Positions 1 through 64,000 of a stretch of 64,000 bases of DNA are shown piece after piece. The stretch comes from a virus (taxonomy: Duplodnaviria; Heunggongvirae; Uroviricota; Caudoviricetes): IMG/VR virus record IMGVR_UViG_3300021399_000109, positions 94,710 to 158,709 of that record; one strand, written 5' to 3'. The stretch's first letter is position 1. Each line of letters begins with the position of its first letter. Made by a program: the position numbers and the translations under genes. The notes beneath the pieces are model-generated. The model saw only the letters and a list, made by a program, of their open reading frames with translations. It had not been told where the DNA came from and made no database searches.

Positions 1-1
1 A

Positions 2-193
2 AGTGAATGTATCAAATTTTACAACTTAATTATTGAAGCTAACGGCAGACCTACAAGAAATGTTTTGAATAAAAATTTTCCTGTAGCTAAAGCCACAGAA
101 CTTTCCAGAGGTTTAAATATTGGAAAAATGGCAGTTGTAACAGATGAACAGCTTGTTTCCATGGCAAAAAAAACACTTGAAATTTTTGCCTAA
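2..193 (+). CDS. hypothetical protein, 3' end of a gene that starts upstream of the window
   Basis: Frame is open from the window edge to TAA at 191-193. A rho-independent terminator follows at 201-231. Confidence 0.4.
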   Translation, partial: SECIKFYNLIIEANGRPTRNVLNKNFPVAKATELSRGLNIGKMAVVTDEQLVSMAKKTLEIFA

Positions 194-200
194 TAAAAAA

Positions 201-231
201 AGAACAGAGATTTAATCTCTGTTCTTTTTTT
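201..231 (+). terminator. rho-independent terminator
   Basis: AGAACAGAGATTTAATCTCTGTTCT followed by T7. Confidence 0.7.
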
Positions 232-247
232 ATCTGATTTTTTTTTA

Positions 248-412
248 AGTTGTTAAAAACAATAAAAAATAACAGGGAAACAAAAAGTTTTTAACAACTT
301 AAATTTCAAAAACTGAAACGGATATTTTTAATAAAAAAATCAGTTGTTAAAAACTTTTATTTATTATTTTAGTTGTTAAAAACAAATAAAAAACATAAAG
401 TTTTTAACAACT
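248..412. repeat. intergenic cluster of the 13-nt motif AGTTGTTAAAAAC and its complement GTTTTTAACAACT (5 copies, alternating orientation)
   Basis: Copies at 248, 287(rc), 342, 371 and 400(rc). Confidence 0.85.
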
Positions 413-463
413 AAAATATTATAAGTGCCACAAAAAAAAGTTAAAAAAAATAAAAAAAAGGCA

Positions 464-492
464 TTGACAATTAAATAAAAATAAGATACAAT
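464..492 (+). promoter_or_regulatory. sigma70-type promoter (TTGACA-17-TACAAT), first of a tandem pair
   Basis: TTGACA at 464-469, 17-bp spacer, TACAAT at 487-492. A-tract upstream. Confidence 0.6.
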
Positions 493-582
493 AAGGACAA
501 CAACAAAAGAGAGCCACTTATTAGGTATCTTGCTTAGGGTCTCTGCTCAGGTGAGGTGCTTAAAAAAAAGTAAAAAAAACTC

Positions 583-611
583 TTGACAACTGAATCATGG
601 TTTGATACAAT
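583..611 (+). promoter_or_regulatory. sigma70-type promoter
   Basis: TTGACA at 583-588, 17-bp spacer, TACAAT at 606-611. Drives the gene at 664. Confidence 0.6.
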
Positions 612-663
612 CAAATCATCAAAAGAAACAAAAAAACAGAAAAACAGAAAAGGAGAAAAAAAC

Positions 664-915
664 ATGAATAACACTTTTAATTTACAGCCCTGTGATTCTC
701 ACAAATCTTTTTACGGAAAAGCTGTAGTTATTACAGAAAACAACAGCAAGTTTTTAAGAAGCTATAACACAATCGTTTGTCACATTGACGAGAACAACAA
801 TTTTATTAAGGATTGGTACGGCTATAGCGCAACCACTATGAGACATATTAACAGCTTTAGGGAATATTACGGATTCCCGAAAATGAGCAAAAAGGAATGG
901 GAAAATATGGAATAA
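664..915 (+). CDS. hypothetical early protein (83 aa)
   Basis: ATG preceded by AAAGGAGAAAAAAACATG. The ORF-track start at 583 lies inside the promoter, so the internal ATG is chosen. Confidence 0.55.
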   Translation: MNNTFNLQPCDSHKSFYGKAVVITENNSKFLRSYNTIVCHIDENNNFIKDWYGYSATTMRHINSFREYYGFPKMSKKEWENME

Positions 916-920
916 AAAAA

Positions 921-954
921 AAGAGGGGAACGAAAGTTTCCCCCCTTTTTTTTA
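921..954 (+). terminator. rho-independent terminator
   Basis: GGGGAACGAAAGTTTCCCC followed by T9. Confidence 0.7.
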
Positions 955-970
955 TTTTTTTATATTTTTC

Positions 971-1115
971 AGTTGTTAAAAACTAAAAAATATTTTTTCA
1001 ATTGTTGAAAACAATAAAACAACTATAAACAATAAAAGTTTTTAACAACTAATTTTTTAAATAAAAATTGTTTTTAACAACTTAAAAACAAAATCAAAAT
1101 CAAGTTGTTAAAAAC
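971..1115. repeat. same motif family, 5 copies
   Basis: Copies at 971, 1000 (variant AATTGTTGAAAAC), 1038(rc), 1070(rc) and 1103. Confidence 0.85.
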
Positions 1116-1229
1116 AATCCCTAATAAAATATTTAAAAAATAAAAAAAATATATATTGACAGTTAAAATAAAATATGATACCATACAATTACAAAATCAA
1201 TAAAACAAATAAAAACAAAGGAGAATACA

Positions 1230-1445
1230 ATGTTACAACTAAAAAGGTATATGAGAGAATATGCAACTGATATTTTAAAAGAAAAAAGAGAAAAAGCGGA
1301 AAAATGGGAAGACTGCCAATTTAATGAAGAAAAAGTATTATCTGAAATTTATCGTTGCTTTTCTTTATATGAATTAGGTTTAATCAGAAATATTGATGTA
1401 ATGAACAAATTAACAGAATTGGCAGAAGAAGACCAAATAAAATAA
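1230..1445 (+). CDS. hypothetical early protein (71 aa)
   Basis: RBS AAAGGAGAATACAATG. Promoter at 1156-1184 upstream. Confidence 0.5.
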   Translation: MLQLKRYMREYATDILKEKREKAEKWEDCQFNEEKVLSEIYRCFSLYELGLIRNIDVMNKLTELAEEDQIK

Positions 1446-1470
1446 TTTAAAAAAAATAAAAAAAAAGGTA

Positions 1471-1499
1471 TTGACAAATAAAAATAAATAATGTAACAT
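1471..1499 (+). promoter_or_regulatory. sigma70-type promoter
   Basis: TTGACA, 17-bp spacer, TAACAT. Confidence 0.55.
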
Positions 1500-1552
1500 A
1501 AAAGCATAGAAAACAACAACACAACAACAAACAACACAAAAGGAGAAAAAAC

Positions 1553-1726
1553 ATGAGAAATCATAAAACTGTAACTGCTATTGATTACACTGTAACCATT
1601 GAAGAGTATGACGCTATGAAAAATAATGTAGCTAACATGGTAAGAAAAGCTATTCAGAGAAAGGACGAAAAAATGTTCTTTAATTCCAGTAAGGAATACT
1701 ATAGAAGATATAAAAAAGAAGCCTAA
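1553..1726 (+). CDS. hypothetical small protein (57 aa)
   Basis: RBS AAAGGAGAAAAAACATG, identical to other early genes. Promoter at 1471-1499. Below the ORF-track length cutoff. Confidence 0.45.
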   Translation: MRNHKTVTAIDYTVTIEEYDAMKNNVANMVRKAIQRKDEKMFFNSSKEYYRRYKKEA

Positions 1727-1761
1727 AATCAAAATCTAAAACATAAAAAAGGGGATAAACC

Positions 1762-1926
1762 ATGAAAGAAACAAAAGAGCTGAAAGAATACAGAAGAAAC
1801 GCAAAAACTGTAGCTAAAGACTTTGGCTATGACGAAATTATGCCAGATGTAATTAAAAGAATTAATCAGGCAAAAACAGAATCAGAAATTAGCAGAATTT
1901 TAGCCACTTGTAGAAAAAAGTGGTAA
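1762..1926 (+). CDS. hypothetical small protein (54 aa)
   Basis: RBS AAAAGGGGATAAACCATG. Followed by terminator at 1934-1968. Confidence 0.4.
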   Translation: MKETKELKEYRRNAKTVAKDFGYDEIMPDVIKRINQAKTESEISRILATCRKKW

Positions 1927-1933
1927 GGGCTAC

Positions 1934-1968
1934 GAAAACAGGAAAGATAAATCTTTCCTGTTTTTTTT
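1934..1968 (+). terminator. rho-independent terminator
   Basis: ACAGGAAAGATAAATCTTTCCTGT followed by T8. Confidence 0.7.
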
Positions 1969-1988
1969 ATTTATCTTGCGCATTTTAA

Positions 1989-2160
1989 GTTTTTAACAAC
2001 TGAAAAAATAATAATAAAAAAAATTCAGTTGTTAAAAACAATAAATAATCTAAAATTGTTTTTGACAACTAAAAAAAAATATTTCAGTTGTCAAAAACAA
2101 AAAAATATATATAGTTTTCAACAACTGAAAAAATATAGAAAAATATCAGTTGTTAAAAAC
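1989..2160. repeat. same motif family, 6 copies including G/C variants
   Basis: Copies at 1989(rc), 2027, 2057(rc variant), 2084 (variant), 2114(rc variant) and 2148. Confidence 0.85.
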
Positions 2161-2259
2161 AATTAACATAAAATAAATAAAAAAAAATAGTTGACGAATT
2201 GAATAAAGTATGATATTATTTAATTACAGTAAATAATGCAATTCAAAAGGAGATTAACC

Positions 2260-2550
2260 ATGATTTTTTATGAAGGAATAGACCGTCAGATTTATACAGA
2301 TAAAGAATGTACAAAAGAAATTACAAAAGGTTTTAAAGATAATGACGTTTTAATGCTTAGATATATGCCTTTTGCCGTATATGATGAATTTATTGGATTT
2401 TGTTATCCTATTTTAAAATCCTTATTTATGAATTGTAAGTGGTGGAACGTTTATATTAATGATAACAAAGATTTAGTATTGTACAATGAAGATATGGGAG
2501 AAGAAAATTTTTATTTTTTAAAAGATTTAAAAATAACGCTTGACAATTAA
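2260..2550 (+). CDS. hypothetical early protein
   Basis: RBS CAAAAGGAGATTAACCATG. Internal ATG of the ORF-track frame is chosen. Confidence 0.5.
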   Translation: MIFYEGIDRQIYTDKECTKEITKGFKDNDVLMLRYMPFAVYDEFIGFCYPILKSLFMNCKWWNVYINDNKDLVLYNEDMGEENFYFLKDLKITLDN

Positions 2551-2568
2551 ATAAAATTATTATATTAT
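2540..2568 (+). promoter_or_regulatory. sigma70-type promoter
   Basis: TTGACA, 17-bp spacer, TATTAT. Confidence 0.55.
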
Positions 2569-2617
2569 TAAGATACAAACAACAAATAAATTCTTTCAAA
2601 AAAAAGGAGATAAAAAA

Positions 2618-2893
2618 ATGACAGGATTTACTTTTAGATTAGGAAGAAAAGATGTTTTTGTAGAAACTACAGCAAAAAACAAAACAAAAAAATTAGCAGA
2701 AAAAATTCTCTATAAATTAGAGTTGCCAGTAAATCCTGATACAATTAGCGAGGTGCTTTACTGGTTAATGAAAGCTAATTGTGAGATTAAAACGCTCAAT
2801 AATGGCAGACAGTATTATGATATTTATGGAAACAATTTTGGAGGATACGGCAGTTTTCTTGATGACGGTATGACCATTTTAATAAAAGTATAA
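2618..2893 (+). CDS. hypothetical early protein
   Basis: RBS AAAAAGGAGATAAAAAAATG. Terminator follows at 2898-2927. Confidence 0.5.
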   Translation: MTGFTFRLGRKDVFVETTAKNKTKKLAEKILYKLELPVNPDTISEVLYWLMKANCEIKTLNNGRQYYDIYGNNFGGYGSFLDDGMTILIKV

Positions 2894-2940
2894 ATAAAAA
2901 AGGGGAAACCCTTTTTTATTTTTTTATATTTTATTATTTC

Positions 2941-3017
2941 AATTGTTAAAAACAATAATTAATCAATAATAGTTTTTAACAATTAAAAAAAATAAATAAA
3001 AAACAAGTTGTTAAAAA
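2941..3017. repeat. same motif family, 3 copies
   Basis: Copies at 2941, 2972(rc) and 3005. Confidence 0.8.
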
Positions 3018-3137
3018 CAATATTTTAAAACAAAAAATTTTTTAAAAAAAATAAAAAAAGTATTGACAATTAAATAAAACTGTTATATCATTAAAATACA
3101 AAAAAAACAACAAACAATAAACAAAAGGAGAAAAAAC

Positions 3138-3647
3138 ATGGTAAAACTTACAGTTAATGAAATGATTCTGAAAACCATTAGCACAAAACTTAATAAAGAG
3201 CCTAAATATAAAGAGATTCTTGAGACTATGGGATATACAATTTATGATTCAACATGGAGTGGCTATAATAATTGGACTGTTAGGAATGAAAAAACTAATA
3301 GGGAAATTGTTTTTAGCAGAGGATATGACGGTAGAAAACGTTTATATGATGGTTCTCGTAATATTAAAACTTATGATTTTAAAAAAGTAGATTATGCAGG
3401 ATATTTAAATTGTAAAAGAAAACCTTATAATCCATATTCTTCCACAAAAGAAAATAAATATTCAAAACTTAGATATGGTCTTAAACATACAAAAGAAATG
3501 ATTCAAATGGATAATAGATGTATTGAAAGTATTCAAAGTAAAATTGATAAATTATCTGACCGTTTAAATCATGAAATAGAGTGCAGAAATGAACGATTTA
3601 AACATTTAGAGAAAATTAGAAAAGAAATTAAGGAATTAAAAAAATAA
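3138..3647 (+). CDS. hypothetical early protein (169 aa, basic)
   Basis: RBS AAAAGGAGAAAAAACATG. Promoter at 3063-3091. Terminator at 3655-3686. Confidence 0.55.
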   Translation: MVKLTVNEMILKTISTKLNKEPKYKEILETMGYTIYDSTWSGYNNWTVRNEKTNREIVFSRGYDGRKRLYDGSRNIKTYDFKKVDYAGYLNCKRKPYNPYSSTKENKYSKLRYGLKHTKEMIQMDNRCIESIQSKIDKLSDRLNHEIECRNERFKHLEKIRKEIKELKK

Positions 3648-3654
3648 ACGATAA

Positions 3655-3686
3655 AAAAACAGGAAATATTTTCCTGTTTTTTTTAT
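3655..3686 (+). terminator. rho-independent terminator
   Basis: ACAGGAAATATTTTCCTGT followed by T8. Confidence 0.7.
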
Positions 3687-3702
3687 AAATGGAATTAATT
3701 AT

Positions 3703-3831
3703 TTTTAACAACTAAAAAAATAATTTTAGTTGTTAAAAATAATTCTTTAACTAATTGTTTTTAACAATTAAAATTATTAAAAAACATTGTTTTTGACAAC
3801 TTAAAAAAATAATATTTTAATTGTTAAAAAC
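3703..3831. repeat. same motif family, 5 copies
   Basis: Copies at 3703(rc), 3728, 3757(rc), 3790(rc variant) and 3819. Confidence 0.8.
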
Positions 3832-3956
3832 TTAAAAATTATTAACTAATTTAATATAAAATAAATTAAAAAAATACTTGACAGAAAAATATATATATGA
3901 TATATTTAATACAGATAAAACAAAAACACAAACAAACAACGAAGGGAGAAAAACAT

Positions 3957-4514
3957 ATGTCAAGATTAGAAAACGTTATCAATCAGGTTAAGGATTTTCG
4001 TAATGATTCAACCGCATGGATTTTTGATAATAACGGTAATATTTCTGAGGATGTAATTTGTGGAGATATTCTGCCTGTTTTGGAAGAATTAAAAGATTAT
4101 GAAATCAATGTATCCGATGAATGGATTAATGATTTTAGAATAAAAGCTTATAAAAAAGGAAAGGGATATAATACTTATAACAATAATGCCAATATTTCTA
4201 ATGATATTAATATTGATTATCTTTACACGAAAAATAATGAATGTATCCTTCTTATTATGATACATTTAGTAGGCGATATTAGAGCAGGATATTCTGATTA
4301 TTTTGCCGTAAAATTTGAATGTATTGAAGAATTTTTTAGTCTGGAATGTTTTTATCAGTACATTGATATTAATGATAAATACTGTGCTGATATTAATTTA
4401 TTAAGTGAAATGTATACAGTTTATGACATTGTTAATGGAATAGAAATTGGTGAATTTTACGAAATAGAAAAAACTGATTTATTAGAATCAATTAAAGAGA
4501 GAATCGCATCATAA
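3957..4514 (+). CDS. hypothetical early protein
   Basis: RBS GAAGGGAGAAAAACATATG. Internal start chosen because the ORF-track start sits in the promoter. Confidence 0.55.
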   Translation: MSRLENVINQVKDFRNDSTAWIFDNNGNISEDVICGDILPVLEELKDYEINVSDEWINDFRIKAYKKGKGYNTYNNNANISNDINIDYLYTKNNECILLIMIHLVGDIRAGYSDYFAVKFECIEEFFSLECFYQYIDINDKYCADINLLSEMYTVYDIVNGIEIGEFYEIEKTDLLESIKERIAS

Positions 4515-4521
4515 TATTGAT

Positions 4522-4556
4522 AAAAAAGGAACAGATTAAAATCTGTTCCTTTTTTT
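4522..4556 (+). terminator. rho-independent terminator
   Basis: GGAACAGATTAAAATCTGTTCC followed by T7. Confidence 0.7.
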
Positions 4557-4571
4557 ATTAATATTTTTTTC

Positions 4572-4686
4572 AGTTGTTAAAAACAATAAATATATATAAA
4601 GTTTTTAACAATTAAAAAAATATAAAAAACAAAAATAAGTTGTTAAAAACAATTTAATAGTAGATAGAATTTCAATTGTTAAAAAC
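4572..4686. repeat. same motif family, 4 copies
   Basis: Copies at 4572, 4601(rc), 4637 and 4674. Confidence 0.8.
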
Positions 4687-4724
4687 AATAAAAAAAAATA
4701 TAAAAAAAAATTTTTTATATTTAC

Positions 4725-4753
4725 TTGACAAATAAAAATTGATAAGATATAAT
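4725..4753 (+). promoter_or_regulatory. sigma70-type promoter (perfect consensus)
   Basis: TTGACA, 17-bp spacer, TATAAT. Confidence 0.65.
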
Positions 4754-4810
4754 AAAGTCAACAACAAAAAACAACAATAAATCAACTAAATTAAAAAAAG
4801 GAGAAAAAAC

Positions 4811-5413
4811 ATGAGAACAATTACAGAAACAATTACAACTGTAGTTTATAATTTTAATGAGTTGTCAGACAATGCAAAAGAAAAAGTTAGAGAACAGTAT
4901 TTAAACGGACAAGATGCTGAATTTTTTTATGAGGATTCTATGGCTTATATTAATGAATTATTCCCGAATAGTAAATTAGATATTCAGTTTTCTTTAGGAT
5001 ATTGTCAGGGAGATGGATTTAATATTTATGGAGAAATTTCTTTTTTTGATTTAATGAAAAATTTAAAAGACAAATTTACAGAAAAAGAAAAAAGATTCCT
5101 TGAATGGGCTTTTAATGAATCAGGGATTAATTCTTATACAATGCAAATGAATAACCATTATTGCTATTGTAACGCATTTTTGCACGAGTTTACAGAAGAT
5201 GTTTTTTATGAATTAGATTATTATAGAATGAAAAACATCAAAAAAGATATATTAGATAAATTTAATACAGAAGCCAGATATTATATTGGACATATCTGTA
5301 AAGAATTTGAAAATGATGGTTATGATTATTTTTATGAAATATCCAATGAGGAATTAGAAGATTGGGCTGATGCCAATGAATATGAATTTACAGAAGATGG
5401 TAACATTTATTAA
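4811..5413 (+). CDS. hypothetical early protein, paralog of 6908-7513
   Basis: Same length and shared blocks (TVYNxxELS, LxxQFSxxY, NIYG, C-terminal YEFxExGxIY) with the 201-aa ORF at 6908. Confidence 0.6.
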   Translation: MRTITETITTVVYNFNELSDNAKEKVREQYLNGQDAEFFYEDSMAYINELFPNSKLDIQFSLGYCQGDGFNIYGEISFFDLMKNLKDKFTEKEKRFLEWAFNESGINSYTMQMNNHYCYCNAFLHEFTEDVFYELDYYRMKNIKKDILDKFNTEARYYIGHICKEFENDGYDYFYEISNEELEDWADANEYEFTEDGNIY

Positions 5414-5466
5414 TAAAAAACGGGTAGATTTTATCTACCCGTTTATTTTTATATATTGAAATTATT

Positions 5467-5546
5467 GTTTTTGACAACTAATATTTTTGTGGTTTTAATT
5501 GAATTGTTTTTAACAACTAAAAAAAATATATTGAGTTGTTAAAAAC
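5467..5546. repeat. same motif family, 3 copies
   Basis: Copies at 5467(rc variant), 5506(rc) and 5534. Confidence 0.8.
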
Positions 5547-5674
5547 AATTTATTTATAAAGAAAAATAAATTTAAAAATAATTTAAATTATAGTTGACAA
5601 ATAGTTTTTTATATGATATGATTACTACAGTTCAAAAAGAACAGCAACAAACAATTGCAAAAGGAGGAAAAAAT

Positions 5675-5935
5675 ATGAGAATCACAACAGAAATTAATAG
5701 TATTGCAAATTTTGAAGCATGGAGCGGTGGAGCAGATACTTTAAACAAAATAATTGATTTAGGGTATGAATACATAGATATGCTTGATGAATTAGCAGAG
5801 ATAACGTTTGAAGGTGAATGTACAGATACAGAATTAAATGATTGGCTTTGGTTTGATAGTGATTCTATTTATGAATATCTCGGACTTGATGAAGACGGAA
5901 ATATTCCAGATGAGGAAGAAGATGAGGAATGGTAA
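5675..5935 (+). CDS. small highly acidic protein
   Basis: RBS AAAAGGAGGAAAAAATATG. Asp/Glu-rich C-terminus (DEDGNIPDEEEDEEW). Confidence 0.45.
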   Translation: MRITTEINSIANFEAWSGGADTLNKIIDLGYEYIDMLDELAEITFEGECTDTELNDWLWFDSDSIYEYLGLDEDGNIPDEEEDEEW

Positions 5936-6330
5936 TGAGAAACAATATAAAAAAACCGTTTAAAAGAAATTTAAAAATGTATAGAAATTATGTTTGCCCT
6001 TTTTGTTTTAATCAGATAAATAAATGTACCTGTGAAATCTATCCGCCATATACATTAATTTTAATAGATGAAAACATGCAGGAAGTTATTAAAAAATTAA
6101 ATGAAAAGGGATATAAAACAAGATATTCTTGTGAAAGTCATTATGAATATACTTATAATATTTATATTAAATTTTGGAGAAGATATATCTTTAAAAACTT
6201 ACCAGAAGGCTTTATTTATAAAGATAATACAATCGAACATATAATAAAAAATTTTAAGAATGAAAAAGATTTTAATCAGGAAAAAGAAAAATATTTAGAT
6301 ATTTTAAAAGAATGGGTCAACACATTATAA
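5929..6330 (+). CDS. hypothetical Cys-cluster protein
   Basis: Overlaps the upstream stop. N-terminal CPFC...CTC cluster. Confidence 0.45.
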   Translation: MVMRNNIKKPFKRNLKMYRNYVCPFCFNQINKCTCEIYPPYTLILIDENMQEVIKKLNEKGYKTRYSCESHYEYTYNIYIKFWRRYIFKNLPEGFIYKDNTIEHIIKNFKNEKDFNQEKEKYLDILKEWVNTL

Positions 6331-6403
6331 TACCACAATATAAAAAATAAAACAGAAATATTTTTAATGTTTCTGTTTTATTTTTTTATTATGCAAAAAA
6401 TTA

Positions 6404-6447
6404 AGTTGTTAAAAACAATTTTTTTATTATTAATTGTTTTTAACAAC
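6404..6447. repeat. same motif family, 2 copies forming an inverted pair
   Basis: Copies at 6404 and 6435(rc). Confidence 0.8.
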
Positions 6448-6486
6448 TAATAATTTTAAAAAAAATAAAAAATATTTAAAATCCTA

Positions 6487-6515
6487 TTGACATAATAATA
6501 AATATCTGATATAAT
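6487..6515 (+). promoter_or_regulatory. sigma70-type promoter (perfect consensus)
   Basis: TTGACA, 17-bp spacer, TATAAT. Confidence 0.65.
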
Positions 6516-6561
6516 ACAATCAAATAAAAAAATATTAATTACAAATTACAAAGGAGAAAAA

Positions 6562-6816
6562 ATGCAGAAAAAAGAATATTGTTATAAAATTATTACAAAA
6601 ACAGAAAAAATTTTTTATATTGGTTGTCCTTTTGGCTTATACCATGTTTTTGTAACTAATAAAAATCATACGGAGAATTATAGTCTTTATGGTGGTTATA
6701 AAAATTTAGGAACGGCATCAAATAAAATGTTAAACACTATTGACAAAAATGATATTATTAGTTATTATTATGCTACTAAAGAATTAATTCTTAAAAACGG
6801 TGCATTTGGAATGTAA
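6562..6816 (+). CDS. hypothetical protein
   Basis: RBS CAAAGGAGAAAAAATG. Promoter at 6487-6515. Confidence 0.4.
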   Translation: MQKKEYCYKIITKTEKIFYIGCPFGLYHVFVTNKNHTENYSLYGGYKNLGTASNKMLNTIDKNDIISYYYATKELILKNGAFGM

Positions 6817-6907
6817 AAAAAATTATAAAAAAGTATTGACATTTTATAAAAAGAATAGTATAATAACATTAAAGTTAAATAAAACAAAAAACAGGAAGGG
6901 ATAATAA

Positions 6908-7513
6908 ATGAAAACAATCACAAAAATCATTAAAATCACAGTTTACAATTACGATGAATTATCAACAGAAGCTAAAAAAAACGTAGAAACACTTTATCTT
7001 AATAGTTTAAATCCAATTGGTTTTAAGGGAATATGGGAAGGAGGATTAGAAGCCTGTTTTCCTCATAGCGATTTAAATCTCCAGTTTTCTTTTAATTATG
7101 ATAAAGAAGATGGGGCTAATATTTATGGAAGAATTTCTTATAAAGATTTAATTGCCTTTTTTAGAGATTCTTTTACAGAAAAAGAAATGTCAATAATAGA
7201 GCGAACTATTCAAAAATCTAATATAAATTCTTGCATAATGGAAGAAAATATTTATGGAAATTATTGCGTCATGCACTGGAATAATTTTATTTGTGATATT
7301 GTAGATGAATTATATCCAGAAGATAATGCTCCAGAAGATGTATTAAACATATTATTTAAATTTAACAATAAAATTAAAAATTACTTTTATACACTTTGTG
7401 ATAATATTAAAACAGCAGGATATAAATATTTTTACGAAGTCAATGAAGAAAAGATAAAAAATTGGATTGATACTAATAAATATGAATTTTTAGAAAATGG
7501 AGATATTTATTAA
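6908..7513 (+). CDS. hypothetical early protein, paralog of 4811-5413
   Basis: Paralogy to 4811-5413. RBS CAGGAAGGGATAATAAATG. Promoter at 6836-6864. Confidence 0.6.
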   Translation: MKTITKIIKITVYNYDELSTEAKKNVETLYLNSLNPIGFKGIWEGGLEACFPHSDLNLQFSFNYDKEDGANIYGRISYKDLIAFFRDSFTEKEMSIIERTIQKSNINSCIMEENIYGNYCVMHWNNFICDIVDELYPEDNAPEDVLNILFKFNNKIKNYFYTLCDNIKTAGYKYFYEVNEEKIKNWIDTNKYEFLENGDIY

Positions 7514-7570
7514 TTCAATCAATAAAAGGCAAATGAAAATTTGCCTTTTATTTTATTTATTTTTTAATTA

Positions 7571-7642
7571 TTTTTAACAACTTAAAAAATAAATAAAATC
7601 AGTTGTTAAAAACAATTATTTTTTAAATAGTTTTTAACAACT
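7571..7642. repeat. same motif family, 3 copies
   Basis: Copies at 7571(rc), 7601 and 7630(rc). Confidence 0.8.
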
Positions 7643-7667
7643 TAAAAAAAAATAAATAAAAAAACAC

Positions 7668-7696
7668 TTGACAAAATAAAAAAAATAATATATAAT
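7668..7696 (+). promoter_or_regulatory. sigma70-type promoter (perfect consensus)
   Basis: TTGACA, 17-bp spacer, TATAAT. Confidence 0.65.
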
Positions 7697-7752
7697 GCAA
7701 TTGTTCTGAAAACAAATAACTTAAAACATAAAAAAGGAAGAAGGTGATAATA

Positions 7753-8211
7753 ATGTTGTATGTAGCATATGGAAGTAACACAAACTTAGAACAGATGGAA
7801 TTTAGATGTCCAAATTCTACATTAATTGGAAATGGAAAAATTAAAGGATGGAAACTGGTTTTTAATATTCATGCTGACATAGTAAAAGGTAAAAAGACAG
7901 ATGAAGTTCCAGTTGTTATATGGGATATTCATTATAAAGATTGGAAAAATTTAGATACATATGAAGGGTATCCAAAATACTATATCAGAAAGAAAATTAA
8001 AGTCCAGAAAGATTCGGGTAAAGAAATTTTTGCTATAGTCTATGTTATGACAAAAGATAGAAAAGGATTTTCTCCTCCGATGGAAAGATATTTTAATGTA
8101 TGCGAAGCAGGTTATATAGAAAATGGTCTTGATACAAAATATCTTTATGACGCTTTAAGAGATTCTTGGGAAAATGAAACCTTTTATAATCAATATAATC
8201 CTAAATCTTAA
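7753..8211 (+). CDS. gamma-glutamyl cyclotransferase-like (AIG2/GGCT fold) protein
   Basis: N-terminal VAYGSNTNLEQMEFRCP resembles the YGSN motif of GGCT/AIG2-like proteins. Confidence 0.45.
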   Translation: MLYVAYGSNTNLEQMEFRCPNSTLIGNGKIKGWKLVFNIHADIVKGKKTDEVPVVIWDIHYKDWKNLDTYEGYPKYYIRKKIKVQKDSGKEIFAIVYVMTKDRKGFSPPMERYFNVCEAGYIENGLDTKYLYDALRDSWENETFYNQYNPKS

Positions 8212-8217
8212 TAATAA

Positions 8218-8255
8218 GAGGAAAAGCGGTATTACCGCTTTTCTTTTTTTTATTG
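8218..8255 (+). terminator. rho-independent terminator
   Basis: GAAAAGCGGTATTACCGCTTTTC followed by T8. Confidence 0.7.
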
Positions 8256-8267
8256 TTAATTATTAAA

Positions 8268-8377
8268 GTTTTTAACAACTAAAAAATATTAAAAAATTAG
8301 TTGTTAAAAACAATTTAATTAAAAAATAGTTTTTAACAACTAAAAAAATAAAAATAAAAAAATCAGTTGTTAAAAAC
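8268..8377. repeat. same motif family, 4 copies
   Basis: Copies at 8268(rc), 8300, 8329(rc) and 8365. Confidence 0.8.
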
Positions 8378-8509
8378 AATAAAATATAAAATAAAAAAAT
8401 AAATTAAAAAAAATACTTGACGGAATAAATAAAATGTGATACTATAAGACCATAGAAACAAACAGAAAAAAAACAAATTAATTATTAATTAAAGAAAAAA
8501 AGAAACACT

Positions 8510-8683
8510 ATGAACACATTTGAAATTTATTTTAATGATTTATCTGAAACTTGTCAGCAGGATTTACTGGAAAAATATGGAATTAAAAGCCCTAAAGAAA
8601 TGAATTGGGATATTTTTCCTGTAACAGTTATTGAAATTTATGGAGATGTATATGAAGATATATATAGTACATGTAATCTTTAA
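8510..8683 (+). CDS. hypothetical small protein (57 aa)
   Basis: Intact ORF between promoters 8417-8445 and 8709-8737. RBS is weak. Confidence 0.35.
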   Translation: MNTFEIYFNDLSETCQQDLLEKYGIKSPKEMNWDIFPVTVIEIYGDVYEDIYSTCNL

Positions 8684-8785
8684 ATAAAAAAATAAATTAA
8701 AAAAATAGTTGACAAAATAAATAAAATATGATAATATAAAAGCATAGAAAACAAAAACAAATTAATTAAAGAAAAGGAGAATATT

Positions 8786-9904
8786 ATGACAAACACAATG
8801 ACAAACGCAAACGCAATTGTAACTGTAGGTAATTCTGTACAGATTGGTACGGATAGCAAAGGTAAACAGACAGTAATACCTGTTATCACTTCTATGGAAC
8901 AGTATTCAAGTCTCTTTCCTACACAGAGTTGGAGTGCATGGGATGATAGGTCTCTTCTCTGGAGTGGTGTGGGTAAAGATATGAGCCATGATATGGATAC
9001 TGATACAGTTTTTAAACTGGCAGGTCTTAATTATGGAGTTGCTAAAGTTCCTACCTATATCAATAGGTACGACTTCACTGGAAAAGCCCTGACAGGCTTT
9101 GACCTTGTGGCAAATGGGAATGATTTTATCCAGATTCCTATGTATGCCATTGTTCGGGATGATAATGTAACATTTCTCGGTTCAGGGACAGAAGGATTGA
9201 ATCCTCTTGCCAATGAAAAAACAAGAGAGCTTTGTAATCTTCTTTTCAAGTTAGGTTTTCGTTACGAGAACGCAGGAGTATTTGATGGTGGCAAGGTTAC
9301 GTATGTTTCCATGAAATGGAAAGGTGCGGTTCTTTCGGGAGAAAAGTTTGATTATTATGTAGTAATTATCAACTCTTTTGACCAGACTAAACCCTTTGGT
9401 ATTTATATCACTCCTGTTAGAGTATCTTGTAAAAACACACTTAATCTTGCTATCAAAAAAGCTGTAAGATTTTGGAAAATTAAGCATACCAAAACAGCAG
9501 AGATTAAGTTACAGGAAGTACAGGAAAGTCTGATGGCATTTGAGCATTATATCCATGGTCTTGATACAGAAATTGACCGTATGAAAATGCTTACAATGAA
9601 TGATGATAAAGTTATGAAATTTTTCGAAACGTTATTCCCTATTGAGAATGGAATGACGCAGAGATTGATTGATAATGCTATGCGTCAGAGAAAAGAGTTG
9701 GCATATCGCTATTTGAATGCCCCTGACCTTGATGGAATGGAAAAGAGTGCTTTTAGGCTGATGTGTGCGGTAACAGACTATGCTGACCATACTCTTCCTC
9801 AAAAGAACACTAAAAATTGGAAAGCAAATCGTTTCCTTAAAAATATGTCTGGAACTAATAATATTATTGTGGAAACACAGAGATATATTGATTCCATGTT
9901 CTAA
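8786..9904 (+). CDS. hypothetical protein (372 aa)
   Basis: Long ORF. RBS AAAGGAGAATATTATG. Terminator at 9922-9958. Confidence 0.6.
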   Translation: MTNTMTNANAIVTVGNSVQIGTDSKGKQTVIPVITSMEQYSSLFPTQSWSAWDDRSLLWSGVGKDMSHDMDTDTVFKLAGLNYGVAKVPTYINRYDFTGKALTGFDLVANGNDFIQIPMYAIVRDDNVTFLGSGTEGLNPLANEKTRELCNLLFKLGFRYENAGVFDGGKVTYVSMKWKGAVLSGEKFDYYVVIINSFDQTKPFGIYITPVRVSCKNTLNLAIKKAVRFWKIKHTKTAEIKLQEVQESLMAFEHYIHGLDTEIDRMKMLTMNDDKVMKFFETLFPIENGMTQRLIDNAMRQRKELAYRYLNAPDLDGMEKSAFRLMCAVTDYADHTLPQKNTKNWKANRFLKNMSGTNNIIVETQRYIDSMF

Positions 9905-9973
9905 CATATTCTAATTAAAATAGTAAAAGGATACCTGTATAGGTATCCTTTTACTTATTATTAATATATTTTA

Positions 9974-10146
9974 AATTGTTAAAAACAATATAATAATATT
10001 AAAAATATATTTTTTAAGTTGTTAAAAACTATTAGTTTTATTGTTTTAGTTTTTAACAACTATTTTTTAAGTTGTTAAAAACTTTTATTAATTAATCATT
10101 GTTTTTAACAACTAAAAAAATTAAAAAAAATTAAGTTGTTAAAAAC
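9974..10146. repeat. same motif family, 6 copies; last cluster before the family stops
   Basis: Copies at 9974, 10017, 10049(rc), 10067, 10099(rc) and 10134. Confidence 0.8.
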
Positions 10147-10256
10147 AATATAAATAATTTAAAAAAATATTTTTAATTTTATTATTGACAATAAAGATAA
10201 AATATGATATTGTAATTACAGAAACAAAAACAAATAAATAAACAAAGGAGAAAAAT

Positions 10257-10400
10257 ATGATTGAATTATTTAAAGCTTTTATTATTTTTGAAAAAAGAAG
10301 AATGGAAGAGTGCGAAATTGGTTTGAAAGATTTTATTTTATTTTTTTCTGTAATTATAATGTTTTGTATTATTTGTCGTTTTATTGGAGTTGAACAATAA
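10257..10400 (+). CDS. hypothetical small hydrophobic protein (47 aa)
   Basis: RBS AAAGGAGAAAAATATG. Promoter at 10185-10213. Hydrophobic C-terminal half. Confidence 0.3.
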   Translation: MIELFKAFIIFEKRRMEECEIGLKDFILFFSVIIMFCIICRFIGVEQ

Positions 10401-10722
10401 TAAGATAATAAGTAATAACAAATAAAATGATAAATAAGTATTGACAAAAAGAAAAAAATATGTTATAGTAATTAAGAAATATGATATAATGGAGGGTGGA
10501 CGTGGGAGGGTAATATTATTATATTAATATATTTATTATATTAATATATAAAATATATAATAAATTAACAATTTTTGTTGGTTGTTTAAAAAAATAAGTA
10601 AGAGAAGAATTTGATTTAGAATTTTAAAATTAAAATACTTGACAGACTAAATAAAGGATGATAATATAACCATAGAAACAAAAACGTAAATAAAATAAGA
10701 AAGGAATTAAGGAGAATAAAAA

Positions 10723-11031
10723 ATGGTCTTATGGTTCGAAAATTATGATGGATATGTTGAAATTAATAACTATGACAATTTAGGAGATATTGTCTTATTT
10801 GTTGAAAATTTTCTTAACAATCGTCTTAAAGAAATTAAAAATAAAAACAATAATTTTAATTTTATTCACAATTATAATAATACATTTTTTACTAAAATCA
10901 ATTTAGATTATGATTATAGTAAAAGAATATTCATGGCAGAAGGAGATGTCCGCATAGAAGGAGAAATTTGGAGAAAAGATACGGTAGATGAACTTAGAGA
11001 AACATATTGTTTTATTGTAGAAAGGTATTAA
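10723..11031 (+). CDS. hypothetical protein
   Basis: RBS AAGGAGAATAAAAAATG. Promoter at 10639-10667. Confidence 0.5.
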   Translation: MVLWFENYDGYVEINNYDNLGDIVLFVENFLNNRLKEIKNKNNNFNFIHNYNNTFFTKINLDYDYSKRIFMAEGDVRIEGEIWRKDTVDELRETYCFIVERY

Positions 11032-11049
11032 AATAAATTAAAAAAACAC

Positions 11050-11078
11050 TTGACAAATAAGAAATAATTAATTATAAT
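11050..11078 (+). promoter_or_regulatory. sigma70-type promoter (perfect consensus)
   Basis: TTGACA, 17-bp spacer, TATAAT. Confidence 0.65.
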
Positions 11079-11119
11079 AGAATCATAAAAAACAAATTAA
11101 AATAAGAAAGGGAAAAAAT

Positions 11120-11440
11120 ATGGAAAAATATATTGTTACTATTAAAAATTCTGATTGTTTTATTTCAGATGATGAAAATTATGTTTTTGATACTAAAGAA
11201 GAAGCGGAAAGTTTCATTAAAAGACTTTATGTATTTAATTATTTAGACGATGAACCTTATATTAATAAGGATGAAGAAGAAACTTATTTTAATAAAAAAT
11301 ATCATGAAGGAAGAATCACTTATATTAGCGGTGAATGGGCAGATTATTCTATTAACAAAGCTGATGACCCTACTTTTATATTTAATGCTTTAAATTATGA
11401 TTATGTATTAGACGTATTAAACACTATTCCAGAAGGATAA
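11120..11440 (+). CDS. hypothetical protein
   Basis: RBS AAAGGGAAAAAATATG. Promoter at 11050-11078. Confidence 0.5.
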   Translation: MEKYIVTIKNSDCFISDDENYVFDTKEEAESFIKRLYVFNYLDDEPYINKDEEETYFNKKYHEGRITYISGEWADYSINKADDPTFIFNALNYDYVLDVLNTIPEG

Positions 11441-11543
11441 ATAGATAAATAAAATAAAAAAAAACACTTGACAGTTAAATACAAAAATATTATAATAATA
11501 ATATAAATAAAAAAAAACAAACTAAAAAGGAGTAAAAGAAAAT

Positions 11544-12044
11544 ATGAAAACAAAAACAGGCTATAAACTCTTTAGACAGGATAAAAAAGGAAATCTTCAT
11601 CCTTTATACGTCTTTCGTAAAGATACTATTCCTGTAGGGGAATGGGTACTTGCAAAAGATAATCCCCCTATGACTGATAATGGCAAGGTTAAGGGTAAAA
11701 TGGAGTTACATTATAGAGCAGGTTTTCATGTTGCAGGACTTAGACCCTATGCTCCTCAGATTACTAATACAAATGGATGTGTATGGTGTAAAGTAGAATA
11801 TTGTGTTGACATTGATTACAATGAAGAAGCACAAAAAAACGGAACAAATAAAGATGGAAAAATTATTCCTATTAAATCCGAACTTGACAGATTACCTTAC
11901 ATGGGTTATTATTATTTTAAAACTTCTTGGAAACAGGAAGAGCCTTGGATTATATGTGACAGAATTAAAGTTACAGAAATTCTTAGTTGGGAAGAAGTAG
12001 ATAAATTAAATAAAGAATTTCTTGAAAAAACACTTGACAATTAA
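11544..12044 (+). CDS. hypothetical protein
   Basis: RBS AAAAGGAGTAAAAGAAAATATG. Promoter at 11467-11495. Confidence 0.5.
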   Translation: MKTKTGYKLFRQDKKGNLHPLYVFRKDTIPVGEWVLAKDNPPMTDNGKVKGKMELHYRAGFHVAGLRPYAPQITNTNGCVWCKVEYCVDIDYNEEAQKNGTNKDGKIIPIKSELDRLPYMGYYYFKTSWKQEEPWIICDRIKVTEILSWEEVDKLNKEFLEKTLDN

Positions 12045-12062
12045 ATATAATATTGTTATAAT
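12034..12062 (+). promoter_or_regulatory. sigma70-type promoter (perfect consensus)
   Basis: TTGACA, 17-bp spacer, TATAAT. Upstream of the DUF262 gene. Confidence 0.65.
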
Positions 12063-12110
12063 AACAACATAAACAAAAACAAATTTAAACAAAGAAAGGA
12101 ATTAAAAACA

Positions 12111-13394
12111 ATGGAAAACATCATGAACACAAATGAAGCAACCGTAAACACAGTAATTGAAAACACAGAAGTAAACACAACAAATACAGAAAAGGAGATT
12201 AATACTATGACAGAAACAACTATGAACACAGAAATGAATACAGAAACTAATGCAACTGAAATGACTGATGAACAGGTACTGGACATTATTAAGGAAGAAA
12301 GGAATTTTGATTTTGATAATCTTGAGCGTTACAGTAAACATTCTGTACCGTGGTCTGTAAAACAGATGGTAGCTTCTATGAATAAAGGAACAGCAAAATT
12401 TGATAATACTGTTCAGAGAAGTCTTGTTTGGACGAAAGAAAAGAAATCCAGACTTATTCACACTGTAATTCTTAATCTTCCTTGCCCTCCACTGTATGCA
12501 AATGTATATAAAGATAAGGAAACAGGAAAAAAAATTTATGATTTCCTTGATGGTAAGCAGAGAAGTCATGCCTTTAAAGAATTTCTTGAAGATGGTTTTG
12601 AATTAACAGATGTGCCTGTTCTTACTTTCTCTGATGGAAAAGAATTTGATTTAAATGGGTATAAATTTTCTGAACTTCCTGAAGAACTTAAAGATATGAT
12701 TAGAGATTATAGTTTGAGCATCTTTGTACTGGAAGACCTCAACGAAGACGAAGTTGCCGATTTGTTCTATATTCTGAACAATGGTGTGAGTCTTACTAAA
12801 ATTGAAATTAGTAGGGTTAAGGCGAATAGCCTTGATTCCATTCATAAGGTTTCTAACCATCCTTTGTTCGATATTTGTCTGACAGAAAAGGCAAAAGCGA
12901 AATACTATAATGAAGATATTGTAGTAAAGGCATTTGCACTTCTGTTTAATGCAACTGATTCTCTTGAAAATAAGGATATTCGTCCTTATATGGAGACAAT
13001 GGAACTGACAGAAGAAGATATTAATGGAATGAATAATCTTCTGGATATTATGTATGATATTTATAATACGGAAATTGCTAAAGGCACTCCCGAAGCAAAG
13101 AAAGTAGCTAAAAAAATTACCACCAGAACACATTTCATTGCACTGATTCCTTTTATTTACAGAGGATATAAGGAAGATAGAACACTTGACCAGATGACAG
13201 AATGGATTGAAACATTCTTCAATACTGGTACAAGAGCAACAACTGTATCTGAATATTATAATGATGCTTGCCGTTCTAATGCGAATAGTTCTATGAACGT
13301 TCATGTAAGGAATAGAGAAATTGAGATTTCTTATGAGGGATTTTTCCTTGGAAAGCCCGAAGAAGAGTATCTGGAAGAGCATCATTACAACTAA
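12111..13394 (+). CDS. DUF262 (ParB/sulfiredoxin-like nuclease) domain protein with an Asn/Thr-rich repetitive N-terminus
   Basis: FLDGKQRSHAF resembles the DGQQR motif of DUF262/GmrSD N-terminal domains. QRSLVW is also present. The first 50 aa are an NT/TE low-complexity repeat. Confidence 0.55.
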   Translation: MENIMNTNEATVNTVIENTEVNTTNTEKEINTMTETTMNTEMNTETNATEMTDEQVLDIIKEERNFDFDNLERYSKHSVPWSVKQMVASMNKGTAKFDNTVQRSLVWTKEKKSRLIHTVILNLPCPPLYANVYKDKETGKKIYDFLDGKQRSHAFKEFLEDGFELTDVPVLTFSDGKEFDLNGYKFSELPEELKDMIRDYSLSIFVLEDLNEDEVADLFYILNNGVSLTKIEISRVKANSLDSIHKVSNHPLFDICLTEKAKAKYYNEDIVVKAFALLFNATDSLENKDIRPYMETMELTEEDINGMNNLLDIMYDIYNTEIAKGTPEAKKVAKKITTRTHFIALIPFIYRGYKEDRTLDQMTEWIETFFNTGTRATTVSEYYNDACRSNANSSMNVHVRNREIEISYEGFFLGKPEEEYLEEHHYN

Positions 13395-13408
13395 TGACAA
13401 TTAAATTA

Positions 13409-13441
13409 ATAGGGACTATAAATTAGTCCCTATTATTTTTT
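13409..13441 (+). terminator. rho-independent terminator after the DUF262 gene
   Basis: ATAGGGACTATAAATTAGTCCCTAT followed by a T-run. Confidence 0.65.
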
Positions 13442-13534
13442 AAAAAAAATAGTTGACAAATAACAAAAAATTTGATATTATTATATTAGAAAACAAATCA
13501 CTGTTTATTAACATTTATAAGAAAGGGAAAAAAT

Positions 13535-14059
13535 ATGAAAAACTTAACAAAACTGTTTAACGAGTGCATTGCGGATTGTGATTCTTTAGGTATTAAGTAT
13601 GGACGTATTACTAATGTATCTGTTAACACAAGAGCAAAGAGAAGATGGGGGCAGACAAAAACACATAGACCCTATAAATATAGTACATGCCATAAAGATT
13701 ATACTTTTGATATTAGCATCTCCAATCGTCTGTTAGAAGATGATGTTGAAGACATGATGGCGAAGAATACTATAATGCACGAGATTCTTCATACTGTTGA
13801 AGATTGTCAGAATCATGGTGATAAATGGAAAGCTATGGCAGATAAAGTGAATCGGGCATATGGGTATAATGTCAAAAGATGTACATCTTCTGAAGAAAAG
13901 GGAATTGAGCCTGTAAAAATTACTCACAATAAAAACTATGTTATTACATGCCAGAAATGCGGTGCAACAGTAATTAGACATCGAATGTCTGATTTTGTTA
14001 AGTATCCCTATTGCTATTCTCATAAAGATTGTGGTGGATACTTTATGAGAGTTCGATAA
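13535..14059 (+). CDS. SprT-like zinc metalloprotease domain protein
   Basis: HEILH (HExxH) motif plus C-terminal CQKCG...CYSHKDCGG zinc ribbon. Confidence 0.5.
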   Translation: MKNLTKLFNECIADCDSLGIKYGRITNVSVNTRAKRRWGQTKTHRPYKYSTCHKDYTFDISISNRLLEDDVEDMMAKNTIMHEILHTVEDCQNHGDKWKAMADKVNRAYGYNVKRCTSSEEKGIEPVKITHNKNYVITCQKCGATVIRHRMSDFVKYPYCYSHKDCGGYFMRVR

Positions 14060-14077
14060 AAAAGGAGGTAAATATAA

Positions 14078-14572
14078 ATGTTTACATTCTTTTTTCTAAT
14101 TTTTGTTTTTATCTGTTATAGTTATAAAGAGATTAAAGATACTTATTCGGAAGAAAAAAATTATTATTATAATAAAGATAAAGATTGTTATTATATTGAT
14201 AATAATGGAAAATATAGAGATAGCACTAATAGAGAATTATTAGTTTTTAAAATAATTAATGGAAAAAGATGCTTGACAAAAACAAATGGAGATATTAAAA
14301 TTATACTTAATGATAGTGATTTAATAAGAAAACAGCTAAATCAAAAAAATAAAGAAAAAAATCCAGATTATTATTTGTATTTTCCTAAAGCTAAATCTAT
14401 AGAAGACATAAATGATGGGAAACCTTATTATATCACTAAAGATGGAATAAAATATATATGTCATTTCATTAAAGGGAGTTATGGAGTGGTTTCTATTTAT
14501 AATGACGAAGACCATAAATGGAATTACAAAACGATAACAATTGCAGAATATAAAAAAATGAAAGAGGTGTAA
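14078..14572 (+). CDS. hypothetical protein with N-terminal TM or signal segment
   Basis: RBS AAAAGGAGGTAAATATAAATG. Hydrophobic N-terminus. Its stop abuts the recombinase start. Confidence 0.45.
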   Translation: MFTFFFLIFVFICYSYKEIKDTYSEEKNYYYNKDKDCYYIDNNGKYRDSTNRELLVFKIINGKRCLTKTNGDIKIILNDSDLIRKQLNQKNKEKNPDYYLYFPKAKSIEDINDGKPYYITKDGIKYICHFIKGSYGVVSIYNDEDHKWNYKTITIAEYKKMKEV

Positions 14573-14574
14573 TT

Positions 14575-15528
14575 ATGACAGGGAAAGAAGAAAAGGATTT
14601 AAAAGTATATAATGAAATTATGGGTATTATAGAAAAAAATAAAGAAAAAGATTATCTTTTAAATTTCTTTTATTTTCTTTCTGCAATGGCTATGCGTTCC
14701 GCAAAAGCATACCTACTGTATGTGATTAATTTTATTAATTATACTAATAAAACTCCAGAAAATTTAACTTTAAATGACTATACAGCTTATATGTTTTCTA
14801 TTAATGATAAAACATCAGCTTATAAAATAGCTGTATATTCTGCATTAAAAAAATTCTCTATTTTTTTAAAAATCAATGGAATTAATGATGCAAATCCAAT
14901 GGAATATGTTCATCGTCCTAAAGCTATTGAATCTCAAGCTACAAAACAAAAAAGAGAAATTGGTTATTTAAATAAAAAAGAAATTCAAATTTATTTAAAT
15001 AATGTAAATAATAAAAATAAAACTGTATGGGGTTGTAGGGATGCTTTAATTGTTTATCTGTTCTTAAATACAGGAATGCGTTGTTCAGCTTTGGAGCAAA
15101 TTAATGTTGAAGATATTGATTTTGAAAAAAAAGAATTAACAGTATATGAAAAAGAAGATAAAGTTATCACATATACTTTAAGTGATTCTTTAATAGAAAA
15201 AATTATTACTTGGCTCAATTATAGAAATAATATGAATTTAAAAACAAATGCTGTATTTGTGTCTAATCAATTAAATCGTATGTCTAATGTAAGTATTTAT
15301 AGAGTTATTAAAAAGTATGGTTTTAATATTGAAGGCAAAAAACTTTCCCCTCATAAGCTTAGAGCAACTTATGGTACTCAGCTTTATGACGCAACAAAAG
15401 ATATTGTTTTTGTTCAGAAAGCTATGAATCATAATAATTCTCATACCACTGAATTATATATTCGTGGTAAAGAAGATGTTGCCAGAAAACAGGCTTCAGA
15501 TATTATGGCAAAATTGACTTTTAATTAA
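14575..15528 (+). CDS. tyrosine site-specific recombinase (XerC/D or phage-integrase family)
   Basis: C-terminal HKLRATYGT (HxxR) and HNNSHTTELYI (catalytic Tyr), with SAM-like N-terminal domain organisation. Confidence 0.7.
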   Translation: MTGKEEKDLKVYNEIMGIIEKNKEKDYLLNFFYFLSAMAMRSAKAYLLYVINFINYTNKTPENLTLNDYTAYMFSINDKTSAYKIAVYSALKKFSIFLKINGINDANPMEYVHRPKAIESQATKQKREIGYLNKKEIQIYLNNVNNKNKTVWGCRDALIVYLFLNTGMRCSALEQINVEDIDFEKKELTVYEKEDKVITYTLSDSLIEKIITWLNYRNNMNLKTNAVFVSNQLNRMSNVSIYRVIKKYGFNIEGKKLSPHKLRATYGTQLYDATKDIVFVQKAMNHNNSHTTELYIRGKEDVARKQASDIMAKLTFN

Positions 15529-15628
15529 AATAAATAAAAGAAGATAAAAATATGACGTATAATATGATTCTTTAGTATTTAATATTATCCTCATATATAC
15601 ATTATAAAAAGAAAGGAAGTAAAAAATA

Positions 15629-16165
15629 TTGAGTTTTGTATATAGATATATTGACCCTGTATCTGATAAAACTATTTATATAGGTAAAGTAAAAGGAGAA
15701 ATTACAACAGAAGAAAATCCTTTAATAAGAAGACATAATCAGCATAGAAGAGATAATTGGTATCATGATGAACTTATATTAGCATATATAGAATGTTCTA
15801 ATCATTGTGATGCAGATATTCTTGAAACATATTTTATTTCTAAATACAATACAGAATATTTAAGGAATGTTCAAAAAGCAGATTGGGGTATTTCAGAATT
15901 AAATATTTCAAATAAATTAAATTGGAAAATTTTAGATGATACAAATTATTTAGAAAATGAAATAAATTATAATATTCGAAATCTGGTAGCAGAAATATTA
16001 GATAATTTTTATTTATCAGATGATATGTCAGACTTTGATGAAGATAGTGAAATTATACGCAATAGAATTGATAATGTAATTAAAAATAATAGAAGTTATC
16101 TTAAAGAATTAGCATTAAGAAAAAAAGAAAATATACGGAAATATCGTAATATAATTAATAATTAA
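15629..16165 (+). CDS. GIY-YIG endonuclease domain protein
   Basis: N-terminal FVYRYID...KTIYIGK plus R...QH matches the GIY-YIG motif. Probable TTG start 8 nt after AGAAAGGAAG. Confidence 0.55.
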   Translation: MSFVYRYIDPVSDKTIYIGKVKGEITTEENPLIRRHNQHRRDNWYHDELILAYIECSNHCDADILETYFISKYNTEYLRNVQKADWGISELNISNKLNWKILDDTNYLENEINYNIRNLVAEILDNFYLSDDMSDFDEDSEIIRNRIDNVIKNNRSYLKELALRKKENIRKYRNIINN

Positions 16166-16187
16166 ACTTAAAGAAAGGAATAAAACT

Positions 16188-16466
16188 ATGAAAAAACTTT
16201 ACACAGAAACAGATTTAGATAATACAACTTGGGGATATTATGTAGATGTCGAAAGCATTGAAAAAGAAATTGACAATCTTAAAAATAATGGAATTAAAAT
16301 TATTACAATTCTTGCATATATTTATGATTTATATGAGGATTATTTAATTCCAGAATCTGTTGAATCTCATTTATATAAATATACTGACCCAGAAGATATT
16401 TATAGTGATATTCATGGTGAATGGATAAAAGTGGAAAGTGAAAATCCTTTGAAAAAATATTGTTAA
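16188..16466 (+). CDS. hypothetical protein
   Basis: RBS AAAGAAAGGAATAAAACTATG. Confidence 0.45.
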   Translation: MKKLYTETDLDNTTWGYYVDVESIEKEIDNLKNNGIKIITILAYIYDLYEDYLIPESVESHLYKYTDPEDIYSDIHGEWIKVESENPLKKYC

Positions 16467-16552
16467 AAAACGCTTGACAATTAAATAGAAAAGTATTATA
16501 ATAAACATACAAAATTAAAAAACATATTTTTAAGAAAGGACTAATTATAACT

Positions 16553-16759
16553 ATGTATAAAACCGTAGAAAAAGCTATTTATAGAATTGCAAATAAAGTA
16601 AAAAAAGAAACTGGTAGTGACATTACTGATTTTTTATTTGATGCCAGTGATAATTATGAATATGATGACGATGGAAGAAAGGCAACTTGTCAATGGATTA
16701 TTAACGGTCTTGAAAATGAAGCGGATAATTTTATTCTTATGAAGAAAGGAAATATTTAA
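16553..16759 (+). CDS. hypothetical protein
   Basis: Promoter at 16474-16502. RBS AAGAAAGGACTAATTATAACTATG. Confidence 0.45.
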   Translation: MYKTVEKAIYRIANKVKKETGSDITDFLFDASDNYEYDDDGRKATCQWIINGLENEADNFILMKKGNI

Positions 16760-16762
16760 ATA

Positions 16763-16990
16763 ATGGAAGGAAAATATCTTATGCCTGAAGAATATGACAT
16801 TTACCTTGAAGGACTTAGAAGGTCTGGAGTAACCAATATGTTTGGGGCATCTAAATATCTTGAATATGAATTTGGTCTTAATAAAAGAGATGCGAGGGAA
16901 ATTCTTGCATCATGGATGAAAAATTATGAACACATTGATTATTCTATGTGTACTGAAGACCAATTTGATTATGATTATTGGATTTTTTAA
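16763..16990 (+). CDS. hypothetical protein
   Basis: Follows the previous stop directly. RBS-like AAGAAAGGAAAT. Confidence 0.4.
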   Translation: MEGKYLMPEEYDIYLEGLRRSGVTNMFGASKYLEYEFGLNKRDAREILASWMKNYEHIDYSMCTEDQFDYDYWIF

Positions 16991-17014
16991 ATTTAAAAAA
17001 GGAGATAAAAATAG

Positions 17015-17323
17015 ATGGCAAAATTTAAATTCGAACTTCCTTTTGAACCATATGATAGAGTTTATTATGTAACAGAAGAAGGTATTTATTCATTACTTAT
17101 TACACAAATTCAAATAGTTAAATATGAAAAGAATGAAAAGACACACGTTTTTATATGTTTTCCTAATTTTCCTTTTGTTGCTCTTGAAGAATATGGAATT
17201 AATTTATTTACCGATTTTGAAGAAGCAGAGAAAAGATTAAAGCAAATTAGACGAGAAGAAAAGATAAAAAAATATCAAGAGATAGTGAAAAAGGCAATGG
17301 AAAAAAATGAAAAAAAGACTTGA
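17015..17323 (+). CDS. hypothetical protein
   Basis: RBS AAAAAGGAGATAAAAATAGATG. Confidence 0.45.
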   Translation: MAKFKFELPFEPYDRVYYVTEEGIYSLLITQIQIVKYEKNEKTHVFICFPNFPFVALEEYGINLFTDFEEAEKRLKQIRREEKIKKYQEIVKKAMEKNEKKT

Positions 17324-17391
17324 CAAAAGTAATAAAATGTGCTAACATAATAATAGACATTAAAACAAATATTGAAAGAAAGGTAAAACAA

Positions 17392-17652
17392 ATGAAAAGA
17401 ATAAACACCGCATCTGAAATTATGATAAATGATTTCAAAAGATTAAAAGAACAGGGAATCACAGAATTTTATTGTACAGTTTCTAATTCGGTCAATAATA
17501 AAATTTATAAACCAGCTATAAAACATACTGCACAAGGAGTTAGTGCCTATGTAAATAAAATGTTTGATAAGTATGGTGATATTATTCTTGTTTCAGTTGA
17601 CTACTTTGATAAAGAATATAATTTACATACTTATACTATTTACGGAGCATAA
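17392..17652 (+). CDS. hypothetical protein (86 aa)
   Basis: Internal ATG after GAAAGAAAGGTAAAACAAATG. The ORF-track start at 17320 coincides with the TTGACA of promoter 17320-17348. Confidence 0.45.
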   Translation: MKRINTASEIMINDFKRLKEQGITEFYCTVSNSVNNKIYKPAIKHTAQGVSAYVNKMFDKYGDIILVSVDYFDKEYNLHTYTIYGA

Positions 17653-17662
17653 AAAAAAGTGC

Positions 17663-17691
17663 TTGACAAAAAACAAAAAGTATGTTAATAT
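17663..17691 (+). promoter_or_regulatory. promoter copy 1 of a tandem duplicated pair upstream of the tRNA/ncRNA cluster
   Basis: AAAAAAGTGCTTGACAAAA...TATGTTAATATAAT. A near-identical copy sits 96 bp downstream. Confidence 0.55.
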
Positions 17692-17758
17692 AATAATAGT
17701 TACAAACGAAGCAAAAAAAACTTACATTATTATCTTAAAAAAATATTTAAAAAAGTGC

Positions 17759-17787
17759 TTGACAAAAGCAACAAAATATGTTAAGAT
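17759..17787 (+). promoter_or_regulatory. promoter copy 2 of the tandem pair; 20 bp upstream of tRNA-Gln
   Basis: AAAAAAGTGCTTGACAAAAGCAACAAAATATGTTAAGATAAT. Confidence 0.55.
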
Positions 17788-17806
17788 AATAATGTAAGAT
17801 AAATAA

Positions 17807-17878
17807 AGGGCTATAGCCAAGCGGTAAGGCACAGGACTTTGACTCCTGCATTCGTTGGTTCGAATCCAACTAGCCCTG
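17807..17878 (+). tRNA. tRNA-Gln (anticodon TTG)
   Basis: Cloverleaf: acceptor AGGGCTA/TAGCCCT, anticodon stem CAGGA/TCCTG with loop CTTTGAC, T-arm GTTGG-TTCGAAT-CCAAC. Confidence 0.8.
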
Positions 17879-18632
17879 TTTATAGGGTGGATTTCACATC
17901 CTTTAAGATAAACGTAGTAATACGGATAAAGCAATGACCATCCATACAGGTTGTTGCGACTTATAAAAAGAAATTTTTATGAGTTCACTGGAAAATCAAT
18001 ATGGCAGACATCCTATCTAAACCTGAGAGCCAATCGGTGTAAGGCATGGTAGGTTGGGAATCTTGAAATAGGTTCTAAATAATAATCGCAGAAATGCGTG
18101 GATTGCCAATTGCTTTTAGGTACAACTGTCGCAAACGGAAGTGCTTAACTGATTGTGATTTCATATCTTAAATCGAAAGATAGGTATTGTATTACAAATT
18201 ATACTCGCAAAGTGTAAAGGATTGCGGTGAGTGGGCTGTACTCAAAAGGTATAGATGCTCAAACGTATGCCCCGTAATTCATAAAGTGTGGAACTTCAAT
18301 GCTAATGGAGATAAGAAGATAGTGTGAGCAAAAGTGCATACGGCTTACAACTGAAAACTGACTTATTCATCTGAAATATGATGACATGTGGAACTCGCAA
18401 AGTGAAACATGAAGGAGTACAAGTAGATGCAACTCTAACAGCCTGCAAGCTGTGAATCTCGCAAGGAAGAATGTGTTGAACGGAAACTTATGAAGGTGTA
18501 AGCAGTAGTTCTGCCTGTGACCAAAGCAGGTGTCAGTTCATAGCTACAGATTAATCATCTGTGTGACTGGCTTGTTCCAACGCAAGTAAATGCTATGAAA
18601 ATAGGGTCAAAAGTCTCAGCCCTAAAATTTAA
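17879..18632 (+). ncRNA. large structured noncoding RNA candidate (GOLLD/ROOL-class ornate large RNA) between tRNA-Gln and tRNA-Glu
   Basis: About 750 nt with no plausible ORF. GC is visibly higher (about 40%) than the flanks (about 25%). Many local and long-range complementary segments. Repeated ACUCGCAAAGUG-like blocks at about 18203, 18392 and 18464. Flanked by tRNAs and downstream of tandem strong promoters, as reported for GOLLD and ROOL RNAs in phages. Confidence 0.5.
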
Positions 18633-18704
18633 GGTCGGTTAGTCAAGTGGTTAAGACACAAGGTTTTCATCCTTGGAACAGGAGTTCAATTCTCCTACCG
18701 ACTA
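18633..18704 (+). tRNA. tRNA-Glu (anticodon TTC)
   Basis: Acceptor GGTCGGT/ACCGACT, anticodon stem CAAGG/CCTTG with loop TTTTCAT, T-arm AGGAG-TTCAATT-CTCCT. Confidence 0.75.
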
Positions 18705-18757
18705 TTTTCATGTTTGGTTAAAATTAGTTTATTAATAGAGAAAGGGGAAAACAAAAC

Positions 18758-18940
18758 ATGAGTAAGAAAGAGAAAAAGCGAAAAATTAAACTTTATTTTA
18801 AAGACGGAAAAACTGATACTATTCCGCAAAAACTTTGGGATGATTATGAAGTAAATAATGACCTCTTTGTGGTTAAAAAGAATGGTGAGTGGATAGCTTT
18901 TTATAAAATGGAAACTATTGACTGCATGGTAGTCGGTTAA
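18758..18940 (+). CDS. hypothetical small protein
   Basis: RBS AGAAAGGGGAAAACAAAACATG. Lies between tRNA-Glu and the next ORF. Confidence 0.4.
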   Translation: MSKKEKKRKIKLYFKDGKTDTIPQKLWDDYEVNNDLFVVKKNGEWIAFYKMETIDCMVVG

Positions 18941-19004
18941 AATTTTAAAACAGTAAAAGTTAAATCAATTATTAATTAAATATTATCAAACAAAGGAGAA
19001 AAAA

Positions 19005-19646
19005 ATGAAAACAGAAACGATGACAGTACACGAAGCACTTTCAGAAATTAAGGTAGCAGGTAAAAGAATTACATCTACTCTTTTTGAGATGGATGTAGTA
19101 ACAGCTAATAGAAAGAATGCCACTAAAATTAACGGTATTGAACCAGAAAAGTTCAATGCACAAGCAAAGGCAGATTTTCAGTCTGTTACAGACCTTTGGG
19201 CAAGACTTACTGCCATGAAAGCGGCAATTGCTACTTACAATGCTAGTCAGAAAATTACCGTAGGTGATAAGGAATATACAATTGCAGAAGCAATTTATAT
19301 GAAAGAATATGGTATGCCCCTGAAGCAGACTTTTGTTAATACGCTGAATAAGCAGTATCAGAGTGCTGTAAATAAGGTAACAACGGAAAACTCAGACTCT
19401 AAGCTTGGTGCTACTGCTGAAAGACTTGCAACTGCAAGCTTTGGTTCTAAGGATAAGGCTGATGCTGTAGAAATGGAAAAGTTCATTACTACATATAAGG
19501 AAAATAATCAGTTTATTCTGATTGACCCTATTAATGTAAAGGCGATTATTACAGAACTTCAGTCTGAAATTGATACCTTTGAAGCTAAAGTTGATTCTGC
19601 AATTCAGATTGCAAATGCAACACATACAATTACCATTGAATATTAA
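19005..19646 (+). CDS. hypothetical protein (213 aa) inside the tRNA cluster
   Basis: RBS CAAAGGAGAAAAAAATG. Codon usage is more GC-rich than neighbouring genes. Confidence 0.55.
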   Translation: MKTETMTVHEALSEIKVAGKRITSTLFEMDVVTANRKNATKINGIEPEKFNAQAKADFQSVTDLWARLTAMKAAIATYNASQKITVGDKEYTIAEAIYMKEYGMPLKQTFVNTLNKQYQSAVNKVTTENSDSKLGATAERLATASFGSKDKADAVEMEKFITTYKENNQFILIDPINVKAIITELQSEIDTFEAKVDSAIQIANATHTITIEY

Positions 19647-20124
19647 TGGGTATTAAAATATAATAAAAAGGAAACTTTTAATATATATACCCATTAGTGA
19701 CGTAAGCCATAAATAAATGTCTCTTCTTTCTTTTTGAACGGATTAGAATGAAGTAAATAAGTTAAATAAATCCGTTAGCAAGTAAGCTTATATAGACTTA
19801 AAATCTATAAAAAGCAATGGACTTTTAATCCATTTTTACAAAAAAATTAGGGTTGTTTTGTGGTTCTTATCAAAGAAAACAGTTTAGTAATAGATTAGGA
19901 AGATAAGAATGCAAAACGTAAACTAGTTATTAATTACTTGTTATTGACTAATAATTATTGATTAAAGATTATTTATTATTTCTTTATTATTAATTATTGT
20001 CTATTTATTATGGGAACTATTTTTTTCCCATTTAATAATTATAGAATCTACGAAGAAGGTTCTGTGCTGTTAGACATTTTGTAAGCCTTGGCTTCGTCCC
20101 GTAGCAGTCACTAATGGGTATTGT

Positions 20125-20214
20125 GCTAAAGTGGCAGAGTGGTTAAATGCACCTGATTGCTAATCAGGCGGTCACAAATAATGTGGCTCATAGGTTCGAA
20201 TCCTATCTTTAGCG
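20125..20214 (+). tRNA. tRNA-Ser (anticodon GCT), class II with long variable arm
   Basis: Acceptor GCTAAAG/CTTTAGC, anticodon stem CCTGA/TCAGG with loop TTGCTAA, long variable arm, T-arm ATAGG-TTCGAAT-CCTAT. Confidence 0.8.
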
Positions 20215-20493
20215 TTACACATTTTATTTATTTAAAATGCTTATTCTACATAAAGAGTTTGTAGACGATGAATTTGGCATCGTAAAAATCTAGCACACTG
20301 TTACAGTAACAGGATAAACTAACTGAGTGGCTAGACACTTAAAACCAAACAATATAGAACAAAAATTGGAGAGGTTTTTATGAGCCTTTGTACCTGTACA
20401 AGACTTAATTTTTATCTTGAGATGAACTGAAAGCTATAGATGAAAGGGAATCAAAAATAGATTGCTTGGCATGTGCCGTTGAACATGCTAATT

Positions 20494-20567
20494 GGTCTGT
20501 TAGTTCAGTTGGTAGTAACACATGTCTGTTAAACATGGGGTCGTAGGTTCAAGTCCTACACAGACCG
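20494..20567 (+). tRNA. tRNA-Asn (anticodon GTT)
   Basis: Acceptor GGTCTGT/ACAGACC, anticodon stem CATGT/ACATG with loop CTGTTAA, T-loop TTCAAGT. Confidence 0.75.
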
Positions 20568-20726
20568 TTCCTGCTGACATTTTTAATATCTGTCAGTGTT
20601 TTGAATATTTTTGTTCATTTCCTTTCTTTGTAGGCTTGGGGAGAAGCCCCTGTAAGTAGTTGATAGTTAAACAATAACCTAAAGTAAATTAAAAAAGGCA
20701 AATATAAATAATAACAAATAATATAA

Positions 20727-20800
20727 TGGGCATTAGCACAACGGTATGAGTGCAGGTGGCTTATAACCATCCGATAAGAGTTCGACTCTCTTATGCCCGA
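20727..20800 (+). tRNA. tRNA-Ile (anticodon TAT; decodes AUA)
   Basis: Acceptor TGGGCAT/ATGCCCG, D-stem GCAC/GTGC, anticodon stem GGTGG/CCATC with loop CTTATAA (TAT at 20762-20764), T-arm AAGAG-TTCGACT-CTCTT. Confidence 0.65.
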
Positions 20801-20805
20801 TTTTA

Positions 20806-20891
20806 GCTTGTATGGCAGAGTTGGCTTAATGCACCAGTCTTGAAAACTGGCAATCCAATTGGATTCGTAGGTTCAAATCCTACTGCAAGCG
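20806..20891 (+). tRNA. tRNA-Ser (anticodon TGA), class II
   Basis: Near-paralog of the Ser(GCT) gene. Anticodon stem CCAGT/ACTGG with loop CTTGAAA, long variable arm, T-loop TTCAAAT. Confidence 0.8.
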
Positions 20892-20921
20892 TTAACTATT
20901 TTTATTTAAGAGGATGGGGAA

Positions 20922-21296
20922 ATGAAGATTAATTGGTTAAGTGAAACATTACTTACTTATGAAGAAGCAATGGAATTATTAGAGCATTCTCATAAGAAAC
21001 GCTTAGAAATGGAAGATAAAAATAAATGGGACGCATATGTAAATGATTTTACATTCTACACATTTCTTAATGATACTTATGGATATATGCTTGATGAGGT
21101 TAAAAAAGAAATTGATATTAATAAGAAAAGTTATTATCCGAAAGTAAAAGAATTATTAGATTGGGAAATATTTTTAAATAAAAGTGATAAATTAATGGAG
21201 GATATTTTAAGAGATAAACCAGAAGGAAAAGATAATATTTGGGAGATTGTAGAAGATTGGTGGAAAATGTTATTTAAATTATTATATGATTGTTAA
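20922..21296 (+). CDS. hypothetical protein (124 aa) flanked by tRNA 3' end repeats
   Basis: RBS AAGAGGATGGGGAAATG. Flanked by tRNA-Ser(TGA) 3' end and a 16-bp copy of that end. Confidence 0.5.
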   Translation: MKINWLSETLLTYEEAMELLEHSHKKRLEMEDKNKWDAYVNDFTFYTFLNDTYGYMLDEVKKEIDINKKSYYPKVKELLDWEIFLNKSDKLMEDILRDKPEGKDNIWEIVEDWWKMLFKLLYDC

Positions 21297-21351
21297 TTTA
21301 AATTATTAATTTATCTACATAGGTTCAAATCCTGTTATTTCTCATTAATTT

Positions 21352-21422
21352 AGGTTGGTAGTACAATGGTAGTACAACGGTCTCCAAAACCGAAAATAGG
21401 GGTTCGATTCCTCTCCTTCCTG
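21352..21422 (+). tRNA. tRNA-Trp-like (anticodon CCA) with imperfect acceptor stem (possible pseudo-tRNA)
   Basis: D-arm GTAC-AATGGTA-GTAC, anticodon stem ACGGT/ACCGA with loop CTCCAAA, T-arm AGGGG-TTCGATT-CCTCT. Acceptor AGGTTGG/CCTTCCT has two central U-U mismatches. Confidence 0.5.
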
Positions 21423-21585
21423 CGCCCCCAGTGATAGGAATGGGTAACTTACTCTATCCGTGTGATATTTGATTCTTTTAACTACGACAACGTAAGAATT
21501 TGGTTAATCTTTTTACTGTTTTCTACGTCAGATAAGTTCACCAAGAAAACAGTTTTTAATTTTATAAGGATAATGTTTTTTATCA

Positions 21586-21660
21586 CGGAATGTAGCAAAG
21601 TGGTTTTTCTGCACACGACTTTTAATCGTGTTTACGTGGGTTCGAATCCCACCATTCCGA
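21586..21660 (+). tRNA. tRNA-Lys (anticodon TTT)
   Basis: Acceptor CGGAATG/CATTCCG, anticodon stem CACGA/TCGTG with loop CTTTTAA, T-arm GTGGG-TTCGAAT-CCCAC. Confidence 0.8.
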
Positions 21661-21662
21661 TT

Positions 21663-21750
21663 AGCCTCATAGTATAATGGAAGACGTTTTAAGCATGTAG
21701 TACACCCTATGGTTTTTGGGAGGTGCAGGTTCGATTCCTGCTGAAGGCTG
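21663..21750 (+). pseudogene. tRNA-like element / degenerate class II tRNA (anticodon not assignable)
   Basis: Good T-arm GCAGG-TTCGATT-CCTGC and a partial acceptor (AGCCT...AGGCT). I could not fold a consistent D-arm or anticodon arm by eye. Confidence 0.3.
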
Positions 21751-21768
21751 TAAGAAAGGAATTAAAAA

Positions 21769-21975
21769 ATGAAAAAAGAAGATTTGGATAAACGTATTTA
21801 TGATGTAGAACCTAATGAGATTTGTACGATGACTTATCGTGAGTATATAGATTGGGGATATGCCGAATTAGGTTATTCAAAAAAAACGGTTGAACAAATG
21901 TTAGACTTAGATAAAATGTCGGAAGATATGTTAAATGATGTATTAGAAGAACTTGATTGGCTATTGAGCAAATAG
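21769..21975 (+). CDS. hypothetical small protein
   Basis: RBS AAGAAAGGAATTAAAAAATG. Confidence 0.4.
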   Translation: MKKEDLDKRIYDVEPNEICTMTYREYIDWGYAELGYSKKTVEQMLDLDKMSEDMLNDVLEELDWLLSK

Positions 21976-21988
21976 GTAAATATATAAA

Positions 21989-22333
21989 ATGTATTATAAA
22001 GATTTTCAAGAAAAAATAATTACAATAATAGATAATGATTATATATTAAATTATAATAATCATACTTTTGATAATAGTTTTATGGAAGTTAATTCTTATG
22101 AAATGTGGCAACATATGAATAAGGATAAACTAAAAATAATTGGAATTAGTTTTAATCCGCCTTATGGTCATTATAGTTATAAAGACGTAGCTTTTGTATT
22201 TAAAGATATAAACAATGAAATATTTTGGATACATCTTACAAGAATCAGTTGGGAACATTATGTTCTTAGTGCCTTTGGAAAAGAAGACGGAGATAAAATT
22301 ATTACTGAAATATATAATAAATATAAAGTATAA
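21989..22333 (+). CDS. hypothetical protein
   Basis: ORF follows closely after the previous gene. Confidence 0.4.
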   Translation: MYYKDFQEKIITIIDNDYILNYNNHTFDNSFMEVNSYEMWQHMNKDKLKIIGISFNPPYGHYSYKDVAFVFKDINNEIFWIHLTRISWEHYVLSAFGKEDGDKIITEIYNKYKV

Positions 22334-22355
22334 AATATAAAAGGAGATAAATGAT

Positions 22356-22583
22356 ATGGAATTTAAAAGAGACATGAGTAAAAACAAAAAGAAAGCACCG
22401 ACAGATTATAAAGTTAATGATAGAGTTTTGGTGTTAACTGGTGATAATAAAGATAAAGTTGGTGTAGTAAAAGGACATTATGATGCTAATCTTATCTTAG
22501 AATTTAAGGGGAACGATGAAATGCCGACTTATACAGATAAAGTTCATTATGCCGAAGTAATCAGATGGTTTGATTGGAGTTAA
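22356..22583 (+). CDS. hypothetical protein
   Basis: RBS AAAAGGAGATAAATGATATG. Confidence 0.45.
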   Translation: MEFKRDMSKNKKKAPTDYKVNDRVLVLTGDNKDKVGVVKGHYDANLILEFKGNDEMPTYTDKVHYAEVIRWFDWS

Positions 22584-22617
22584 GTGAAATAGATAAAAAA
22601 ATTTTTTAAAAAAAAGC

Positions 22618-22646
22618 TTGACAAATTGTTAATTATGTGTTAGTAT
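22618..22646 (+). promoter_or_regulatory. sigma70-type promoter upstream of tRNA(TAA) and the TnpB/Cas12f-like gene
   Basis: TTGACA, 17-bp spacer, TAGTAT. Followed by hairpin TGTCAGATGAAGCGAAACATCTGACA at 22654-22679. Confidence 0.55.
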
Positions 22647-22685
22647 TAATAGTGTCAGATGAAGCGAAACATCTGACAATTATAT

Positions 22686-22761
22686 GCTCCCGTAGCCCAA
22701 TTAGGCAGTAGGCACAGGACTTAAAATCCTTTCAGTATGGGTTCGAATCCCATCGGGAGTA
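22686..22761 (+). tRNA. tRNA with anticodon TAA (Leu, UUA codon) but short variable arm; discriminator A
   Basis: Acceptor GCTCCCG/CGGGAGT, anticodon stem CAGGA/TCCTT with loop CTTAAAA, T-arm ATGGG-TTCGAAT-CCCAT. Preceded by promoter 22618-22646 and a hairpin. Confidence 0.6.
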
Positions 22762-22828
22762 TTTAGCATTAAAAGAATGTATAAATTAAATGCTAATTGA
22801 ATTTATTTTTATCACACGATAAAAACAA

Positions 22829-22849
22829 GTTTGTACAATCTGTACAAAC
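22829..22849. promoter_or_regulatory. perfect 9-3-9 palindrome GTTTGTACA-ATC-TGTACAAAC (operator-like) 43 bp upstream of the nuclease gene
   Basis: The two arms are exact reverse complements. Occurs once in the window. Confidence 0.4.
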
Positions 22850-22891
22850 AAGTTTATAACAACAAAAACAAAAAGCAAAGAAAGGAGCAAT

Positions 22892-24247
22892 ATGTCAAAC
22901 ACACAAATTCTAACACGTAAATTTCAGATTTTTCCAGTAGGAGACAAAGAAGAGATTAATCGAGTTTATCAGTATATTAGAGATTGTCAGTATGTACAAA
23001 ACAAAGCTTATAATATTCTTATTAGTAATGTTTATTCTGCTATTATTTCTGGTAAATCAAAAGAAGAAATTAATCTGATTTATAAAAAAGGTGGAAGAAA
23101 ACCTAAAGAGAATAATCCAGATTATAGTCTTTATAATTATAATGATTTTAAAGTACCTGTAGGATTAACAATAATAGGGGCACTTCCTCAAACAGTAAAA
23201 AATGATTTAAAAACTGCTCAAAAGGCAGGATTATTTAAAGGTAACTCTGCTTTACCTAATAGAAGAAGAACGGCTAGTTTAAATATTCAACCTATATATG
23301 TTAGATTAAGAGATATTAATTTACGTAACCCTAAAATAACTTCTAAAACTGGTATTTATCATACCTATTCTTCTTATAATGATTTTTTAGATAATTTATA
23401 TTCTAAAAGAGAATTAGATATTTATCTTGCATTTGCGAATAATATTACTTTTAAATTTGTGTTAGGAAATCCTTATAAATCCTATCAAGATAGAAATATT
23501 TTACAGCATATTTTTGAAGAAGATTATTTAGTTAAGGGAAGTTCAATCTCTTTTGATAAGACTAATAAAAAAATTATGTTAAATCTGAGTATGGAAATAC
23601 CTAAAAAAGAGATTGAATTAAAAGAGGATGTCGTAGTAGGAGTTGATGTAGGATTAGCCATTCCTGCTGTTTGTGGATTAAATATAAATTCATATGCGAG
23701 AGAATACATTGGTTCTAAGGATGATTTTTTACGAGTTAGAACACAGATTTCTAATGAATGTAAAAGAGTTCAGAAGAATTTAAAAATGATTAAAGGTGGT
23801 CATGGACGTAAGAAAAAAATGAAACCTTTAGATAGATTCAGATTAAAAGAAAAAAATTTTGTTCAGACCTACAATCATATGGTCAGTAAACGTGTTGTTG
23901 ACTTTGCCGTAAAAAATCATGCAAAATATATTAATCTAGAAAATCTTAAAGGATATGATGCCAATATATTTATTTTAAGAAATTGGTCATATCATCAGCT
24001 TCAGCGGTATATTAAATACAAAGCTGAAAAATACGGAATAGAAACAAGAATGATTGACCCTTATCATACATCTCAGATTTGTTCTTGCTGTGGTCATTGG
24101 GAAGAAGGTCAAAGAATTAACCAATCAACTTTTATTTGTAAAAATCCTGAATGTAAAAATTTTGGAATAAAAATAAACGCTGATTTTAATGCTTCAAGGA
24201 ATATAGCATTATCTACAAATTTTATATCTGCCGATTCTGCCGAATAA
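22892..24247 (+). CDS. compact RNA-guided-nuclease-like protein (TnpB/Cas12f-like, 451 aa) with split RuvC and zinc finger
   Basis: RuvC-I VVVGVDVGLAIP. RuvC-II YINLENL. Zinc finger CSCCGHWEEGQRINQSTFICKNPEC. RuvC-III INADFNASRNIA. RBS AAAGAAAGGAGCAATATG. A CRISPR-like array lies 185 bp downstream. Confidence 0.8.
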   Translation: MSNTQILTRKFQIFPVGDKEEINRVYQYIRDCQYVQNKAYNILISNVYSAIISGKSKEEINLIYKKGGRKPKENNPDYSLYNYNDFKVPVGLTIIGALPQTVKNDLKTAQKAGLFKGNSALPNRRRTASLNIQPIYVRLRDINLRNPKITSKTGIYHTYSSYNDFLDNLYSKRELDIYLAFANNITFKFVLGNPYKSYQDRNILQHIFEEDYLVKGSSISFDKTNKKIMLNLSMEIPKKEIELKEDVVVGVDVGLAIPAVCGLNINSYAREYIGSKDDFLRVRTQISNECKRVQKNLKMIKGGHGRKKKMKPLDRFRLKEKNFVQTYNHMVSKRVVDFAVKNHAKYINLENLKGYDANIFILRNWSYHQLQRYIKYKAEKYGIETRMIDPYHTSQICSCCGHWEEGQRINQSTFICKNPECKNFGIKINADFNASRNIALSTNFISADSAE

Positions 24248-24370
24248 AATCGGCAAATATAAATAAATTATATAGAAATATATACGGCTTGCTTTGAAGC
24301 CGAAAGGTGAGGTTATTTTTATAATATAAAATTTATATTAGATATTTTTAATACTTAATATAAATAAAAT

Positions 24371-24397
24371 GACACTCACTAAAAACCTTGTAAAAAT
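24371..24397. ncRNA. candidate anti-repeat (tracrRNA-like) segment between the nuclease gene and the array
   Basis: ACTAAAAACCTTGTAAAAATAA contains AACCTTGT, complementary to ACAAGGTT of the repeat. It lies in a 185-bp ORF-free spacer that also has hairpins at 24230-24254 and 24285-24302. Confidence 0.3.
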
Positions 24398-24431
24398 AAA
24401 ATTATAAAAAATATATAATAATTTATTAAGG

Positions 24432-24730
24432 CTTTATAGTCTATAAAAATAATAAGGTTACAAAGGGATGATGCCATCTTCATGGCTTCTGGACTGGTTT
24501 TATAACCTATAAAAATAACAAGGTTACAAAGGAAGTGAGTCTTATGAATCTCAGGGCATAATGTTTTGTAGCTTATAAAAATAACAAGGTTACGAAGTAC
24601 AAATGGCTTAATATCACCATTTGTGAACAGTTTTATAGCCTATAAGAATAACAAGGTTACGAAGGTTATCCAGAATATATCCTTTGTATGTCTTAGTTTT
24701 ATAACCTATAAAAATAATAAGGTTACGAAA
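24432..24730. CRISPR. CRISPR-like mini-array: 5 repeats of 34 nt (consensus TTTTATAACCTATAAAAATAACAAGGTTACGAAG) and 4 unique spacers of 32-33 nt
   Basis: Repeats at 24432-24465, 24498-24531, 24564-24597, 24631-24664 and 24697-24730, with 1-5 substitutions each. Spacers at 24466-24497, 24532-24563, 24598-24630 and 24665-24696 are unrelated to each other. The repeat has an internal hairpin TTTTATA/TATAAAA. The R1 end is the most degenerate. An A-rich leader-like tract lies at 24731-24790. Confidence 0.75.
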
Positions 24731-24811
24731 AATTAATAAAAAATAAATAAACAAAAATAAAAAACGAAATAAATAAACATTAATCATTACAGAAAGGAGG
24801 TCACTTATGAG

Positions 24812-24997
24812 GTGGAATGCAAATATTGTCATACAGTTTTTAATGAAACATCCTTAAATCCACAACCTAAAATATGGTGGGATGATAAAGGTACAGAAAG
24901 CGTCAAATTACTAAAGTGTCCTTTCTGTGATAAAATACAGGTAATAAAACGTGAACCTGTAAAAAATGTGAATTATGATAATAGATATTATAAATAA
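24812..24997 (+). CDS. small zinc-ribbon protein (61 aa)
   Basis: CKYCH...CPFCD motifs. GTG start 11 nt after AAAGGAGG. Lies immediately downstream of the array. Confidence 0.4.
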   Translation: MECKYCHTVFNETSLNPQPKIWWDDKGTESVKLLKCPFCDKIQVIKREPVKNVNYDNRYYK

Positions 24998-25033
24998 AAT
25001 AGATATTATAAATAAAATAAAAAGGAGTTAAAA

Positions 25034-25717
25034 ATGACTACAGGAACAGCTTTAAATAATGTATTTACTACAACAAGTGATATATTTACTACAACTACAA
25101 TTAAGGATTATATAAATGATTGTATAATTAATACAACTACACCATTTAGTACGGAAGAATTTATATATGGATATAATCCAGATTTAAAACCTAGAATGTT
25201 TTATCAAGCTAAAAGAAAACAATATAAAGCAATTAGGTTTGGAAAGAATAAAGAAAATTCAATATACATTATGCCTGAATTTTCTGATGTTAAAATTATT
25301 AGAAATAAGGAAAATTCCCCTATTGGTGTAAAAATTAGTTTTACAGATGGTACTGAACAGAAAGCTATTTGTATGCCAGATGATACTTTTAGTTTAGAAC
25401 ATGGTATTACCATTTGTTTATTTAAAAAAATGCTTACTTGTGGTTGTTATATTGATGAACAGTATGTAACAGGTGTTTATAATAAACTTGTTAAACATGC
25501 TATTAAAGTTAGAGAAAACAGACTTAAAGCAGAAGAAGAAGCTAAGAAAGCTAAAGAAGAAGCCAAGCTTCAGGAACAGCGTTTCCAAGAAAAAAGACGT
25601 AAAACCAAAGCTAAACGTGCAAAACGTGCATCTGAACGCAGAATTAATGAAATGGCTGAAGCTATTCGAAGAAGCGGTATTGTTCCAAACATTGATAAAA
25701 TTGATGATGGAAAGTAA
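25034..25717 (+). CDS. hypothetical protein with Lys/Glu/Arg-rich C-terminal helix
   Basis: RBS AAAAGGAGTTAAAAATG. C-terminal KAEEEAKKAKEEAKLQEQRFQEKRRKTKAKRAKRA. Confidence 0.5.
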   Translation: MTTGTALNNVFTTTSDIFTTTTIKDYINDCIINTTTPFSTEEFIYGYNPDLKPRMFYQAKRKQYKAIRFGKNKENSIYIMPEFSDVKIIRNKENSPIGVKISFTDGTEQKAICMPDDTFSLEHGITICLFKKMLTCGCYIDEQYVTGVYNKLVKHAIKVRENRLKAEEEAKKAKEEAKLQEQRFQEKRRKTKAKRAKRASERRINEMAEAIRRSGIVPNIDKIDDGK

Positions 25718-25726
25718 AAAAAATAC

Positions 25727-25755
25727 TTGACAAAAGAATATATATATGTTACTAT
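25727..25755 (+). promoter_or_regulatory. sigma70-type promoter
   Basis: TTGACA, 17-bp spacer, TACTAT. Confidence 0.55.
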
Positions 25756-25811
25756 ATATATAGTAAATAATAAATCATAGATAATTAATAAAACAAAGGA
25801 GAAACAAAATT

Positions 25812-26729
25812 ATGATTAGTGAAAAAACAAATTTAAGACAGGCTGATAGCAGAGTTACAGTTACAGGTTGGCTTGCTGAAAAGGATTTGAAAATTGAAAA
25901 GGACGAAAAGGGATTTGACAGAATTGTAGGGTATATTGTTATTAAAACTTCTGATAAAAATTCTGTTAGATTCGGTATTAGAGCATCTTCTAAGACAAAA
26001 GCAGGTGCAGATTCTAAGACATATCCCGGCATTAAGACGGTTATGGATGAATATAAAGCTATTGCCGATGTAGGTGTAGCTGATGCTGACTATATTACAA
26101 TTAATCGTGGAACACTGAACCTTTACAGAGGAGCTAATGGGAACGAAATTGTGGCTTTCCAGACTAATTTTATGAATCGAGAAAAGGATAAGGAAAAAGA
26201 CCCTGAAGCTACACTTAGTCTTGAACTTTGTATTTCAGGTTTTGCTCCTGAAATTAAAAGAGTAGATGAAGATACAGAGGAAACAGGCAGACTTATTGTT
26301 AAGGGTTGGCATCCTACCTTTAATGGAATTGAACCTGTTGAACTTATCGCTAATAAAGATATTGCAGATGCAATTGAAAGCACACTTGATGTTGGTCAGA
26401 CTGTAACTTTTTATGCGGATATTATTAATGAGCGTCATGAAGCAACTAAAACTATTCCTATGTTAATTGGTAAACCTAAGATTGAAAAGACAGTTACTTA
26501 TAAGAATGAACTTCTTATTACTGGTTGTTCCGATATTTATGAAGATAGAGAAGAGGGAGATGAAGGCGAATTTGGTACAAACGGTCTTCCTTGGGCTTAT
26601 GATACAAATACTATTAAGAAAGCTATACAGGAAAGAGAAAATCGAATTGAAGCTGAAAAGGCTAGTGGTGGTAATGTTAGAAATAACAGACCTTCTGGAG
26701 CAAGAAAGGGAAGAACACTTAATATTTGA
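25812..26729 (+). CDS. hypothetical protein (possible ssDNA-binding or recombination-associated)
   Basis: Promoter at 25727-25755. RBS AAAGGAGAAACAAAATTATG. Its position before a RecA-fold ATPase is the only functional hint. Confidence 0.3.
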   Translation: MISEKTNLRQADSRVTVTGWLAEKDLKIEKDEKGFDRIVGYIVIKTSDKNSVRFGIRASSKTKAGADSKTYPGIKTVMDEYKAIADVGVADADYITINRGTLNLYRGANGNEIVAFQTNFMNREKDKEKDPEATLSLELCISGFAPEIKRVDEDTEETGRLIVKGWHPTFNGIEPVELIANKDIADAIESTLDVGQTVTFYADIINERHEATKTIPMLIGKPKIEKTVTYKNELLITGCSDIYEDREEGDEGEFGTNGLPWAYDTNTIKKAIQERENRIEAEKASGGNVRNNRPSGARKGRTLNI

Positions 26730-26760
26730 TTCTTAATATTAGCTAATATAATACAAATAA

Positions 26761-26794
26761 GAATATGGGACATCAGAAGTGGTGTCCCATATTT
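26761..26794 (+). terminator. rho-independent terminator
   Basis: ATATGGGACATCAGAAGTGGTGTCCCATAT followed by TT. Confidence 0.55.
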
Positions 26795-26865
26795 AATCTA
26801 AAGAAACTGAAAAAAAAATAATATGAACAATAAAATAAATAAAAATAAAATAAGGAGATAAAATT

Positions 26866-27867
26866 ATGGCAGTAACAGTTGATATTTTTAATCCACAAGA
26901 AACAGTAGTAGCAAAAGGGTTAGAAGGTAAAAGTTTCTTAATATATGGGTCGAACTCAACAGGCAAAACAGCACAGTGCGTAAGAATGTCTAAACCTTTT
27001 GTAATCGCAACAGAGTCTGGTCTTAATGCTACAGTAGGTGTTAAATATATTCGTGTTCAGTCTTGGGCTGATTTTAAAAAGATTGTAAAACAGTTTACAA
27101 GTAAATCTACTGTTGAAAAAGCAAGACAGATGTATGATACAATTATTATTGATGAACTTTATGCTACAGCACTTCTTTGTCAAGATTATATCCAGACTGT
27201 AGTAGGTGGTGGTGCTTTAACTCTTGGTGATACAATTGATGGTGGTAAAGTAAACTTATATCAGGCATATGAGAAGGAATTTTTCAAGACTATTAACACA
27301 CTTCTTTCTTGTGATTATACAGTAGTATTTATTGGACATGAACAAGAAAAGGATGGAAAAGCAGTTCCTAAAGGAGATAAGCGTTCTGTTGACCCTGTAA
27401 GAGACTTTGTTGATTATGTTATTTATGTTAAATCTAATGGTGTTGATGAAGACGGTAAGGTAATTCCTTCTTCAGCTTATCTTGCAGAAACTGACGAATA
27501 TTTTGCACGTTCAAGATTTGATACAACTCCTACCTATCTTCCTGTATGGAGTGCTGAAGCCCTTGAAGAAGCAGTTAATATTGGTATTCAGGGTCTTGTG
27601 GATAAAACTGGTGTTGATGCTGTATCTTATGATGTTCAGAAAGAAATGAATACTACTGAAACTTATGATTTTGATACTGTAATGGACAATCTTATGGAAG
27701 TTGGTCAGAAATTTGCTGATGCTGATAAGATGGAAGAACTTACAGATATTGTTGAAGCTACACTTGGTGTGGGACGTAAGGTTTCTCAGTGTACAAAGAA
27801 GCAACTTGATGCTCTTGTAATTATTCTTGATGACCTTATTGATAAAGCTAAAGAATTAGGAATTTAA
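26866..27867 (+). CDS. RecA-fold ATPase (Sak4-like recombination ATPase candidate)
   Basis: Walker A GSNSTGKT and Walker B IIIDELY. Confidence 0.5.
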   Translation: MAVTVDIFNPQETVVAKGLEGKSFLIYGSNSTGKTAQCVRMSKPFVIATESGLNATVGVKYIRVQSWADFKKIVKQFTSKSTVEKARQMYDTIIIDELYATALLCQDYIQTVVGGGALTLGDTIDGGKVNLYQAYEKEFFKTINTLLSCDYTVVFIGHEQEKDGKAVPKGDKRSVDPVRDFVDYVIYVKSNGVDEDGKVIPSSAYLAETDEYFARSRFDTTPTYLPVWSAEALEEAVNIGIQGLVDKTGVDAVSYDVQKEMNTTETYDFDTVMDNLMEVGQKFADADKMEELTDIVEATLGVGRKVSQCTKKQLDALVIILDDLIDKAKELGI

Positions 27868-29067
27868 ATGTTAAGTTATATTGAACCAACAGATGACAAA
27901 GATTTAAATAAATTTAAATTATTTGAAAACCAATTAGTATCCGCAGGAGATTCACTCCTGCGGATACGTAAAAGGATTAGAATAATTAAAGATAATGATT
28001 CTAAAAGAAGAGGATACCTTTATCAATGTGAAAAATGTAATTATATAGGTATACGTAGAGAAGACCAATTAATAAAAGGAAATAATGGTTGTCCTGTATG
28101 TACTGGAAAAAAATGTAAATGGAATATTAATAGCGTAGCTGTAAAAAGACCAGATTTATTACCATTTTTTGTAAATATGGAAGACGCATATTTAAATACT
28201 ACAGGTAGTCATAATAAAGTTAATTTTTTATGTCCTAATTGTAAACAAAATGTTGGAGATAAAACTATTAAAAATGTAGTTAATTCTGGCATATCCTGTC
28301 CTTATTGTGGAGATGGAATCCCAATGGGGGAAAGAATATTTCAAACAGCTTGTGATTTAGCTAATATTAAATATGAACGGCAAAAAGAATTTCCATGGAG
28401 CGAAGGACATATATATGATTTTTATTTACCAGAACTAAATTATTTAGTAGAAATTAACGGACAGCAACATTATCCCATAGGGTCAAGTTTTGAAACTGTA
28501 AGTGGGCTGACTTATGAAGACCAACATAAAATTGATTTATTAAAAGAGAAATTAGCTTATAATAATGATATAAATGAAGTTATACAAATTTGTGCTTTCA
28601 ATTCTGATTTTAATAGTATACGCTGTGCTATTCAAGGTTGTATATATCTGGTTTTAAAAACCAATATATTTGACATAGATTGGCATAAATGTGAAGAAAT
28701 ATCTTCTCATTCAATGGTAAGAATTTGTGCAAATGAATGGAATAAAGGTTATGATGCTCCTTACATAGAAAGTAAATATCATTACAGTAGTTCTTCTATT
28801 AATAATTGGCTTACACAGGCTCAAAAAATTGGGTGGACTAAAGATTATAATAAAACTAATGCAGATTTAAGACGGGGCAAAAAAATTATTAATGTAAATG
28901 ATTTAAAATGTTATTGGTCTCCTGCTGATTTAGCTAAAAAAATAAATATTTCTTGGTCTAAAGCTTATAATTATGCTTCTAAACAGAAAGAAGGATACAT
29001 GTTTTTTGATTTATATTCTAATAATAATCATAATTTTTTTATGAAACATTTAACAGTAGATTCATAA
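27868..29067 (+). CDS. multi-zinc-ribbon protein with DUF559/Vsr-like PD-(D/E)xK endonuclease domain
   Basis: Four CxxC pairs in the N-terminal half. IYDFYLPELNYLVEINGQQHY fits the DUF559/Vsr-like endonuclease core. Confidence 0.5.
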   Translation: MLSYIEPTDDKDLNKFKLFENQLVSAGDSLLRIRKRIRIIKDNDSKRRGYLYQCEKCNYIGIRREDQLIKGNNGCPVCTGKKCKWNINSVAVKRPDLLPFFVNMEDAYLNTTGSHNKVNFLCPNCKQNVGDKTIKNVVNSGISCPYCGDGIPMGERIFQTACDLANIKYERQKEFPWSEGHIYDFYLPELNYLVEINGQQHYPIGSSFETVSGLTYEDQHKIDLLKEKLAYNNDINEVIQICAFNSDFNSIRCAIQGCIYLVLKTNIFDIDWHKCEEISSHSMVRICANEWNKGYDAPYIESKYHYSSSSINNWLTQAQKIGWTKDYNKTNADLRRGKKIINVNDLKCYWSPADLAKKINISWSKAYNYASKQKEGYMFFDLYSNNNHNFFMKHLTVDS

Positions 29068-29294
29068 AAAAAATAAATATATGAAAAATTATATAGAATC
29101 ACCGTTCTTTGATTTTAATTAAAGATATATGAAAATTGAAGAGATTATAAAAGATGAAGATATTATAGAAATAATATCGAATTCTAAACAGTATATAATA
29201 ATTGAATAAATTTAATAAGAAAATATGTAGAAGATTAATAGAAAAAATATTGTAAATTATTATCTTATTAAGGAAAAGAGGTTAAAATTAAAGT

Positions 29295-30062
29295 ATGATA
29301 TATATGGGAAGTAAAAATAGAATCTCAAAATATATTGCACCAATTATTCAATCTTATATTGATAAAAATCATATAATAAATTATCTTGAGCCTTTTGTTG
29401 GAGGCGGAAATATGATTGATAAAATTCATTGCGATAATAAATATGGTTCAGATATTGATAATATATTAATTGCTTTATTTAAACATTTACAAAATGGTGG
29501 AGAACTTATTCCAGAAGAAAAAATAACATTTGAATTATATAAAAAAGCTCGTGAAGATTATAAAAATAAAAATTATACTAATTTTACTGAATGGGAATTA
29601 GGTTGTATTGGTTGGCTATCTTCATGGGGAGGAAAGGGTTTTCAGGGAGGGTTTTCTCGTCCTAAAAATGGTAAATTTAGATATAAAGAAGGTTGCATAA
29701 ATATTTTAAAACAAATGCCTAATTTAATGGATGTCCATTTTTCTTGTTGTGATTATAAAGAATGGGATAAATTATTTAATGAAGGAAAATTAAATAATTA
29801 TATGATTTATTGTGATATTCCTTATGAAAATACGACTAAATATGGAAATAATATAAATTTTAATTATAATGAGTTTTGGGATATAATGCGAAAATGGTCT
29901 ACAAAAAATATAGTTTTAATTTCAGAATTTAATGCTCCAAATGATTTTGAATGTATATGGAGCAAAGAAATTATTAATCAAATTAATTTAAGTAATAAAG
30001 AAAATAGAAATTTAAAAAAAGTCAAAAATATAGAAAAATTATTTATATATAAAACATTATAA
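29295..30062 (+). CDS. dam: DNA N6-adenine methyltransferase (Dam family)
   Basis: Motif I LEPFVGGGNM and motif IV DIPY, in the usual order for Dam-like alpha-class methyltransferases. Confidence 0.8.
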   Translation: MIYMGSKNRISKYIAPIIQSYIDKNHIINYLEPFVGGGNMIDKIHCDNKYGSDIDNILIALFKHLQNGGELIPEEKITFELYKKAREDYKNKNYTNFTEWELGCIGWLSSWGGKGFQGGFSRPKNGKFRYKEGCINILKQMPNLMDVHFSCCDYKEWDKLFNEGKLNNYMIYCDIPYENTTKYGNNINFNYNEFWDIMRKWSTKNIVLISEFNAPNDFECIWSKEIINQINLSNKENRNLKKVKNIEKLFIYKTL

Positions 30063-30093
30063 GTATAAAATAAAATAAAAGGAGATATTTATT

Positions 30094-30330
30094 ATGGATA
30101 AAATTGATACAAATAGTGTTCATTCTCAGTGTGAATTAGTTATAGAACATCTTAAACAGTTTGGGCATCTTGGAATGATTGAAGCAAAAAAAAAGTATGA
30201 TATTCATAGACTAGCATCAATTATTTATTATATTAAAAAGAAAAACGGATTAAAAATTATAAATAAACCCATTCCTTGCGAGGATAAAATTGGCAAGAAA
30301 AAAAAATACAGCAGATTATTATCTTATTAA
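30094..30330 (+). CDS. hypothetical small protein
   Basis: RBS AAAAGGAGATATTTATTATG. Confidence 0.4.
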   Translation: MDKIDTNSVHSQCELVIEHLKQFGHLGMIEAKKKYDIHRLASIIYYIKKKNGLKIINKPIPCEDKIGKKKKYSRLLSY

Positions 30331-30385
30331 TGAATAAAAATGGAGATATAAATAATGAAAAATTATATGATAAGGAGATATAAAA

Positions 30386-30643
30386 ATGTATAGTACCTTT
30401 TTTGTTCCTATTGACCTTAAACCTTGTCCCTTTTGTGGAGAATCCCCTTATTCCAAAATATATATGGTTAATGGTTTTAATGATGTTCCTCAATTGCGGG
30501 CTAAAATAGCATGTGAAAAATGCCATATACAAAAATATAAAGATATGAATGTCGTTGTGGAAGAACCTACTTTTTTAAATGTAATAAATTTAATGTCAGA
30601 AGTAACTAAAGATTGGAACACAAGAGTCGAAGTTGAAAATTAA
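30386..30643 (+). CDS. small zinc-ribbon protein
   Basis: CPFCG...CEKCH. RBS AAGGAGATATAAAAATG. Confidence 0.4.
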   Translation: MYSTFFVPIDLKPCPFCGESPYSKIYMVNGFNDVPQLRAKIACEKCHIQKYKDMNVVVEEPTFLNVINLMSEVTKDWNTRVEVEN

Positions 30644-30662
30644 AATGGCTATAATAAATGCT

Positions 30663-30691
30663 TGACATAAATAAAAAATAATGTTATAATA
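30663..30691 (+). promoter_or_regulatory. sigma70-type promoter (perfect consensus) followed immediately by a terminator-like hairpin
   Basis: TTGACA, 17-bp spacer, TATAAT. Hairpin plus T-run at 30706-30750 lies before the next ORF at 30782. Confidence 0.55.
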
Positions 30692-30781
30692 AAGATAACT
30701 TCTGAGAGGAAGAAAGACAACAGAATACTGTTAATCTTTCTTCCTTTTTTAATCTAAGATTTAATAAAGAAAGGTGGTATT

Positions 30782-30982
30782 ATGATTACACAAGACTTTA
30801 AAGAAAAATCTACAATGCAAAAAGCAAAAGATTTATTTGAAATTAATCAACTTAATTATGTTATTATCTCTGATAATTTGATTAGTTATAATATCAGGGA
30901 AGGTACTGATAATTCTAAAGAAAAATGGTACGCAAATTTATTGTCTTTAATAAAGAAAGGTATTATTAATGACGAAAAATAA
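30782..30982 (+). CDS. hypothetical small protein
   Basis: RBS AGAAAGGTGGTATTATG. Preceded by a promoter and a terminator-like hairpin. Confidence 0.4.
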   Translation: MITQDFKEKSTMQKAKDLFEINQLNYVIISDNLISYNIREGTDNSKEKWYANLLSLIKKGIINDEK

Positions 30983-31721
30983 AAAGCTTTTAAAAAACAT
31001 AATTGTCTTATTAATATTTACAATTATTTTTACAACTCCAATTTCTGTATATGCAGATACAAAAAATAAAGATAAAAATAAAAATAAAAACAAATATGAA
31101 AAATATGAGAATGAAAAAAAATATCCTATTGATGACGAAAAATATAAAATTTGGCTTGCTGAAAATGAAGAAAAAATTAGATGCGAAGGAGAAGAAGATG
31201 GTCTTCCTGTTAATCTGAATTTTACACATGGAAAATATAATACAAAACCAAAAGCAGATGTAAAATCTAAAGGACAAAATTTAGACAGTCCAACAATTTA
31301 TTGTATTATTATTGATACTAGATATGGAAATATGTGTGTATTTGTTTATCAAGGTAGAAAAGGACATAGGAAATTGGTTAAGAAAGCCCCTTGTAGTTCA
31401 GCTAAAAATATAGCAGGAACAAAAATTTCCAGTACACCTAGCGGTAAGCACCGAATTAATTGGAAAACTCCTAGATTAGTTTACACTAATAAAGATGGAA
31501 GAAAATGGCAATATTGGTCATGTTCTATGACATGGCAGGGTTGGGGGATTCATTCATTAACTTATGCTTTAAAAGCTTCAAAATATGAGCGTAAATATCT
31601 TTGGGGTGGAAAATTAGGGGCGCATAATAGTCCTGCTTGTATTCGTACCGAAAACTGGTTAGCAGATTGGATTTATAATAATTGTGGTATTGGGACTACA
31701 ATTTATGTTATAAGTAGATAA
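30969..31721 (+). CDS. secreted L,D-transpeptidase-like (YkuD-fold) protein
   Basis: N-terminal signal/TM LLKNIIVLLIFTIIFTTPISVYA. GAHNSPACIRTEN resembles the H..S.GC[IV]R catalytic motif of YkuD domains. Confidence 0.4.
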   Translation: MTKNKKLLKNIIVLLIFTIIFTTPISVYADTKNKDKNKNKNKYEKYENEKKYPIDDEKYKIWLAENEEKIRCEGEEDGLPVNLNFTHGKYNTKPKADVKSKGQNLDSPTIYCIIIDTRYGNMCVFVYQGRKGHRKLVKKAPCSSAKNIAGTKISSTPSGKHRINWKTPRLVYTNKDGRKWQYWSCSMTWQGWGIHSLTYALKASKYERKYLWGGKLGAHNSPACIRTENWLADWIYNNCGIGTTIYVISR

Positions 31722-31737
31722 GGAGTAATCAATAATC

Positions 31738-32349
31738 ATGGCAAGAGGTAGACCTAAAAAATGTTGTGTATGTGGAAATCCGATAAAAGGTGAAGAGCCT
31801 GTTCCGTTTAAAAATAAATTTGTTCATTCAGCTTGTTTAAATATAGCTATAAAAGTATTAGCTGATGATAAACGTAAACAGTTAAAAGACAAAAATAAAG
31901 ATAAAGAACCTAAAAAAGAGTCAAAAAAAACTTCTAAAGCGGAACTCAAGGATGCCCTTTCTGAAGAAGAATATGCGGAAAAAAAGGCATATTATAATTA
32001 CATCAGGGAGTTAATGGGTATTCCTATAGGTGAAAAGTTAGATGCAAAAATATATGTTATTTCAAATAATTATTATGAAAAATATGGAATGACTTGGAAA
32101 GAAATGTATCAGACTTTAGTCTATTTAAATGAAATTTTAGAATTTGATTTTGATAAAGAAAAAGGAATAATAGGTTTAATACCTTATTATTATTCTTCAG
32201 CCAAAAGATTTTATCTTGAACTTGAAAAAATAAAAGATAAAAATAAAGATTTGGATATAACTGATACTTTCAAAGAAAAAATTATTTATATTAATCCACA
32301 ACAAAGAACGGTAAAACAATTAAGTATTGAAGATATAGGAGAAGAATAA
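31738..32349 (+). CDS. hypothetical protein with N-terminal zinc ribbon
   Basis: CCVCGNP...HSAC. Lys-rich linker. Confidence 0.45.
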   Translation: MARGRPKKCCVCGNPIKGEEPVPFKNKFVHSACLNIAIKVLADDKRKQLKDKNKDKEPKKESKKTSKAELKDALSEEEYAEKKAYYNYIRELMGIPIGEKLDAKIYVISNNYYEKYGMTWKEMYQTLVYLNEILEFDFDKEKGIIGLIPYYYSSAKRFYLELEKIKDKNKDLDITDTFKEKIIYINPQQRTVKQLSIEDIGEE

Positions 32350-32350
32350 A

Positions 32351-32818
32351 ATGGATTTGATTAATAGAAATAAAATTAATTTTCATGCTACTTGTGATAG
32401 TCTTAATACTCCAGAAGAAACAACAGCTTATGCTCTTGGTGTTTCAGATACATTAGATTATATTGACGAACTTCCGTCTGTTAATGAGAATTTTCTTTAC
32501 ATCCCTTATCCCATAGGAACATATGTAAAAATAAGGGATAAGACTTATCGTAGGGCAATTGTAGAAGCTTATGGACGGATTACAGGTTATCGTTATACAA
32601 CATTAACAAAACCAACTCCAACTGCACAGATTGAACTTTCTGGCTATGAAAACAGTAGTTTTTCTGGAGTAACGAAAATTTTTCATTCACTTTTTTTTCT
32701 TGATAATTTAGAAATTTATTCTTTAACAAAAGAAGAGTATAAAAAATATTGTACTTTATTAGTTGAAAAAATGCCGAAAAGTGAATGGACGGATGAAGAT
32801 GAATGCTTCTTAAATTGA
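32351..32818 (+). CDS. hypothetical protein
   Basis: ORF tightly packed after the previous gene. Confidence 0.45.
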   Translation: MDLINRNKINFHATCDSLNTPEETTAYALGVSDTLDYIDELPSVNENFLYIPYPIGTYVKIRDKTYRRAIVEAYGRITGYRYTTLTKPTPTAQIELSGYENSSFSGVTKIFHSLFFLDNLEIYSLTKEEYKKYCTLLVEKMPKSEWTDEDECFLN

Positions 32819-32834
32819 TTAAAGAGGTAAATAT

Positions 32835-34511
32835 ATGTATGAAAATTTATCAGATAAAAGAGCATATTCTAATACATTAGGCTGTCTAATGTTAGATACA
32901 ACATTAATAGATGATATAGACAGACCACTGGATAGAACAGACTTCAATACAGAAGCTTTTTATGAATTAATATATGTTGCGATTTATAATTTGTATATGA
33001 ATGGTTGTCAAACTATTGACGAATTTTCTATTGATTCTTATTTAAAAGATTATAAAAAGCAATATAATATTTTTCAAGAAAACAATGGATTGGAATATGT
33101 AAATAGTGCAAAGGCTATTGCTGATTTAGGTAACTATGATTATTATTATCATAGACTACGTAAATATTCTTTACTGCGCTATTATGAAAAAAATGGATTA
33201 AATACGAGCTTTATCTATGACCCAAGTATGGTTGATAAAGCTTTAGATGAAGAAAATATTAAATTTGATAATTATACTGAACAAGATATAGTTGATGAAA
33301 TTGAAAACAAATTAATCATTGATGCAAAAACAATGTATTGTACTAATACATTGACAGATAATATTCAAGCAGGTGATGGAATGGATGAATTAATTAACAG
33401 CTTATTACAAACTCCTGATTTTGGATATTCTTTTGCATCATTAGCATTAAATACAGTTAGTCGTGGGGCTAAAGCAGGACGTTTAATTTTGCGTTCTGCT
33501 TCAACTGGTGTAGGTAAAACAAGAAATTTTTTAATGGACGCTTTAAAATTTGCCTGTCCATATACATATGATTTGAAAAAAGGAGAATTTGTTTATACAG
33601 GTAATTCAGTTCCTACTCTATTTTTGGGGACAGAAGGTTCTTTACAAGAGTTTCAAACTATTTGTTTAGCTTGTGTATCTGGTGTCAATGAATCTCATAT
33701 TATTAAAGGCGAATATAAAAAAGGTGAATTGGAAAGAGTTAAACAAGCATCAAAATATATTCAAGAGTGTCCCTTATATCTTGTGTATTGTGACGATTAT
33801 AATATCACAGATATAGAAAATATTGCGAAGAAATATGTTTTGCAATATAAAATAGAAATTTTTATTTTTGATTATCTCCAAACAAGTTTAAGATTGATGA
33901 CAGAAATGCGGAACAAAACGGCAGTTAGAATGCAAGAGTATCAAATCCTAATTGTATTTGTAACAAGATTAAAAGCTTTAGCAGAAAGATTACAAATTTG
34001 TATTTTAACAGGTACTCAGCTTTCTAATGAAGCAAAAGAAGCAAGATATAAAGATTCTTCTGTAATTCAGGGGTCAAAAAGTATTCCTCAAAAATGTGAT
34101 GTCTGTTTGATTATTTCTGAACCAAATCGAGCAGAGCAAACCAAGCTTGAAACTTTAACAAGAAATATGGTAGGAATGCCTACTATTAATTTATTACAGT
34201 GGATATATAAATGCCGTAGAGGGGAATATACAAGAGTCGTTATAGCATCACATGTAGATTTAGGAACAATGAGAATTAAAGATTGTTTTGTTACTAATTT
34301 TGATTTGGATGAAGTTATTAATATGGATTTTACGGATATAAAAGCTGTGGATAAAATGATTAAGGAACATAGTATAGATGCTAAAGTTGTTGAAGCGCAA
34401 TTATCAGATAATCCAGAAGAGAATAATATTTCTTCTAATACTTCTAATGACATTGAAGAAGAAACACCTTTTATAGAAGACAAACCTAAAAAAGCAAAAT
34501 TCGATTGGTAA
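32835..34511 (+). CDS. dnaB: replicative DNA helicase (DnaB-like)
   Basis: Walker A RSASTGVGKT in a RecA-like C-terminal domain. Size and position are right for DnaB. RBS AAAGAGGTAAATATATG. Confidence 0.75.
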   Translation: MYENLSDKRAYSNTLGCLMLDTTLIDDIDRPLDRTDFNTEAFYELIYVAIYNLYMNGCQTIDEFSIDSYLKDYKKQYNIFQENNGLEYVNSAKAIADLGNYDYYYHRLRKYSLLRYYEKNGLNTSFIYDPSMVDKALDEENIKFDNYTEQDIVDEIENKLIIDAKTMYCTNTLTDNIQAGDGMDELINSLLQTPDFGYSFASLALNTVSRGAKAGRLILRSASTGVGKTRNFLMDALKFACPYTYDLKKGEFVYTGNSVPTLFLGTEGSLQEFQTICLACVSGVNESHIIKGEYKKGELERVKQASKYIQECPLYLVYCDDYNITDIENIAKKYVLQYKIEIFIFDYLQTSLRLMTEMRNKTAVRMQEYQILIVFVTRLKALAERLQICILTGTQLSNEAKEARYKDSSVIQGSKSIPQKCDVCLIISEPNRAEQTKLETLTRNMVGMPTINLLQWIYKCRRGEYTRVVIASHVDLGTMRIKDCFVTNFDLDEVINMDFTDIKAVDKMIKEHSIDAKVVEAQLSDNPEENNISSNTSNDIEEETPFIEDKPKKAKFDW

Positions 34512-34523
34512 AGGAGTGAAATT

Positions 34524-35678
34524 ATGTATTTAAATTATAAAGCAATAATAAACTCTCTTACTGAAGAAGATGTAATAAAAGTGTGTACAGCCCTTGGAAA
34601 TGGTGAATATACAAGGGGGAGTCATGATAGTTTATGCTTTAATACATGTTTGTGTCATGGTGGTGATTCACCTGATAAGTTAGTATATTATCCTCATGAT
34701 GCTGATGGAAATGGTACTGGTAGATTTAGATGCTATACTTGTGGAGATACTTATGGTATTATTGAGTTGATAATACGTGCGCATAGACAACAGGGTAAAA
34801 CATTAACTTGGTATAAGGCTTTATATTTTTTAGCTAAGACTACAAATAAACTTATTGAGTCTAATCCAGAGGATATAAAAACAAAAACAATTAATACAGA
34901 TTTATCTTGGATGAATCGAATTAAGAATTTAAAAAATAAAAGAGTCCATGCTGTTCCAAATTTAAAAACAGTGAATGAAAATAATCTTGAACTTTTTTGG
35001 TATGACCCTGACCCTTTGCAATCATGGCTAAATGAAGGTATCAGTAAAGAAGCCTTATCAAGATATGAAATTGGTTGGTATAGTTTAACAAATCAAATTA
35101 CTATTCCAGTAAGGGATAAAAATGAAAATTTAGTAGGAATTAGATGTAGAAATTTAAATCCAGAAGATGTAGCCGTAGCTAAATATGACAATATGTTTAT
35201 TAATGGACAAAAATTAAAATATTCAACTGGTTCGACTTTATATGGTATTTGGGTAACACAAGATAAAATAAAACAAAATAAAAAAGTAATGCTAGTTGAA
35301 GCTGAAAAATCTTGTTTACTTGCTTATACATATTTCAAAGATAATTCTTATGTTGTAGCTACATGTGGTTCAGCTATTACATTAACACAACAAAAAATAT
35401 TATTAAATGATTTAAAAGTTTCTAAAATCATATATGCTCCTGATAGGGACTATGAAGAAGCTGATTCTTATGAAGCTGAAATTTGGTTAAATAAACAAAT
35501 TAAAAAATTAGCACCATTTGTTCCATATTGTCAAGTATATTTAATCGCAGATAGTAAAAATAGATTAGGTTTTAAAGATAGTCCATTAGATTGTGGCAAA
35601 GATACATTTTTAGAATTGTATGAAGAAAAAATAGAAATAACAATGGATGATGTAAAGAGAATTAAAGGAGAAAAATAA
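34524..35678 (+). CDS. dnaG: DNA primase (DnaG-like, zinc-binding plus TOPRIM)
   Basis: Zinc-binding CHGGDSPDK...CYTCGD. TOPRIM-like LVEAEKS and APDRDYEE. Confidence 0.7.
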   Translation: MYLNYKAIINSLTEEDVIKVCTALGNGEYTRGSHDSLCFNTCLCHGGDSPDKLVYYPHDADGNGTGRFRCYTCGDTYGIIELIIRAHRQQGKTLTWYKALYFLAKTTNKLIESNPEDIKTKTINTDLSWMNRIKNLKNKRVHAVPNLKTVNENNLELFWYDPDPLQSWLNEGISKEALSRYEIGWYSLTNQITIPVRDKNENLVGIRCRNLNPEDVAVAKYDNMFINGQKLKYSTGSTLYGIWVTQDKIKQNKKVMLVEAEKSCLLAYTYFKDNSYVVATCGSAITLTQQKILLNDLKVSKIIYAPDRDYEEADSYEAEIWLNKQIKKLAPFVPYCQVYLIADSKNRLGFKDSPLDCGKDTFLELYEEKIEITMDDVKRIKGEK

Positions 35679-35818
35679 TGAATTATATATTTTTAAACAT
35701 ATTTTTTATTATTAGTGCTATAGTTTTAATTATTTGTGGTTATTGGTTTGGTTATTATCAGGGATTTTTAAAAGGATATGATAAAGGATATAATGATGCA
35801 AAAGCGCAAAAAAAATAA
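35678..35818 (+). CDS. small membrane protein (46 aa)
   Basis: Strong RBS AAAGGAGAAAAATAATG overlapping the primase stop. A single hydrophobic helix. Confidence 0.45.
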   Translation: MNYIFLNIFFIISAIVLIICGYWFGYYQGFLKGYDKGYNDAKAQKK

Positions 35819-35837
35819 ATAAGAAAGGATAATATAT

Positions 35838-36833
35838 ATGAATGAAGCAATTTTAAAACCATATATAAGGGCAGTAGACCCAAAAAAAGATAAAGACTTA
35901 CCAGTTTATTCTCACAGTGGAATTGAACAGTATTTGAATTGTCCTTATGCTTTTAATTTAAAATATAATGAGGATAAAAAGACGGATGATACAACATTAG
36001 CTTTAGAATTAGGGTCATTATTACATAAGATTTTAGAAATTAAAGGTCATTGGGTGCATTTAGGTATTGACATTGACTATGATATGTTGTATAATACAAT
36101 AGAAGTCGGTTATGAAGAGAAAGATGAAAAGACGCAAGAAAAATTAAGAGGTATCAAAGCTTTAAAACGTTCTTATTTTGATGATTGGTATGCAAGAGAT
36201 AATGCGTCAGGAATGACATATGAAGATAAAATAAAATTATTTAAAGCAACTGTTCTTAAAAATGAAATGGCAAACAGTAAATGGAAACCAGTTTATTTTG
36301 AATTACCATTTGAGTTTGTTTGGAATAACAGATGTATTATACACGGCTTTATAGACCGTGTTGATATAAAGGATGGTGAGTTTAGAGTTGTAGATTATAA
36401 AACAAGTAAAAAGGTTTTTGATGATGCAAAAGTTAAAACCAGTCAACAGTTTGGAATTTATGCTTGTGCTATTTTAAATATGTTTGGGAAACTGCCTATA
36501 GAATATGAATATGATTTTATTCTTTTAAATCAAACACAGCAAGCTATGTCAAAAGGTTGGGAAAAGCGTTTTATTAAGAAGATTGAGAAAGCTTTAGATA
36601 GCATTGATAAAAGTAATGCCACTAAAGTATTTAATCCTAAACCCTGTCCTTTATGTTATTGGTGTAATTATTGTACTACAAATCCCAATGCTAAAGAATA
36701 CAAAGATGAATGCGATTATTATAGTTTGTGGACACCGACAGAAAAAAAGTTTTCTGTGAATAAGGAATTTAATATTTTAGAATACAAAAAACAAAAAGAA
36801 GAACCTAAAGAAAAGCGTAAAATTATTTTTTAA
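35838..36833 (+). CDS. PD-(D/E)xK exonuclease with C-terminal Cys4 cluster (Cas4/RecB-like)
   Basis: IHGFIDRVDI...VVDYKTSKK nuclease core. C-terminal CPLCYWCNYC. Confidence 0.7.
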   Translation: MNEAILKPYIRAVDPKKDKDLPVYSHSGIEQYLNCPYAFNLKYNEDKKTDDTTLALELGSLLHKILEIKGHWVHLGIDIDYDMLYNTIEVGYEEKDEKTQEKLRGIKALKRSYFDDWYARDNASGMTYEDKIKLFKATVLKNEMANSKWKPVYFELPFEFVWNNRCIIHGFIDRVDIKDGEFRVVDYKTSKKVFDDAKVKTSQQFGIYACAILNMFGKLPIEYEYDFILLNQTQQAMSKGWEKRFIKKIEKALDSIDKSNATKVFNPKPCPLCYWCNYCTTNPNAKEYKDECDYYSLWTPTEKKFSVNKEFNILEYKKQKEEPKEKRKIIF

Positions 36834-36853
36834 TTTTAAAAAGGAGACCAAAT

Positions 36854-37282
36854 ATGGAAAAGACAAAAAAGTATGAATTAAAACCTATGAATTATTCAAT
36901 TAAAAGTACATGTGAAATTCTTGCGCATGATACATATTGTGGCTATGAATTTTGTATTATTAATCGTGGTACGCATCCTTGTGCATACATAAGGATTCCT
37001 AATGATAATAAGTTATATCATTTTTATAGTGATGTATTGGAAAATGTGATGCTTTGTCATGGTGGTATTACATGGGAATCAAATCATGTAAATGGTTTGC
37101 CTAAAGAAAACAAAAATAATAAAAAATGGTTAGGATGGGATTATGCTCATTGTTGTGATTATTTTCCTTATAATTTTATTCCCAATGATGATACCTGTAA
37201 AAAATGGACAACAGAAGAAATTTTTAAAGAAATGAAAGAAGTTATTGATAGATTAGAAAAATATAAAGCTGAATTAAATTAA
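36854..37282 (+). CDS. hypothetical protein
   Basis: RBS AAAAGGAGACCAAATATG. Confidence 0.45.
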   Translation: MEKTKKYELKPMNYSIKSTCEILAHDTYCGYEFCIINRGTHPCAYIRIPNDNKLYHFYSDVLENVMLCHGGITWESNHVNGLPKENKNNKKWLGWDYAHCCDYFPYNFIPNDDTCKKWTTEEIFKEMKEVIDRLEKYKAELN

Positions 37283-37298
37283 TTTATAAGGAGTTAAA

Positions 37299-37694
37299 AT
37301 GGGCAGAAAATATTTGGATGATATTGGGGAAGATTATTCATGGGTTTGGAAACCTGAAGGGTCTGAAAGGGATGAACTGTTTGAAAAAGAACGTGAAATC
37401 TATGGTTTTGATAGTCGTGAAACTTGGTCTTTAGATTATGTCTTTTATATGTGGTTATATGAAAGACTTAAAATGTATATAGAATACGCAGGAGAAATTG
37501 TAAATCTTAACTTTCATAAATTTATTTATAAAGAAAAAGAATATACACAACTTGAATTAATTAATATGATGATTGAAAGACTTGAATTTTATTTTGAAAA
37601 AGGAGATTCATTTGATTTATCTGAAGAGGAATATGAATTTATTAAAGAAATTGGTGAAATTTGGGCTTTAGTTCTTCCTGCGATGTGGTGGTGA
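37299..37694 (+). CDS. hypothetical protein
   Basis: RBS AAGGAGTTAAAATG. Confidence 0.45.
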   Translation: MGRKYLDDIGEDYSWVWKPEGSERDELFEKEREIYGFDSRETWSLDYVFYMWLYERLKMYIEYAGEIVNLNFHKFIYKEKEYTQLELINMMIERLEFYFEKGDSFDLSEEEYEFIKEIGEIWALVLPAMWW

Positions 37695-37697
37695 TTT

Positions 37698-40205
37698 ATG
37701 AGTTACATTGGGATACATAATCATACGGATATTGGTAGTAATCATGAGTTCCGTGATTCAATTAATAAAGTAAAAGATTTAATTGATTATGCACATTCGC
37801 TTGGACATAAGGGTATTTGCATAACTGACCATGAATCTTTATCTGCTCATTTTAAAGCTTTAGATTATTATGAATCTAAAATGGGCGAAGAAGATTGGAA
37901 AGATTTTAAAATTGGATTAGGAAATGAAATTTATTTATGTCCTGATTTTGTTACAGCAGAAAATATAGGGAATAATTTTTATCCCCACTTTATTTTAATT
38001 GCTCTTGATGCTTTTGGGCATAAAGGATTACGTGAATTAAGTACAAAAGCATGGACTGAAAATTGTTTTTATTCTAAATGGAATAGAGTTCCTACTTATT
38101 ATAATGATTTGGCTGAAATGTTAGATGTGTATAGAGGACATATTATTGGGTCAACAGCCTGTCTTGGGTCTAGCATTAATAGACAATTACTTCAATATAA
38201 AGAAAATCCTTCAGAAGATATAGTTGTGCGTATTCGTCAATGGTTAGCATTTATGGTTGATATTTTTGGAGAAGAAAATTTCTTTATTGAACTTCAGCCC
38301 AATCCTAGTGAAGAACAGGTTTTTTGTAATCAAAAATTACTTGAATTTGCACAGGAATATAATCTTCCTTATATTATTTCTACTGATGCACACTATCTTA
38401 AAAAAGAAGATAGAGCAATTCATAAGGCTTATATTACAGCAAACAAAGAAGATGACAGAGAAGTGGATTATTTTTATCAGACTACTTATGTAATGTCAGA
38501 AGAAGAAATTCATTCTTATATGGATGGGTATTTAGGCTATGATATTGTCCAAAAAGGTATTGATAATACAATGCTTATTTATGATAGACTTGAATATTAC
38601 TCCATGAAAAAGGATTTGGAAATTCCTTTTCTTCCGCTTGATAGAACTGAACCTGATAAAAAATTAATAGATAAATATAGTAAACATATTCCTTTATTAC
38701 GAGAATTTGCTGAATCTGAATACGAATCTGATAGACATATGATTCGTGAAATGCTCAAAGGTATTGAAAAAGATGAAGTATATCAAACAGAAAGAGGATA
38801 TAACGCTACCAATGAATGTTTATCTTATATAAAACAATCTTCTGAAAAAATGGGAGTTAGATGGTCAGCATATCTTGACCAAATGGCAGATTACGTTAAT
38901 ATTATTTGGGATTGCGGTAGTGTTGTAGCTGTAGGTCGTGGTTCTGTTATTGGTTTTTGTATTGCTAATCAAATGGGAATCACACAGATTAATCCTTTAA
39001 GAGAAAATACAGCTACATTTCCTTGGAGATTCTTAAATCCAGAACGGGCAAGTATACTTGATATTGATACAGATGTTAATCCTATTTTTAGAGATAAGAT
39101 TATAAATAGATTTAAAGAAATTTATGGTGCTGATAAAGTATCCAAAGTTCTTACTTATTCTACTGAAAAAAGTAGGAGTGCTATATTAACGGCAGGTCGT
39201 GGTATTGGACTTGATAATGATTTAACTTCTTATATTGCTTCTTTGGTAGTGTTTGATAGAGGTAATCCTCGTTCATTAAAAACAATGTACTATGGTGACG
39301 AAGATAACAAACCTGTTCAAGAGTTTGTCAATGAAATGAATGAGCATCCTGACCTTTGGGAAACTGCCCAAAAACTGGAAGGTCTTTGTTCAGGTATTGG
39401 TTCTCATGCAGGTGGGGTTATTATTTGTGATAAATCGTTAATTGATACTTGTGCGTTAATTCGAACTAAATCTGGGGATGTAATTACTCAATATGACCTC
39501 CATGAAGATGAAGCAATGAGTCTTATCAAGATTGACCTCTTAGCTACTAATGCAGTATCTAAGATTCAAGAGTGTCTGGAACTGTTATTAGATAAAAGTA
39601 AGATTGAATGGCAAGGTAGTCTTCGTGATACATATGAAAAATATATTGGTGTATATAATCTTGAAAGATATGCTGAAGATATGTGGAAATTGTTATGGGA
39701 ACATAAAGTTATTAGTGCTTTCCAAATGGAAAAAGAATCAGGAAAACAAGCATTAGCTTTAGTTAAACCACATTCTGTAGATGACTTAGCGACTATTAAT
39801 TCTGTTATACGACTTATGCCGCAGGAAAAAGGGGCTGAAACTCCATTAAGTAAATTTGCAAGATTCCATGAAGATATTACCGAATGGTATCAAGAAATGA
39901 CAGATTATGGATTAACAGAAGAGGAACAGAATATTCTTAAAAATATTATTGGTGTTTCGTATGGTATTTGCGAAGCACAAGAATATTTAGTTCTTTTAAC
40001 AACACATCCTGATATAGGTGGTTTTAGTTTATCTTGGGCAGACTCTTTACGTAAAGCTGTTGCAAAAAAGAATCCTAAAGCATTTGATGAATTAGAAAAA
40101 CAGTTTTTTGAAAATGCGGTTGAAAAAGGATTAAGTAAGAATTTAGTTAATTATGTTTGGAATGTATTAATTAAAACTCAGCGTGGGTACGGGTTAAATC
40201 TTTAA
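37698..40205 (+). CDS. dnaE: DNA polymerase III alpha-type (DnaE-like) polymerase, N-terminal portion (PHP, palm, fingers), interrupted
   Basis: PHP motifs GIHNHTDIGS...H. The ORF ends ...QRGYGLNL* inside the conserved GYxFNKSH region. The continuation is at 41326. Confidence 0.8.
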   Translation: MSYIGIHNHTDIGSNHEFRDSINKVKDLIDYAHSLGHKGICITDHESLSAHFKALDYYESKMGEEDWKDFKIGLGNEIYLCPDFVTAENIGNNFYPHFILIALDAFGHKGLRELSTKAWTENCFYSKWNRVPTYYNDLAEMLDVYRGHIIGSTACLGSSINRQLLQYKENPSEDIVVRIRQWLAFMVDIFGEENFFIELQPNPSEEQVFCNQKLLEFAQEYNLPYIISTDAHYLKKEDRAIHKAYITANKEDDREVDYFYQTTYVMSEEEIHSYMDGYLGYDIVQKGIDNTMLIYDRLEYYSMKKDLEIPFLPLDRTEPDKKLIDKYSKHIPLLREFAESEYESDRHMIREMLKGIEKDEVYQTERGYNATNECLSYIKQSSEKMGVRWSAYLDQMADYVNIIWDCGSVVAVGRGSVIGFCIANQMGITQINPLRENTATFPWRFLNPERASILDIDTDVNPIFRDKIINRFKEIYGADKVSKVLTYSTEKSRSAILTAGRGIGLDNDLTSYIASLVVFDRGNPRSLKTMYYGDEDNKPVQEFVNEMNEHPDLWETAQKLEGLCSGIGSHAGGVIICDKSLIDTCALIRTKSGDVITQYDLHEDEAMSLIKIDLLATNAVSKIQECLELLLDKSKIEWQGSLRDTYEKYIGVYNLERYAEDMWKLLWEHKVISAFQMEKESGKQALALVKPHSVDDLATINSVIRLMPQEKGAETPLSKFARFHEDITEWYQEMTDYGLTEEEQNILKNIIGVSYGICEAQEYLVLLTTHPDIGGFSLSWADSLRKAVAKKNPKAFDELEKQFFENAVEKGLSKNLVNYVWNVLIKTQRGYGLNL

Positions 40206-41343
40206 TTAGACCCTCTTATACAGTAATGTATATTAAAAAACTCTTTAAATTGCGGGAAACTCCTTAGAGCATTAGTAACCAAGTTTAATTAGTAATAATT
40301 AAATGGCAAATAGTAATGTATTTGGTAAGGTAACAGCACTAATGATTGGACAATCCGCATCAAAATCTCTCAAACAAATTGTATAGAAATGGAGGGAAAA
40401 TGGGATGTAAAAGATTAAGTGATGAAGACGAAAAAAAACTTGTGGACGAATATTTAAAAGGTGTTGCTGTTAAACAATTAATGATTAAATATGGTTTTGC
40501 AAGTAAAAAGTCTATAATAGATAAAGTAAAGAAGTATTATCCAAATTATAAAGAGATGTTAGAACAGGCTAAAGAAAATCGAAAAACATATTCATTAGAT
40601 TTATCAAAAATTGATAGTCCATTTAATGCGTATCTTATTGGATTATTATTAACAGATGGCTATATTATTGATAATAATAAATTTGGTTTGCAATTAACAG
40701 ATGAAGATTGTATTCGATTTATTTCTGAAGCAACTAATAATCCATATTATTCGTATAAAACAAAAGAATATAAAACAGAATATAGAATTGTATTTAGTGG
40801 CTCTCAATATATTGAGCAATTAAAAAGATATAATATTACTGCGAAAAAATCATATACTGTTAAAGGATTTGATTTTTATGAGGACGAAATTAAATATATC
40901 CCTTTTTTAATTCGTGGAATTATTGATGGGGACGGATGTATTCATAAAACTACTAAAGGAAGTGTAAGTTTTTATATTTGTTCAATGTCTTATGACTTTA
41001 TTTTATGGATACAAGAAATATTGGAAAAACGGTTTTTTATGGAAGATACTCATATAAAACAAAGTAATATAAATAATATTTGGATAGTTGAAACTTCTTT
41101 ACAAACTAATATTTTTAAATTAATGGCAATTGTTTATGACAGACCTTATGGTATGTCTCGTAAATATAATTGTTTGAGAGAGATGTTCAGAGACTATAAT
41201 AAGAGTAACCAACAAAATTTTATTTGGAATGATGTTGGTTAATGGTATAGTCCAGACCGCAACCTTAACAGGGCTTGGGAAACCAAGTGCGGTAAAGTAA
41301 TAAGTCCCATACACTTGCTTATTCAATGATTCTTTTGCAAGAA
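40203..41343 (+). mobile_element. 1.14-kb insertion carrying a LAGLIDADG homing-endonuclease gene (group I intron-like or free-standing HEG cassette) splitting dnaE; flanked by 9-bp direct repeat TTAAATCTT
   Basis: TTAAATCTT at 40194-40202 and 41344-41352. Removing the segment plus one repeat copy restores an in-frame ...RGYGLNLNYRWNPIYWQTANL... The flanks are GC-richer and structured (paired segments AATTGCGGG/CCGCAT and ACCGCA...TGCGGT, TAGTCC after the HEG). Confidence 0.6.
40400..41242 (+). CDS. LAGLIDADG homing endonuclease (two-motif type)
   Basis: Two LAGLIDADG motifs, AYLIGLLLTDGYI and FLIRGIIDGDGCI. RBS-like AATGGAGGGAAAATGGGATG. Confidence 0.75.
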   Translation: MGCKRLSDEDEKKLVDEYLKGVAVKQLMIKYGFASKKSIIDKVKKYYPNYKEMLEQAKENRKTYSLDLSKIDSPFNAYLIGLLLTDGYIIDNNKFGLQLTDEDCIRFISEATNNPYYSYKTKEYKTEYRIVFSGSQYIEQLKRYNITAKKSYTVKGFDFYEDEIKYIPFLIRGIIDGDGCIHKTTKGSVSFYICSMSYDFILWIQEILEKRFFMEDTHIKQSNINNIWIVETSLQTNIFKLMAIVYDRPYGMSRKYNCLREMFRDYNKSNQQNFIWNDVG

Positions 41344-42720
41344 TTAAATCTTAATTATAGATGGAATCCTATTTATTGGCAAACAGCTAATCTTATTGTA
41401 GATTCTGGTTCGTTGGACAATAATTCAAATGATGCTACAGATTATGGCAAGATAGGTATTGCGATTGCAAATATTAAAAAAGAAAATGTTAATATTGAAA
41501 TTCCATTAATTAATGAAGCAGGATTTGGTTTTGAACCCGATGAAAATAATAACAGAATTATTTTTGGCTTAAAAGCAATAAATGGAATCAACACTGAAAT
41601 TTCACAAGCAATTATTCAAAACCGTCCATATAGTTCCATGGAAGATTTTGCAAGTAAACTTTTAGATACTGGAATTATTAAAAATGCTCAAATGATTAAA
41701 CTAATTAAAGCAGGTTGTTTTACTGAACTTCATAGTCCTAATAAAGAGATTACAATGGAATGGTATTTAAGAAATTATAAATATAATCCACTTAAAAAAT
41801 TAACACTAAGTCAGTTACCTGCTTTAAGAGAGAAAAAACTTATTCCAGAAGCTTTTGACAAGTGTGTCAAGATATTAATTTTAAAAGATTACATCTTAGA
41901 CGATGAAGGATTTTATGCTAATTATATTGACCCTAATAAGAAACCTTTAAAACGTGGTTATCATGATAGATATTATATTTTAGATGATAATAGTCAACCT
42001 ATTTTTAAAGATTATTTTTCTGAGAATTGTATAGTTGGAGTACAAGGGGAATATTTTTTAGTTTCAGAAAAACAGATTGATAAAGAAGCCAAAGTATTTA
42101 TAGAACCTTTCAGAGAGTGGATGAATAGTGCTGATGCTATTAATAGATATAATTTAAGTTGTTTCTTAGATGTATGGGAACAATATGCAAGTGGAAATAA
42201 AGCACATTGGTCTATGGAGTCTTTGACTTATTATGACGAAGAACACGAATTAGAAAATGTAAACGAATCTTTATATGGAATAGTTAACTTCTTTGATTTA
42301 CCTGAAGAACCTGTAGCGTATGATTGGTATACAAGATGGATTAACGGTGAAAGAAAAGTATTTCCTAAATATAATATTAGTCGTATAGCAGGTACAGTGA
42401 TTAATGCAGATAATAATCATCATATGGTATCTTTATTAACTAAATATGGATTAGTTAATGTAAAAATGAATAAAGGACATTATGCCTTTTATAATAAACA
42501 GATTTCTCAAATTGATGAAGATAATAAAAATAAAAAACATAAAATAGAAGATAGTTGGCTTAAACGTGGTCAGATGATTATTGTTTCTGGCATTAGAATG
42601 GGGGATACTTTTTATCCCAGAATTTATAATGATACAATTTATAAACATACAGTTAGTTTAATTAAAGAAGTTAATAAAAATGGAACTTTATTATTACAAA
42701 ATGAAAGGACAAAAATATAA
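41326..42720 (+). CDS. dnaE: DnaE-like polymerase, C-terminal portion
   Basis: Begins MILLQELNLNYRWNPIYWQTANL, which overlaps the LNL at the end of the N-portion and matches the ...AYALxAYQTAYLK region of PolIII alpha. Confidence 0.7.
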   Translation: MILLQELNLNYRWNPIYWQTANLIVDSGSLDNNSNDATDYGKIGIAIANIKKENVNIEIPLINEAGFGFEPDENNNRIIFGLKAINGINTEISQAIIQNRPYSSMEDFASKLLDTGIIKNAQMIKLIKAGCFTELHSPNKEITMEWYLRNYKYNPLKKLTLSQLPALREKKLIPEAFDKCVKILILKDYILDDEGFYANYIDPNKKPLKRGYHDRYYILDDNSQPIFKDYFSENCIVGVQGEYFLVSEKQIDKEAKVFIEPFREWMNSADAINRYNLSCFLDVWEQYASGNKAHWSMESLTYYDEEHELENVNESLYGIVNFFDLPEEPVAYDWYTRWINGERKVFPKYNISRIAGTVINADNNHHMVSLLTKYGLVNVKMNKGHYAFYNKQISQIDEDNKNKKHKIEDSWLKRGQMIIVSGIRMGDTFYPRIYNDTIYKHTVSLIKEVNKNGTLLLQNERTKI

Positions 42721-44976
42721 ATGAATAATACAAATAATGAATCTATTAGTTGTATTGCTACAGTTGAAAGAATCAGGTATTATAAAGATAATTTTGGGAT
42801 TATTGTTTGTTCAGTTGATAGGATTGATTCAGGTGAATTAGACGAAGATATTCGGGAAGACGAAGTTATTTTTAAAGGCACTATGCCTACTCCTATTGTT
42901 GGTAATATGTATAATATTACTGCTGATTATATTGAAGACCCTAAGTGGGGGGGACAATATAATATTAAAGCTATGTTTACTGCGGTATCATTTGATACCG
43001 CAGATGGCAAAAAAAGATTTTTGTCAAGTATTTTTACAGAATATCAAATTGATGCCATGTATGAAGCTTTAGATGACCCATTTGATGCTCTTCAAAATGA
43101 AGACTATAATAAACTTGTACAAATTAAAGGATGTGGCTTAAAGACAGCTTCTACATGGGTAGAAAGATTTAAAGAAAATATTAATTTAGCAAAAATATTT
43201 CTTGAATTAAAAGATTATGATTTAACTAATGCTATGGTAGATAAATTGCTTGAAAAATATCATTCACCAGACCTTATTGTAGATAAAGTAAAGAACAATC
43301 CTTATGTTTTATGTACTGAAGTTAATGGAATTGGTTTTAAAAAAGCTGATGAAATTGCTTTAAAAGGTGGAATTGGACTTTATAGTACAGCAAGAATTGG
43401 TGCTTTTATTCAATATTATTTATCTAATTGCGGAGAAAATGGGCAATCATGGATTACTCCTGACCATTTATTAGGAGCGATTCTTGATACATTAGGAGAA
43501 GATGTTCCTGATAAAAATATATCAGAAACAATAAGCGAATTAATTGAAAATAATATATTGTGGCACAATGAAGATAAAAGTAAAATAGGATTACGTTATT
43601 ATTACGATTTAGCTACTAATATTGCTACAGAATTAATTCGGTTAAGAAATGCTAAATGTGATTTTTCTTATGATAATTGGGAAGAAGTAGTAAAACATAA
43701 TGAAAACGTACAAGGATGGGAATATACAGATGAACAGTTAAATGCCATTAAATCTGCTTTTAATAATAATGTTATTATTATCACTGGATATGGTGGAACT
43801 GGTAAAACACAAACAGTATCTGCAATTCTAAATATATTTAAAAATAATTCTCATGCTTTATGTGCTTTATCTGGAAAAGCTTCTTCTATCTTAGGTGAAT
43901 ATACAGGAGAAGAGGGTTCTACTATTCATAGATTATTGGGATTCGGGAATGATGGATTTATTTATGATTCTGAAAATCAACTTCCATATGATATTATTGT
44001 TGTAGATGAAATTTCTATGATTGGAGCAAGATTATTTTATTTTTTAATTCGAGCAATTAAATCTGGTGCAAAATTAATCATGTTAGGTGATGATGGACAG
44101 CTTGAGAGTATTGGCTGTGGTAATGTTGCTAATAATATGCTTAATTCTCCTGAGATTCATCATAATATTTTAACAAAAATACATAGACAGGCATCAAAAT
44201 CAGCTATTATTACTGAAAGTATTAAAGTCAGACAAGGAACTCAACTTATTAGTAAGGAATGGGCAGGAAAAGAAACAAGGGGTGAATTGCAGGATTTTGA
44301 TTTAATTTGTTATTCTGATGCCAATAATACTTATTATAAAGTTATAGAAGAATTTCAGAAACTTAGGACGAAAGATGATTTTGATATTATGGAAACACAA
44401 ATTATTGTTCCTGTTAAAAATAGAGGAATGGCTTGTACAAGTGAATTAAATAATATTTTACAAGAGTTATGTAATCCATCTGATGGAAGAAAAGTGCAAG
44501 TGACAGTACGCAGAAATGGACGTAATCAAATTATTCGTGAAGGCGATAAAGTAATTTGTAAAAAAAATAATTATAAAGTTGAACCAAATATTTTTAATGG
44601 AAACACTGGTATTTTAAAAGCAATTACATATAATGATTTTGATGACGAAGTATGGATTATTGATTTTAAAGGAATTGGTATTGTAGAATTACCTAAAAAG
44701 TATTGGGGAACAATAGAATTAAATTATTGTGGAACAGTACATTCAAATCAAGGTTCGCAGTATAATAATATTATTATTGGACTTGATTTTTCTTCCTATA
44801 GTTTATTGACCAGAGAACTTGTATATACAGCTATTACAAGAGCAAAGAAAAAATGTATTATGATTGCACAAAATTCTGCTCTTCGGTATGCTGTAGGTAA
44901 TAAAGCATTGTCACAAAAACAAACACATTTAGTTGAAGCTTTACATGATGTAGCGCACCCTAAACTTGTGTTCTAA
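42721..44976 (+). CDS. RecD-like / Dda-like SF1 DNA helicase
   Basis: Walker A ITGYGGTGKT. Walker B IIVVDEISMI. C-terminal GTVHSNQGSQY. Confidence 0.75.
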   Translation: MNNTNNESISCIATVERIRYYKDNFGIIVCSVDRIDSGELDEDIREDEVIFKGTMPTPIVGNMYNITADYIEDPKWGGQYNIKAMFTAVSFDTADGKKRFLSSIFTEYQIDAMYEALDDPFDALQNEDYNKLVQIKGCGLKTASTWVERFKENINLAKIFLELKDYDLTNAMVDKLLEKYHSPDLIVDKVKNNPYVLCTEVNGIGFKKADEIALKGGIGLYSTARIGAFIQYYLSNCGENGQSWITPDHLLGAILDTLGEDVPDKNISETISELIENNILWHNEDKSKIGLRYYYDLATNIATELIRLRNAKCDFSYDNWEEVVKHNENVQGWEYTDEQLNAIKSAFNNNVIIITGYGGTGKTQTVSAILNIFKNNSHALCALSGKASSILGEYTGEEGSTIHRLLGFGNDGFIYDSENQLPYDIIVVDEISMIGARLFYFLIRAIKSGAKLIMLGDDGQLESIGCGNVANNMLNSPEIHHNILTKIHRQASKSAIITESIKVRQGTQLISKEWAGKETRGELQDFDLICYSDANNTYYKVIEEFQKLRTKDDFDIMETQIIVPVKNRGMACTSELNNILQELCNPSDGRKVQVTVRRNGRNQIIREGDKVICKKNNYKVEPNIFNGNTGILKAITYNDFDDEVWIIDFKGIGIVELPKKYWGTIELNYCGTVHSNQGSQYNNIIIGLDFSSYSLLTRELVYTAITRAKKKCIMIAQNSALRYAVGNKALSQKQTHLVEALHDVAHPKLVF

Positions 44977-44982
44977 TTGTCA

Positions 44983-45053
44983 GTCAAGTCTGTATATTTA
45001 ACTAAAAATTTTAAATATACAGACTTGACAAATGACTCAAAATGTGGTAGTAT
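44983..45053 (+). promoter_or_regulatory. 18-bp perfect inverted repeat whose right arm contains the -35 of a TTGACA-17-TAGTAT promoter
   Basis: GTCAAGTCTGTATATTTA at 44983-45000 pairs with TAAATATACAGACTTGAC at 45013-45030. Promoter -35 at 45025-45030 and -10 at 45048-45053. Confidence 0.5.
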
Positions 45054-45095
45054 TAATATTATACACAACAATATATGGTAGTTAAAGGAGATAAT

Positions 45096-45701
45096 ATGAA
45101 AACGATATTTAATGCTTTTATTGATGATTGGACAAGGGTGAAGAATCATTGTCGTACTACTGATAATAAGGATTTTACAGAAAAAGAAGCCACAGATACT
45201 TTTAAAAAGAAACTTCTTATTTCTGAGCATAGTCCTATTAGACTTCTTGAATTTGATTGGTCTTGGAAAGGGATTCCTTATTGGGTAGCTACGCATTGGG
45301 TTAGACATAAATTTGAAAAATTCCAATCAACGCAAAGAACGGATAGAACAGGACATGATAGGTCGAAGAACCCACAAGATGAACCTGTTAATCTTGATGG
45401 GTATGCTAACATGCAAAATCTTATTGATGCTTGGAGAAAACGTCTTTGTTATTGTGCTAGTCCAGAGACAAGAGAATATGCAGAAGATTTCAAAATTAAA
45501 TTACATGAAACACATCCTGAAGAAGCTAACGTTTTAGTTCCTAATTGTATTTATAGATGTGGTTGTCCAGAATTTAAAACATGTGGTTATTTTGAAAATT
45601 TTTGGTGTGACTATTCAGTTTTTGAATTAACTGATATTCAAGCAAGGTATGATGCTTATAATCAAGATTTTTATTCTAAACATGAAACAACAGAATCTTA
45701 A
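45096..45701 (+). CDS. thyX: ThyX-like (flavin-dependent thymidylate synthase family) protein
   Basis: SEHSPIRLLEFDWSW...THWVRHKFEKFQSTQRT aligns by eye with the ThyX core [36 protein letters not shown] (RHR becomes RHK). Confidence 0.5.
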   Translation: MKTIFNAFIDDWTRVKNHCRTTDNKDFTEKEATDTFKKKLLISEHSPIRLLEFDWSWKGIPYWVATHWVRHKFEKFQSTQRTDRTGHDRSKNPQDEPVNLDGYANMQNLIDAWRKRLCYCASPETREYAEDFKIKLHETHPEEANVLVPNCIYRCGCPEFKTCGYFENFWCDYSVFELTDIQARYDAYNQDFYSKHETTES

Positions 45702-45821
45702 TATAAAAAAATAATGGACAATGGAAAAGATTTACTTTTAATAATTAGTATAGTAACTATATATCAAATTATACAAACTATACGAAATATTACAAGAACT
45801 TATATAATAAAGGAGAATTAA

Positions 45822-46127
45822 ATGGATAATAAATTTATTATACCTTATTTTAGGGCTAAAGCTTTAAACAAAGATTACTATGTTGAAGGATTTTATATGG
45901 CTTATCCAGATACAACTTATTGTTTCATTGAAGACTATATTAGGTCTCCTGTAAAAATTATACATTGTATAGTTAATCATCGAATGACTGATTGGGGATT
46001 GCCTAATGAATCAAGAATTATTGAAATAGATATTGATACATTAGAACAAATAGGTTATTTTGATTCTCAAAGAAAAGTATATAAAGATGAACCTTGGATA
46101 GAATTAATTAGTACAAAGGAGAGTTAA
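45822..46127 (+). CDS. hypothetical protein
   Basis: RBS AAAGGAGAATTAAATG. Confidence 0.45.
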   Translation: MDNKFIIPYFRAKALNKDYYVEGFYMAYPDTTYCFIEDYIRSPVKIIHCIVNHRMTDWGLPNESRIIEIDIDTLEQIGYFDSQRKVYKDEPWIELISTKES

Positions 46128-46128
46128 A

Positions 46129-46356
46129 ATGAGTTATAATGGAATATATTGTTGCACAAAAGATAAAAATAATTGTCCTAAAAAGGATACTTGTTATAGA
46201 TACAATAATCCTGATAATAATCCTTGTGCGACTTTATATAAAGTAGCTTGTACAGAAGAAAATGGTCGTTTATTGTATAAAGAATTTTTATGTGCAAAAA
46301 ACGATATTAAAAGTGAAGAAGAAAGTGAGGTGAATAAGGTATCAAATGAAGGTTGA
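46129..46356 (+). CDS. hypothetical Cys-rich small protein
   Basis: Eight Cys in 75 aa. Confidence 0.4.
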   Translation: MSYNGIYCCTKDKNNCPKKDTCYRYNNPDNNPCATLYKVACTEENGRLLYKEFLCAKNDIKSEEESEVNKVSNEG

Positions 46357-46696
46357 TTATTCAAAAAGACCCATAAATTTAGATATGAAAATGGTCAAAA
46401 AAGGCACTGACGAGTATGATTACTACCAATCTAACTATGAAGATGTTAGATTACCTGATGCAATTTATCTTGGTGAATGTGAAACAGAATCTGAAGCATG
46501 GGATTTATTAAAAAAATATTTAGAAGATAATGGGAAAAGGTGTCCTTACTATTATCGTTGTAATTATTATGGCAATTTAATTGAAATTGATTATGGCAGT
46601 TGGACATATTTTGCTTATATATATGATTTACCAGAAGATAAAAAAGAATTAATTAAACTTAATAAAGAAATTTTTAGTTCATACATAGAGGAGTAA
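46346..46696 (+). CDS. hypothetical protein
   Basis: Overlapping start. ORF of uniform composition. Confidence 0.4.
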   Translation: MKVDYSKRPINLDMKMVKKGTDEYDYYQSNYEDVRLPDAIYLGECETESEAWDLLKKYLEDNGKRCPYYYRCNYYGNLIEIDYGSWTYFAYIYDLPEDKKELIKLNKEIFSSYIEE

Positions 46697-46699
46697 AAG

Positions 46700-47002
46700 A
46701 TGTTAGCATATAATTTAAATGATTTAAGTAATGTAAAACCTTTAGTTGATATTTGTGAAAAATATAAACCTTACTTTAATGTAGATATTATTCATGGACA
46801 TTATGTGGTTGATGGTTGTAGTTATTTGGGGATTTGTTCAATGTGTCCCAATATTGTTTCTATTGTGCCTGTTCTTCCAGAAATTATTGATGAAGGAACA
46901 AGAACTAAATATTTTCAATTTAATCAAGAAATAATGAAATTGGGTAGAGAAAGTCATGAATCTAATTGGGCGGAGAAAGTCATGAGTCTAAGGAGCGTCT
47001 AA
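46700..47002 (+). CDS. hypothetical protein
   Basis: RBS AGAGGAGTAAAAGATG. Confidence 0.4.
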   Translation: MLAYNLNDLSNVKPLVDICEKYKPYFNVDIIHGHYVVDGCSYLGICSMCPNIVSIVPVLPEIIDEGTRTKYFQFNQEIMKLGRESHESNWAEKVMSLRSV

Positions 47003-47017
47003 GGAGTAAGATAAGAT

Positions 47018-47605
47018 ATGTTATTAATTATTGGTGGAAAATCTGGTTCTGGAAAAGATAGTATTGTTAAAGAATTTGAGAAAAATGGTTGGAAAAAAAT
47101 TATTAAATACACTAATAGACCTAAAAGAGAGGGCGAAATTGATGGAGTAGATTATCATTTCGTATCCACTGAACTTATGGAAATAATACCTTTTATTTTT
47201 AAACAATCTTTTGTAGTAGCAAATGGTGATACATGGTATTATGGTTTTCCTATGGAACACATAATACTTCCCGATAATAAAAATGATAAATATATAACAA
47301 TTATGACTCCATTTGAATATAATAGTTTTCTTAATATGACAAAGGAGTTTAAAATAATAGGAAAAGATTTTATTTCCGTACAGATTGATATTCCAGATAA
47401 CATACGAAGAGAGCGTTTAATTAAGCGTGGAGATAATATAGAAGAAATTAATAGAAGAATTAAAGCAGATAACAAAGATTTTGAAGGATGGGAACTAAAA
47501 CATAGAAAAGAAAGTCAATTTCCTTTATTTTATATTCGTGATGGAATAGGAGATAGAACTCCTGAAGATATATATAATACAATTATTAAAATGATGGAAT
47601 CATAG
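47018..47605 (+). CDS. P-loop nucleotide (dNMP/guanylate-type) kinase
   Basis: N-terminal P-loop LLIIGGKSGSGKDS. About 195 aa. Sits in the nucleotide-metabolism module. Confidence 0.5.
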   Translation: MLLIIGGKSGSGKDSIVKEFEKNGWKKIIKYTNRPKREGEIDGVDYHFVSTELMEIIPFIFKQSFVVANGDTWYYGFPMEHIILPDNKNDKYITIMTPFEYNSFLNMTKEFKIIGKDFISVQIDIPDNIRRERLIKRGDNIEEINRRIKADNKDFEGWELKHRKESQFPLFYIRDGIGDRTPEDIYNTIIKMMES

Positions 47606-47618
47606 AAAGGAGTTACAT

Positions 47619-47834
47619 ATGGATGTAGTTTTATATTCAACAGATGGATGCCCTAAATGTAATGAAATAAAAAAGGGACTCGATAAAAAGAAAATTGATT
47701 ATATTCTTATTCATGGGGAAGAAGCTGAGAATGAAGTAATTAAAATGGGATATAATTCAATGCCTATTTTAAAAGTAGATGATAGAATTATGAAATATCC
47801 AGAAGCTTATAACTGGTTAAGAAAAGAGGTTTGA
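47619..47834 (+). CDS. nrdH: NrdH/glutaredoxin-like redoxin
   Basis: CPKC active site near the N-terminus of a 71-aa protein, immediately upstream of nrdD. Confidence 0.6.
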   Translation: MDVVLYSTDGCPKCNEIKKGLDKKKIDYILIHGEEAENEVIKMGYNSMPILKVDDRIMKYPEAYNWLRKEV

Positions 47835-47835
47835 T

Positions 47836-49695
47836 ATGGGATTAGAGCAATATAGAAAAAATATAGAATATATACAAAGATATAGAAAAGCTTCTAATGC
47901 GGCTACAGGTAGTAAGTTTGATGCCAATGCTAATGTAGAAAATAAAAATATTACTACCATGATGGGAGAATTACCCAAAGAAGATATAATTGGAACTAAT
48001 AGGCTTCTTATGTATGATAAAATAACTGAAATATTTGACAACTATCTTGCTCAAAACTATTTAGAACAACTTAATGAACATTTAATTTATAAACATGACG
48101 AAACAAGTTTATATCCTTATTGTGTAAGTATTACTATGTATCCTTTTATTTCTAAAGGAATGAAAGATATAGGTGGTATTTCAGAAGCACCTAAAAATTT
48201 ACAGTCTTTTTGCGGTTCTTTTATTAATTTAGTATTTGCTGTTGCCGCTCAATTTGCAGGAGCAGTTAGTACCCCAGAATTTTTAACATATATGGATTAT
48301 TTTATTCGTAGAGAATATGGGGACGAATATTATAAACATACCAAAAAGGTAGTAGATTTATCTAAAAGAGGACGAACATTAGATGATGTAATTACAGGCT
48401 ATTGGCAACAAATTATTTATTCTATTAATCAGCCTGCCGCCGCAAGAAATTATCAAAGCGTATTTTGGAATATTGCTTATTTTGATGAACCATATTTTAA
48501 TGGTATTTTTGAAGATTTTGTTTTCCCAGATGGTACTGCCCCTAAGTGGGAATCAGTTAATTGGTTACAGAAACGATTTATGATTTGGTTTAATCAAGAA
48601 AGACTTAGAACTATTTTAACTTATCCTGTTGAAACATTTAATTTATTAAATAATGAAGAGGATTTTGTAGATAAAGATAATGCTGATTTTGTTGCAGAAA
48701 TGTGGAGTAAAGGGCATTCATTCTTTATGTATAATAGTAATAGTGTAGATTCGTTGGCTTCATGTTGCAGACTTCGCAACGAATTACAGGACAATGCTTT
48801 TTCATATACGCTTGGAGCAGGTGGTGTTTCAACAGGTAGTAAAGGTGTTATTACACTTAATTTTAATCGTTTGATTCAAAATACCATTAAAGATAAAGAA
48901 CATATTGATTGGGATGCTTTAGATAAAGCAATTAGAGATGAAATTAAAACAATTCATAAATTCCTTATTGCTTATAATGAAATTGTTAAGGATAATCTTA
49001 AAGCAGGTATGTTACCTGTGTATGATGCAGGATATATTAATATGTCTAAACAATTTCTTACAATAGGTATTAATGGTTTAATTGAAGGAGCAGAATATTT
49101 AGGAATTGATATATCTACAAATGATAAATATTTTGATTTTTGTACAAAATGTTTAAAACCTATTTATGAAGAGAATAAAAAGGCTAAGACTAGAGACTTA
49201 ATGTTTAATACTGAATATGTTCCTGCTGAGAATCTCGGTGTTAAAAATGCTAAATGGGATAAAGAAGATGGCTATTTTTCTCCTAGAGATTGTTATAATT
49301 CATATTTTTATCGTCCAGAAGATGAAACTTGTTCTCCTGTTGATAAATTAATTTTACATGGTAAACAAACCACAAAATGGTTAGATGGTGGTTCAGCTTG
49401 CCATATTAATCTTCAAGAACATCTTTCTAAAGAACAATATAAAAAGTTAATGAAAATAGCAATTAAAACAGGCTGTTCTTATCTAACATTTAATATACCC
49501 AATACTATTTGCAACGATTGTGGAAATATTAGTAAACATCGGTTTGAAAAATGTCCTAAATGTGGTTCTGAAAATATTGATTATGCCACAAGAATAATTG
49601 GATATTTAAAAAGAGTTTCTAAATTTTCTGAACAAAGACAAAAAGAAGAAGCTAAGAGGGTTTATTGGGATGATACCAAAGTTAAAGTATGTTAA
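47836..49695 (+). CDS. nrdD: anaerobic ribonucleoside-triphosphate reductase (class III)
   Basis: C-terminal zinc ribbon CNDCG...CPKCGS followed by the glycyl-radical motif TRIIGYLKRV. Confidence 0.8.
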   Translation: MGLEQYRKNIEYIQRYRKASNAATGSKFDANANVENKNITTMMGELPKEDIIGTNRLLMYDKITEIFDNYLAQNYLEQLNEHLIYKHDETSLYPYCVSITMYPFISKGMKDIGGISEAPKNLQSFCGSFINLVFAVAAQFAGAVSTPEFLTYMDYFIRREYGDEYYKHTKKVVDLSKRGRTLDDVITGYWQQIIYSINQPAAARNYQSVFWNIAYFDEPYFNGIFEDFVFPDGTAPKWESVNWLQKRFMIWFNQERLRTILTYPVETFNLLNNEEDFVDKDNADFVAEMWSKGHSFFMYNSNSVDSLASCCRLRNELQDNAFSYTLGAGGVSTGSKGVITLNFNRLIQNTIKDKEHIDWDALDKAIRDEIKTIHKFLIAYNEIVKDNLKAGMLPVYDAGYINMSKQFLTIGINGLIEGAEYLGIDISTNDKYFDFCTKCLKPIYEENKKAKTRDLMFNTEYVPAENLGVKNAKWDKEDGYFSPRDCYNSYFYRPEDETCSPVDKLILHGKQTTKWLDGGSACHINLQEHLSKEQYKKLMKIAIKTGCSYLTFNIPNTICNDCGNISKHRFEKCPKCGSENIDYATRIIGYLKRVSKFSEQRQKEEAKRVYWDDTKVKVC

Positions 49696-50149
49696 TTATG
49701 GAATTGTACTCGAAGAAGTTCCAGATGAAATTAGTTTAGCAATTAATATTAGTGGATGCCCTTATAGGTGTGAAGGATGTCATTCAAAATATCTTTGGGA
49801 ATATACTGGTAATTATTTAGAAGAAGATTTAGATAAAATAATTGAACCTTATAAAGAATATATAACGTGTATTTGTCTTATGGGTGGAGACCAAAATATT
49901 TCTGAATTATATAAAATATGTGAATTAATTAAAAATGAATATAATTTAAAAATTTGTATTTATTCTGGACATAATACAAGAGCTATATTCACTAAATTTA
50001 TTGCTGATGAACTATTAGATTATTTAAAAATAGGTTCTTATATTCGTGAATTAGGTGGTTTAAATAATCCGGCTACAAATCAAAGAATGTATAAAATAGA
50101 GAATAGAACAATAAAAGATATTACAAAAAAATTTCAACATACTACTTGA
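49670..50149 (+). CDS. nrdG: anaerobic RNR activating protein (radical SAM)
   Basis: CPYRCEGCHS matches the CxxxCxxC radical-SAM cluster. Overlaps the nrdD end. Confidence 0.75.
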   Translation: MIPKLKYVNYGIVLEEVPDEISLAINISGCPYRCEGCHSKYLWEYTGNYLEEDLDKIIEPYKEYITCICLMGGDQNISELYKICELIKNEYNLKICIYSGHNTRAIFTKFIADELLDYLKIGSYIRELGGLNNPATNQRMYKIENRTIKDITKKFQHTT

Positions 50150-50174
50150 CAAAAGCATAATAATAAGCTATAAT
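50146..50174 (+). promoter_or_regulatory. sigma70-type promoter (perfect consensus) overlapping the nrdG 3' end, followed by a leader hairpin
   Basis: TTGACA, 17-bp spacer, TATAAT. Hairpin plus T-run at 50194-50228. Gene at 50250. Confidence 0.55.
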
Positions 50175-50249
50175 AAGAATATACCAAAGTTCGAAAGGCA
50201 GTATCTTGAACATGGTACTGCCTTTTATATTCACAAAAAAGGAGGAAAA

Positions 50250-50642
50250 ATGAAACCAATTAGCTACAATAGTCAATATAAGAATAAGTATTATGTTCCA
50301 AAAAAAGTTCGAGAAAATTTATATAGAAGAGGTTTTAGATACAGCTTCTTAGATGATGGATATGTGCTAAAATTTCCAATTGATACTTATAAAAATATTC
50401 CAACTTTATTCGCAAGAATTGTAATTAATGATTATACAAATGAAGTTAGAATTAATGTAGTTAATGGGTCTAACGAACCTTATCCTGCTTTTTATAAGTG
50501 TGAAAATAAAGGGTATATTAACTATTTAGATAGAGTTTGCACTACAATTAATAAGCGTATGAAACGCATGGGATTTAAAGTAAAACATAAAAAAGAAAAA
50601 GTAATTTTTGAATATGAAAACCCTAAACAGATTTTTAAATAA
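50250..50642 (+). CDS. hypothetical protein
   Basis: RBS AAAAAGGAGGAAAAATG after a leader hairpin. Confidence 0.45.
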   Translation: MKPISYNSQYKNKYYVPKKVRENLYRRGFRYSFLDDGYVLKFPIDTYKNIPTLFARIVINDYTNEVRINVVNGSNEPYPAFYKCENKGYINYLDRVCTTINKRMKRMGFKVKHKKEKVIFEYENPKQIFK

Positions 50643-50658
50643 TAGAAAAGGAGATTAA

Positions 50659-52020
50659 ATGTATAACGGTTATGTAACAACAATTAAAGAAATCCATAAA
50701 CACTCAAATGCTGACAGATTACAGTGTGTTACAGTATTTGGCAACAATGCTATTGTTGATATGTCATATAAAATGGGACAGAAAGTAGTTTTCTTTCCTG
50801 TTGATGGTCAGCTTAGTAAAGAGTTTGCTACTAAATGCAATCTAGTTAAAAAGTATGTTCCAGTTTCTGAACTTTCAGAAGAGGAAATCGGGAATAAACC
50901 TATTGTACAGAAAGATGGAATTGACGTTGTTAATGTAGGTGGATATATGGATGCTGAAAAGCGTAATATTACTGCATTAAAACTTCGTGGTGAAAAATCA
51001 GAGGGATTAATTCTTCCTATTGAAACTTTATCTGATTATACAGATATTAATAAATTAAAAGATGGGGATATTATTTCTACATTAAATGGACATGAAATTT
51101 GTAAAAAATATATTCCTATTAGAAAAAAGAGAGGTTCTCAGAATAATAATATTAAAGTCAATAAGAAAGAATTAAAAGAAGTTGTAGCCTATCCTTTTTT
51201 CTGTGAACATATTGACACACAGCAGTTAGCTTATAACCAGAACGCATTTAAAGAGGGGGATATTTGTTATATTACTTTGAAAATGCATGGAACAAGTCAG
51301 CGAACTGCAAATACTGTTCAGGTTACTACAATTAAGAGGAATCCTATTTTAAAGAAACTTTTCCATCTTAAAGATAAGGTAGTTAAAGAATATAAATATA
51401 TTTCTGGAACTAGAAGAACTACTTTAAGAGAATACGATGGTGGTTATTATGGTGATAATAAATTTAGACAGAAATATCATGATTTCCTTAAAGATAAACT
51501 TCCTAAAGGTGTAGAAATTTTTTATGAAGTTGTAGGTTATGCAAACGGTGAACAAACTATTATGGGCAAATGCTCTAATAAACTTATTAGAGATAAGAAA
51601 TTCCAGAAACAGTATGGAGAAGAAACAGTATTCTCTTATGGCTGTGGTGTAGGCGAAAATGATGCCTATGTTTATCGTATGACTATGACAAATGAGGATG
51701 GTTACGCTATTGAAATACCTTGGGAGCAGGTACAGATTGAAGTAGAAAAAATGGGTATGAAATGTGTTCCTACTTTTGAGAAATTTATTTTTACTACTTG
51801 GGAAGATTTGATGGAAAGAGTAGAAAAATATTATGATGGAGTTGACCCCATTGGTAAGACACATGTTCGTGAGGGTGTTGTCGTAAGAATTGATAATAGA
51901 CCTACTTTTACAGCATATAAACATAAGAACTTTAGTTTTAAATGCTTAGAGGGTATTATTAAGGATAATGCTGATGCCCCTGACATGGAAGAAGCGGAAG
52001 AAATTATTAATAATGAATAA
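50659..52020 (+). CDS. Rnl2-type RNA ligase with N-terminal tRNA-binding (Trbp111/EMAP-like OB) domain
   Basis: Nucleotidyltransferase motif I ITLKMHGTS (T4 Rnl2 has KIHGTN). Motif IV-like REGVVVR. Motif V-like YKHKNFSFK. N-terminal IKEIHKHSNADRLQCVTVFGN resembles tRNA-binding domains. Confidence 0.6.
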   Translation: MYNGYVTTIKEIHKHSNADRLQCVTVFGNNAIVDMSYKMGQKVVFFPVDGQLSKEFATKCNLVKKYVPVSELSEEEIGNKPIVQKDGIDVVNVGGYMDAEKRNITALKLRGEKSEGLILPIETLSDYTDINKLKDGDIISTLNGHEICKKYIPIRKKRGSQNNNIKVNKKELKEVVAYPFFCEHIDTQQLAYNQNAFKEGDICYITLKMHGTSQRTANTVQVTTIKRNPILKKLFHLKDKVVKEYKYISGTRRTTLREYDGGYYGDNKFRQKYHDFLKDKLPKGVEIFYEVVGYANGEQTIMGKCSNKLIRDKKFQKQYGEETVFSYGCGVGENDAYVYRMTMTNEDGYAIEIPWEQVQIEVEKMGMKCVPTFEKFIFTTWEDLMERVEKYYDGVDPIGKTHVREGVVVRIDNRPTFTAYKHKNFSFKCLEGIIKDNADAPDMEEAEEIINNE

Positions 52021-52040
52021 TTAAAAAAGGAGATTAAAAA

Positions 52041-52709
52041 ATGAATATGGCAGATGGATTCAATAATATGTTTAATGGTATGTTTGGTAAAATTCAGAGT
52101 GGTCAGTGTAGACTTGCTATGAATGGACGTATTGCAGTAAAGACTTCTACTGGTTATAAAACTTATGACCTTAAAAAGAATAGACTTACTAACTGTAATA
52201 ATTTTGTTTTTAATGGTATGGATGAATTTTTCTTTGTCATTCCTACTAATAAAGCCCAGAGGGGAGATATTATTCTTGTTCAGGGTCAGCCTAGATGCGT
52301 TGTTAAAGTAGAAGATAACCAGATTACTGTTGTTAATTACGAAAACAATACAGTAGAAACCGTTCTTCCTGAAAGACATGTATTTATGGGCAATACTTAT
52401 TTCTACGGTAAAATCGTATCTCTGTTTGGCGGTACGAATTTTAAAGGCAAGAATGGTATGAATAACATCATGAAATATATGATGCTTTCCGAAATGATGA
52501 AAGGTAATGGCGGTAATAATAACAACATGTTTGGTAACATGATGCCTTTTGTACTTATGAGTAATAATGGTATGGATATGTTTGCAGGTCTTTTTGATTT
52601 TGAAGATTCTGTTATTGATATGCCTTTCTCTTTGACGAAAGATAATGATACAGACGATACTGATGATTCTGATGATACAGATAATGATGTAGATGGAGAT
52701 GACAAGTAA
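52041..52709 (+). CDS. Met/Asn/Gly-rich protein with poly-acidic C-terminal tail
   Basis: Low-complexity GNGGNNNNMFGNMM and C-terminal DTDDTDDSDDTDNDVDGDDK. Confidence 0.45.
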   Translation: MNMADGFNNMFNGMFGKIQSGQCRLAMNGRIAVKTSTGYKTYDLKKNRLTNCNNFVFNGMDEFFFVIPTNKAQRGDIILVQGQPRCVVKVEDNQITVVNYENNTVETVLPERHVFMGNTYFYGKIVSLFGGTNFKGKNGMNNIMKYMMLSEMMKGNGGNNNNMFGNMMPFVLMSNNGMDMFAGLFDFEDSVIDMPFSLTKDNDTDDTDDSDDTDNDVDGDDK

Positions 52710-53596
52710 TGGGTAGCGGAAGTTATAGTAAAGACGATTTTATAAGTTATACTAGTGCGACAAAACGTGATGCAATTTTTGATAGTTTAGGAAGGATTAC
52801 CAATAGTTATTCTGAACAAGATGTTTTTAAACAGACTAATCTTTCTTCTACATTAAATCCTTATAATGTTATGCGTGAATGTTGTGACACGGAAGAGCAT
52901 CCTAACACAATTCCTGTAATTCTTGCTCTTGATGTTACTGGTTCTATGGGTTCTGCTTCTCTTGAAGTAGCTAAAAGTCTTAATGTGATTATGGAGAATT
53001 TATATAAGAATATTAAAGACATTGAATTTTGTATTATGGGGATTGGTGATATGGCTTATGACCGTTGCCCTGTTCAAATGTCTCAGTTTGAATCTGATAT
53101 TCGTATTGCAGAAAATGTAGATGCTATCTATCATGAACATGGTGGTGGGGGCAATTCCTATGAATCTTATTCTTTGGCATGGTATATGGGATTACATCAT
53201 ACTAGTCTTGATTGTTGGAAACGTAATAAAAAGGGTATTATTATTACATTAGGAGATGAGAATCTTAACCCTTATATTCCAGTAGTTGGTTATAAAACTA
53301 CGATTGAAAGATATATGGGAGATGATGTTCAAGGAACAATTGAAACCAAAGACCTTTATGAAGAAGCATCCAAAAAATTTGATATTTATCATATTCATGT
53401 AAATCATTCTCATAGTAGTAATATGAGAGAGAAAGACGCTGTTACTACTTTCGGTGATGTTATTGGGGCAGATAAGGTTAAAGTTGCTACATTAGAAACA
53501 TTACCTGATACTATTGTAGATATTATTGTAAATGCTAGTGATAATAATTATGTTGCACCTGAAAATAATTCTAGTGGGGGTATTGCTTGGGTATGA
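52709..53596 (+). CDS. von Willebrand factor A (vWA) domain protein
   Basis: MIDAS-like LDVTGSMGS. Confidence 0.55.
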   Translation: MGSGSYSKDDFISYTSATKRDAIFDSLGRITNSYSEQDVFKQTNLSSTLNPYNVMRECCDTEEHPNTIPVILALDVTGSMGSASLEVAKSLNVIMENLYKNIKDIEFCIMGIGDMAYDRCPVQMSQFESDIRIAENVDAIYHEHGGGGNSYESYSLAWYMGLHHTSLDCWKRNKKGIIITLGDENLNPYIPVVGYKTTIERYMGDDVQGTIETKDLYEEASKKFDIYHIHVNHSHSSNMREKDAVTTFGDVIGADKVKVATLETLPDTIVDIIVNASDNNYVAPENNSSGGIAWV

Positions 53597-54837
53597 CAAA
53601 AAATGTCAAAGTAATAATTGGTGCGAATTACGGTGACGAAGGAAAGGGATTGGGGACAGATTACTTCTGTTCCCTTAACCCTGAATCTACTATTGGTGTA
53701 TTGACTAATGGTAGCGCACAAAGAGGACATACTGTAGATACAAAAGATGGACATCATCATGTATTCCATCATTTTAGTTCAGGCACTTTCAATAATATCC
53801 CCACTTATATATCTAATTCTTTTTTAATTAATCCTATGGCTTTTGTTAAAGAATATAATGAATTAATGACTAAAGGTTTTCAGTCTAAATATTATATTCA
53901 TCCAGATTGTCGTGTTGTCACACCTTTTGATATGATGTGCAATCAAGTTGACATGAAGAAAGAAGAATCTCATAATTCTTGTGGCATGGGAGTATGGCGA
54001 ACTATTAACAGATATAGAAAAGATAAAGAAATAAATCTTAGTATTCAAGAATGGTTTAATTTAATTTTAAATAATAAAGAACAAGCCTTTCAAGAATTAT
54101 ATAATATATTTTTATATTATTATGAAGATATAGATGGGTATTGTACTGATATTAATATTACTAATTTAATAGAACATTTTATACTTGATATTTGTTTTGT
54201 AGTAGATAATGCCATACTTGTTGTAAAAGATACTGAAATTTTAAATAATTTTGAAACAGTAGTTTTTGAAAATGGACAGGGATTAGCATTAAGTGATGAT
54301 TTTTGTTCAGAAGACGAGTTCGAAAAAAACTACTTGACTTCTACTATCACAGGTGCTATAATACCTTATGAAATCATTGAAAGAAATTTTAATAATGCTA
54401 ATGTTGAAATATGTTATGTAACTAGAACTTATTTAACTAGACATGGAGATGGATGGTTTATTGAACTTGATAAAAATAATCCGATTTTTTTATTCGATTA
54501 TACCAATATTTATAATCCATTTCAAGGAAGATTAAGATATAGCTATTTTACTCCTATATTAATTGCAGATATGTTAGATAGAATTACAGATGACTTTTTT
54601 AAAATTTTTACACATCAACTATTTACAATTGATAAAAATAATTATTTTTGTTCTATATTGGTTACACATTGGAATGAAAAACCAGAAATTCATGAGAAAT
54701 TAGCATTAGAAATTACACGATATATAAATTATTTAAAAGAATATAAATATAATGGGAATTTTTATATATCTGATTCTAAATACAGAGATTCTGTAAGAAT
54801 ATATAATAAAGAAGAATTAGAAAAGGAGAACAAATGA
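53587..54837 (+). CDS. adenylosuccinate synthetase (PurA) family homolog
   Basis: N-terminal GANYGDEGKG (PurA GDEGKGK P-loop). AQRGHTV and VFHHFSSGT match the PurA NAGHT...PSGI region. The rest is diverged. Confidence 0.65.
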   Translation: MGMTKNVKVIIGANYGDEGKGLGTDYFCSLNPESTIGVLTNGSAQRGHTVDTKDGHHHVFHHFSSGTFNNIPTYISNSFLINPMAFVKEYNELMTKGFQSKYYIHPDCRVVTPFDMMCNQVDMKKEESHNSCGMGVWRTINRYRKDKEINLSIQEWFNLILNNKEQAFQELYNIFLYYYEDIDGYCTDINITNLIEHFILDICFVVDNAILVVKDTEILNNFETVVFENGQGLALSDDFCSEDEFEKNYLTSTITGAIIPYEIIERNFNNANVEICYVTRTYLTRHGDGWFIELDKNNPIFLFDYTNIYNPFQGRLRYSYFTPILIADMLDRITDDFFKIFTHQLFTIDKNNYFCSILVTHWNEKPEIHEKLALEITRYINYLKEYKYNGNFYISDSKYRDSVRIYNKEELEKENK

Positions 54838-55103
54838 AAAAGAAAGAAACGATTTATGTAATTCCTGCACATATCCTTGAAAAATATGCAAAAGCATATT
54901 ACTTGGTAGAAGCTATGAATGAGGATGGGATTTTTGATAATCTGGGGGATAGTTTTATTATTGATTATATTGATAATAATTTCCCTGATAAAGATTACAA
55001 TGACCTTGATGACGTAGTAAAACATGAAGATATGCTTTACTGGAAATCTATCAATGCTAAAGATTGTTATGAAAGAGAAGATAAAAAGAAAGGGAGTAAA
55101 TAA
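54834..55103 (+). CDS. hypothetical acidic protein
   Basis: Overlapping start. RBS GGAGAACAAATG. Confidence 0.4.
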   Translation: MKKKETIYVIPAHILEKYAKAYYLVEAMNEDGIFDNLGDSFIIDYIDNNFPDKDYNDLDDVVKHEDMLYWKSINAKDCYEREDKKKGSK

Positions 55104-55104
55104 T

Positions 55105-55527
55105 ATGATTAAAATGAATATTTCACTTGATAAAGGGGCTTTTCTTCCAGAAAGAAAGCATCCTACAGATGCAGGTTATGATTTAAAAACACCTTTTGAT
55201 TTTTCTATTGCTATGAATAGTAGAATGTTTATTAACACAGGAGTTCATGTAGAACTTCCTCCTAATACGGTAGGTATGATTAAATCTCGTTCAGGGCTTA
55301 ATAAAAATTCTGGTATCCAATGCGAGGGAGTAATTGATGAGAATTATAGAGGAGCAATTGGGATTGTCCTTTATAATCATTCTAATGAACCTGTTGTATT
55401 TAAGAAAGGTGATAGAATTGGTCAGCTTGTGATTCTTCCTTGTATTTATACTGAACTAACAGTTGTCGATGAATTAACGGATACTGATAGAGGTGAAGGC
55501 GGTTTTGGTAGTACGGGAGTAAGTTGA
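55105..55527 (+). CDS. dut: dUTPase (trimeric dUTPase/dCTP-deaminase fold)
   Basis: KHPTDAGYDL and SRSGL motifs. RBS AAGGGAGTAAATAATATG. Internal start chosen over the ORF-track 55024. Confidence 0.7.
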   Translation: MIKMNISLDKGAFLPERKHPTDAGYDLKTPFDFSIAMNSRMFINTGVHVELPPNTVGMIKSRSGLNKNSGIQCEGVIDENYRGAIGIVLYNHSNEPVVFKKGDRIGQLVILPCIYTELTVVDELTDTDRGEGGFGSTGVS

Positions 55528-55733
55528 AGGGGGCTAAAATGCATTTTTTCTTAAACAATATATTTATACCAACTTTTATATTTATAGCCTATATATTTGG
55601 CGTAGTTGCTTCTACAATGCTTATACTTTATTGCATAGGTCTCATTCTAGACGCAAAATATTCATTAGAAACACAATTTAGATGTCATAAAAAAGAAGTA
55701 GAAAGGAGAAAGAAACGAAATGATTGTACTTGA
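55524..55733 (+). CDS. small membrane protein
   Basis: One hydrophobic helix. Overlaps the dut stop. Confidence 0.4.
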   Translation: MKGAKMHFFLNNIFIPTFIFIAYIFGVVASTMLILYCIGLILDAKYSLETQFRCHKKEVERRKKRNDCT

Positions 55734-55896
55734 AGTTAAAAATTTAATTGCTATTGTTGTTGCTATTTTTGTACTTTTTAGTGGTGTATTACTTTTTACT
55801 CCATTTGCTAAAGTATTTGAGAATCTTACTAAAAAGCATTTTATTGTAGGTTGGTTTCTTCTTATGATTTCTTTGATTGCAAATATTCTTTCTTAG
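55720..55896 (+). CDS. small membrane protein (58 aa)
   Basis: RBS AAAGGAGAAAGAAACGAAATG. Two hydrophobic segments. Confidence 0.35.
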   Translation: MIVLEVKNLIAIVVAIFVLFSGVLLFTPFAKVFENLTKKHFIVGWFLLMISLIANILS

Positions 55897-55922
55897 AATA
55901 TTAAATAAAGGAGTAAAATAAT

Positions 55923-56147
55923 ATGGGAAGATTACCAGAAAGATTAGTACCTATATATGATATTATAGGACATTATCATATGACAACTTGCCCAGATTTA
56001 CGAATAGGACAGTTATTTTCTAATTTTGAAGTATGGTTAGAAAAAGAAGTTGGAACAGATATTTATTATTTGGAAGACTATAGATTTTTAGAATATTTAG
56101 AAAAATATTTAGATTCAATTACTTATATTAAAAAAAATAAGGATTAA
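55923..56147 (+). CDS. hypothetical protein
   Basis: RBS AAAGGAGTAAAATAATATG. Confidence 0.4.
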   Translation: MGRLPERLVPIYDIIGHYHMTTCPDLRIGQLFSNFEVWLEKEVGTDIYYLEDYRFLEYLEKYLDSITYIKKNKD

Positions 56148-56162
56148 AAAGGAGATTAATAA

Positions 56163-57086
56163 ATGATTGGTTTAATTATTTTAGGAATTGTTATTATTGG
56201 TGGAGCATTAATATTTATGGGTCTGTCAGAAAATGTTAATTTATTTGGGGTCATTGGAGTTATTGTTGGTCTTATTACTCTTATATTAGGATTCTCAATC
56301 AGTTTTGTCCCTACAGGGTATATTGGTATTAGAACTGCATATGGACAAATTGCAGGAAATCCTGTTTCGTCTGGTCTTCATTTTCATGTACCGTTCGTAG
56401 AAGATATTCATAATATGAACTGTAAACAGCAAGAAATTGTTTTTGGTGAAGGACAGATTTGGTCTGAAACTTCTGAACGTACCGAAGTATATGCTGAAAA
56501 TATTGCAATTGATTATCAGATTAACTCTGAATATGGCGCATGGATTTGGTCGAATGTTGAGGAATGGGACACTAATCTTGTTAAAAGGACTTCTGTTGAA
56601 TCTGGACTTAAAGCGGCTTTCAAACAGTATAATGACGCTGATGTAACAGATAGAAGTAAAATTGAAAAAACGGCTAAAGAATGTATTCAGGAATCTTTAG
56701 ACATAAAATATAATAATCGAGTTGTTACTGTTATTAGCGTAACAATTAGCAATATTAACTTCTCTGATGCTTATAATGATGCTATTGAAAAAAAGGCACA
56801 GGCTAAACTTTCTGCTGAAGCACAGGCTTATGAGAATCAGAAAGCTGTTGACCAAGCAAAGGCAGAAGCTGAAAAACGAAAAATTGAAGCTGAAGGTAAG
56901 GCTGAAGCTAAGATTATTGAAGCTGAAGCTGAAGCTGAAGCTAATAAAAAGATTGCCAATTCTATTACAGAAAAAACTCTACAAAGAGAATGGATTAAAA
57001 AGTGGGATGGTAAGACACCTGTAGTAGTAAGTTCTGACGGTAATATTATGTATGGCATTGAAACTACTGAAAATAAAGAAGAATAA
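56163..57086 (+). CDS. SPFH/band-7 (stomatin/prohibitin/HflK-like) membrane protein
   Basis: N-terminal TM. YIGIRTAYGQI...GLHFHVPFVEDI matches the SPFH core. C-terminal AEAEAEA coiled coil. Confidence 0.7.
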   Translation: MIGLIILGIVIIGGALIFMGLSENVNLFGVIGVIVGLITLILGFSISFVPTGYIGIRTAYGQIAGNPVSSGLHFHVPFVEDIHNMNCKQQEIVFGEGQIWSETSERTEVYAENIAIDYQINSEYGAWIWSNVEEWDTNLVKRTSVESGLKAAFKQYNDADVTDRSKIEKTAKECIQESLDIKYNNRVVTVISVTISNINFSDAYNDAIEKKAQAKLSAEAQAYENQKAVDQAKAEAEKRKIEAEGKAEAKIIEAEAEAEANKKIANSITEKTLQREWIKKWDGKTPVVVSSDGNIMYGIETTENKEE

Positions 57087-57130
57087 TTTTAATTAAAATA
57101 TATTTTACTAAAATATAATTTAGTAAAAAA

Positions 57131-57176
57131 CAAAAAAGGGGGATACCAACCTACACGGCTAGTACCCCCCTAATTT
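57131..57176. terminator. bidirectional terminator at the convergence point of the + strand and - strand gene blocks
   Basis: AAAAAAGGGGGATACC...GGTACCCCCCTAATTTT, with A-run upstream and T-run downstream. Confidence 0.6.
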
Positions 57177-57679
57177 TATTTCTGATTCTGATTTAATTGG
57201 TCTTGTAACCCCATTTCACTTAAATCAGCAAAATCAGCATTATGAATATGGTCAGAATATCTGCGTCTAATTTCTTTAATTGACGCTTCAATTACACCAT
57301 TTTTCCTATTATATTTTTTAATATACTCTTCGTATTCATCACATTCCATTATCATAAAATCAAAAGCTTCTTTCGTATAATGTTTCCCACCCATACCGTC
57401 TTCAACAAACTGCAATATTCTTGCTCTTTTTCTTTTTATTGAACTATCTCGGCTTTCTTCTACGTGTTCTGTTAATTTAGCATCTAAACTATCAACTTTT
57501 TTTATGATATGTGAGTTTAATCTATCTCCTATCCAACCCAAGAGGAAATCCCAAGGATTTATTTTGATAGGAGCTATTTGAATTATTGTCATTAAAACGA
57601 GAATTAACGCTACTATAAAACCTGTTGCTCCTGTCATTTCTGATATATTTATCATTTCAAATAAGTCCTGTAAAGACAT
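57176..57679 (-). CDS. single-TM membrane protein downstream of endolysin (holin or lysis-regulator candidate)
   Basis: TM segment ATGFIVALILVLMTIIQIAP. The start abuts the endolysin stop on the minus strand. Confidence 0.4.
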   Translation of the reverse strand: MSLQDLFEMINISEMTGATGFIVALILVLMTIIQIAPIKINPWDFLLGWIGDRLNSHIIKKVDSLDAKLTEHVEESRDSSIKRKRARILQFVEDGMGGKHYTKEAFDFMIMECDEYEEYIKKYNRKNGVIEASIKEIRRRYSDHIHNADFADLSEMGLQDQLNQNQK

Positions 57680-57697
57680 AGTAAGTTTCTTTACCCT

Positions 57698-59347
57698 TTA
57701 TCCTTTCTTAATATAATTTGAACTTACAAATCCAAATTTATTAGAACACTCAATGTAATACCAAGTTGTCCCATTATCATCTAAGATAGCATCACAGACA
57801 TTTACTTTAGAACCATTGGTTAAAGGACTAAAAGATACTTTATCATTTTCAGTTCCTGCCCATTCTCTAACATTTAAAGAAGACGCTGTAACTGTTCCAA
57901 CAAATTTTGTCGTTTTATTAGGAGAAAAAGTACCAGATACTGTAAATATAGTGGCAGATTTTCCTTTTAAAGAATCAATGTTATTAGTATCATTAGAAAC
58001 TGTAACAGTAGTACCTATGACACTGCTCCAATCAGGTCTTCCATATCCTGCAATTCTACTATAGCTGAGACTATAAGATTTCTTGGCAACACAACCACCA
58101 TTTGCAACTACTCCTGAAGCACTAGAAGTATTACCTTCTATAGTATAAACTTTAGAAGAATCTACTTTATAAACTATACCAGTATGACAGATACCATTAT
58201 TATTCTTAAAGAAAATTTGGTCTCCTGCTTTGGGATTTTTTGTAAACCATCTACCTTTTTTCTTATAATAATTGGCTGAATAAACTGTATAGTCATCAAA
58301 ATTTCCGCAAAGAACTTTCTTAGCTTCTACAGTTCCTTTACCAAATGCTTTACAAGTTTCTAAAATAACCCAATCTACGAAAGCATCGCACCATGCCGCA
58401 GGAAAGTCCATATTACTAGGTTGAATCTTGTGCATTTCATAACCATATTTAGTATAATTATTATAACCTGCATTTCCAGTTTTACTATATAAATTGAAAT
58501 TAGATTTCTTTTCAAGATACCCAACTTCATTACTGGCAATTTCAATCATTTTATTAATACAATCAGCTTCAGTAATCATAACTTTTTCTTCCTTTTTTTC
58601 ATCTTTTATTTCATTAGTTTCAGTATTCTTAGAATCTTTTATTTCTTCTTTTTTATTCTCTTCTTCTACTTTTGAATTAGATTTTGTTTTAATTTCAGAA
58701 TAACAATAACTGGCATCAACACCACTTTTAGAAAAACTCATAGGATATTTACTCGTATATTGCCACATATCTACTTTACCCTTATAAGTACATTTAGAGG
58801 AATATTGAGCAACCCATCTATAAGTTCCTTCTAATAAATCATCGTCATTTAAACAATCATAAAACCAAGAAGTAGAAGCATAAACTCCATAATTATATCC
58901 TGCGTCTTTTAAATGTTGATTAATTATATTAATAAACTTAGTTCTATTTGCTTTTGAAAGTTTATCTGCTCTACCATTTTTGTTTGCAGTATCTACAATT
59001 TCAGAATCTTGACAAACAGGAATAGAAGGATTGATGTCATTATCTTTTAAAGCTTGCACTAACCACTCACCTTCTTCGTGTGCTTCATTTTCCGAAATTG
59101 ATGTGGGGAAATAATAAACACTATAAGGCAGACCTCTTTTCTTAATTTCTGCTAAATATTCTTTAAATTTAAAATCATAGCGAATTTTCCCATAATATTT
59201 AGGATTTGATTTTAATGAACCTCTTAATCCAATTCTAAGAATAATGCCACTACATTTACTGTCATTATACATTTTTTTAAGATTATCCCAATCAGAACTT
59301 TTAATTGTATTATGTTCTGAAAAATCAAAAACTATTTTATTAGCCAT
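57698..59347 (-). CDS. endolysin: GH25 muramidase plus CHAP peptidase plus SH3b cell-wall-binding domain
   Basis: N-terminal FDFSEHN...GIILRIG (GH25). Central WCDAFV...CHTGIV (CHAP Cys/His). C-terminal LNVREWAG...GTTWYYIECS...GFVSSNYI (SH3b-like). Confidence 0.8.
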   Translation of the reverse strand: MANKIVFDFSEHNTIKSSDWDNLKKMYNDSKCSGIILRIGLRGSLKSNPKYYGKIRYDFKFKEYLAEIKKRGLPYSVYYFPTSISENEAHEEGEWLVQALKDNDINPSIPVCQDSEIVDTANKNGRADKLSKANRTKFINIINQHLKDAGYNYGVYASTSWFYDCLNDDDLLEGTYRWVAQYSSKCTYKGKVDMWQYTSKYPMSFSKSGVDASYCYSEIKTKSNSKVEEENKKEEIKDSKNTETNEIKDEKKEEKVMITEADCINKMIEIASNEVGYLEKKSNFNLYSKTGNAGYNNYTKYGYEMHKIQPSNMDFPAAWCDAFVDWVILETCKAFGKGTVEAKKVLCGNFDDYTVYSANYYKKKGRWFTKNPKAGDQIFFKNNNGICHTGIVYKVDSSKVYTIEGNTSSASGVVANGGCVAKKSYSLSYSRIAGYGRPDWSSVIGTTVTVSNDTNNIDSLKGKSATIFTVSGTFSPNKTTKFVGTVTASSLNVREWAGTENDKVSFSPLTNGSKVNVCDAILDDNGTTWYYIECSNKFGFVSSNYIKKG

Positions 59348-60516
59348 TATTTCTTGTACCTTTCATTAATAATGCTCTGTACTTCTGTATAATACCCTTT
59401 AAGATTTTCTTTACGAGTATCTCCATTTCCTGCAAGACCACGGATTGTATAATCAGCCATTGCATTTAACATTTTATTTCTGTCATTAATAAATTCGCCA
59501 ACTATTTTTTGAACATCCGTATATCTTGTTCCAAGAGCATTTTTTCTATAATCACCATTGTTCCATTTTTTAAGCATAACTTCTACTGCTAATTCAGTAT
59601 CAGTTCTTTGCCAATTTTTATAATCATCTAAAGAATAAGTTTTGCTACCATTTTTCTTACTTTTGATAATTACTTCTTTATCAGTAAATATCATATCTAA
59701 ATCACCATGAGCATAATTATTCCAAATATCTATTCCCTTTTTAGTTAATTTAGGAATAGTCCATGAAGTAAATCCTTTATCTTTTCCAATAGCACCTTTT
59801 ACTTCCCCGTAATTATACCAAGCGGCTTTAGGATTTAATTTATTAAAAGCTTCTGTATCTACATAATTTCCATGATGCGGTATTTGGGCAATAATAACTT
59901 GAGGTAATAATTTCCTAATTTCAGAATGCGTTAAATGATTATCACCTGCTGTAAAATATCCAAAATCAAATAAAAATACAGGAGAACTATTGTTAATGTA
60001 ACTACCTGCTGTATTATCATCATTAGGACTTCCATAACTTGATTTTTGCCATAATACTTTACAATGAATATCACCTAATCTAATATGTGTACCTGTCTTT
60101 AACATACCTACTGGTATATTATTTTTTTTACATAAATCATATAAACCTTTTCCACATTTATTGTACATATTGCATAATTGTGTATACCAAGGTTTAGATT
60201 TATACTTATCAGACATATAAACTTTTAAATATTCATAATCTACACACCAAACTTTATCTATTTTAATATCAGGGTCATAAATCCCATCAATGATTCCGTT
60301 TACATGGTCTGTGTGTGCATGTGTACCTACTGCCCATATTCTTTTAAAATTTTGTTTCTTTATCCATTCACGCAATTTGGCAGATGCAGGTCTTTGACCT
60401 GCATCTAATATCAATGCGTTACCGTGTTCATCATAGAAAACTGCATAATCACCACTTTTTGTGCCTTTATTTGTTGGAATATCCATTCCTATAATATGTA
60501 ATCTTACAGTTCCCAT
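59347..60516 (-). CDS. metallo-beta-lactamase-fold protein with two C-terminal Cpl-7 (CW_7) cell-wall-binding repeats
   Basis: HAHTDHVNG (HxHxDH). C-terminal ELAVEVMLKKWNNGDYRKNALG..YTDVQKIV and LAGNGDTRKENLKGYYTEVQSII resemble Cpl-7 repeats. Confidence 0.55.
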   Translation of the reverse strand: MGTVRLHIIGMDIPTNKGTKSGDYAVFYDEHGNALILDAGQRPASAKLREWIKKQNFKRIWAVGTHAHTDHVNGIIDGIYDPDIKIDKVWCVDYEYLKVYMSDKYKSKPWYTQLCNMYNKCGKGLYDLCKKNNIPVGMLKTGTHIRLGDIHCKVLWQKSSYGSPNDDNTAGSYINNSSPVFLFDFGYFTAGDNHLTHSEIRKLLPQVIIAQIPHHGNYVDTEAFNKLNPKAAWYNYGEVKGAIGKDKGFTSWTIPKLTKKGIDIWNNYAHGDLDMIFTDKEVIIKSKKNGSKTYSLDDYKNWQRTDTELAVEVMLKKWNNGDYRKNALGTRYTDVQKIVGEFINDRNKMLNAMADYTIRGLAGNGDTRKENLKGYYTEVQSIINERYKK

Positions 60517-60646
60517 AATTTAACTCCTTTTTATACTATTATATATTATTATTTATAAACTTCAAAAATTCAATGATAACTATAATTAATATTATTATTT
60601 CTTAGCGTTATGTTGTCTCTTCTGTGTTATCTCTCTCCTACAAACA

Positions 60647-61939
60647 TTATGGCATATATCGTCTAATTGCCTGCATAATGTTAGGAGCAAAATACTCCTC
60701 ATAGAACCATCCTGGAGGATGTAACTGTACATTGTCACTGGTTGCTTGACCATCCATCATCTTCGTGCAAGCCCCCAATTCGTGAACATTGTCAACAACA
60801 GGTACACTCCACTTCTCACATACCGCTTTGATACTAGATATAAAAAGGTCTGCCGTTTGTTTATTCCATGAGTTAACCCAATGCGTTGTTGCGAAGATTG
60901 TTTTTTTTCTAGTCCAGTGGGTATTGATATACCTTAGACATTCTTCTATACCACCTGTCCATGTTGATGTATCGAATGTTTCCCAATCATTAGATAATGT
61001 CAAACTGTAGTTCGCATCATTAAAACCACCAGAAAGGATTATCATATCAGCATCTGGGTGTTCTGTGTATGCCGTTTCGATTTGTGTTAATATTCTTTTC
61101 GGTGTATCCGTTGTCTGTTCTTTAAAGTATGCACCCCCAACAGCGTAACTGATAAAAACTGCATTTGGTTCTAACATATTTAAATAATAAGCAAAGCCTT
61201 TTCCCCCAGAACCAACTCCATAAGCAATTGAATCTCCAAACACAAGGATTTTTTTACCTTTAAGACGATTTTCTATCCATCCACCATTTAAAACTTTATT
61301 TATTACTCCTACACTGTCTTTATAACCTGCAAGTAAATAATCAATATCAATATAAGGTCTACCACCATATGGAACATACCCATATTCACTATGCAAATCA
61401 CCGTATTCGGTATAATCCCATACCATGATGTTCTCAAGATGTGTGCGGTCATATATTGATGTTGAAAACAGGCAGGTTGTGGCATCGGCAGGAACAGTAA
61501 TTGTCCTGACATTCGGTGATGCCCATATGGTTGTTGTTGATAGGAAATTTCCTGACGAATCATAAAAGTGCCAATTACCAGAAACAGGGCTATAAGAACC
61601 ATAATTGTCTTTGCCATGCTGATAGGCACTAAAAATATGCTCCGCTACAACAGGAAATGTTATATTAGTCCATCCTGTCGGGTGTGCGCCATTATAACTT
61701 CCATCTGCTCTTTTTTCTGTTTCACTTAAATCAATACATGTATTTGGGTCACAAACATTAGCATCTTGTAAAATAAAACTAAAAAATGTTGTATCAGCAG
61801 GAGTAATATTTACAGATTTCCCATTTAAAGGAGCATATAATTTTGTGTTATTTATTGAAGCAATTTCAACCCCATTTAAAAGATTAGGCACTATTTCTAC
61901 TACATTAAGTTCTGAACCATTATTATATAATTTATCCAT
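60647..61939 (-). CDS. SGNH/GDSL hydrolase domain protein (tail-associated esterase candidate)
   Basis: KILVFGDSIAYGVG (GDS block) in the C-terminal half. N-terminal beta-rich region. Confidence 0.55.
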   Translation of the reverse strand: MDKLYNNGSELNVVEIVPNLLNGVEIASINNTKLYAPLNGKSVNITPADTTFFSFILQDANVCDPNTCIDLSETEKRADGSYNGAHPTGWTNITFPVVAEHIFSAYQHGKDNYGSYSPVSGNWHFYDSSGNFLSTTTIWASPNVRTITVPADATTCLFSTSIYDRTHLENIMVWDYTEYGDLHSEYGYVPYGGRPYIDIDYLLAGYKDSVGVINKVLNGGWIENRLKGKKILVFGDSIAYGVGSGGKGFAYYLNMLEPNAVFISYAVGGAYFKEQTTDTPKRILTQIETAYTEHPDADMIILSGGFNDANYSLTLSNDWETFDTSTWTGGIEECLRYINTHWTRKKTIFATTHWVNSWNKQTADLFISSIKAVCEKWSVPVVDNVHELGACTKMMDGQATSDNVQLHPPGWFYEEYFAPNIMQAIRRYMP

Positions 61940-61942
61940 ATC

Positions 61943-63148
61943 TTATTCTCCTGTATATCCATAATGGAATGTTGCATTAGATAATCCAAATGGATTATTT
62001 GCATTAATAGTATCAGTTTCTTGCCAAGGAACATAAACATCAACATGATTTCGTATTGACATAGCATTAGTTGGAATTGTAGTAGGAATACTATTAAAAT
62101 AGATTTCAGCACAATTAGGAGCATATATTGAGACATTTCCTACACTAGTTACTAAAGAACCAAAAATAAGTTTTGTACTGGCAATATTAGTTAAGGCATT
62201 AGATTCTATTCCACCTTTAAGATTAGTAAAATCTTGTGTAATTAAAGAGGTACAACCCTTGAACATCCCAGATGTGCTATAGAAAGGAACATCTGAAATA
62301 AAATCTTCTAAATTTGTATATCCATTAAAGATGTTATGCCACCATTGTAATGAGAAATCTATATTATGTGCTTCAGTAATTTCATCTTTATACTGATACC
62401 AAGGATACCAAGTTGCATCATTTATTCCTAATCTGTGATTTTCATATCCTTCTTTAGCTTTTAAAGTTAATAACCCATTATTATCTATAGTATATTCACC
62501 TATTACAGTATCTCCTGCTGAGTTAGTGATATTCCCTGAATATTTATAAGTAGGTTCTGTATCTTCCGTAGCACTTGCCGTAATAACAATATTTCCAGTA
62601 ACAGCGGATATAGTAATTGTTCCATTATTGTAAACAGTAGAAGTAATATCTGTTCCGCCCATCGTTACTATGACACTATCAAGTGTGTAACCACTATTTG
62701 TTGTAATAGTTGCTGTATAAGAACTATTTTCTTGAATAGTTGAAGCATTATTAGAATTAGAACAATTAGTTAAAGTATTTGTAATAGTATAATTTATTAC
62801 TGTAGGTGTATCACTACCACCAGAATTTAATTCTGTTTCTAATGCGGCAATATTACTTGCTTGGTCAGAATTGGTAACAGTTGCTTTAAGAATTGTTAAA
62901 AGTAAATTCTTTGCAGTATTAGATAAACCAGAGTTATCTCCACTTGATTGACCGCCACCATCTATATTACTGATTAAATTATCAACTTCAGATTTAGTAT
63001 AATAATTTGACATATCTGATGTATCAGCTTTAGTATCTAAAACTGTATTAATTGTTTGTATATTACTTCTTGCAGAAGCATCTTCTATTTCAAACGTTTT
63101 ACCGCCAATGGTAAACGTACTCATAGTATTATTTTCTATATCTGGCAT
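61943..63148 (-). CDS. tail fiber / receptor-binding-like protein with BspA-type LRR-like C-terminus
   Basis: Ser/Thr/Asn-rich beta repeats. C-terminal MFKGCTSLITQDFTNL resembles BspA-like LRR units. Confidence 0.4.
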   Translation of the reverse strand: MPDIENNTMSTFTIGGKTFEIEDASARSNIQTINTVLDTKADTSDMSNYYTKSEVDNLISNIDGGGQSSGDNSGLSNTAKNLLLTILKATVTNSDQASNIAALETELNSGGSDTPTVINYTITNTLTNCSNSNNASTIQENSSYTATITTNSGYTLDSVIVTMGGTDITSTVYNNGTITISAVTGNIVITASATEDTEPTYKYSGNITNSAGDTVIGEYTIDNNGLLTLKAKEGYENHRLGINDATWYPWYQYKDEITEAHNIDFSLQWWHNIFNGYTNLEDFISDVPFYSTSGMFKGCTSLITQDFTNLKGGIESNALTNIASTKLIFGSLVTSVGNVSIYAPNCAEIYFNSIPTTIPTNAMSIRNHVDVYVPWQETDTINANNPFGLSNATFHYGYTGE

Positions 63149-63175
63149 TTAAGACACTCCTTTCTTTATAATCTA

Positions 63176-63406
63176 TTATTCTTCCTGCGCCCTCATGTCA
63201 TCAAGGTCACGCTCCTCGCTCTTGAGGATGTTGCCTGTCGCATCCATCAGCTTGATAGTATAAAATGTTCTACTTGTGTCTGCTGTAATTTCTGCCTGTT
63301 TTCTGTCGTAGTTGACAAGAGCAGTCGCAAAACTACGAAAATCATAGGTATAATAAGAATAGGTATTGTCTGTATTAGTTACGATTAAAACAATAAGATA
63401 TAACAT
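63176..63406 (-). CDS. hypothetical small protein
   Basis: GC-richer ORF between structural genes. Confidence 0.35.
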   Translation of the reverse strand: MLYLIVLIVTNTDNTYSYYTYDFRSFATALVNYDRKQAEITADTSRTFYTIKLMDATGNILKSEERDLDDMRAQEE

Positions 63407-63421
63407 AATTTTTTACCCCCT

Positions 63422-64000
63422 TTATGTTGATGTACTTGTAAGAATTGTATCTCCTGCTTGATAATTGACATCATTATAAGTTGTGATTTCAGCCGCCTTA
63501 TAAACAAAAGTGATATTTGCTCCTGCGCCATCCTGTACTGCGCTTCTCAATGTATCAAGGACATCGCCTTTGGTATAGATTGTTACAGTTCCGCTTGCCT
63601 TGGAAGTCGAGCCGAATGGCTGTGCTCTTGAACCTGTAACTGCATGGCCGATACTGCCTATCGTTACATCAAGACCAGCCGTCGAATATTTATACCATGC
63701 GTATTGTGGAACAATGACGCACACTGGCAGATTGAATACCTTTGGTGCGTATGCGCTACTAGAACCGAACAAACTCGTGGCATTATCTGTTATCGTATAT
63801 CCAACAAATTTAGGGAGGCTGACGACATCGGCACTACAGTTATTGTAGAAGCCATAAAACAGCAATAAAGAACACTTTCCATTAACGGTTTCCAATTCTG
63901 AAAGACCTGACCAGTCCATCTTTGCATGCGCTTGGTAAAAAGCGAAATTGCCGATATGTTTTGGTTTCACAGCAAATTTAACATTCGGTACACCGTCATC
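63422..64000 (-). CDS. structural (tail/fiber-like) protein, partial; the N-terminus lies beyond the window
   Basis: Gly/Thr/Ser-rich ORF open to the window edge on the minus strand. Confidence 0.4.
   Translation of the reverse strand, partial: DDGVPNVKFAVKPKHIGNFAFYQAHAKMDWSGLSELETVNGKCSLLLFYGFYNNCSADVVSLPKFVGYTITDNATSLFGSSSAYAPKVFNLPVCVIVPQYAWYKYSTAGLDVTIGSIGHAVTGSRAQPFGSTSKASGTVTIYTKGDVLDTLRSAVQDGAGANITFVYKAAEITTYNDVNYQAGDTILTSTST

Follow-up and report, generated by a model that had tools for sequence, protein, structure and literature searches.

A strain-variable phage RNA ligase gene of Rnl5 architecture without its usual kinase-HD neighbour

We analysed a 64-kb stretch of DNA from a tailed virus (64,000 nucleotides; hereafter the window) and identified, on the plus strand at 50659..52020, a gene for a 453-aa RNA ligase of Rnl5 architecture. 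The product is probably an ATP-dependent polynucleotide ligase that supplies the sealing step of a phage RNA-repair module and is carried as a strain-variable single-gene cassette. What is new here is the setting: a kinase-HD end-healing gene lies beside the ligase, directly 3′ of it, in 67 of 70 related viral loci, yet in this phage the ligase is an orphan, flanked by direct repeats, variable between strains and under selection.

The open reading frame proposed in an initial annotation of this DNA, with every motif quoted there, is present in the sequence, and it was assigned using profiles, Foldseek, hhalign and dN/dS. A Pfam search matched PF09414 above its cutoff (34.2 bits), and PHROG 968 matched over the full length (E = 1.9e-63). 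Identity is 52.5% to a protein of Bacillus phage vB_BcoS-136, over 98% of its length, and 25–30% to mycobacteriophage proteins; a megablast of 47000–55000 against cultured phages returned no match. PHROG 968 is annotated as 'RNA ligase' in 379 cultured phage records, and this long phage subfamily comprises 2,101 clusters at 50% identity, of which we found no biochemically characterised member in the literature. The NCBIfam model TIGR02306 (RNA_lig_DRB0094 equivalog) reached 44.7 bits against a cutoff of 151.15 (E = 7.9e-12), over residues 95–216 only; judged by this profile, the ligase is a relative of the strict DraRnl equivalog group but not a member. Judged by sequence, the gene product is an unexceptional member of an established family of phage RNA ligases, ATP-dependent and of Rnl5 type.

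For structural comparison we used an AlphaFold2 model built from 58 diverse sequences (pLDDT 93), which replaced a model from 19 close sequences (pLDDT 71.5). Foldseek identified NgrRnl as the nearest solved structure, over the full length (E = 3e-17, TM 0.67–0.71). By contrast, T4 Rnl2 matched the NTase domain only (~290 columns, E = 6.6e-7, TM 0.43). Alignment with a canonical phage Rnl5 by hhalign (99.3% probability) covered both domains, starting at residue 3. Against the PDB, the diverse profile A2 matched NgrRnl residues 8–178 (E = 1.5e-7), whereas a single-sequence search and the narrow profile A1 (at least 66% identity) gave no match. The NTase-only profile A3 had no significant PDB match (best T4 Rnl2, E = 0.15), so the NTase residue mapping was taken from the hhalign alignment to canonical phage Rnl5.

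These comparisons refute, at the level of architecture, the 'Rnl2-type' label in the title of the initial annotation: membership in the Rnl2 family is highly improbable, since T4 Rnl2 and trypanosome REL1 have a C-terminal helical domain and lack an N-terminal OB domain, the ligase has the reverse arrangement, only the NTase aligns, and the full-length NgrRnl fold match is ten orders of magnitude better. The same annotation was right to read the C-terminal part as an RNA rather than a DNA ligase; PF09414 scores above its cutoff, and by profile the protein does not qualify as a DNA ligase, ATP- or NAD-dependent, with an adenylation domain and a C-terminal OB. Its idea of a new fusion does not hold, because an OB domain plus NTase without a C-terminal domain is the published signature of Rnl5, a family described between 2004 and 2015 with phage members included (PMC1807946, PMC4408790, PMC5397189). 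The appropriate label is 'Rnl5-type ATP-dependent RNA ligase' and not a new tRNA-targeted fusion; that label alone would be routine annotation.

The N-terminal OB domain (aa 1–150; 50659..51108, plus strand, as are all features below) has a PheRS-beta B2/Trbp111-like fold and carries a ~28-aa insertion at about aa 65–93. Two of its residues that match NgrRnl positions are conserved: D49 (Asp53 in NgrRnl) and K150 (Lys121). A linker of low confidence (about aa 151–178; 51109..51192), with pLDDT 50–81 in both models and poor conservation in the A2 alignment, leads to the nucleotidyltransferase (adenylyltransferase) domain at aa ~179–428 (51193..51942). We judged motif invariance across 58 homologues. 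In motif I, KMHGTS (51280..51297), K208, G211 and S213 are invariant and the segment aligns with NgrRnl KLDGSS; K208, the counterpart of NgrRnl Lys170, is predicted to accept AMP, and H210 takes the position of NgrRnl Asp172. Some relatives' ligases contain inteins, inserted after G211. The motif Ia region, SGTRR (51403..51417), has an invariant R252 and aligns with the SRN motif of canonical Rnl5. Motif III, FYEVVGY (51520..51540), contains the invariant E290 (NgrRnl Glu227, by hhalign) and G293, while motif IIIa, YVYRM (51667..51681), contains the invariant Y339 and R340, conserved in at least 90%. E405 (NgrRnl Glu312) and G406 are invariant in motif IV, EGVVVR (51871..51888), as are both K421 and K423 in motif V, KHK (51919..51927). 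The protein ends in a conserved short tail (51943..52017), a helix followed by an acidic D-x-EE end, which is not a domain. This tail extends 30 residues beyond motif V, forms two short helices in the model with pLDDT down to 52–67 at the end, and retains F427, E431, K435, D442 and E444 in at least 90% of the A2 sequences. It is absent from canonical Rnl5 proteins, which end just after motif V.

The ligase thus shares with DraRnl (Deinococcus radiodurans DR_B0094) and NgrRnl (Naegleria gruberi, PDB 5COT) the order OB to NTase without a C-terminal appendage, the motif I lysine, the glutamates of motifs III and IV, the motif V lysine and the OB Asp53/Lys121 equivalents; EGVVV in motif IV is common to it and DraRnl (PMC1807946). 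It differs in being ~110 residues longer, through the OB insertion, a longer linker, NTase insertions and the acidic C-terminal tail, in having KxHGTS where they have KxDGSS in motif I, and in its motif V KxK. Profile and hhalign alignments showed no conserved counterpart of NgrRnl Arg4 and Arg149. Because the NTase has diverged, His replaces Asp172 and Arg4 and Arg149 lack counterparts, substrate preference could differ from that of DraRnl and NgrRnl.

Characterised Rnl5 enzymes seal 3′-OH/5′-PO4 nicks in duplexes, need an RNA 3′-OH strand, prefer Mn2+ and require the OB domain for adenylylation (PMC4408790, PMC1807946). They prefer nicked duplexes, are feeble on single-stranded RNA and do not seal all-DNA nicks (PMC4408790). 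The OB domain of NgrRnl takes part in catalysis as a co-domain, binding the gamma-phosphate of ATP and a metal during adenylylation (PMC7261155). For the phage ligase, the identity, architecture, conserved catalytic residues, gene context, strain variation and selection are observed, and the substrate, metal requirement and physiological role are inferred. From the solved homologue and the conserved residues, we infer that K208 would attack ATP to form ligase-AMP, with the N-terminal OB domain closing over the active site and D49 and K150 helping to orient the pyrophosphate leaving group. AMP would then pass to the 5′-PO4 end, and attack by the RNA 3′-OH end would seal the break, presumably most efficiently at a nick in duplex or structured RNA.

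At 78 related loci the ligase is accompanied by an end-healing enzyme of the kinase-HD type, in which a P-loop kinase and an HD phosphoesterase are joined in one protein. This kinase-HD is alternatively paired with a canonical Rnl5 or a T4 Rnl1-type ligase. In large gut-type phages one healing enzyme is thus combined interchangeably with any of three kinds of ligase, the long Rnl5-like, the canonical Rnl5 and the Rnl1-type, and a Thg1-like gene for tRNA 5′-end repair is often near. The pattern lends comparative support to a role in RNA and tRNA repair for Rnl5, whose physiological function has been described as uncharted, the natural substrates of the type members included (PMC5397189).

We found no such partner here. 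In the window, tblastn queries for a kinase-HD, a T4-like Pnkp and an ATP DNA ligase found none, HAD and P-loop motif scans of the window and PHROG, Pfam and NCBIfam scans of about 60 ORFs revealed no healing partner, and Rnl1-like and Thg1-like queries had no match in the window. The earlier remark that no Pnkp partner is obvious nearby is borne out on a larger scale: no healing enzyme is encoded in the window or the 10 kb beyond its start, together 74 kb of the 158.9-kb scaffold. That scaffold (158,921 bp) is ENA ERZ28612961, SHIW14-1_SAMN02144230-S010_METAG-scaffold_83, on which the window lies reversed at positions 479–64478. One may exist elsewhere in the genome, within the about 85 kb beyond, as in Cluster J mycobacteriophages, where the healing enzyme is unlinked to the ligase (PMC3706429). 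Other phages of the long subfamily (PHROG 968, PHA02142-type OB), namely vB_BcoS-136 (gp191), mycobacteriophage 244 (gp92), LeBron (gp85) and Omega (gp162), encode a polynucleotide kinase, of either the kinase-HD or the T4-like Pnkp type, beside the ligase or elsewhere, unlike the 74 kb read here. PrrC-type cuts leave 2′,3′-cyclic-PO4/5′-OH ends. As the healing partner is not among the genes read, canonical heal-and-seal of such cuts cannot be completed by the visible genes. The ligase would represent the sealing half of a heal-and-seal module whose usual kinase-HD healing half is missing here; alone, it would seal only breaks that are already 3′-OH/5′-PO4, and otherwise would need a healing activity, phage-encoded elsewhere or from the host.

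The gene is a single-gene cassette, found in some strains of the phage and missing from sister strains. A repeat search, with junction alignment to two ligase-less sister genomes (L125 and L126), identified a 17-nt direct repeat bracketing it. The left copy, TAGAAAAGGAGATTAAA (50643..50659), contains the RBS, which is strong for the ligase; the right copy, TAAAAAAGGAGATTAAA (52022..52038), belongs to the same repeat family and holds the RBS of the next gene. The copies are identical at 16 of 17 positions and spaced 1379 nt apart, and the ligase-less genomes keep one copy between the flanking genes up130 and dn222. Within the kinase-less lineage, 25–27 synonymous against 8–9 non-synonymous differences give a dN/dS of 0.07–0.08; where present, the ligase is kept intact by purifying selection.

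Upstream, up130 (50250..50642) encodes a 130-aa basic, lineage-specific protein with no family matches; it and the ligase probably share a transcript. Because up130 is confined to this phage lineage, where genomes that have the ligase and genomes that lack it both carry it, we rejected it as a recurring partner of orphan ligases. The gap between NrdG and up130 holds a perfect sigma-70 consensus, TTGACA-17-TATAAT (50146..50174; 12/12). This site is suggestive only as a candidate promoter for up130, the ligase and the downstream genes, the total count of promoter-like sites being not above that in shuffles. The downstream block (52041..54837) comprises dn222, a 295-aa vWA-like protein (read by eye, not by profile) and an adenylosuccinate-synthetase-like protein, from family scans. 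It fills the place that the kinase-HD gene has in relatives; in ~25 relatives the block lies 6–9 kb past the ligase-kinase pair. The wider region is one of nucleotide metabolism and replication (NrdD/NrdG, dUTPase, adenylosuccinate-synthetase-like), with polymerase, helicase and primase upstream.

A plausible though unlikely alternative is a repair ligase dedicated to tRNA, whose OB domain docks on tRNA and which reseals anticodon-loop cuts of the PrrC, RloC or VapC type in concert with phage tRNAs. The OB domain does belong to the Trbp111/CsaA/PheRS-B2 fold class, the ~28-aa insertion of the subfamily could add binding surface, the module of related phages adjoins a Thg1-like tRNA 5′-repair gene, and an Rnl1-type ligase, the tRNA-repair type of T4, can take the place of this one. 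For mycobacteriophages with this ligase family, an RNA ligase, a Pnk and phage tRNAs were tied together in 2013 in a proposal of counter-defence RNA repair (PMC3706429), the same heal-and-seal logic as that of T4 Pnkp and Rnl1 against PrrC. However, T4 Rnl1 belongs to another ligase family (PF09511), action on anticodon loops is not known for Rnl5 enzymes, and we identified no anticodon nuclease; PrrC-type ends need the healing enzyme that is absent from the 74 kb read, and the preference of Rnl5 for nicked duplexes over single-stranded RNA also argues against this role.

The initial annotation had based tRNA repair on a tRNA-binding OB domain and an adjacent tRNA cluster. Of the first claim the fold class stands, and tRNA targeting is unsupported. 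Pfam tRNA_bind (PF01588) scored 17.2 bits over 30 residues, below its gathering score of 27, and whereas Trbp111, CsaA, EMAP-II and PheRS-beta B2 are tRNA-binding OB domains, in Rnl5 the domain is recruited as a catalytic accessory, with the NgrRnl residues for ATP and metal binding in step 1 conserved here. The cluster of 10 tRNAs said to lie next to the ligase consists of 9 tRNAs 27.9 kb away. They read 39% of the codons of this AT-rich phage, so codon usage explains what had been taken as a sign of nuclease targeting. With the tRNA genes 28 kb away and codon compensation at hand, they give no specific pointer to nuclease evasion, and we rejected tRNA adjacency as evidence for tRNA repair. 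What remains of that function is the link of the family to RNA and tRNA repair through its kinase-HD and Thg1-like context; the tRNA genes are not close by, and no healing partner is encoded within the 74 kb covered.

Less likely still is a DNA-side role, in which the ligase seals nicks with a ribonucleotide-ended 3′-OH strand (RNA patches or primers) when phage DNA is replicated or repaired, and might stand in for a missing phage DNA ligase. The gene does lie among nucleotide-metabolism and replication genes, tblastn and family scans found no DNA ligase in the window, and operation without a kinase suits 3′-OH/5′-PO4 nicks. DraRnl and NgrRnl tolerate DNA in the 5′-PO4 and template strands, and loss of DraRnl slows genome reassembly after irradiation (PMC5397189); in Aeromonas phage 25, a canonical Rnl5 lies between gp32 and frd/td. 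Against this, the gene is wholly missing in sister strains and hence is not essential for replication. In addition, known Rnl5 enzymes do not seal all-DNA nicks, the ligase of relatives belongs to a set of tools for repairing RNA and tRNA, and Bacillus phage vB_BcoS-136 also has a separate DNA ligase.

The long phage subfamily might instead have a different specificity, for tRNA-directed sealing or for 3′-OH/5′-PO4 breaks made by metal-dependent defence nucleases, a reading we regard as improbable. It is raised because of the motif I His, the motif V KxK, the lack of an Arg149 equivalent, the OB insertion and the acidic tail. If true, altered specificity would explain selection of the gene as a stand-alone, horizontally shuffled counter-defence cassette without a healing enzyme. 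That the gene is a decaying remnant, the functionless half of a broken ligase-kinase cassette, is scarcely credible: the partner is missing and sister strains dispense with the gene, but the ORF is intact, every invariant catalytic residue is retained, dN/dS is low and the RBS is strong.

With the sealing half of an RNA-repair module as the preferred reading, near-identical strains with and without the ligase, which is kept without a healer, offer a natural experiment on the role of Rnl5 in vivo. Host clues did not suffice to identify a host; they comprise three MAG bins (Bacteroidales, Lachnoclostridium and Tenericutes), binning being unreliable for phage contigs, and a few Lachnospiraceae-named proteins. 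Two minus-strand ORFs, 51424–51924 and 51831–52379, were noted inside the ligase gene; this region is explained by the homology of the plus strand and by its dN/dS value.

The initial annotation placed an RNA ligase at 50659–52020 of the window, and this open reading frame (ORF) was borne out: it lies on the + strand, starts with ATG behind a strong ribosome-binding site (RBS; AAAGGAGATTAA) and encodes 453 amino acids. All motifs claimed for the protein were found in place, namely the OB segment IKEIHKHSNADRLQCVTVFGN (aa 9–29) and the nucleotidyltransferase (NTase) motifs KMHGT (aa 208–212), EGVVVR (aa 405–410) and KHK (aa 421–423). PHROG 968, 'RNA ligase', spans the entire protein (1.9e-63). 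A Pfam domain search supported the catalytic part, with RNA_ligase (PF09414) matching aa 204–428 at 34.2 bits (cutoff 27), while tRNA_bind matched the N-terminus only weakly (17.2 bits over 30 residues); the best Pfam match there was 'PHA02142 OB-fold', at 23.3 bits and below cutoff.

The protein is correctly labelled an ATP-dependent RNA ligase with Rnl5 architecture, from a long phage subfamily. As published, Rnl5 is defined by an OB domain at the N-terminus (compared to PheRS-beta B2), followed by the NTase domain and nothing C-terminal to it, and the window ligase has the same arrangement. 'Rnl2-type' thus describes the style of its motifs but not its family, and the fusion of OB and ligase domains, although accurate as a description of the protein, is the Rnl5 family signature rather than a novelty. 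Judged by sequence, the enzyme represents a distinct, longer subfamily within this architecture, because of its extra length, its altered motifs, the absence of any significant match in a PDB sequence search with the NTase domain alone, and a score of only 44.7 bits for the NCBIfam DraRnl equivalog, whose cutoff is 151. It is ~110 residues longer than the type members DraRnl and NgrRnl, from which it is set apart by NTase insertions, a disordered linker of greater length, an acidic tail conserved at the C-terminus and, within the OB domain, an insertion of ~28 aa that the Bacillus phage homologue lacks. Motif I reads KxHGTS instead of KxDGSS, with His in place of NgrRnl Asp172, motif V is KxK, and NgrRnl Arg4 and Arg149 are without conserved counterparts. 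The long subfamily already carries the label 'RNA ligase' in 379 cultured-phage records (Mycobacterium, Microbacterium, Gordonia, Prevotella and Bacillus phages); canonical Rnl5 accounts for 335 records, mostly a different set (Pseudomonas and Aeromonas phages, cyanophages). Our reading of the literature turned up no biochemical work on this long subfamily. Overexpression of one member, LeBron gp85, in M. smegmatis is strongly cytotoxic (PMC13148394).

Homologues of 32–55% identity share invariant K150, T187, K208, G211, S213, R252, R270, E290, G293, Y327, Y339, E405, G406, K421 and K423. By alignment, K208 corresponds to the adenylylated lysine of NgrRnl (Lys170), E290 to Glu227 and E405 to Glu312, while K421 and K423 belong to motif V (NgrRnl Lys326); the OB-domain residues D49 and K150 align with Asp53 and Lys121. 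In NgrRnl, Asp53 and Lys121 make contact with the gamma-phosphate of ATP and with the non-catalytic metal while the lysine is adenylylated, and the N-domain is required for step 1 and overall nick sealing but dispensable for step 3 (PMC7261155, PMC4408790). Because conserved residues align with both the catalytic and the OB residues of NgrRnl, the best-supported inference is a classic three-step, ATP-dependent ligation, in which the window ligase would join 3'-OH to 5'-PO4 ends with the OB domain as a catalytic co-domain, probably preferring nicks in duplex or structured RNA. The OB domain might also target tRNA, but no evidence points to this.

Several relatives carry inteins within motif I, between K-x-H-G and S/T-S, the inserted sequence running from C to HN. 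Seven are full-size (~355–364 aa, Hint plus LAGLIDADG; P0122, P0125, P0131, P0132, P0145, P0158 and P0258) and two are mini-inteins (167–182 aa; P0124 and P0134). The equivalent site in the window gene, aa 211/212 (nt ~51291/51292), is without an intein.

Relatives of the ligase are commonly encoded beside end-healing enzymes. Bacillus phage vB_BcoS-136, the closest relative in culture (ligase identity 52.5%), has directly after the ligase a gene annotated 'polynucleotide kinase', which encodes a fusion of a P-loop kinase (AAA_33) with an HD phosphoesterase (kinase-HD). A kinase-HD gene starts 15–35 nt past the ligase stop in 67 of 70 IMG/VR loci with ligases of 43–98% identity, and a T4-like Pnkp is encoded ~270 nt upstream of the mycobacteriophage 244 ligase. 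In a survey centred on kinase-HD (36 loci), the partner was a long ligase in 8, a canonical Rnl5 in 16 (HMM E 1e-52 to 1e-65) and a T4 Rnl1-type ligase (PF09511) in 11, and two ligase types never occurred in one locus. In 28 of the kinase-bearing loci, a Thg1-like gene for tRNA 5'-end repair is found at a distance of up to 10 kb. The three ligase types thus resemble interchangeable sealing parts of a single heal-and-seal toolkit with a leaning towards tRNA. An RNA-repair role for this subfamily is already in the literature, proposed for Cluster J, E and L mycobacteriophages (PMC3706429), and the kinase-HD locus pattern agrees with it. In the IMG/VR survey loci (L082–L116; for example L086:7185–8300, L086:12928–13761 and L107:7390–8550), an additional HD-domain protein, like the Thg1-like gene, is often near kinase-HD, and the whole looks like a modular phage toolkit for tRNA/RNA repair.

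The ligase of the window lineage has no such partner beside it. An identical protein occurs in four metagenomic contigs and a 98% identical one in two IMG/VR contigs (L011 and L014); throughout this lineage, including the window, kinase-HD is absent after the ligase and a 222-aa gene (dn222) begins 20 nt past its stop. The initial annotation had seen no obvious Pnkp nearby, which held for the 64-kb window and 10 kb beyond its start: neither homology searches of this span nor the family scan of ORFs gave a kinase-HD, T4-like Pnkp, Thg1-like, Rnl1-type or DNA-ligase homologue. Without a healer, the ligase would be limited to sealing existing 3'-OH/5'-PO4 ends, unless healing activity is supplied by the host or encoded in the remaining 85 kb. 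Two sister genomes, with flanking genes 95–99% (L125) and 80–90% (L126) identical, lack the ligase, and dn222 directly follows the 130-aa gene (up130) that otherwise precedes it. In the window the ligase is bracketed by 17-nt direct repeats, TAGAAAAGGAGATTAAA (50643–50659) and TAAAAAAGGAGATTAAA (52022–52038), each containing an RBS, 16/17 identical and 1379 nt apart. Because the ligase-less sisters hold a single repeat copy where the window has the gene between two, the ligase is an accessory cassette of one gene that varies between strains, either gained at these repeats or lost by deletion between them. The gene is not in decay: against the L011 or L014 ligase it shows 25–27 synonymous and 8–9 non-synonymous differences (dN/dS 0.07–0.08), and its catalytic residues are fully intact. 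This orphan, strain-variable ligase and the three-way interchangeability of ligases beside one healer are modestly interesting, chiefly as a way into the physiology of Rnl5 enzymes.

The proposed role in tRNA repair is partly supported: the kinase-HD/Thg1-like toolkit of relatives agrees with its spirit, but neither OB targeting nor the tRNA genes add evidence for it. Instead of a ten-tRNA cluster beside the ligase, ARAGORN and Rfam agree on nine tRNAs (Gln-TTG, Glu-TTC, Ser-GCT, Asn-GTT, Ile-TAT, Ser-TGA, Trp-CCA, Lys-TTT and Leu-TAA) at 17807–22762, 27.9 kb upstream, with the replication module between. They read 38.8% of codons in 24 window genes, and AAA, AAT, GAA and TTA, all among the seven commonest codons, are read by them. 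In a phage of 28% GC, codon compensation suffices to explain them. Nuclease evasion would fit the set as well but gains no evidence from it, and the tRNA genes are unlinked to the ligase. Among the tRNAs lies an ORF with a match to a 'tail fiber' PHROG (19005–19646), and a transposase-like ORF (PHROG 506/12300; 22892–24247, +) immediately follows the last of them.

The window, 28%-GC phage DNA at positions 479–64478 of a 158.9-kb metagenomic scaffold, encodes a DnaB-like helicase, primase, exonuclease, DNA polymerase and RecD-like helicase, together with endolysin, tail-fibre genes and an integrase. Upstream of the ligase lie guanylate kinase (47018–47605), glutaredoxin, NrdD, NrdG and the basic up130; downstream, dn222, a 295-aa protein that looks vWA-like by eye, without profile support, a divergent adenylosuccinate-synthetase-like protein and dUTPase. 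The 100-nt NrdG/up130 gap holds a candidate promoter matching the sigma-70 consensus at 12/12 positions (TTGACA-17-TATAAT; 50146–50174, +), the sole perfect match within 47000–57500; with no + strand terminator until ~57.1 kb, the ligase and the genes around it are therefore probably transcribed together. In four loci inspected (L117–L120), canonical Rnl5 genes from cultured phages had no annotated Pnk within 2.5 kb, and that of Aeromonas phage 25 lies between gp32 and frd/td; the replication/nucleotide-metabolism setting is therefore not peculiar to the window.

The three genes after the ligase (52041–52709, 52709–53596 and 53587–54837, +) form a block conserved in ~25 related viral contigs. 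The adenylosuccinate-synthetase-like gene matches PHROG 1211 (labelled PurZ-type; 1.2e-43) and scores 70 bits against a cutoff of 395 for PurA and 31 against 300 for PurZ in NCBIfam; the window showed neither a DatZ-like nor a MazZ-like gene. DNA polymerase is encoded by two ORFs with a LAGLIDADG-type homing-endonuclease ORF between them (37698–40205, 40400–41242 and 41326–42720, +), an arrangement that points to either an intron or a split gene; no intron reached the gathering threshold in Rfam. In the early region before the tRNAs, GmrSD_N-like (DUF262-type; 12111–13394), DUF932 (8786–9904), SprT-like (13535–14059) and tyrosine integrase (14575–15528) genes are clustered on the + strand.
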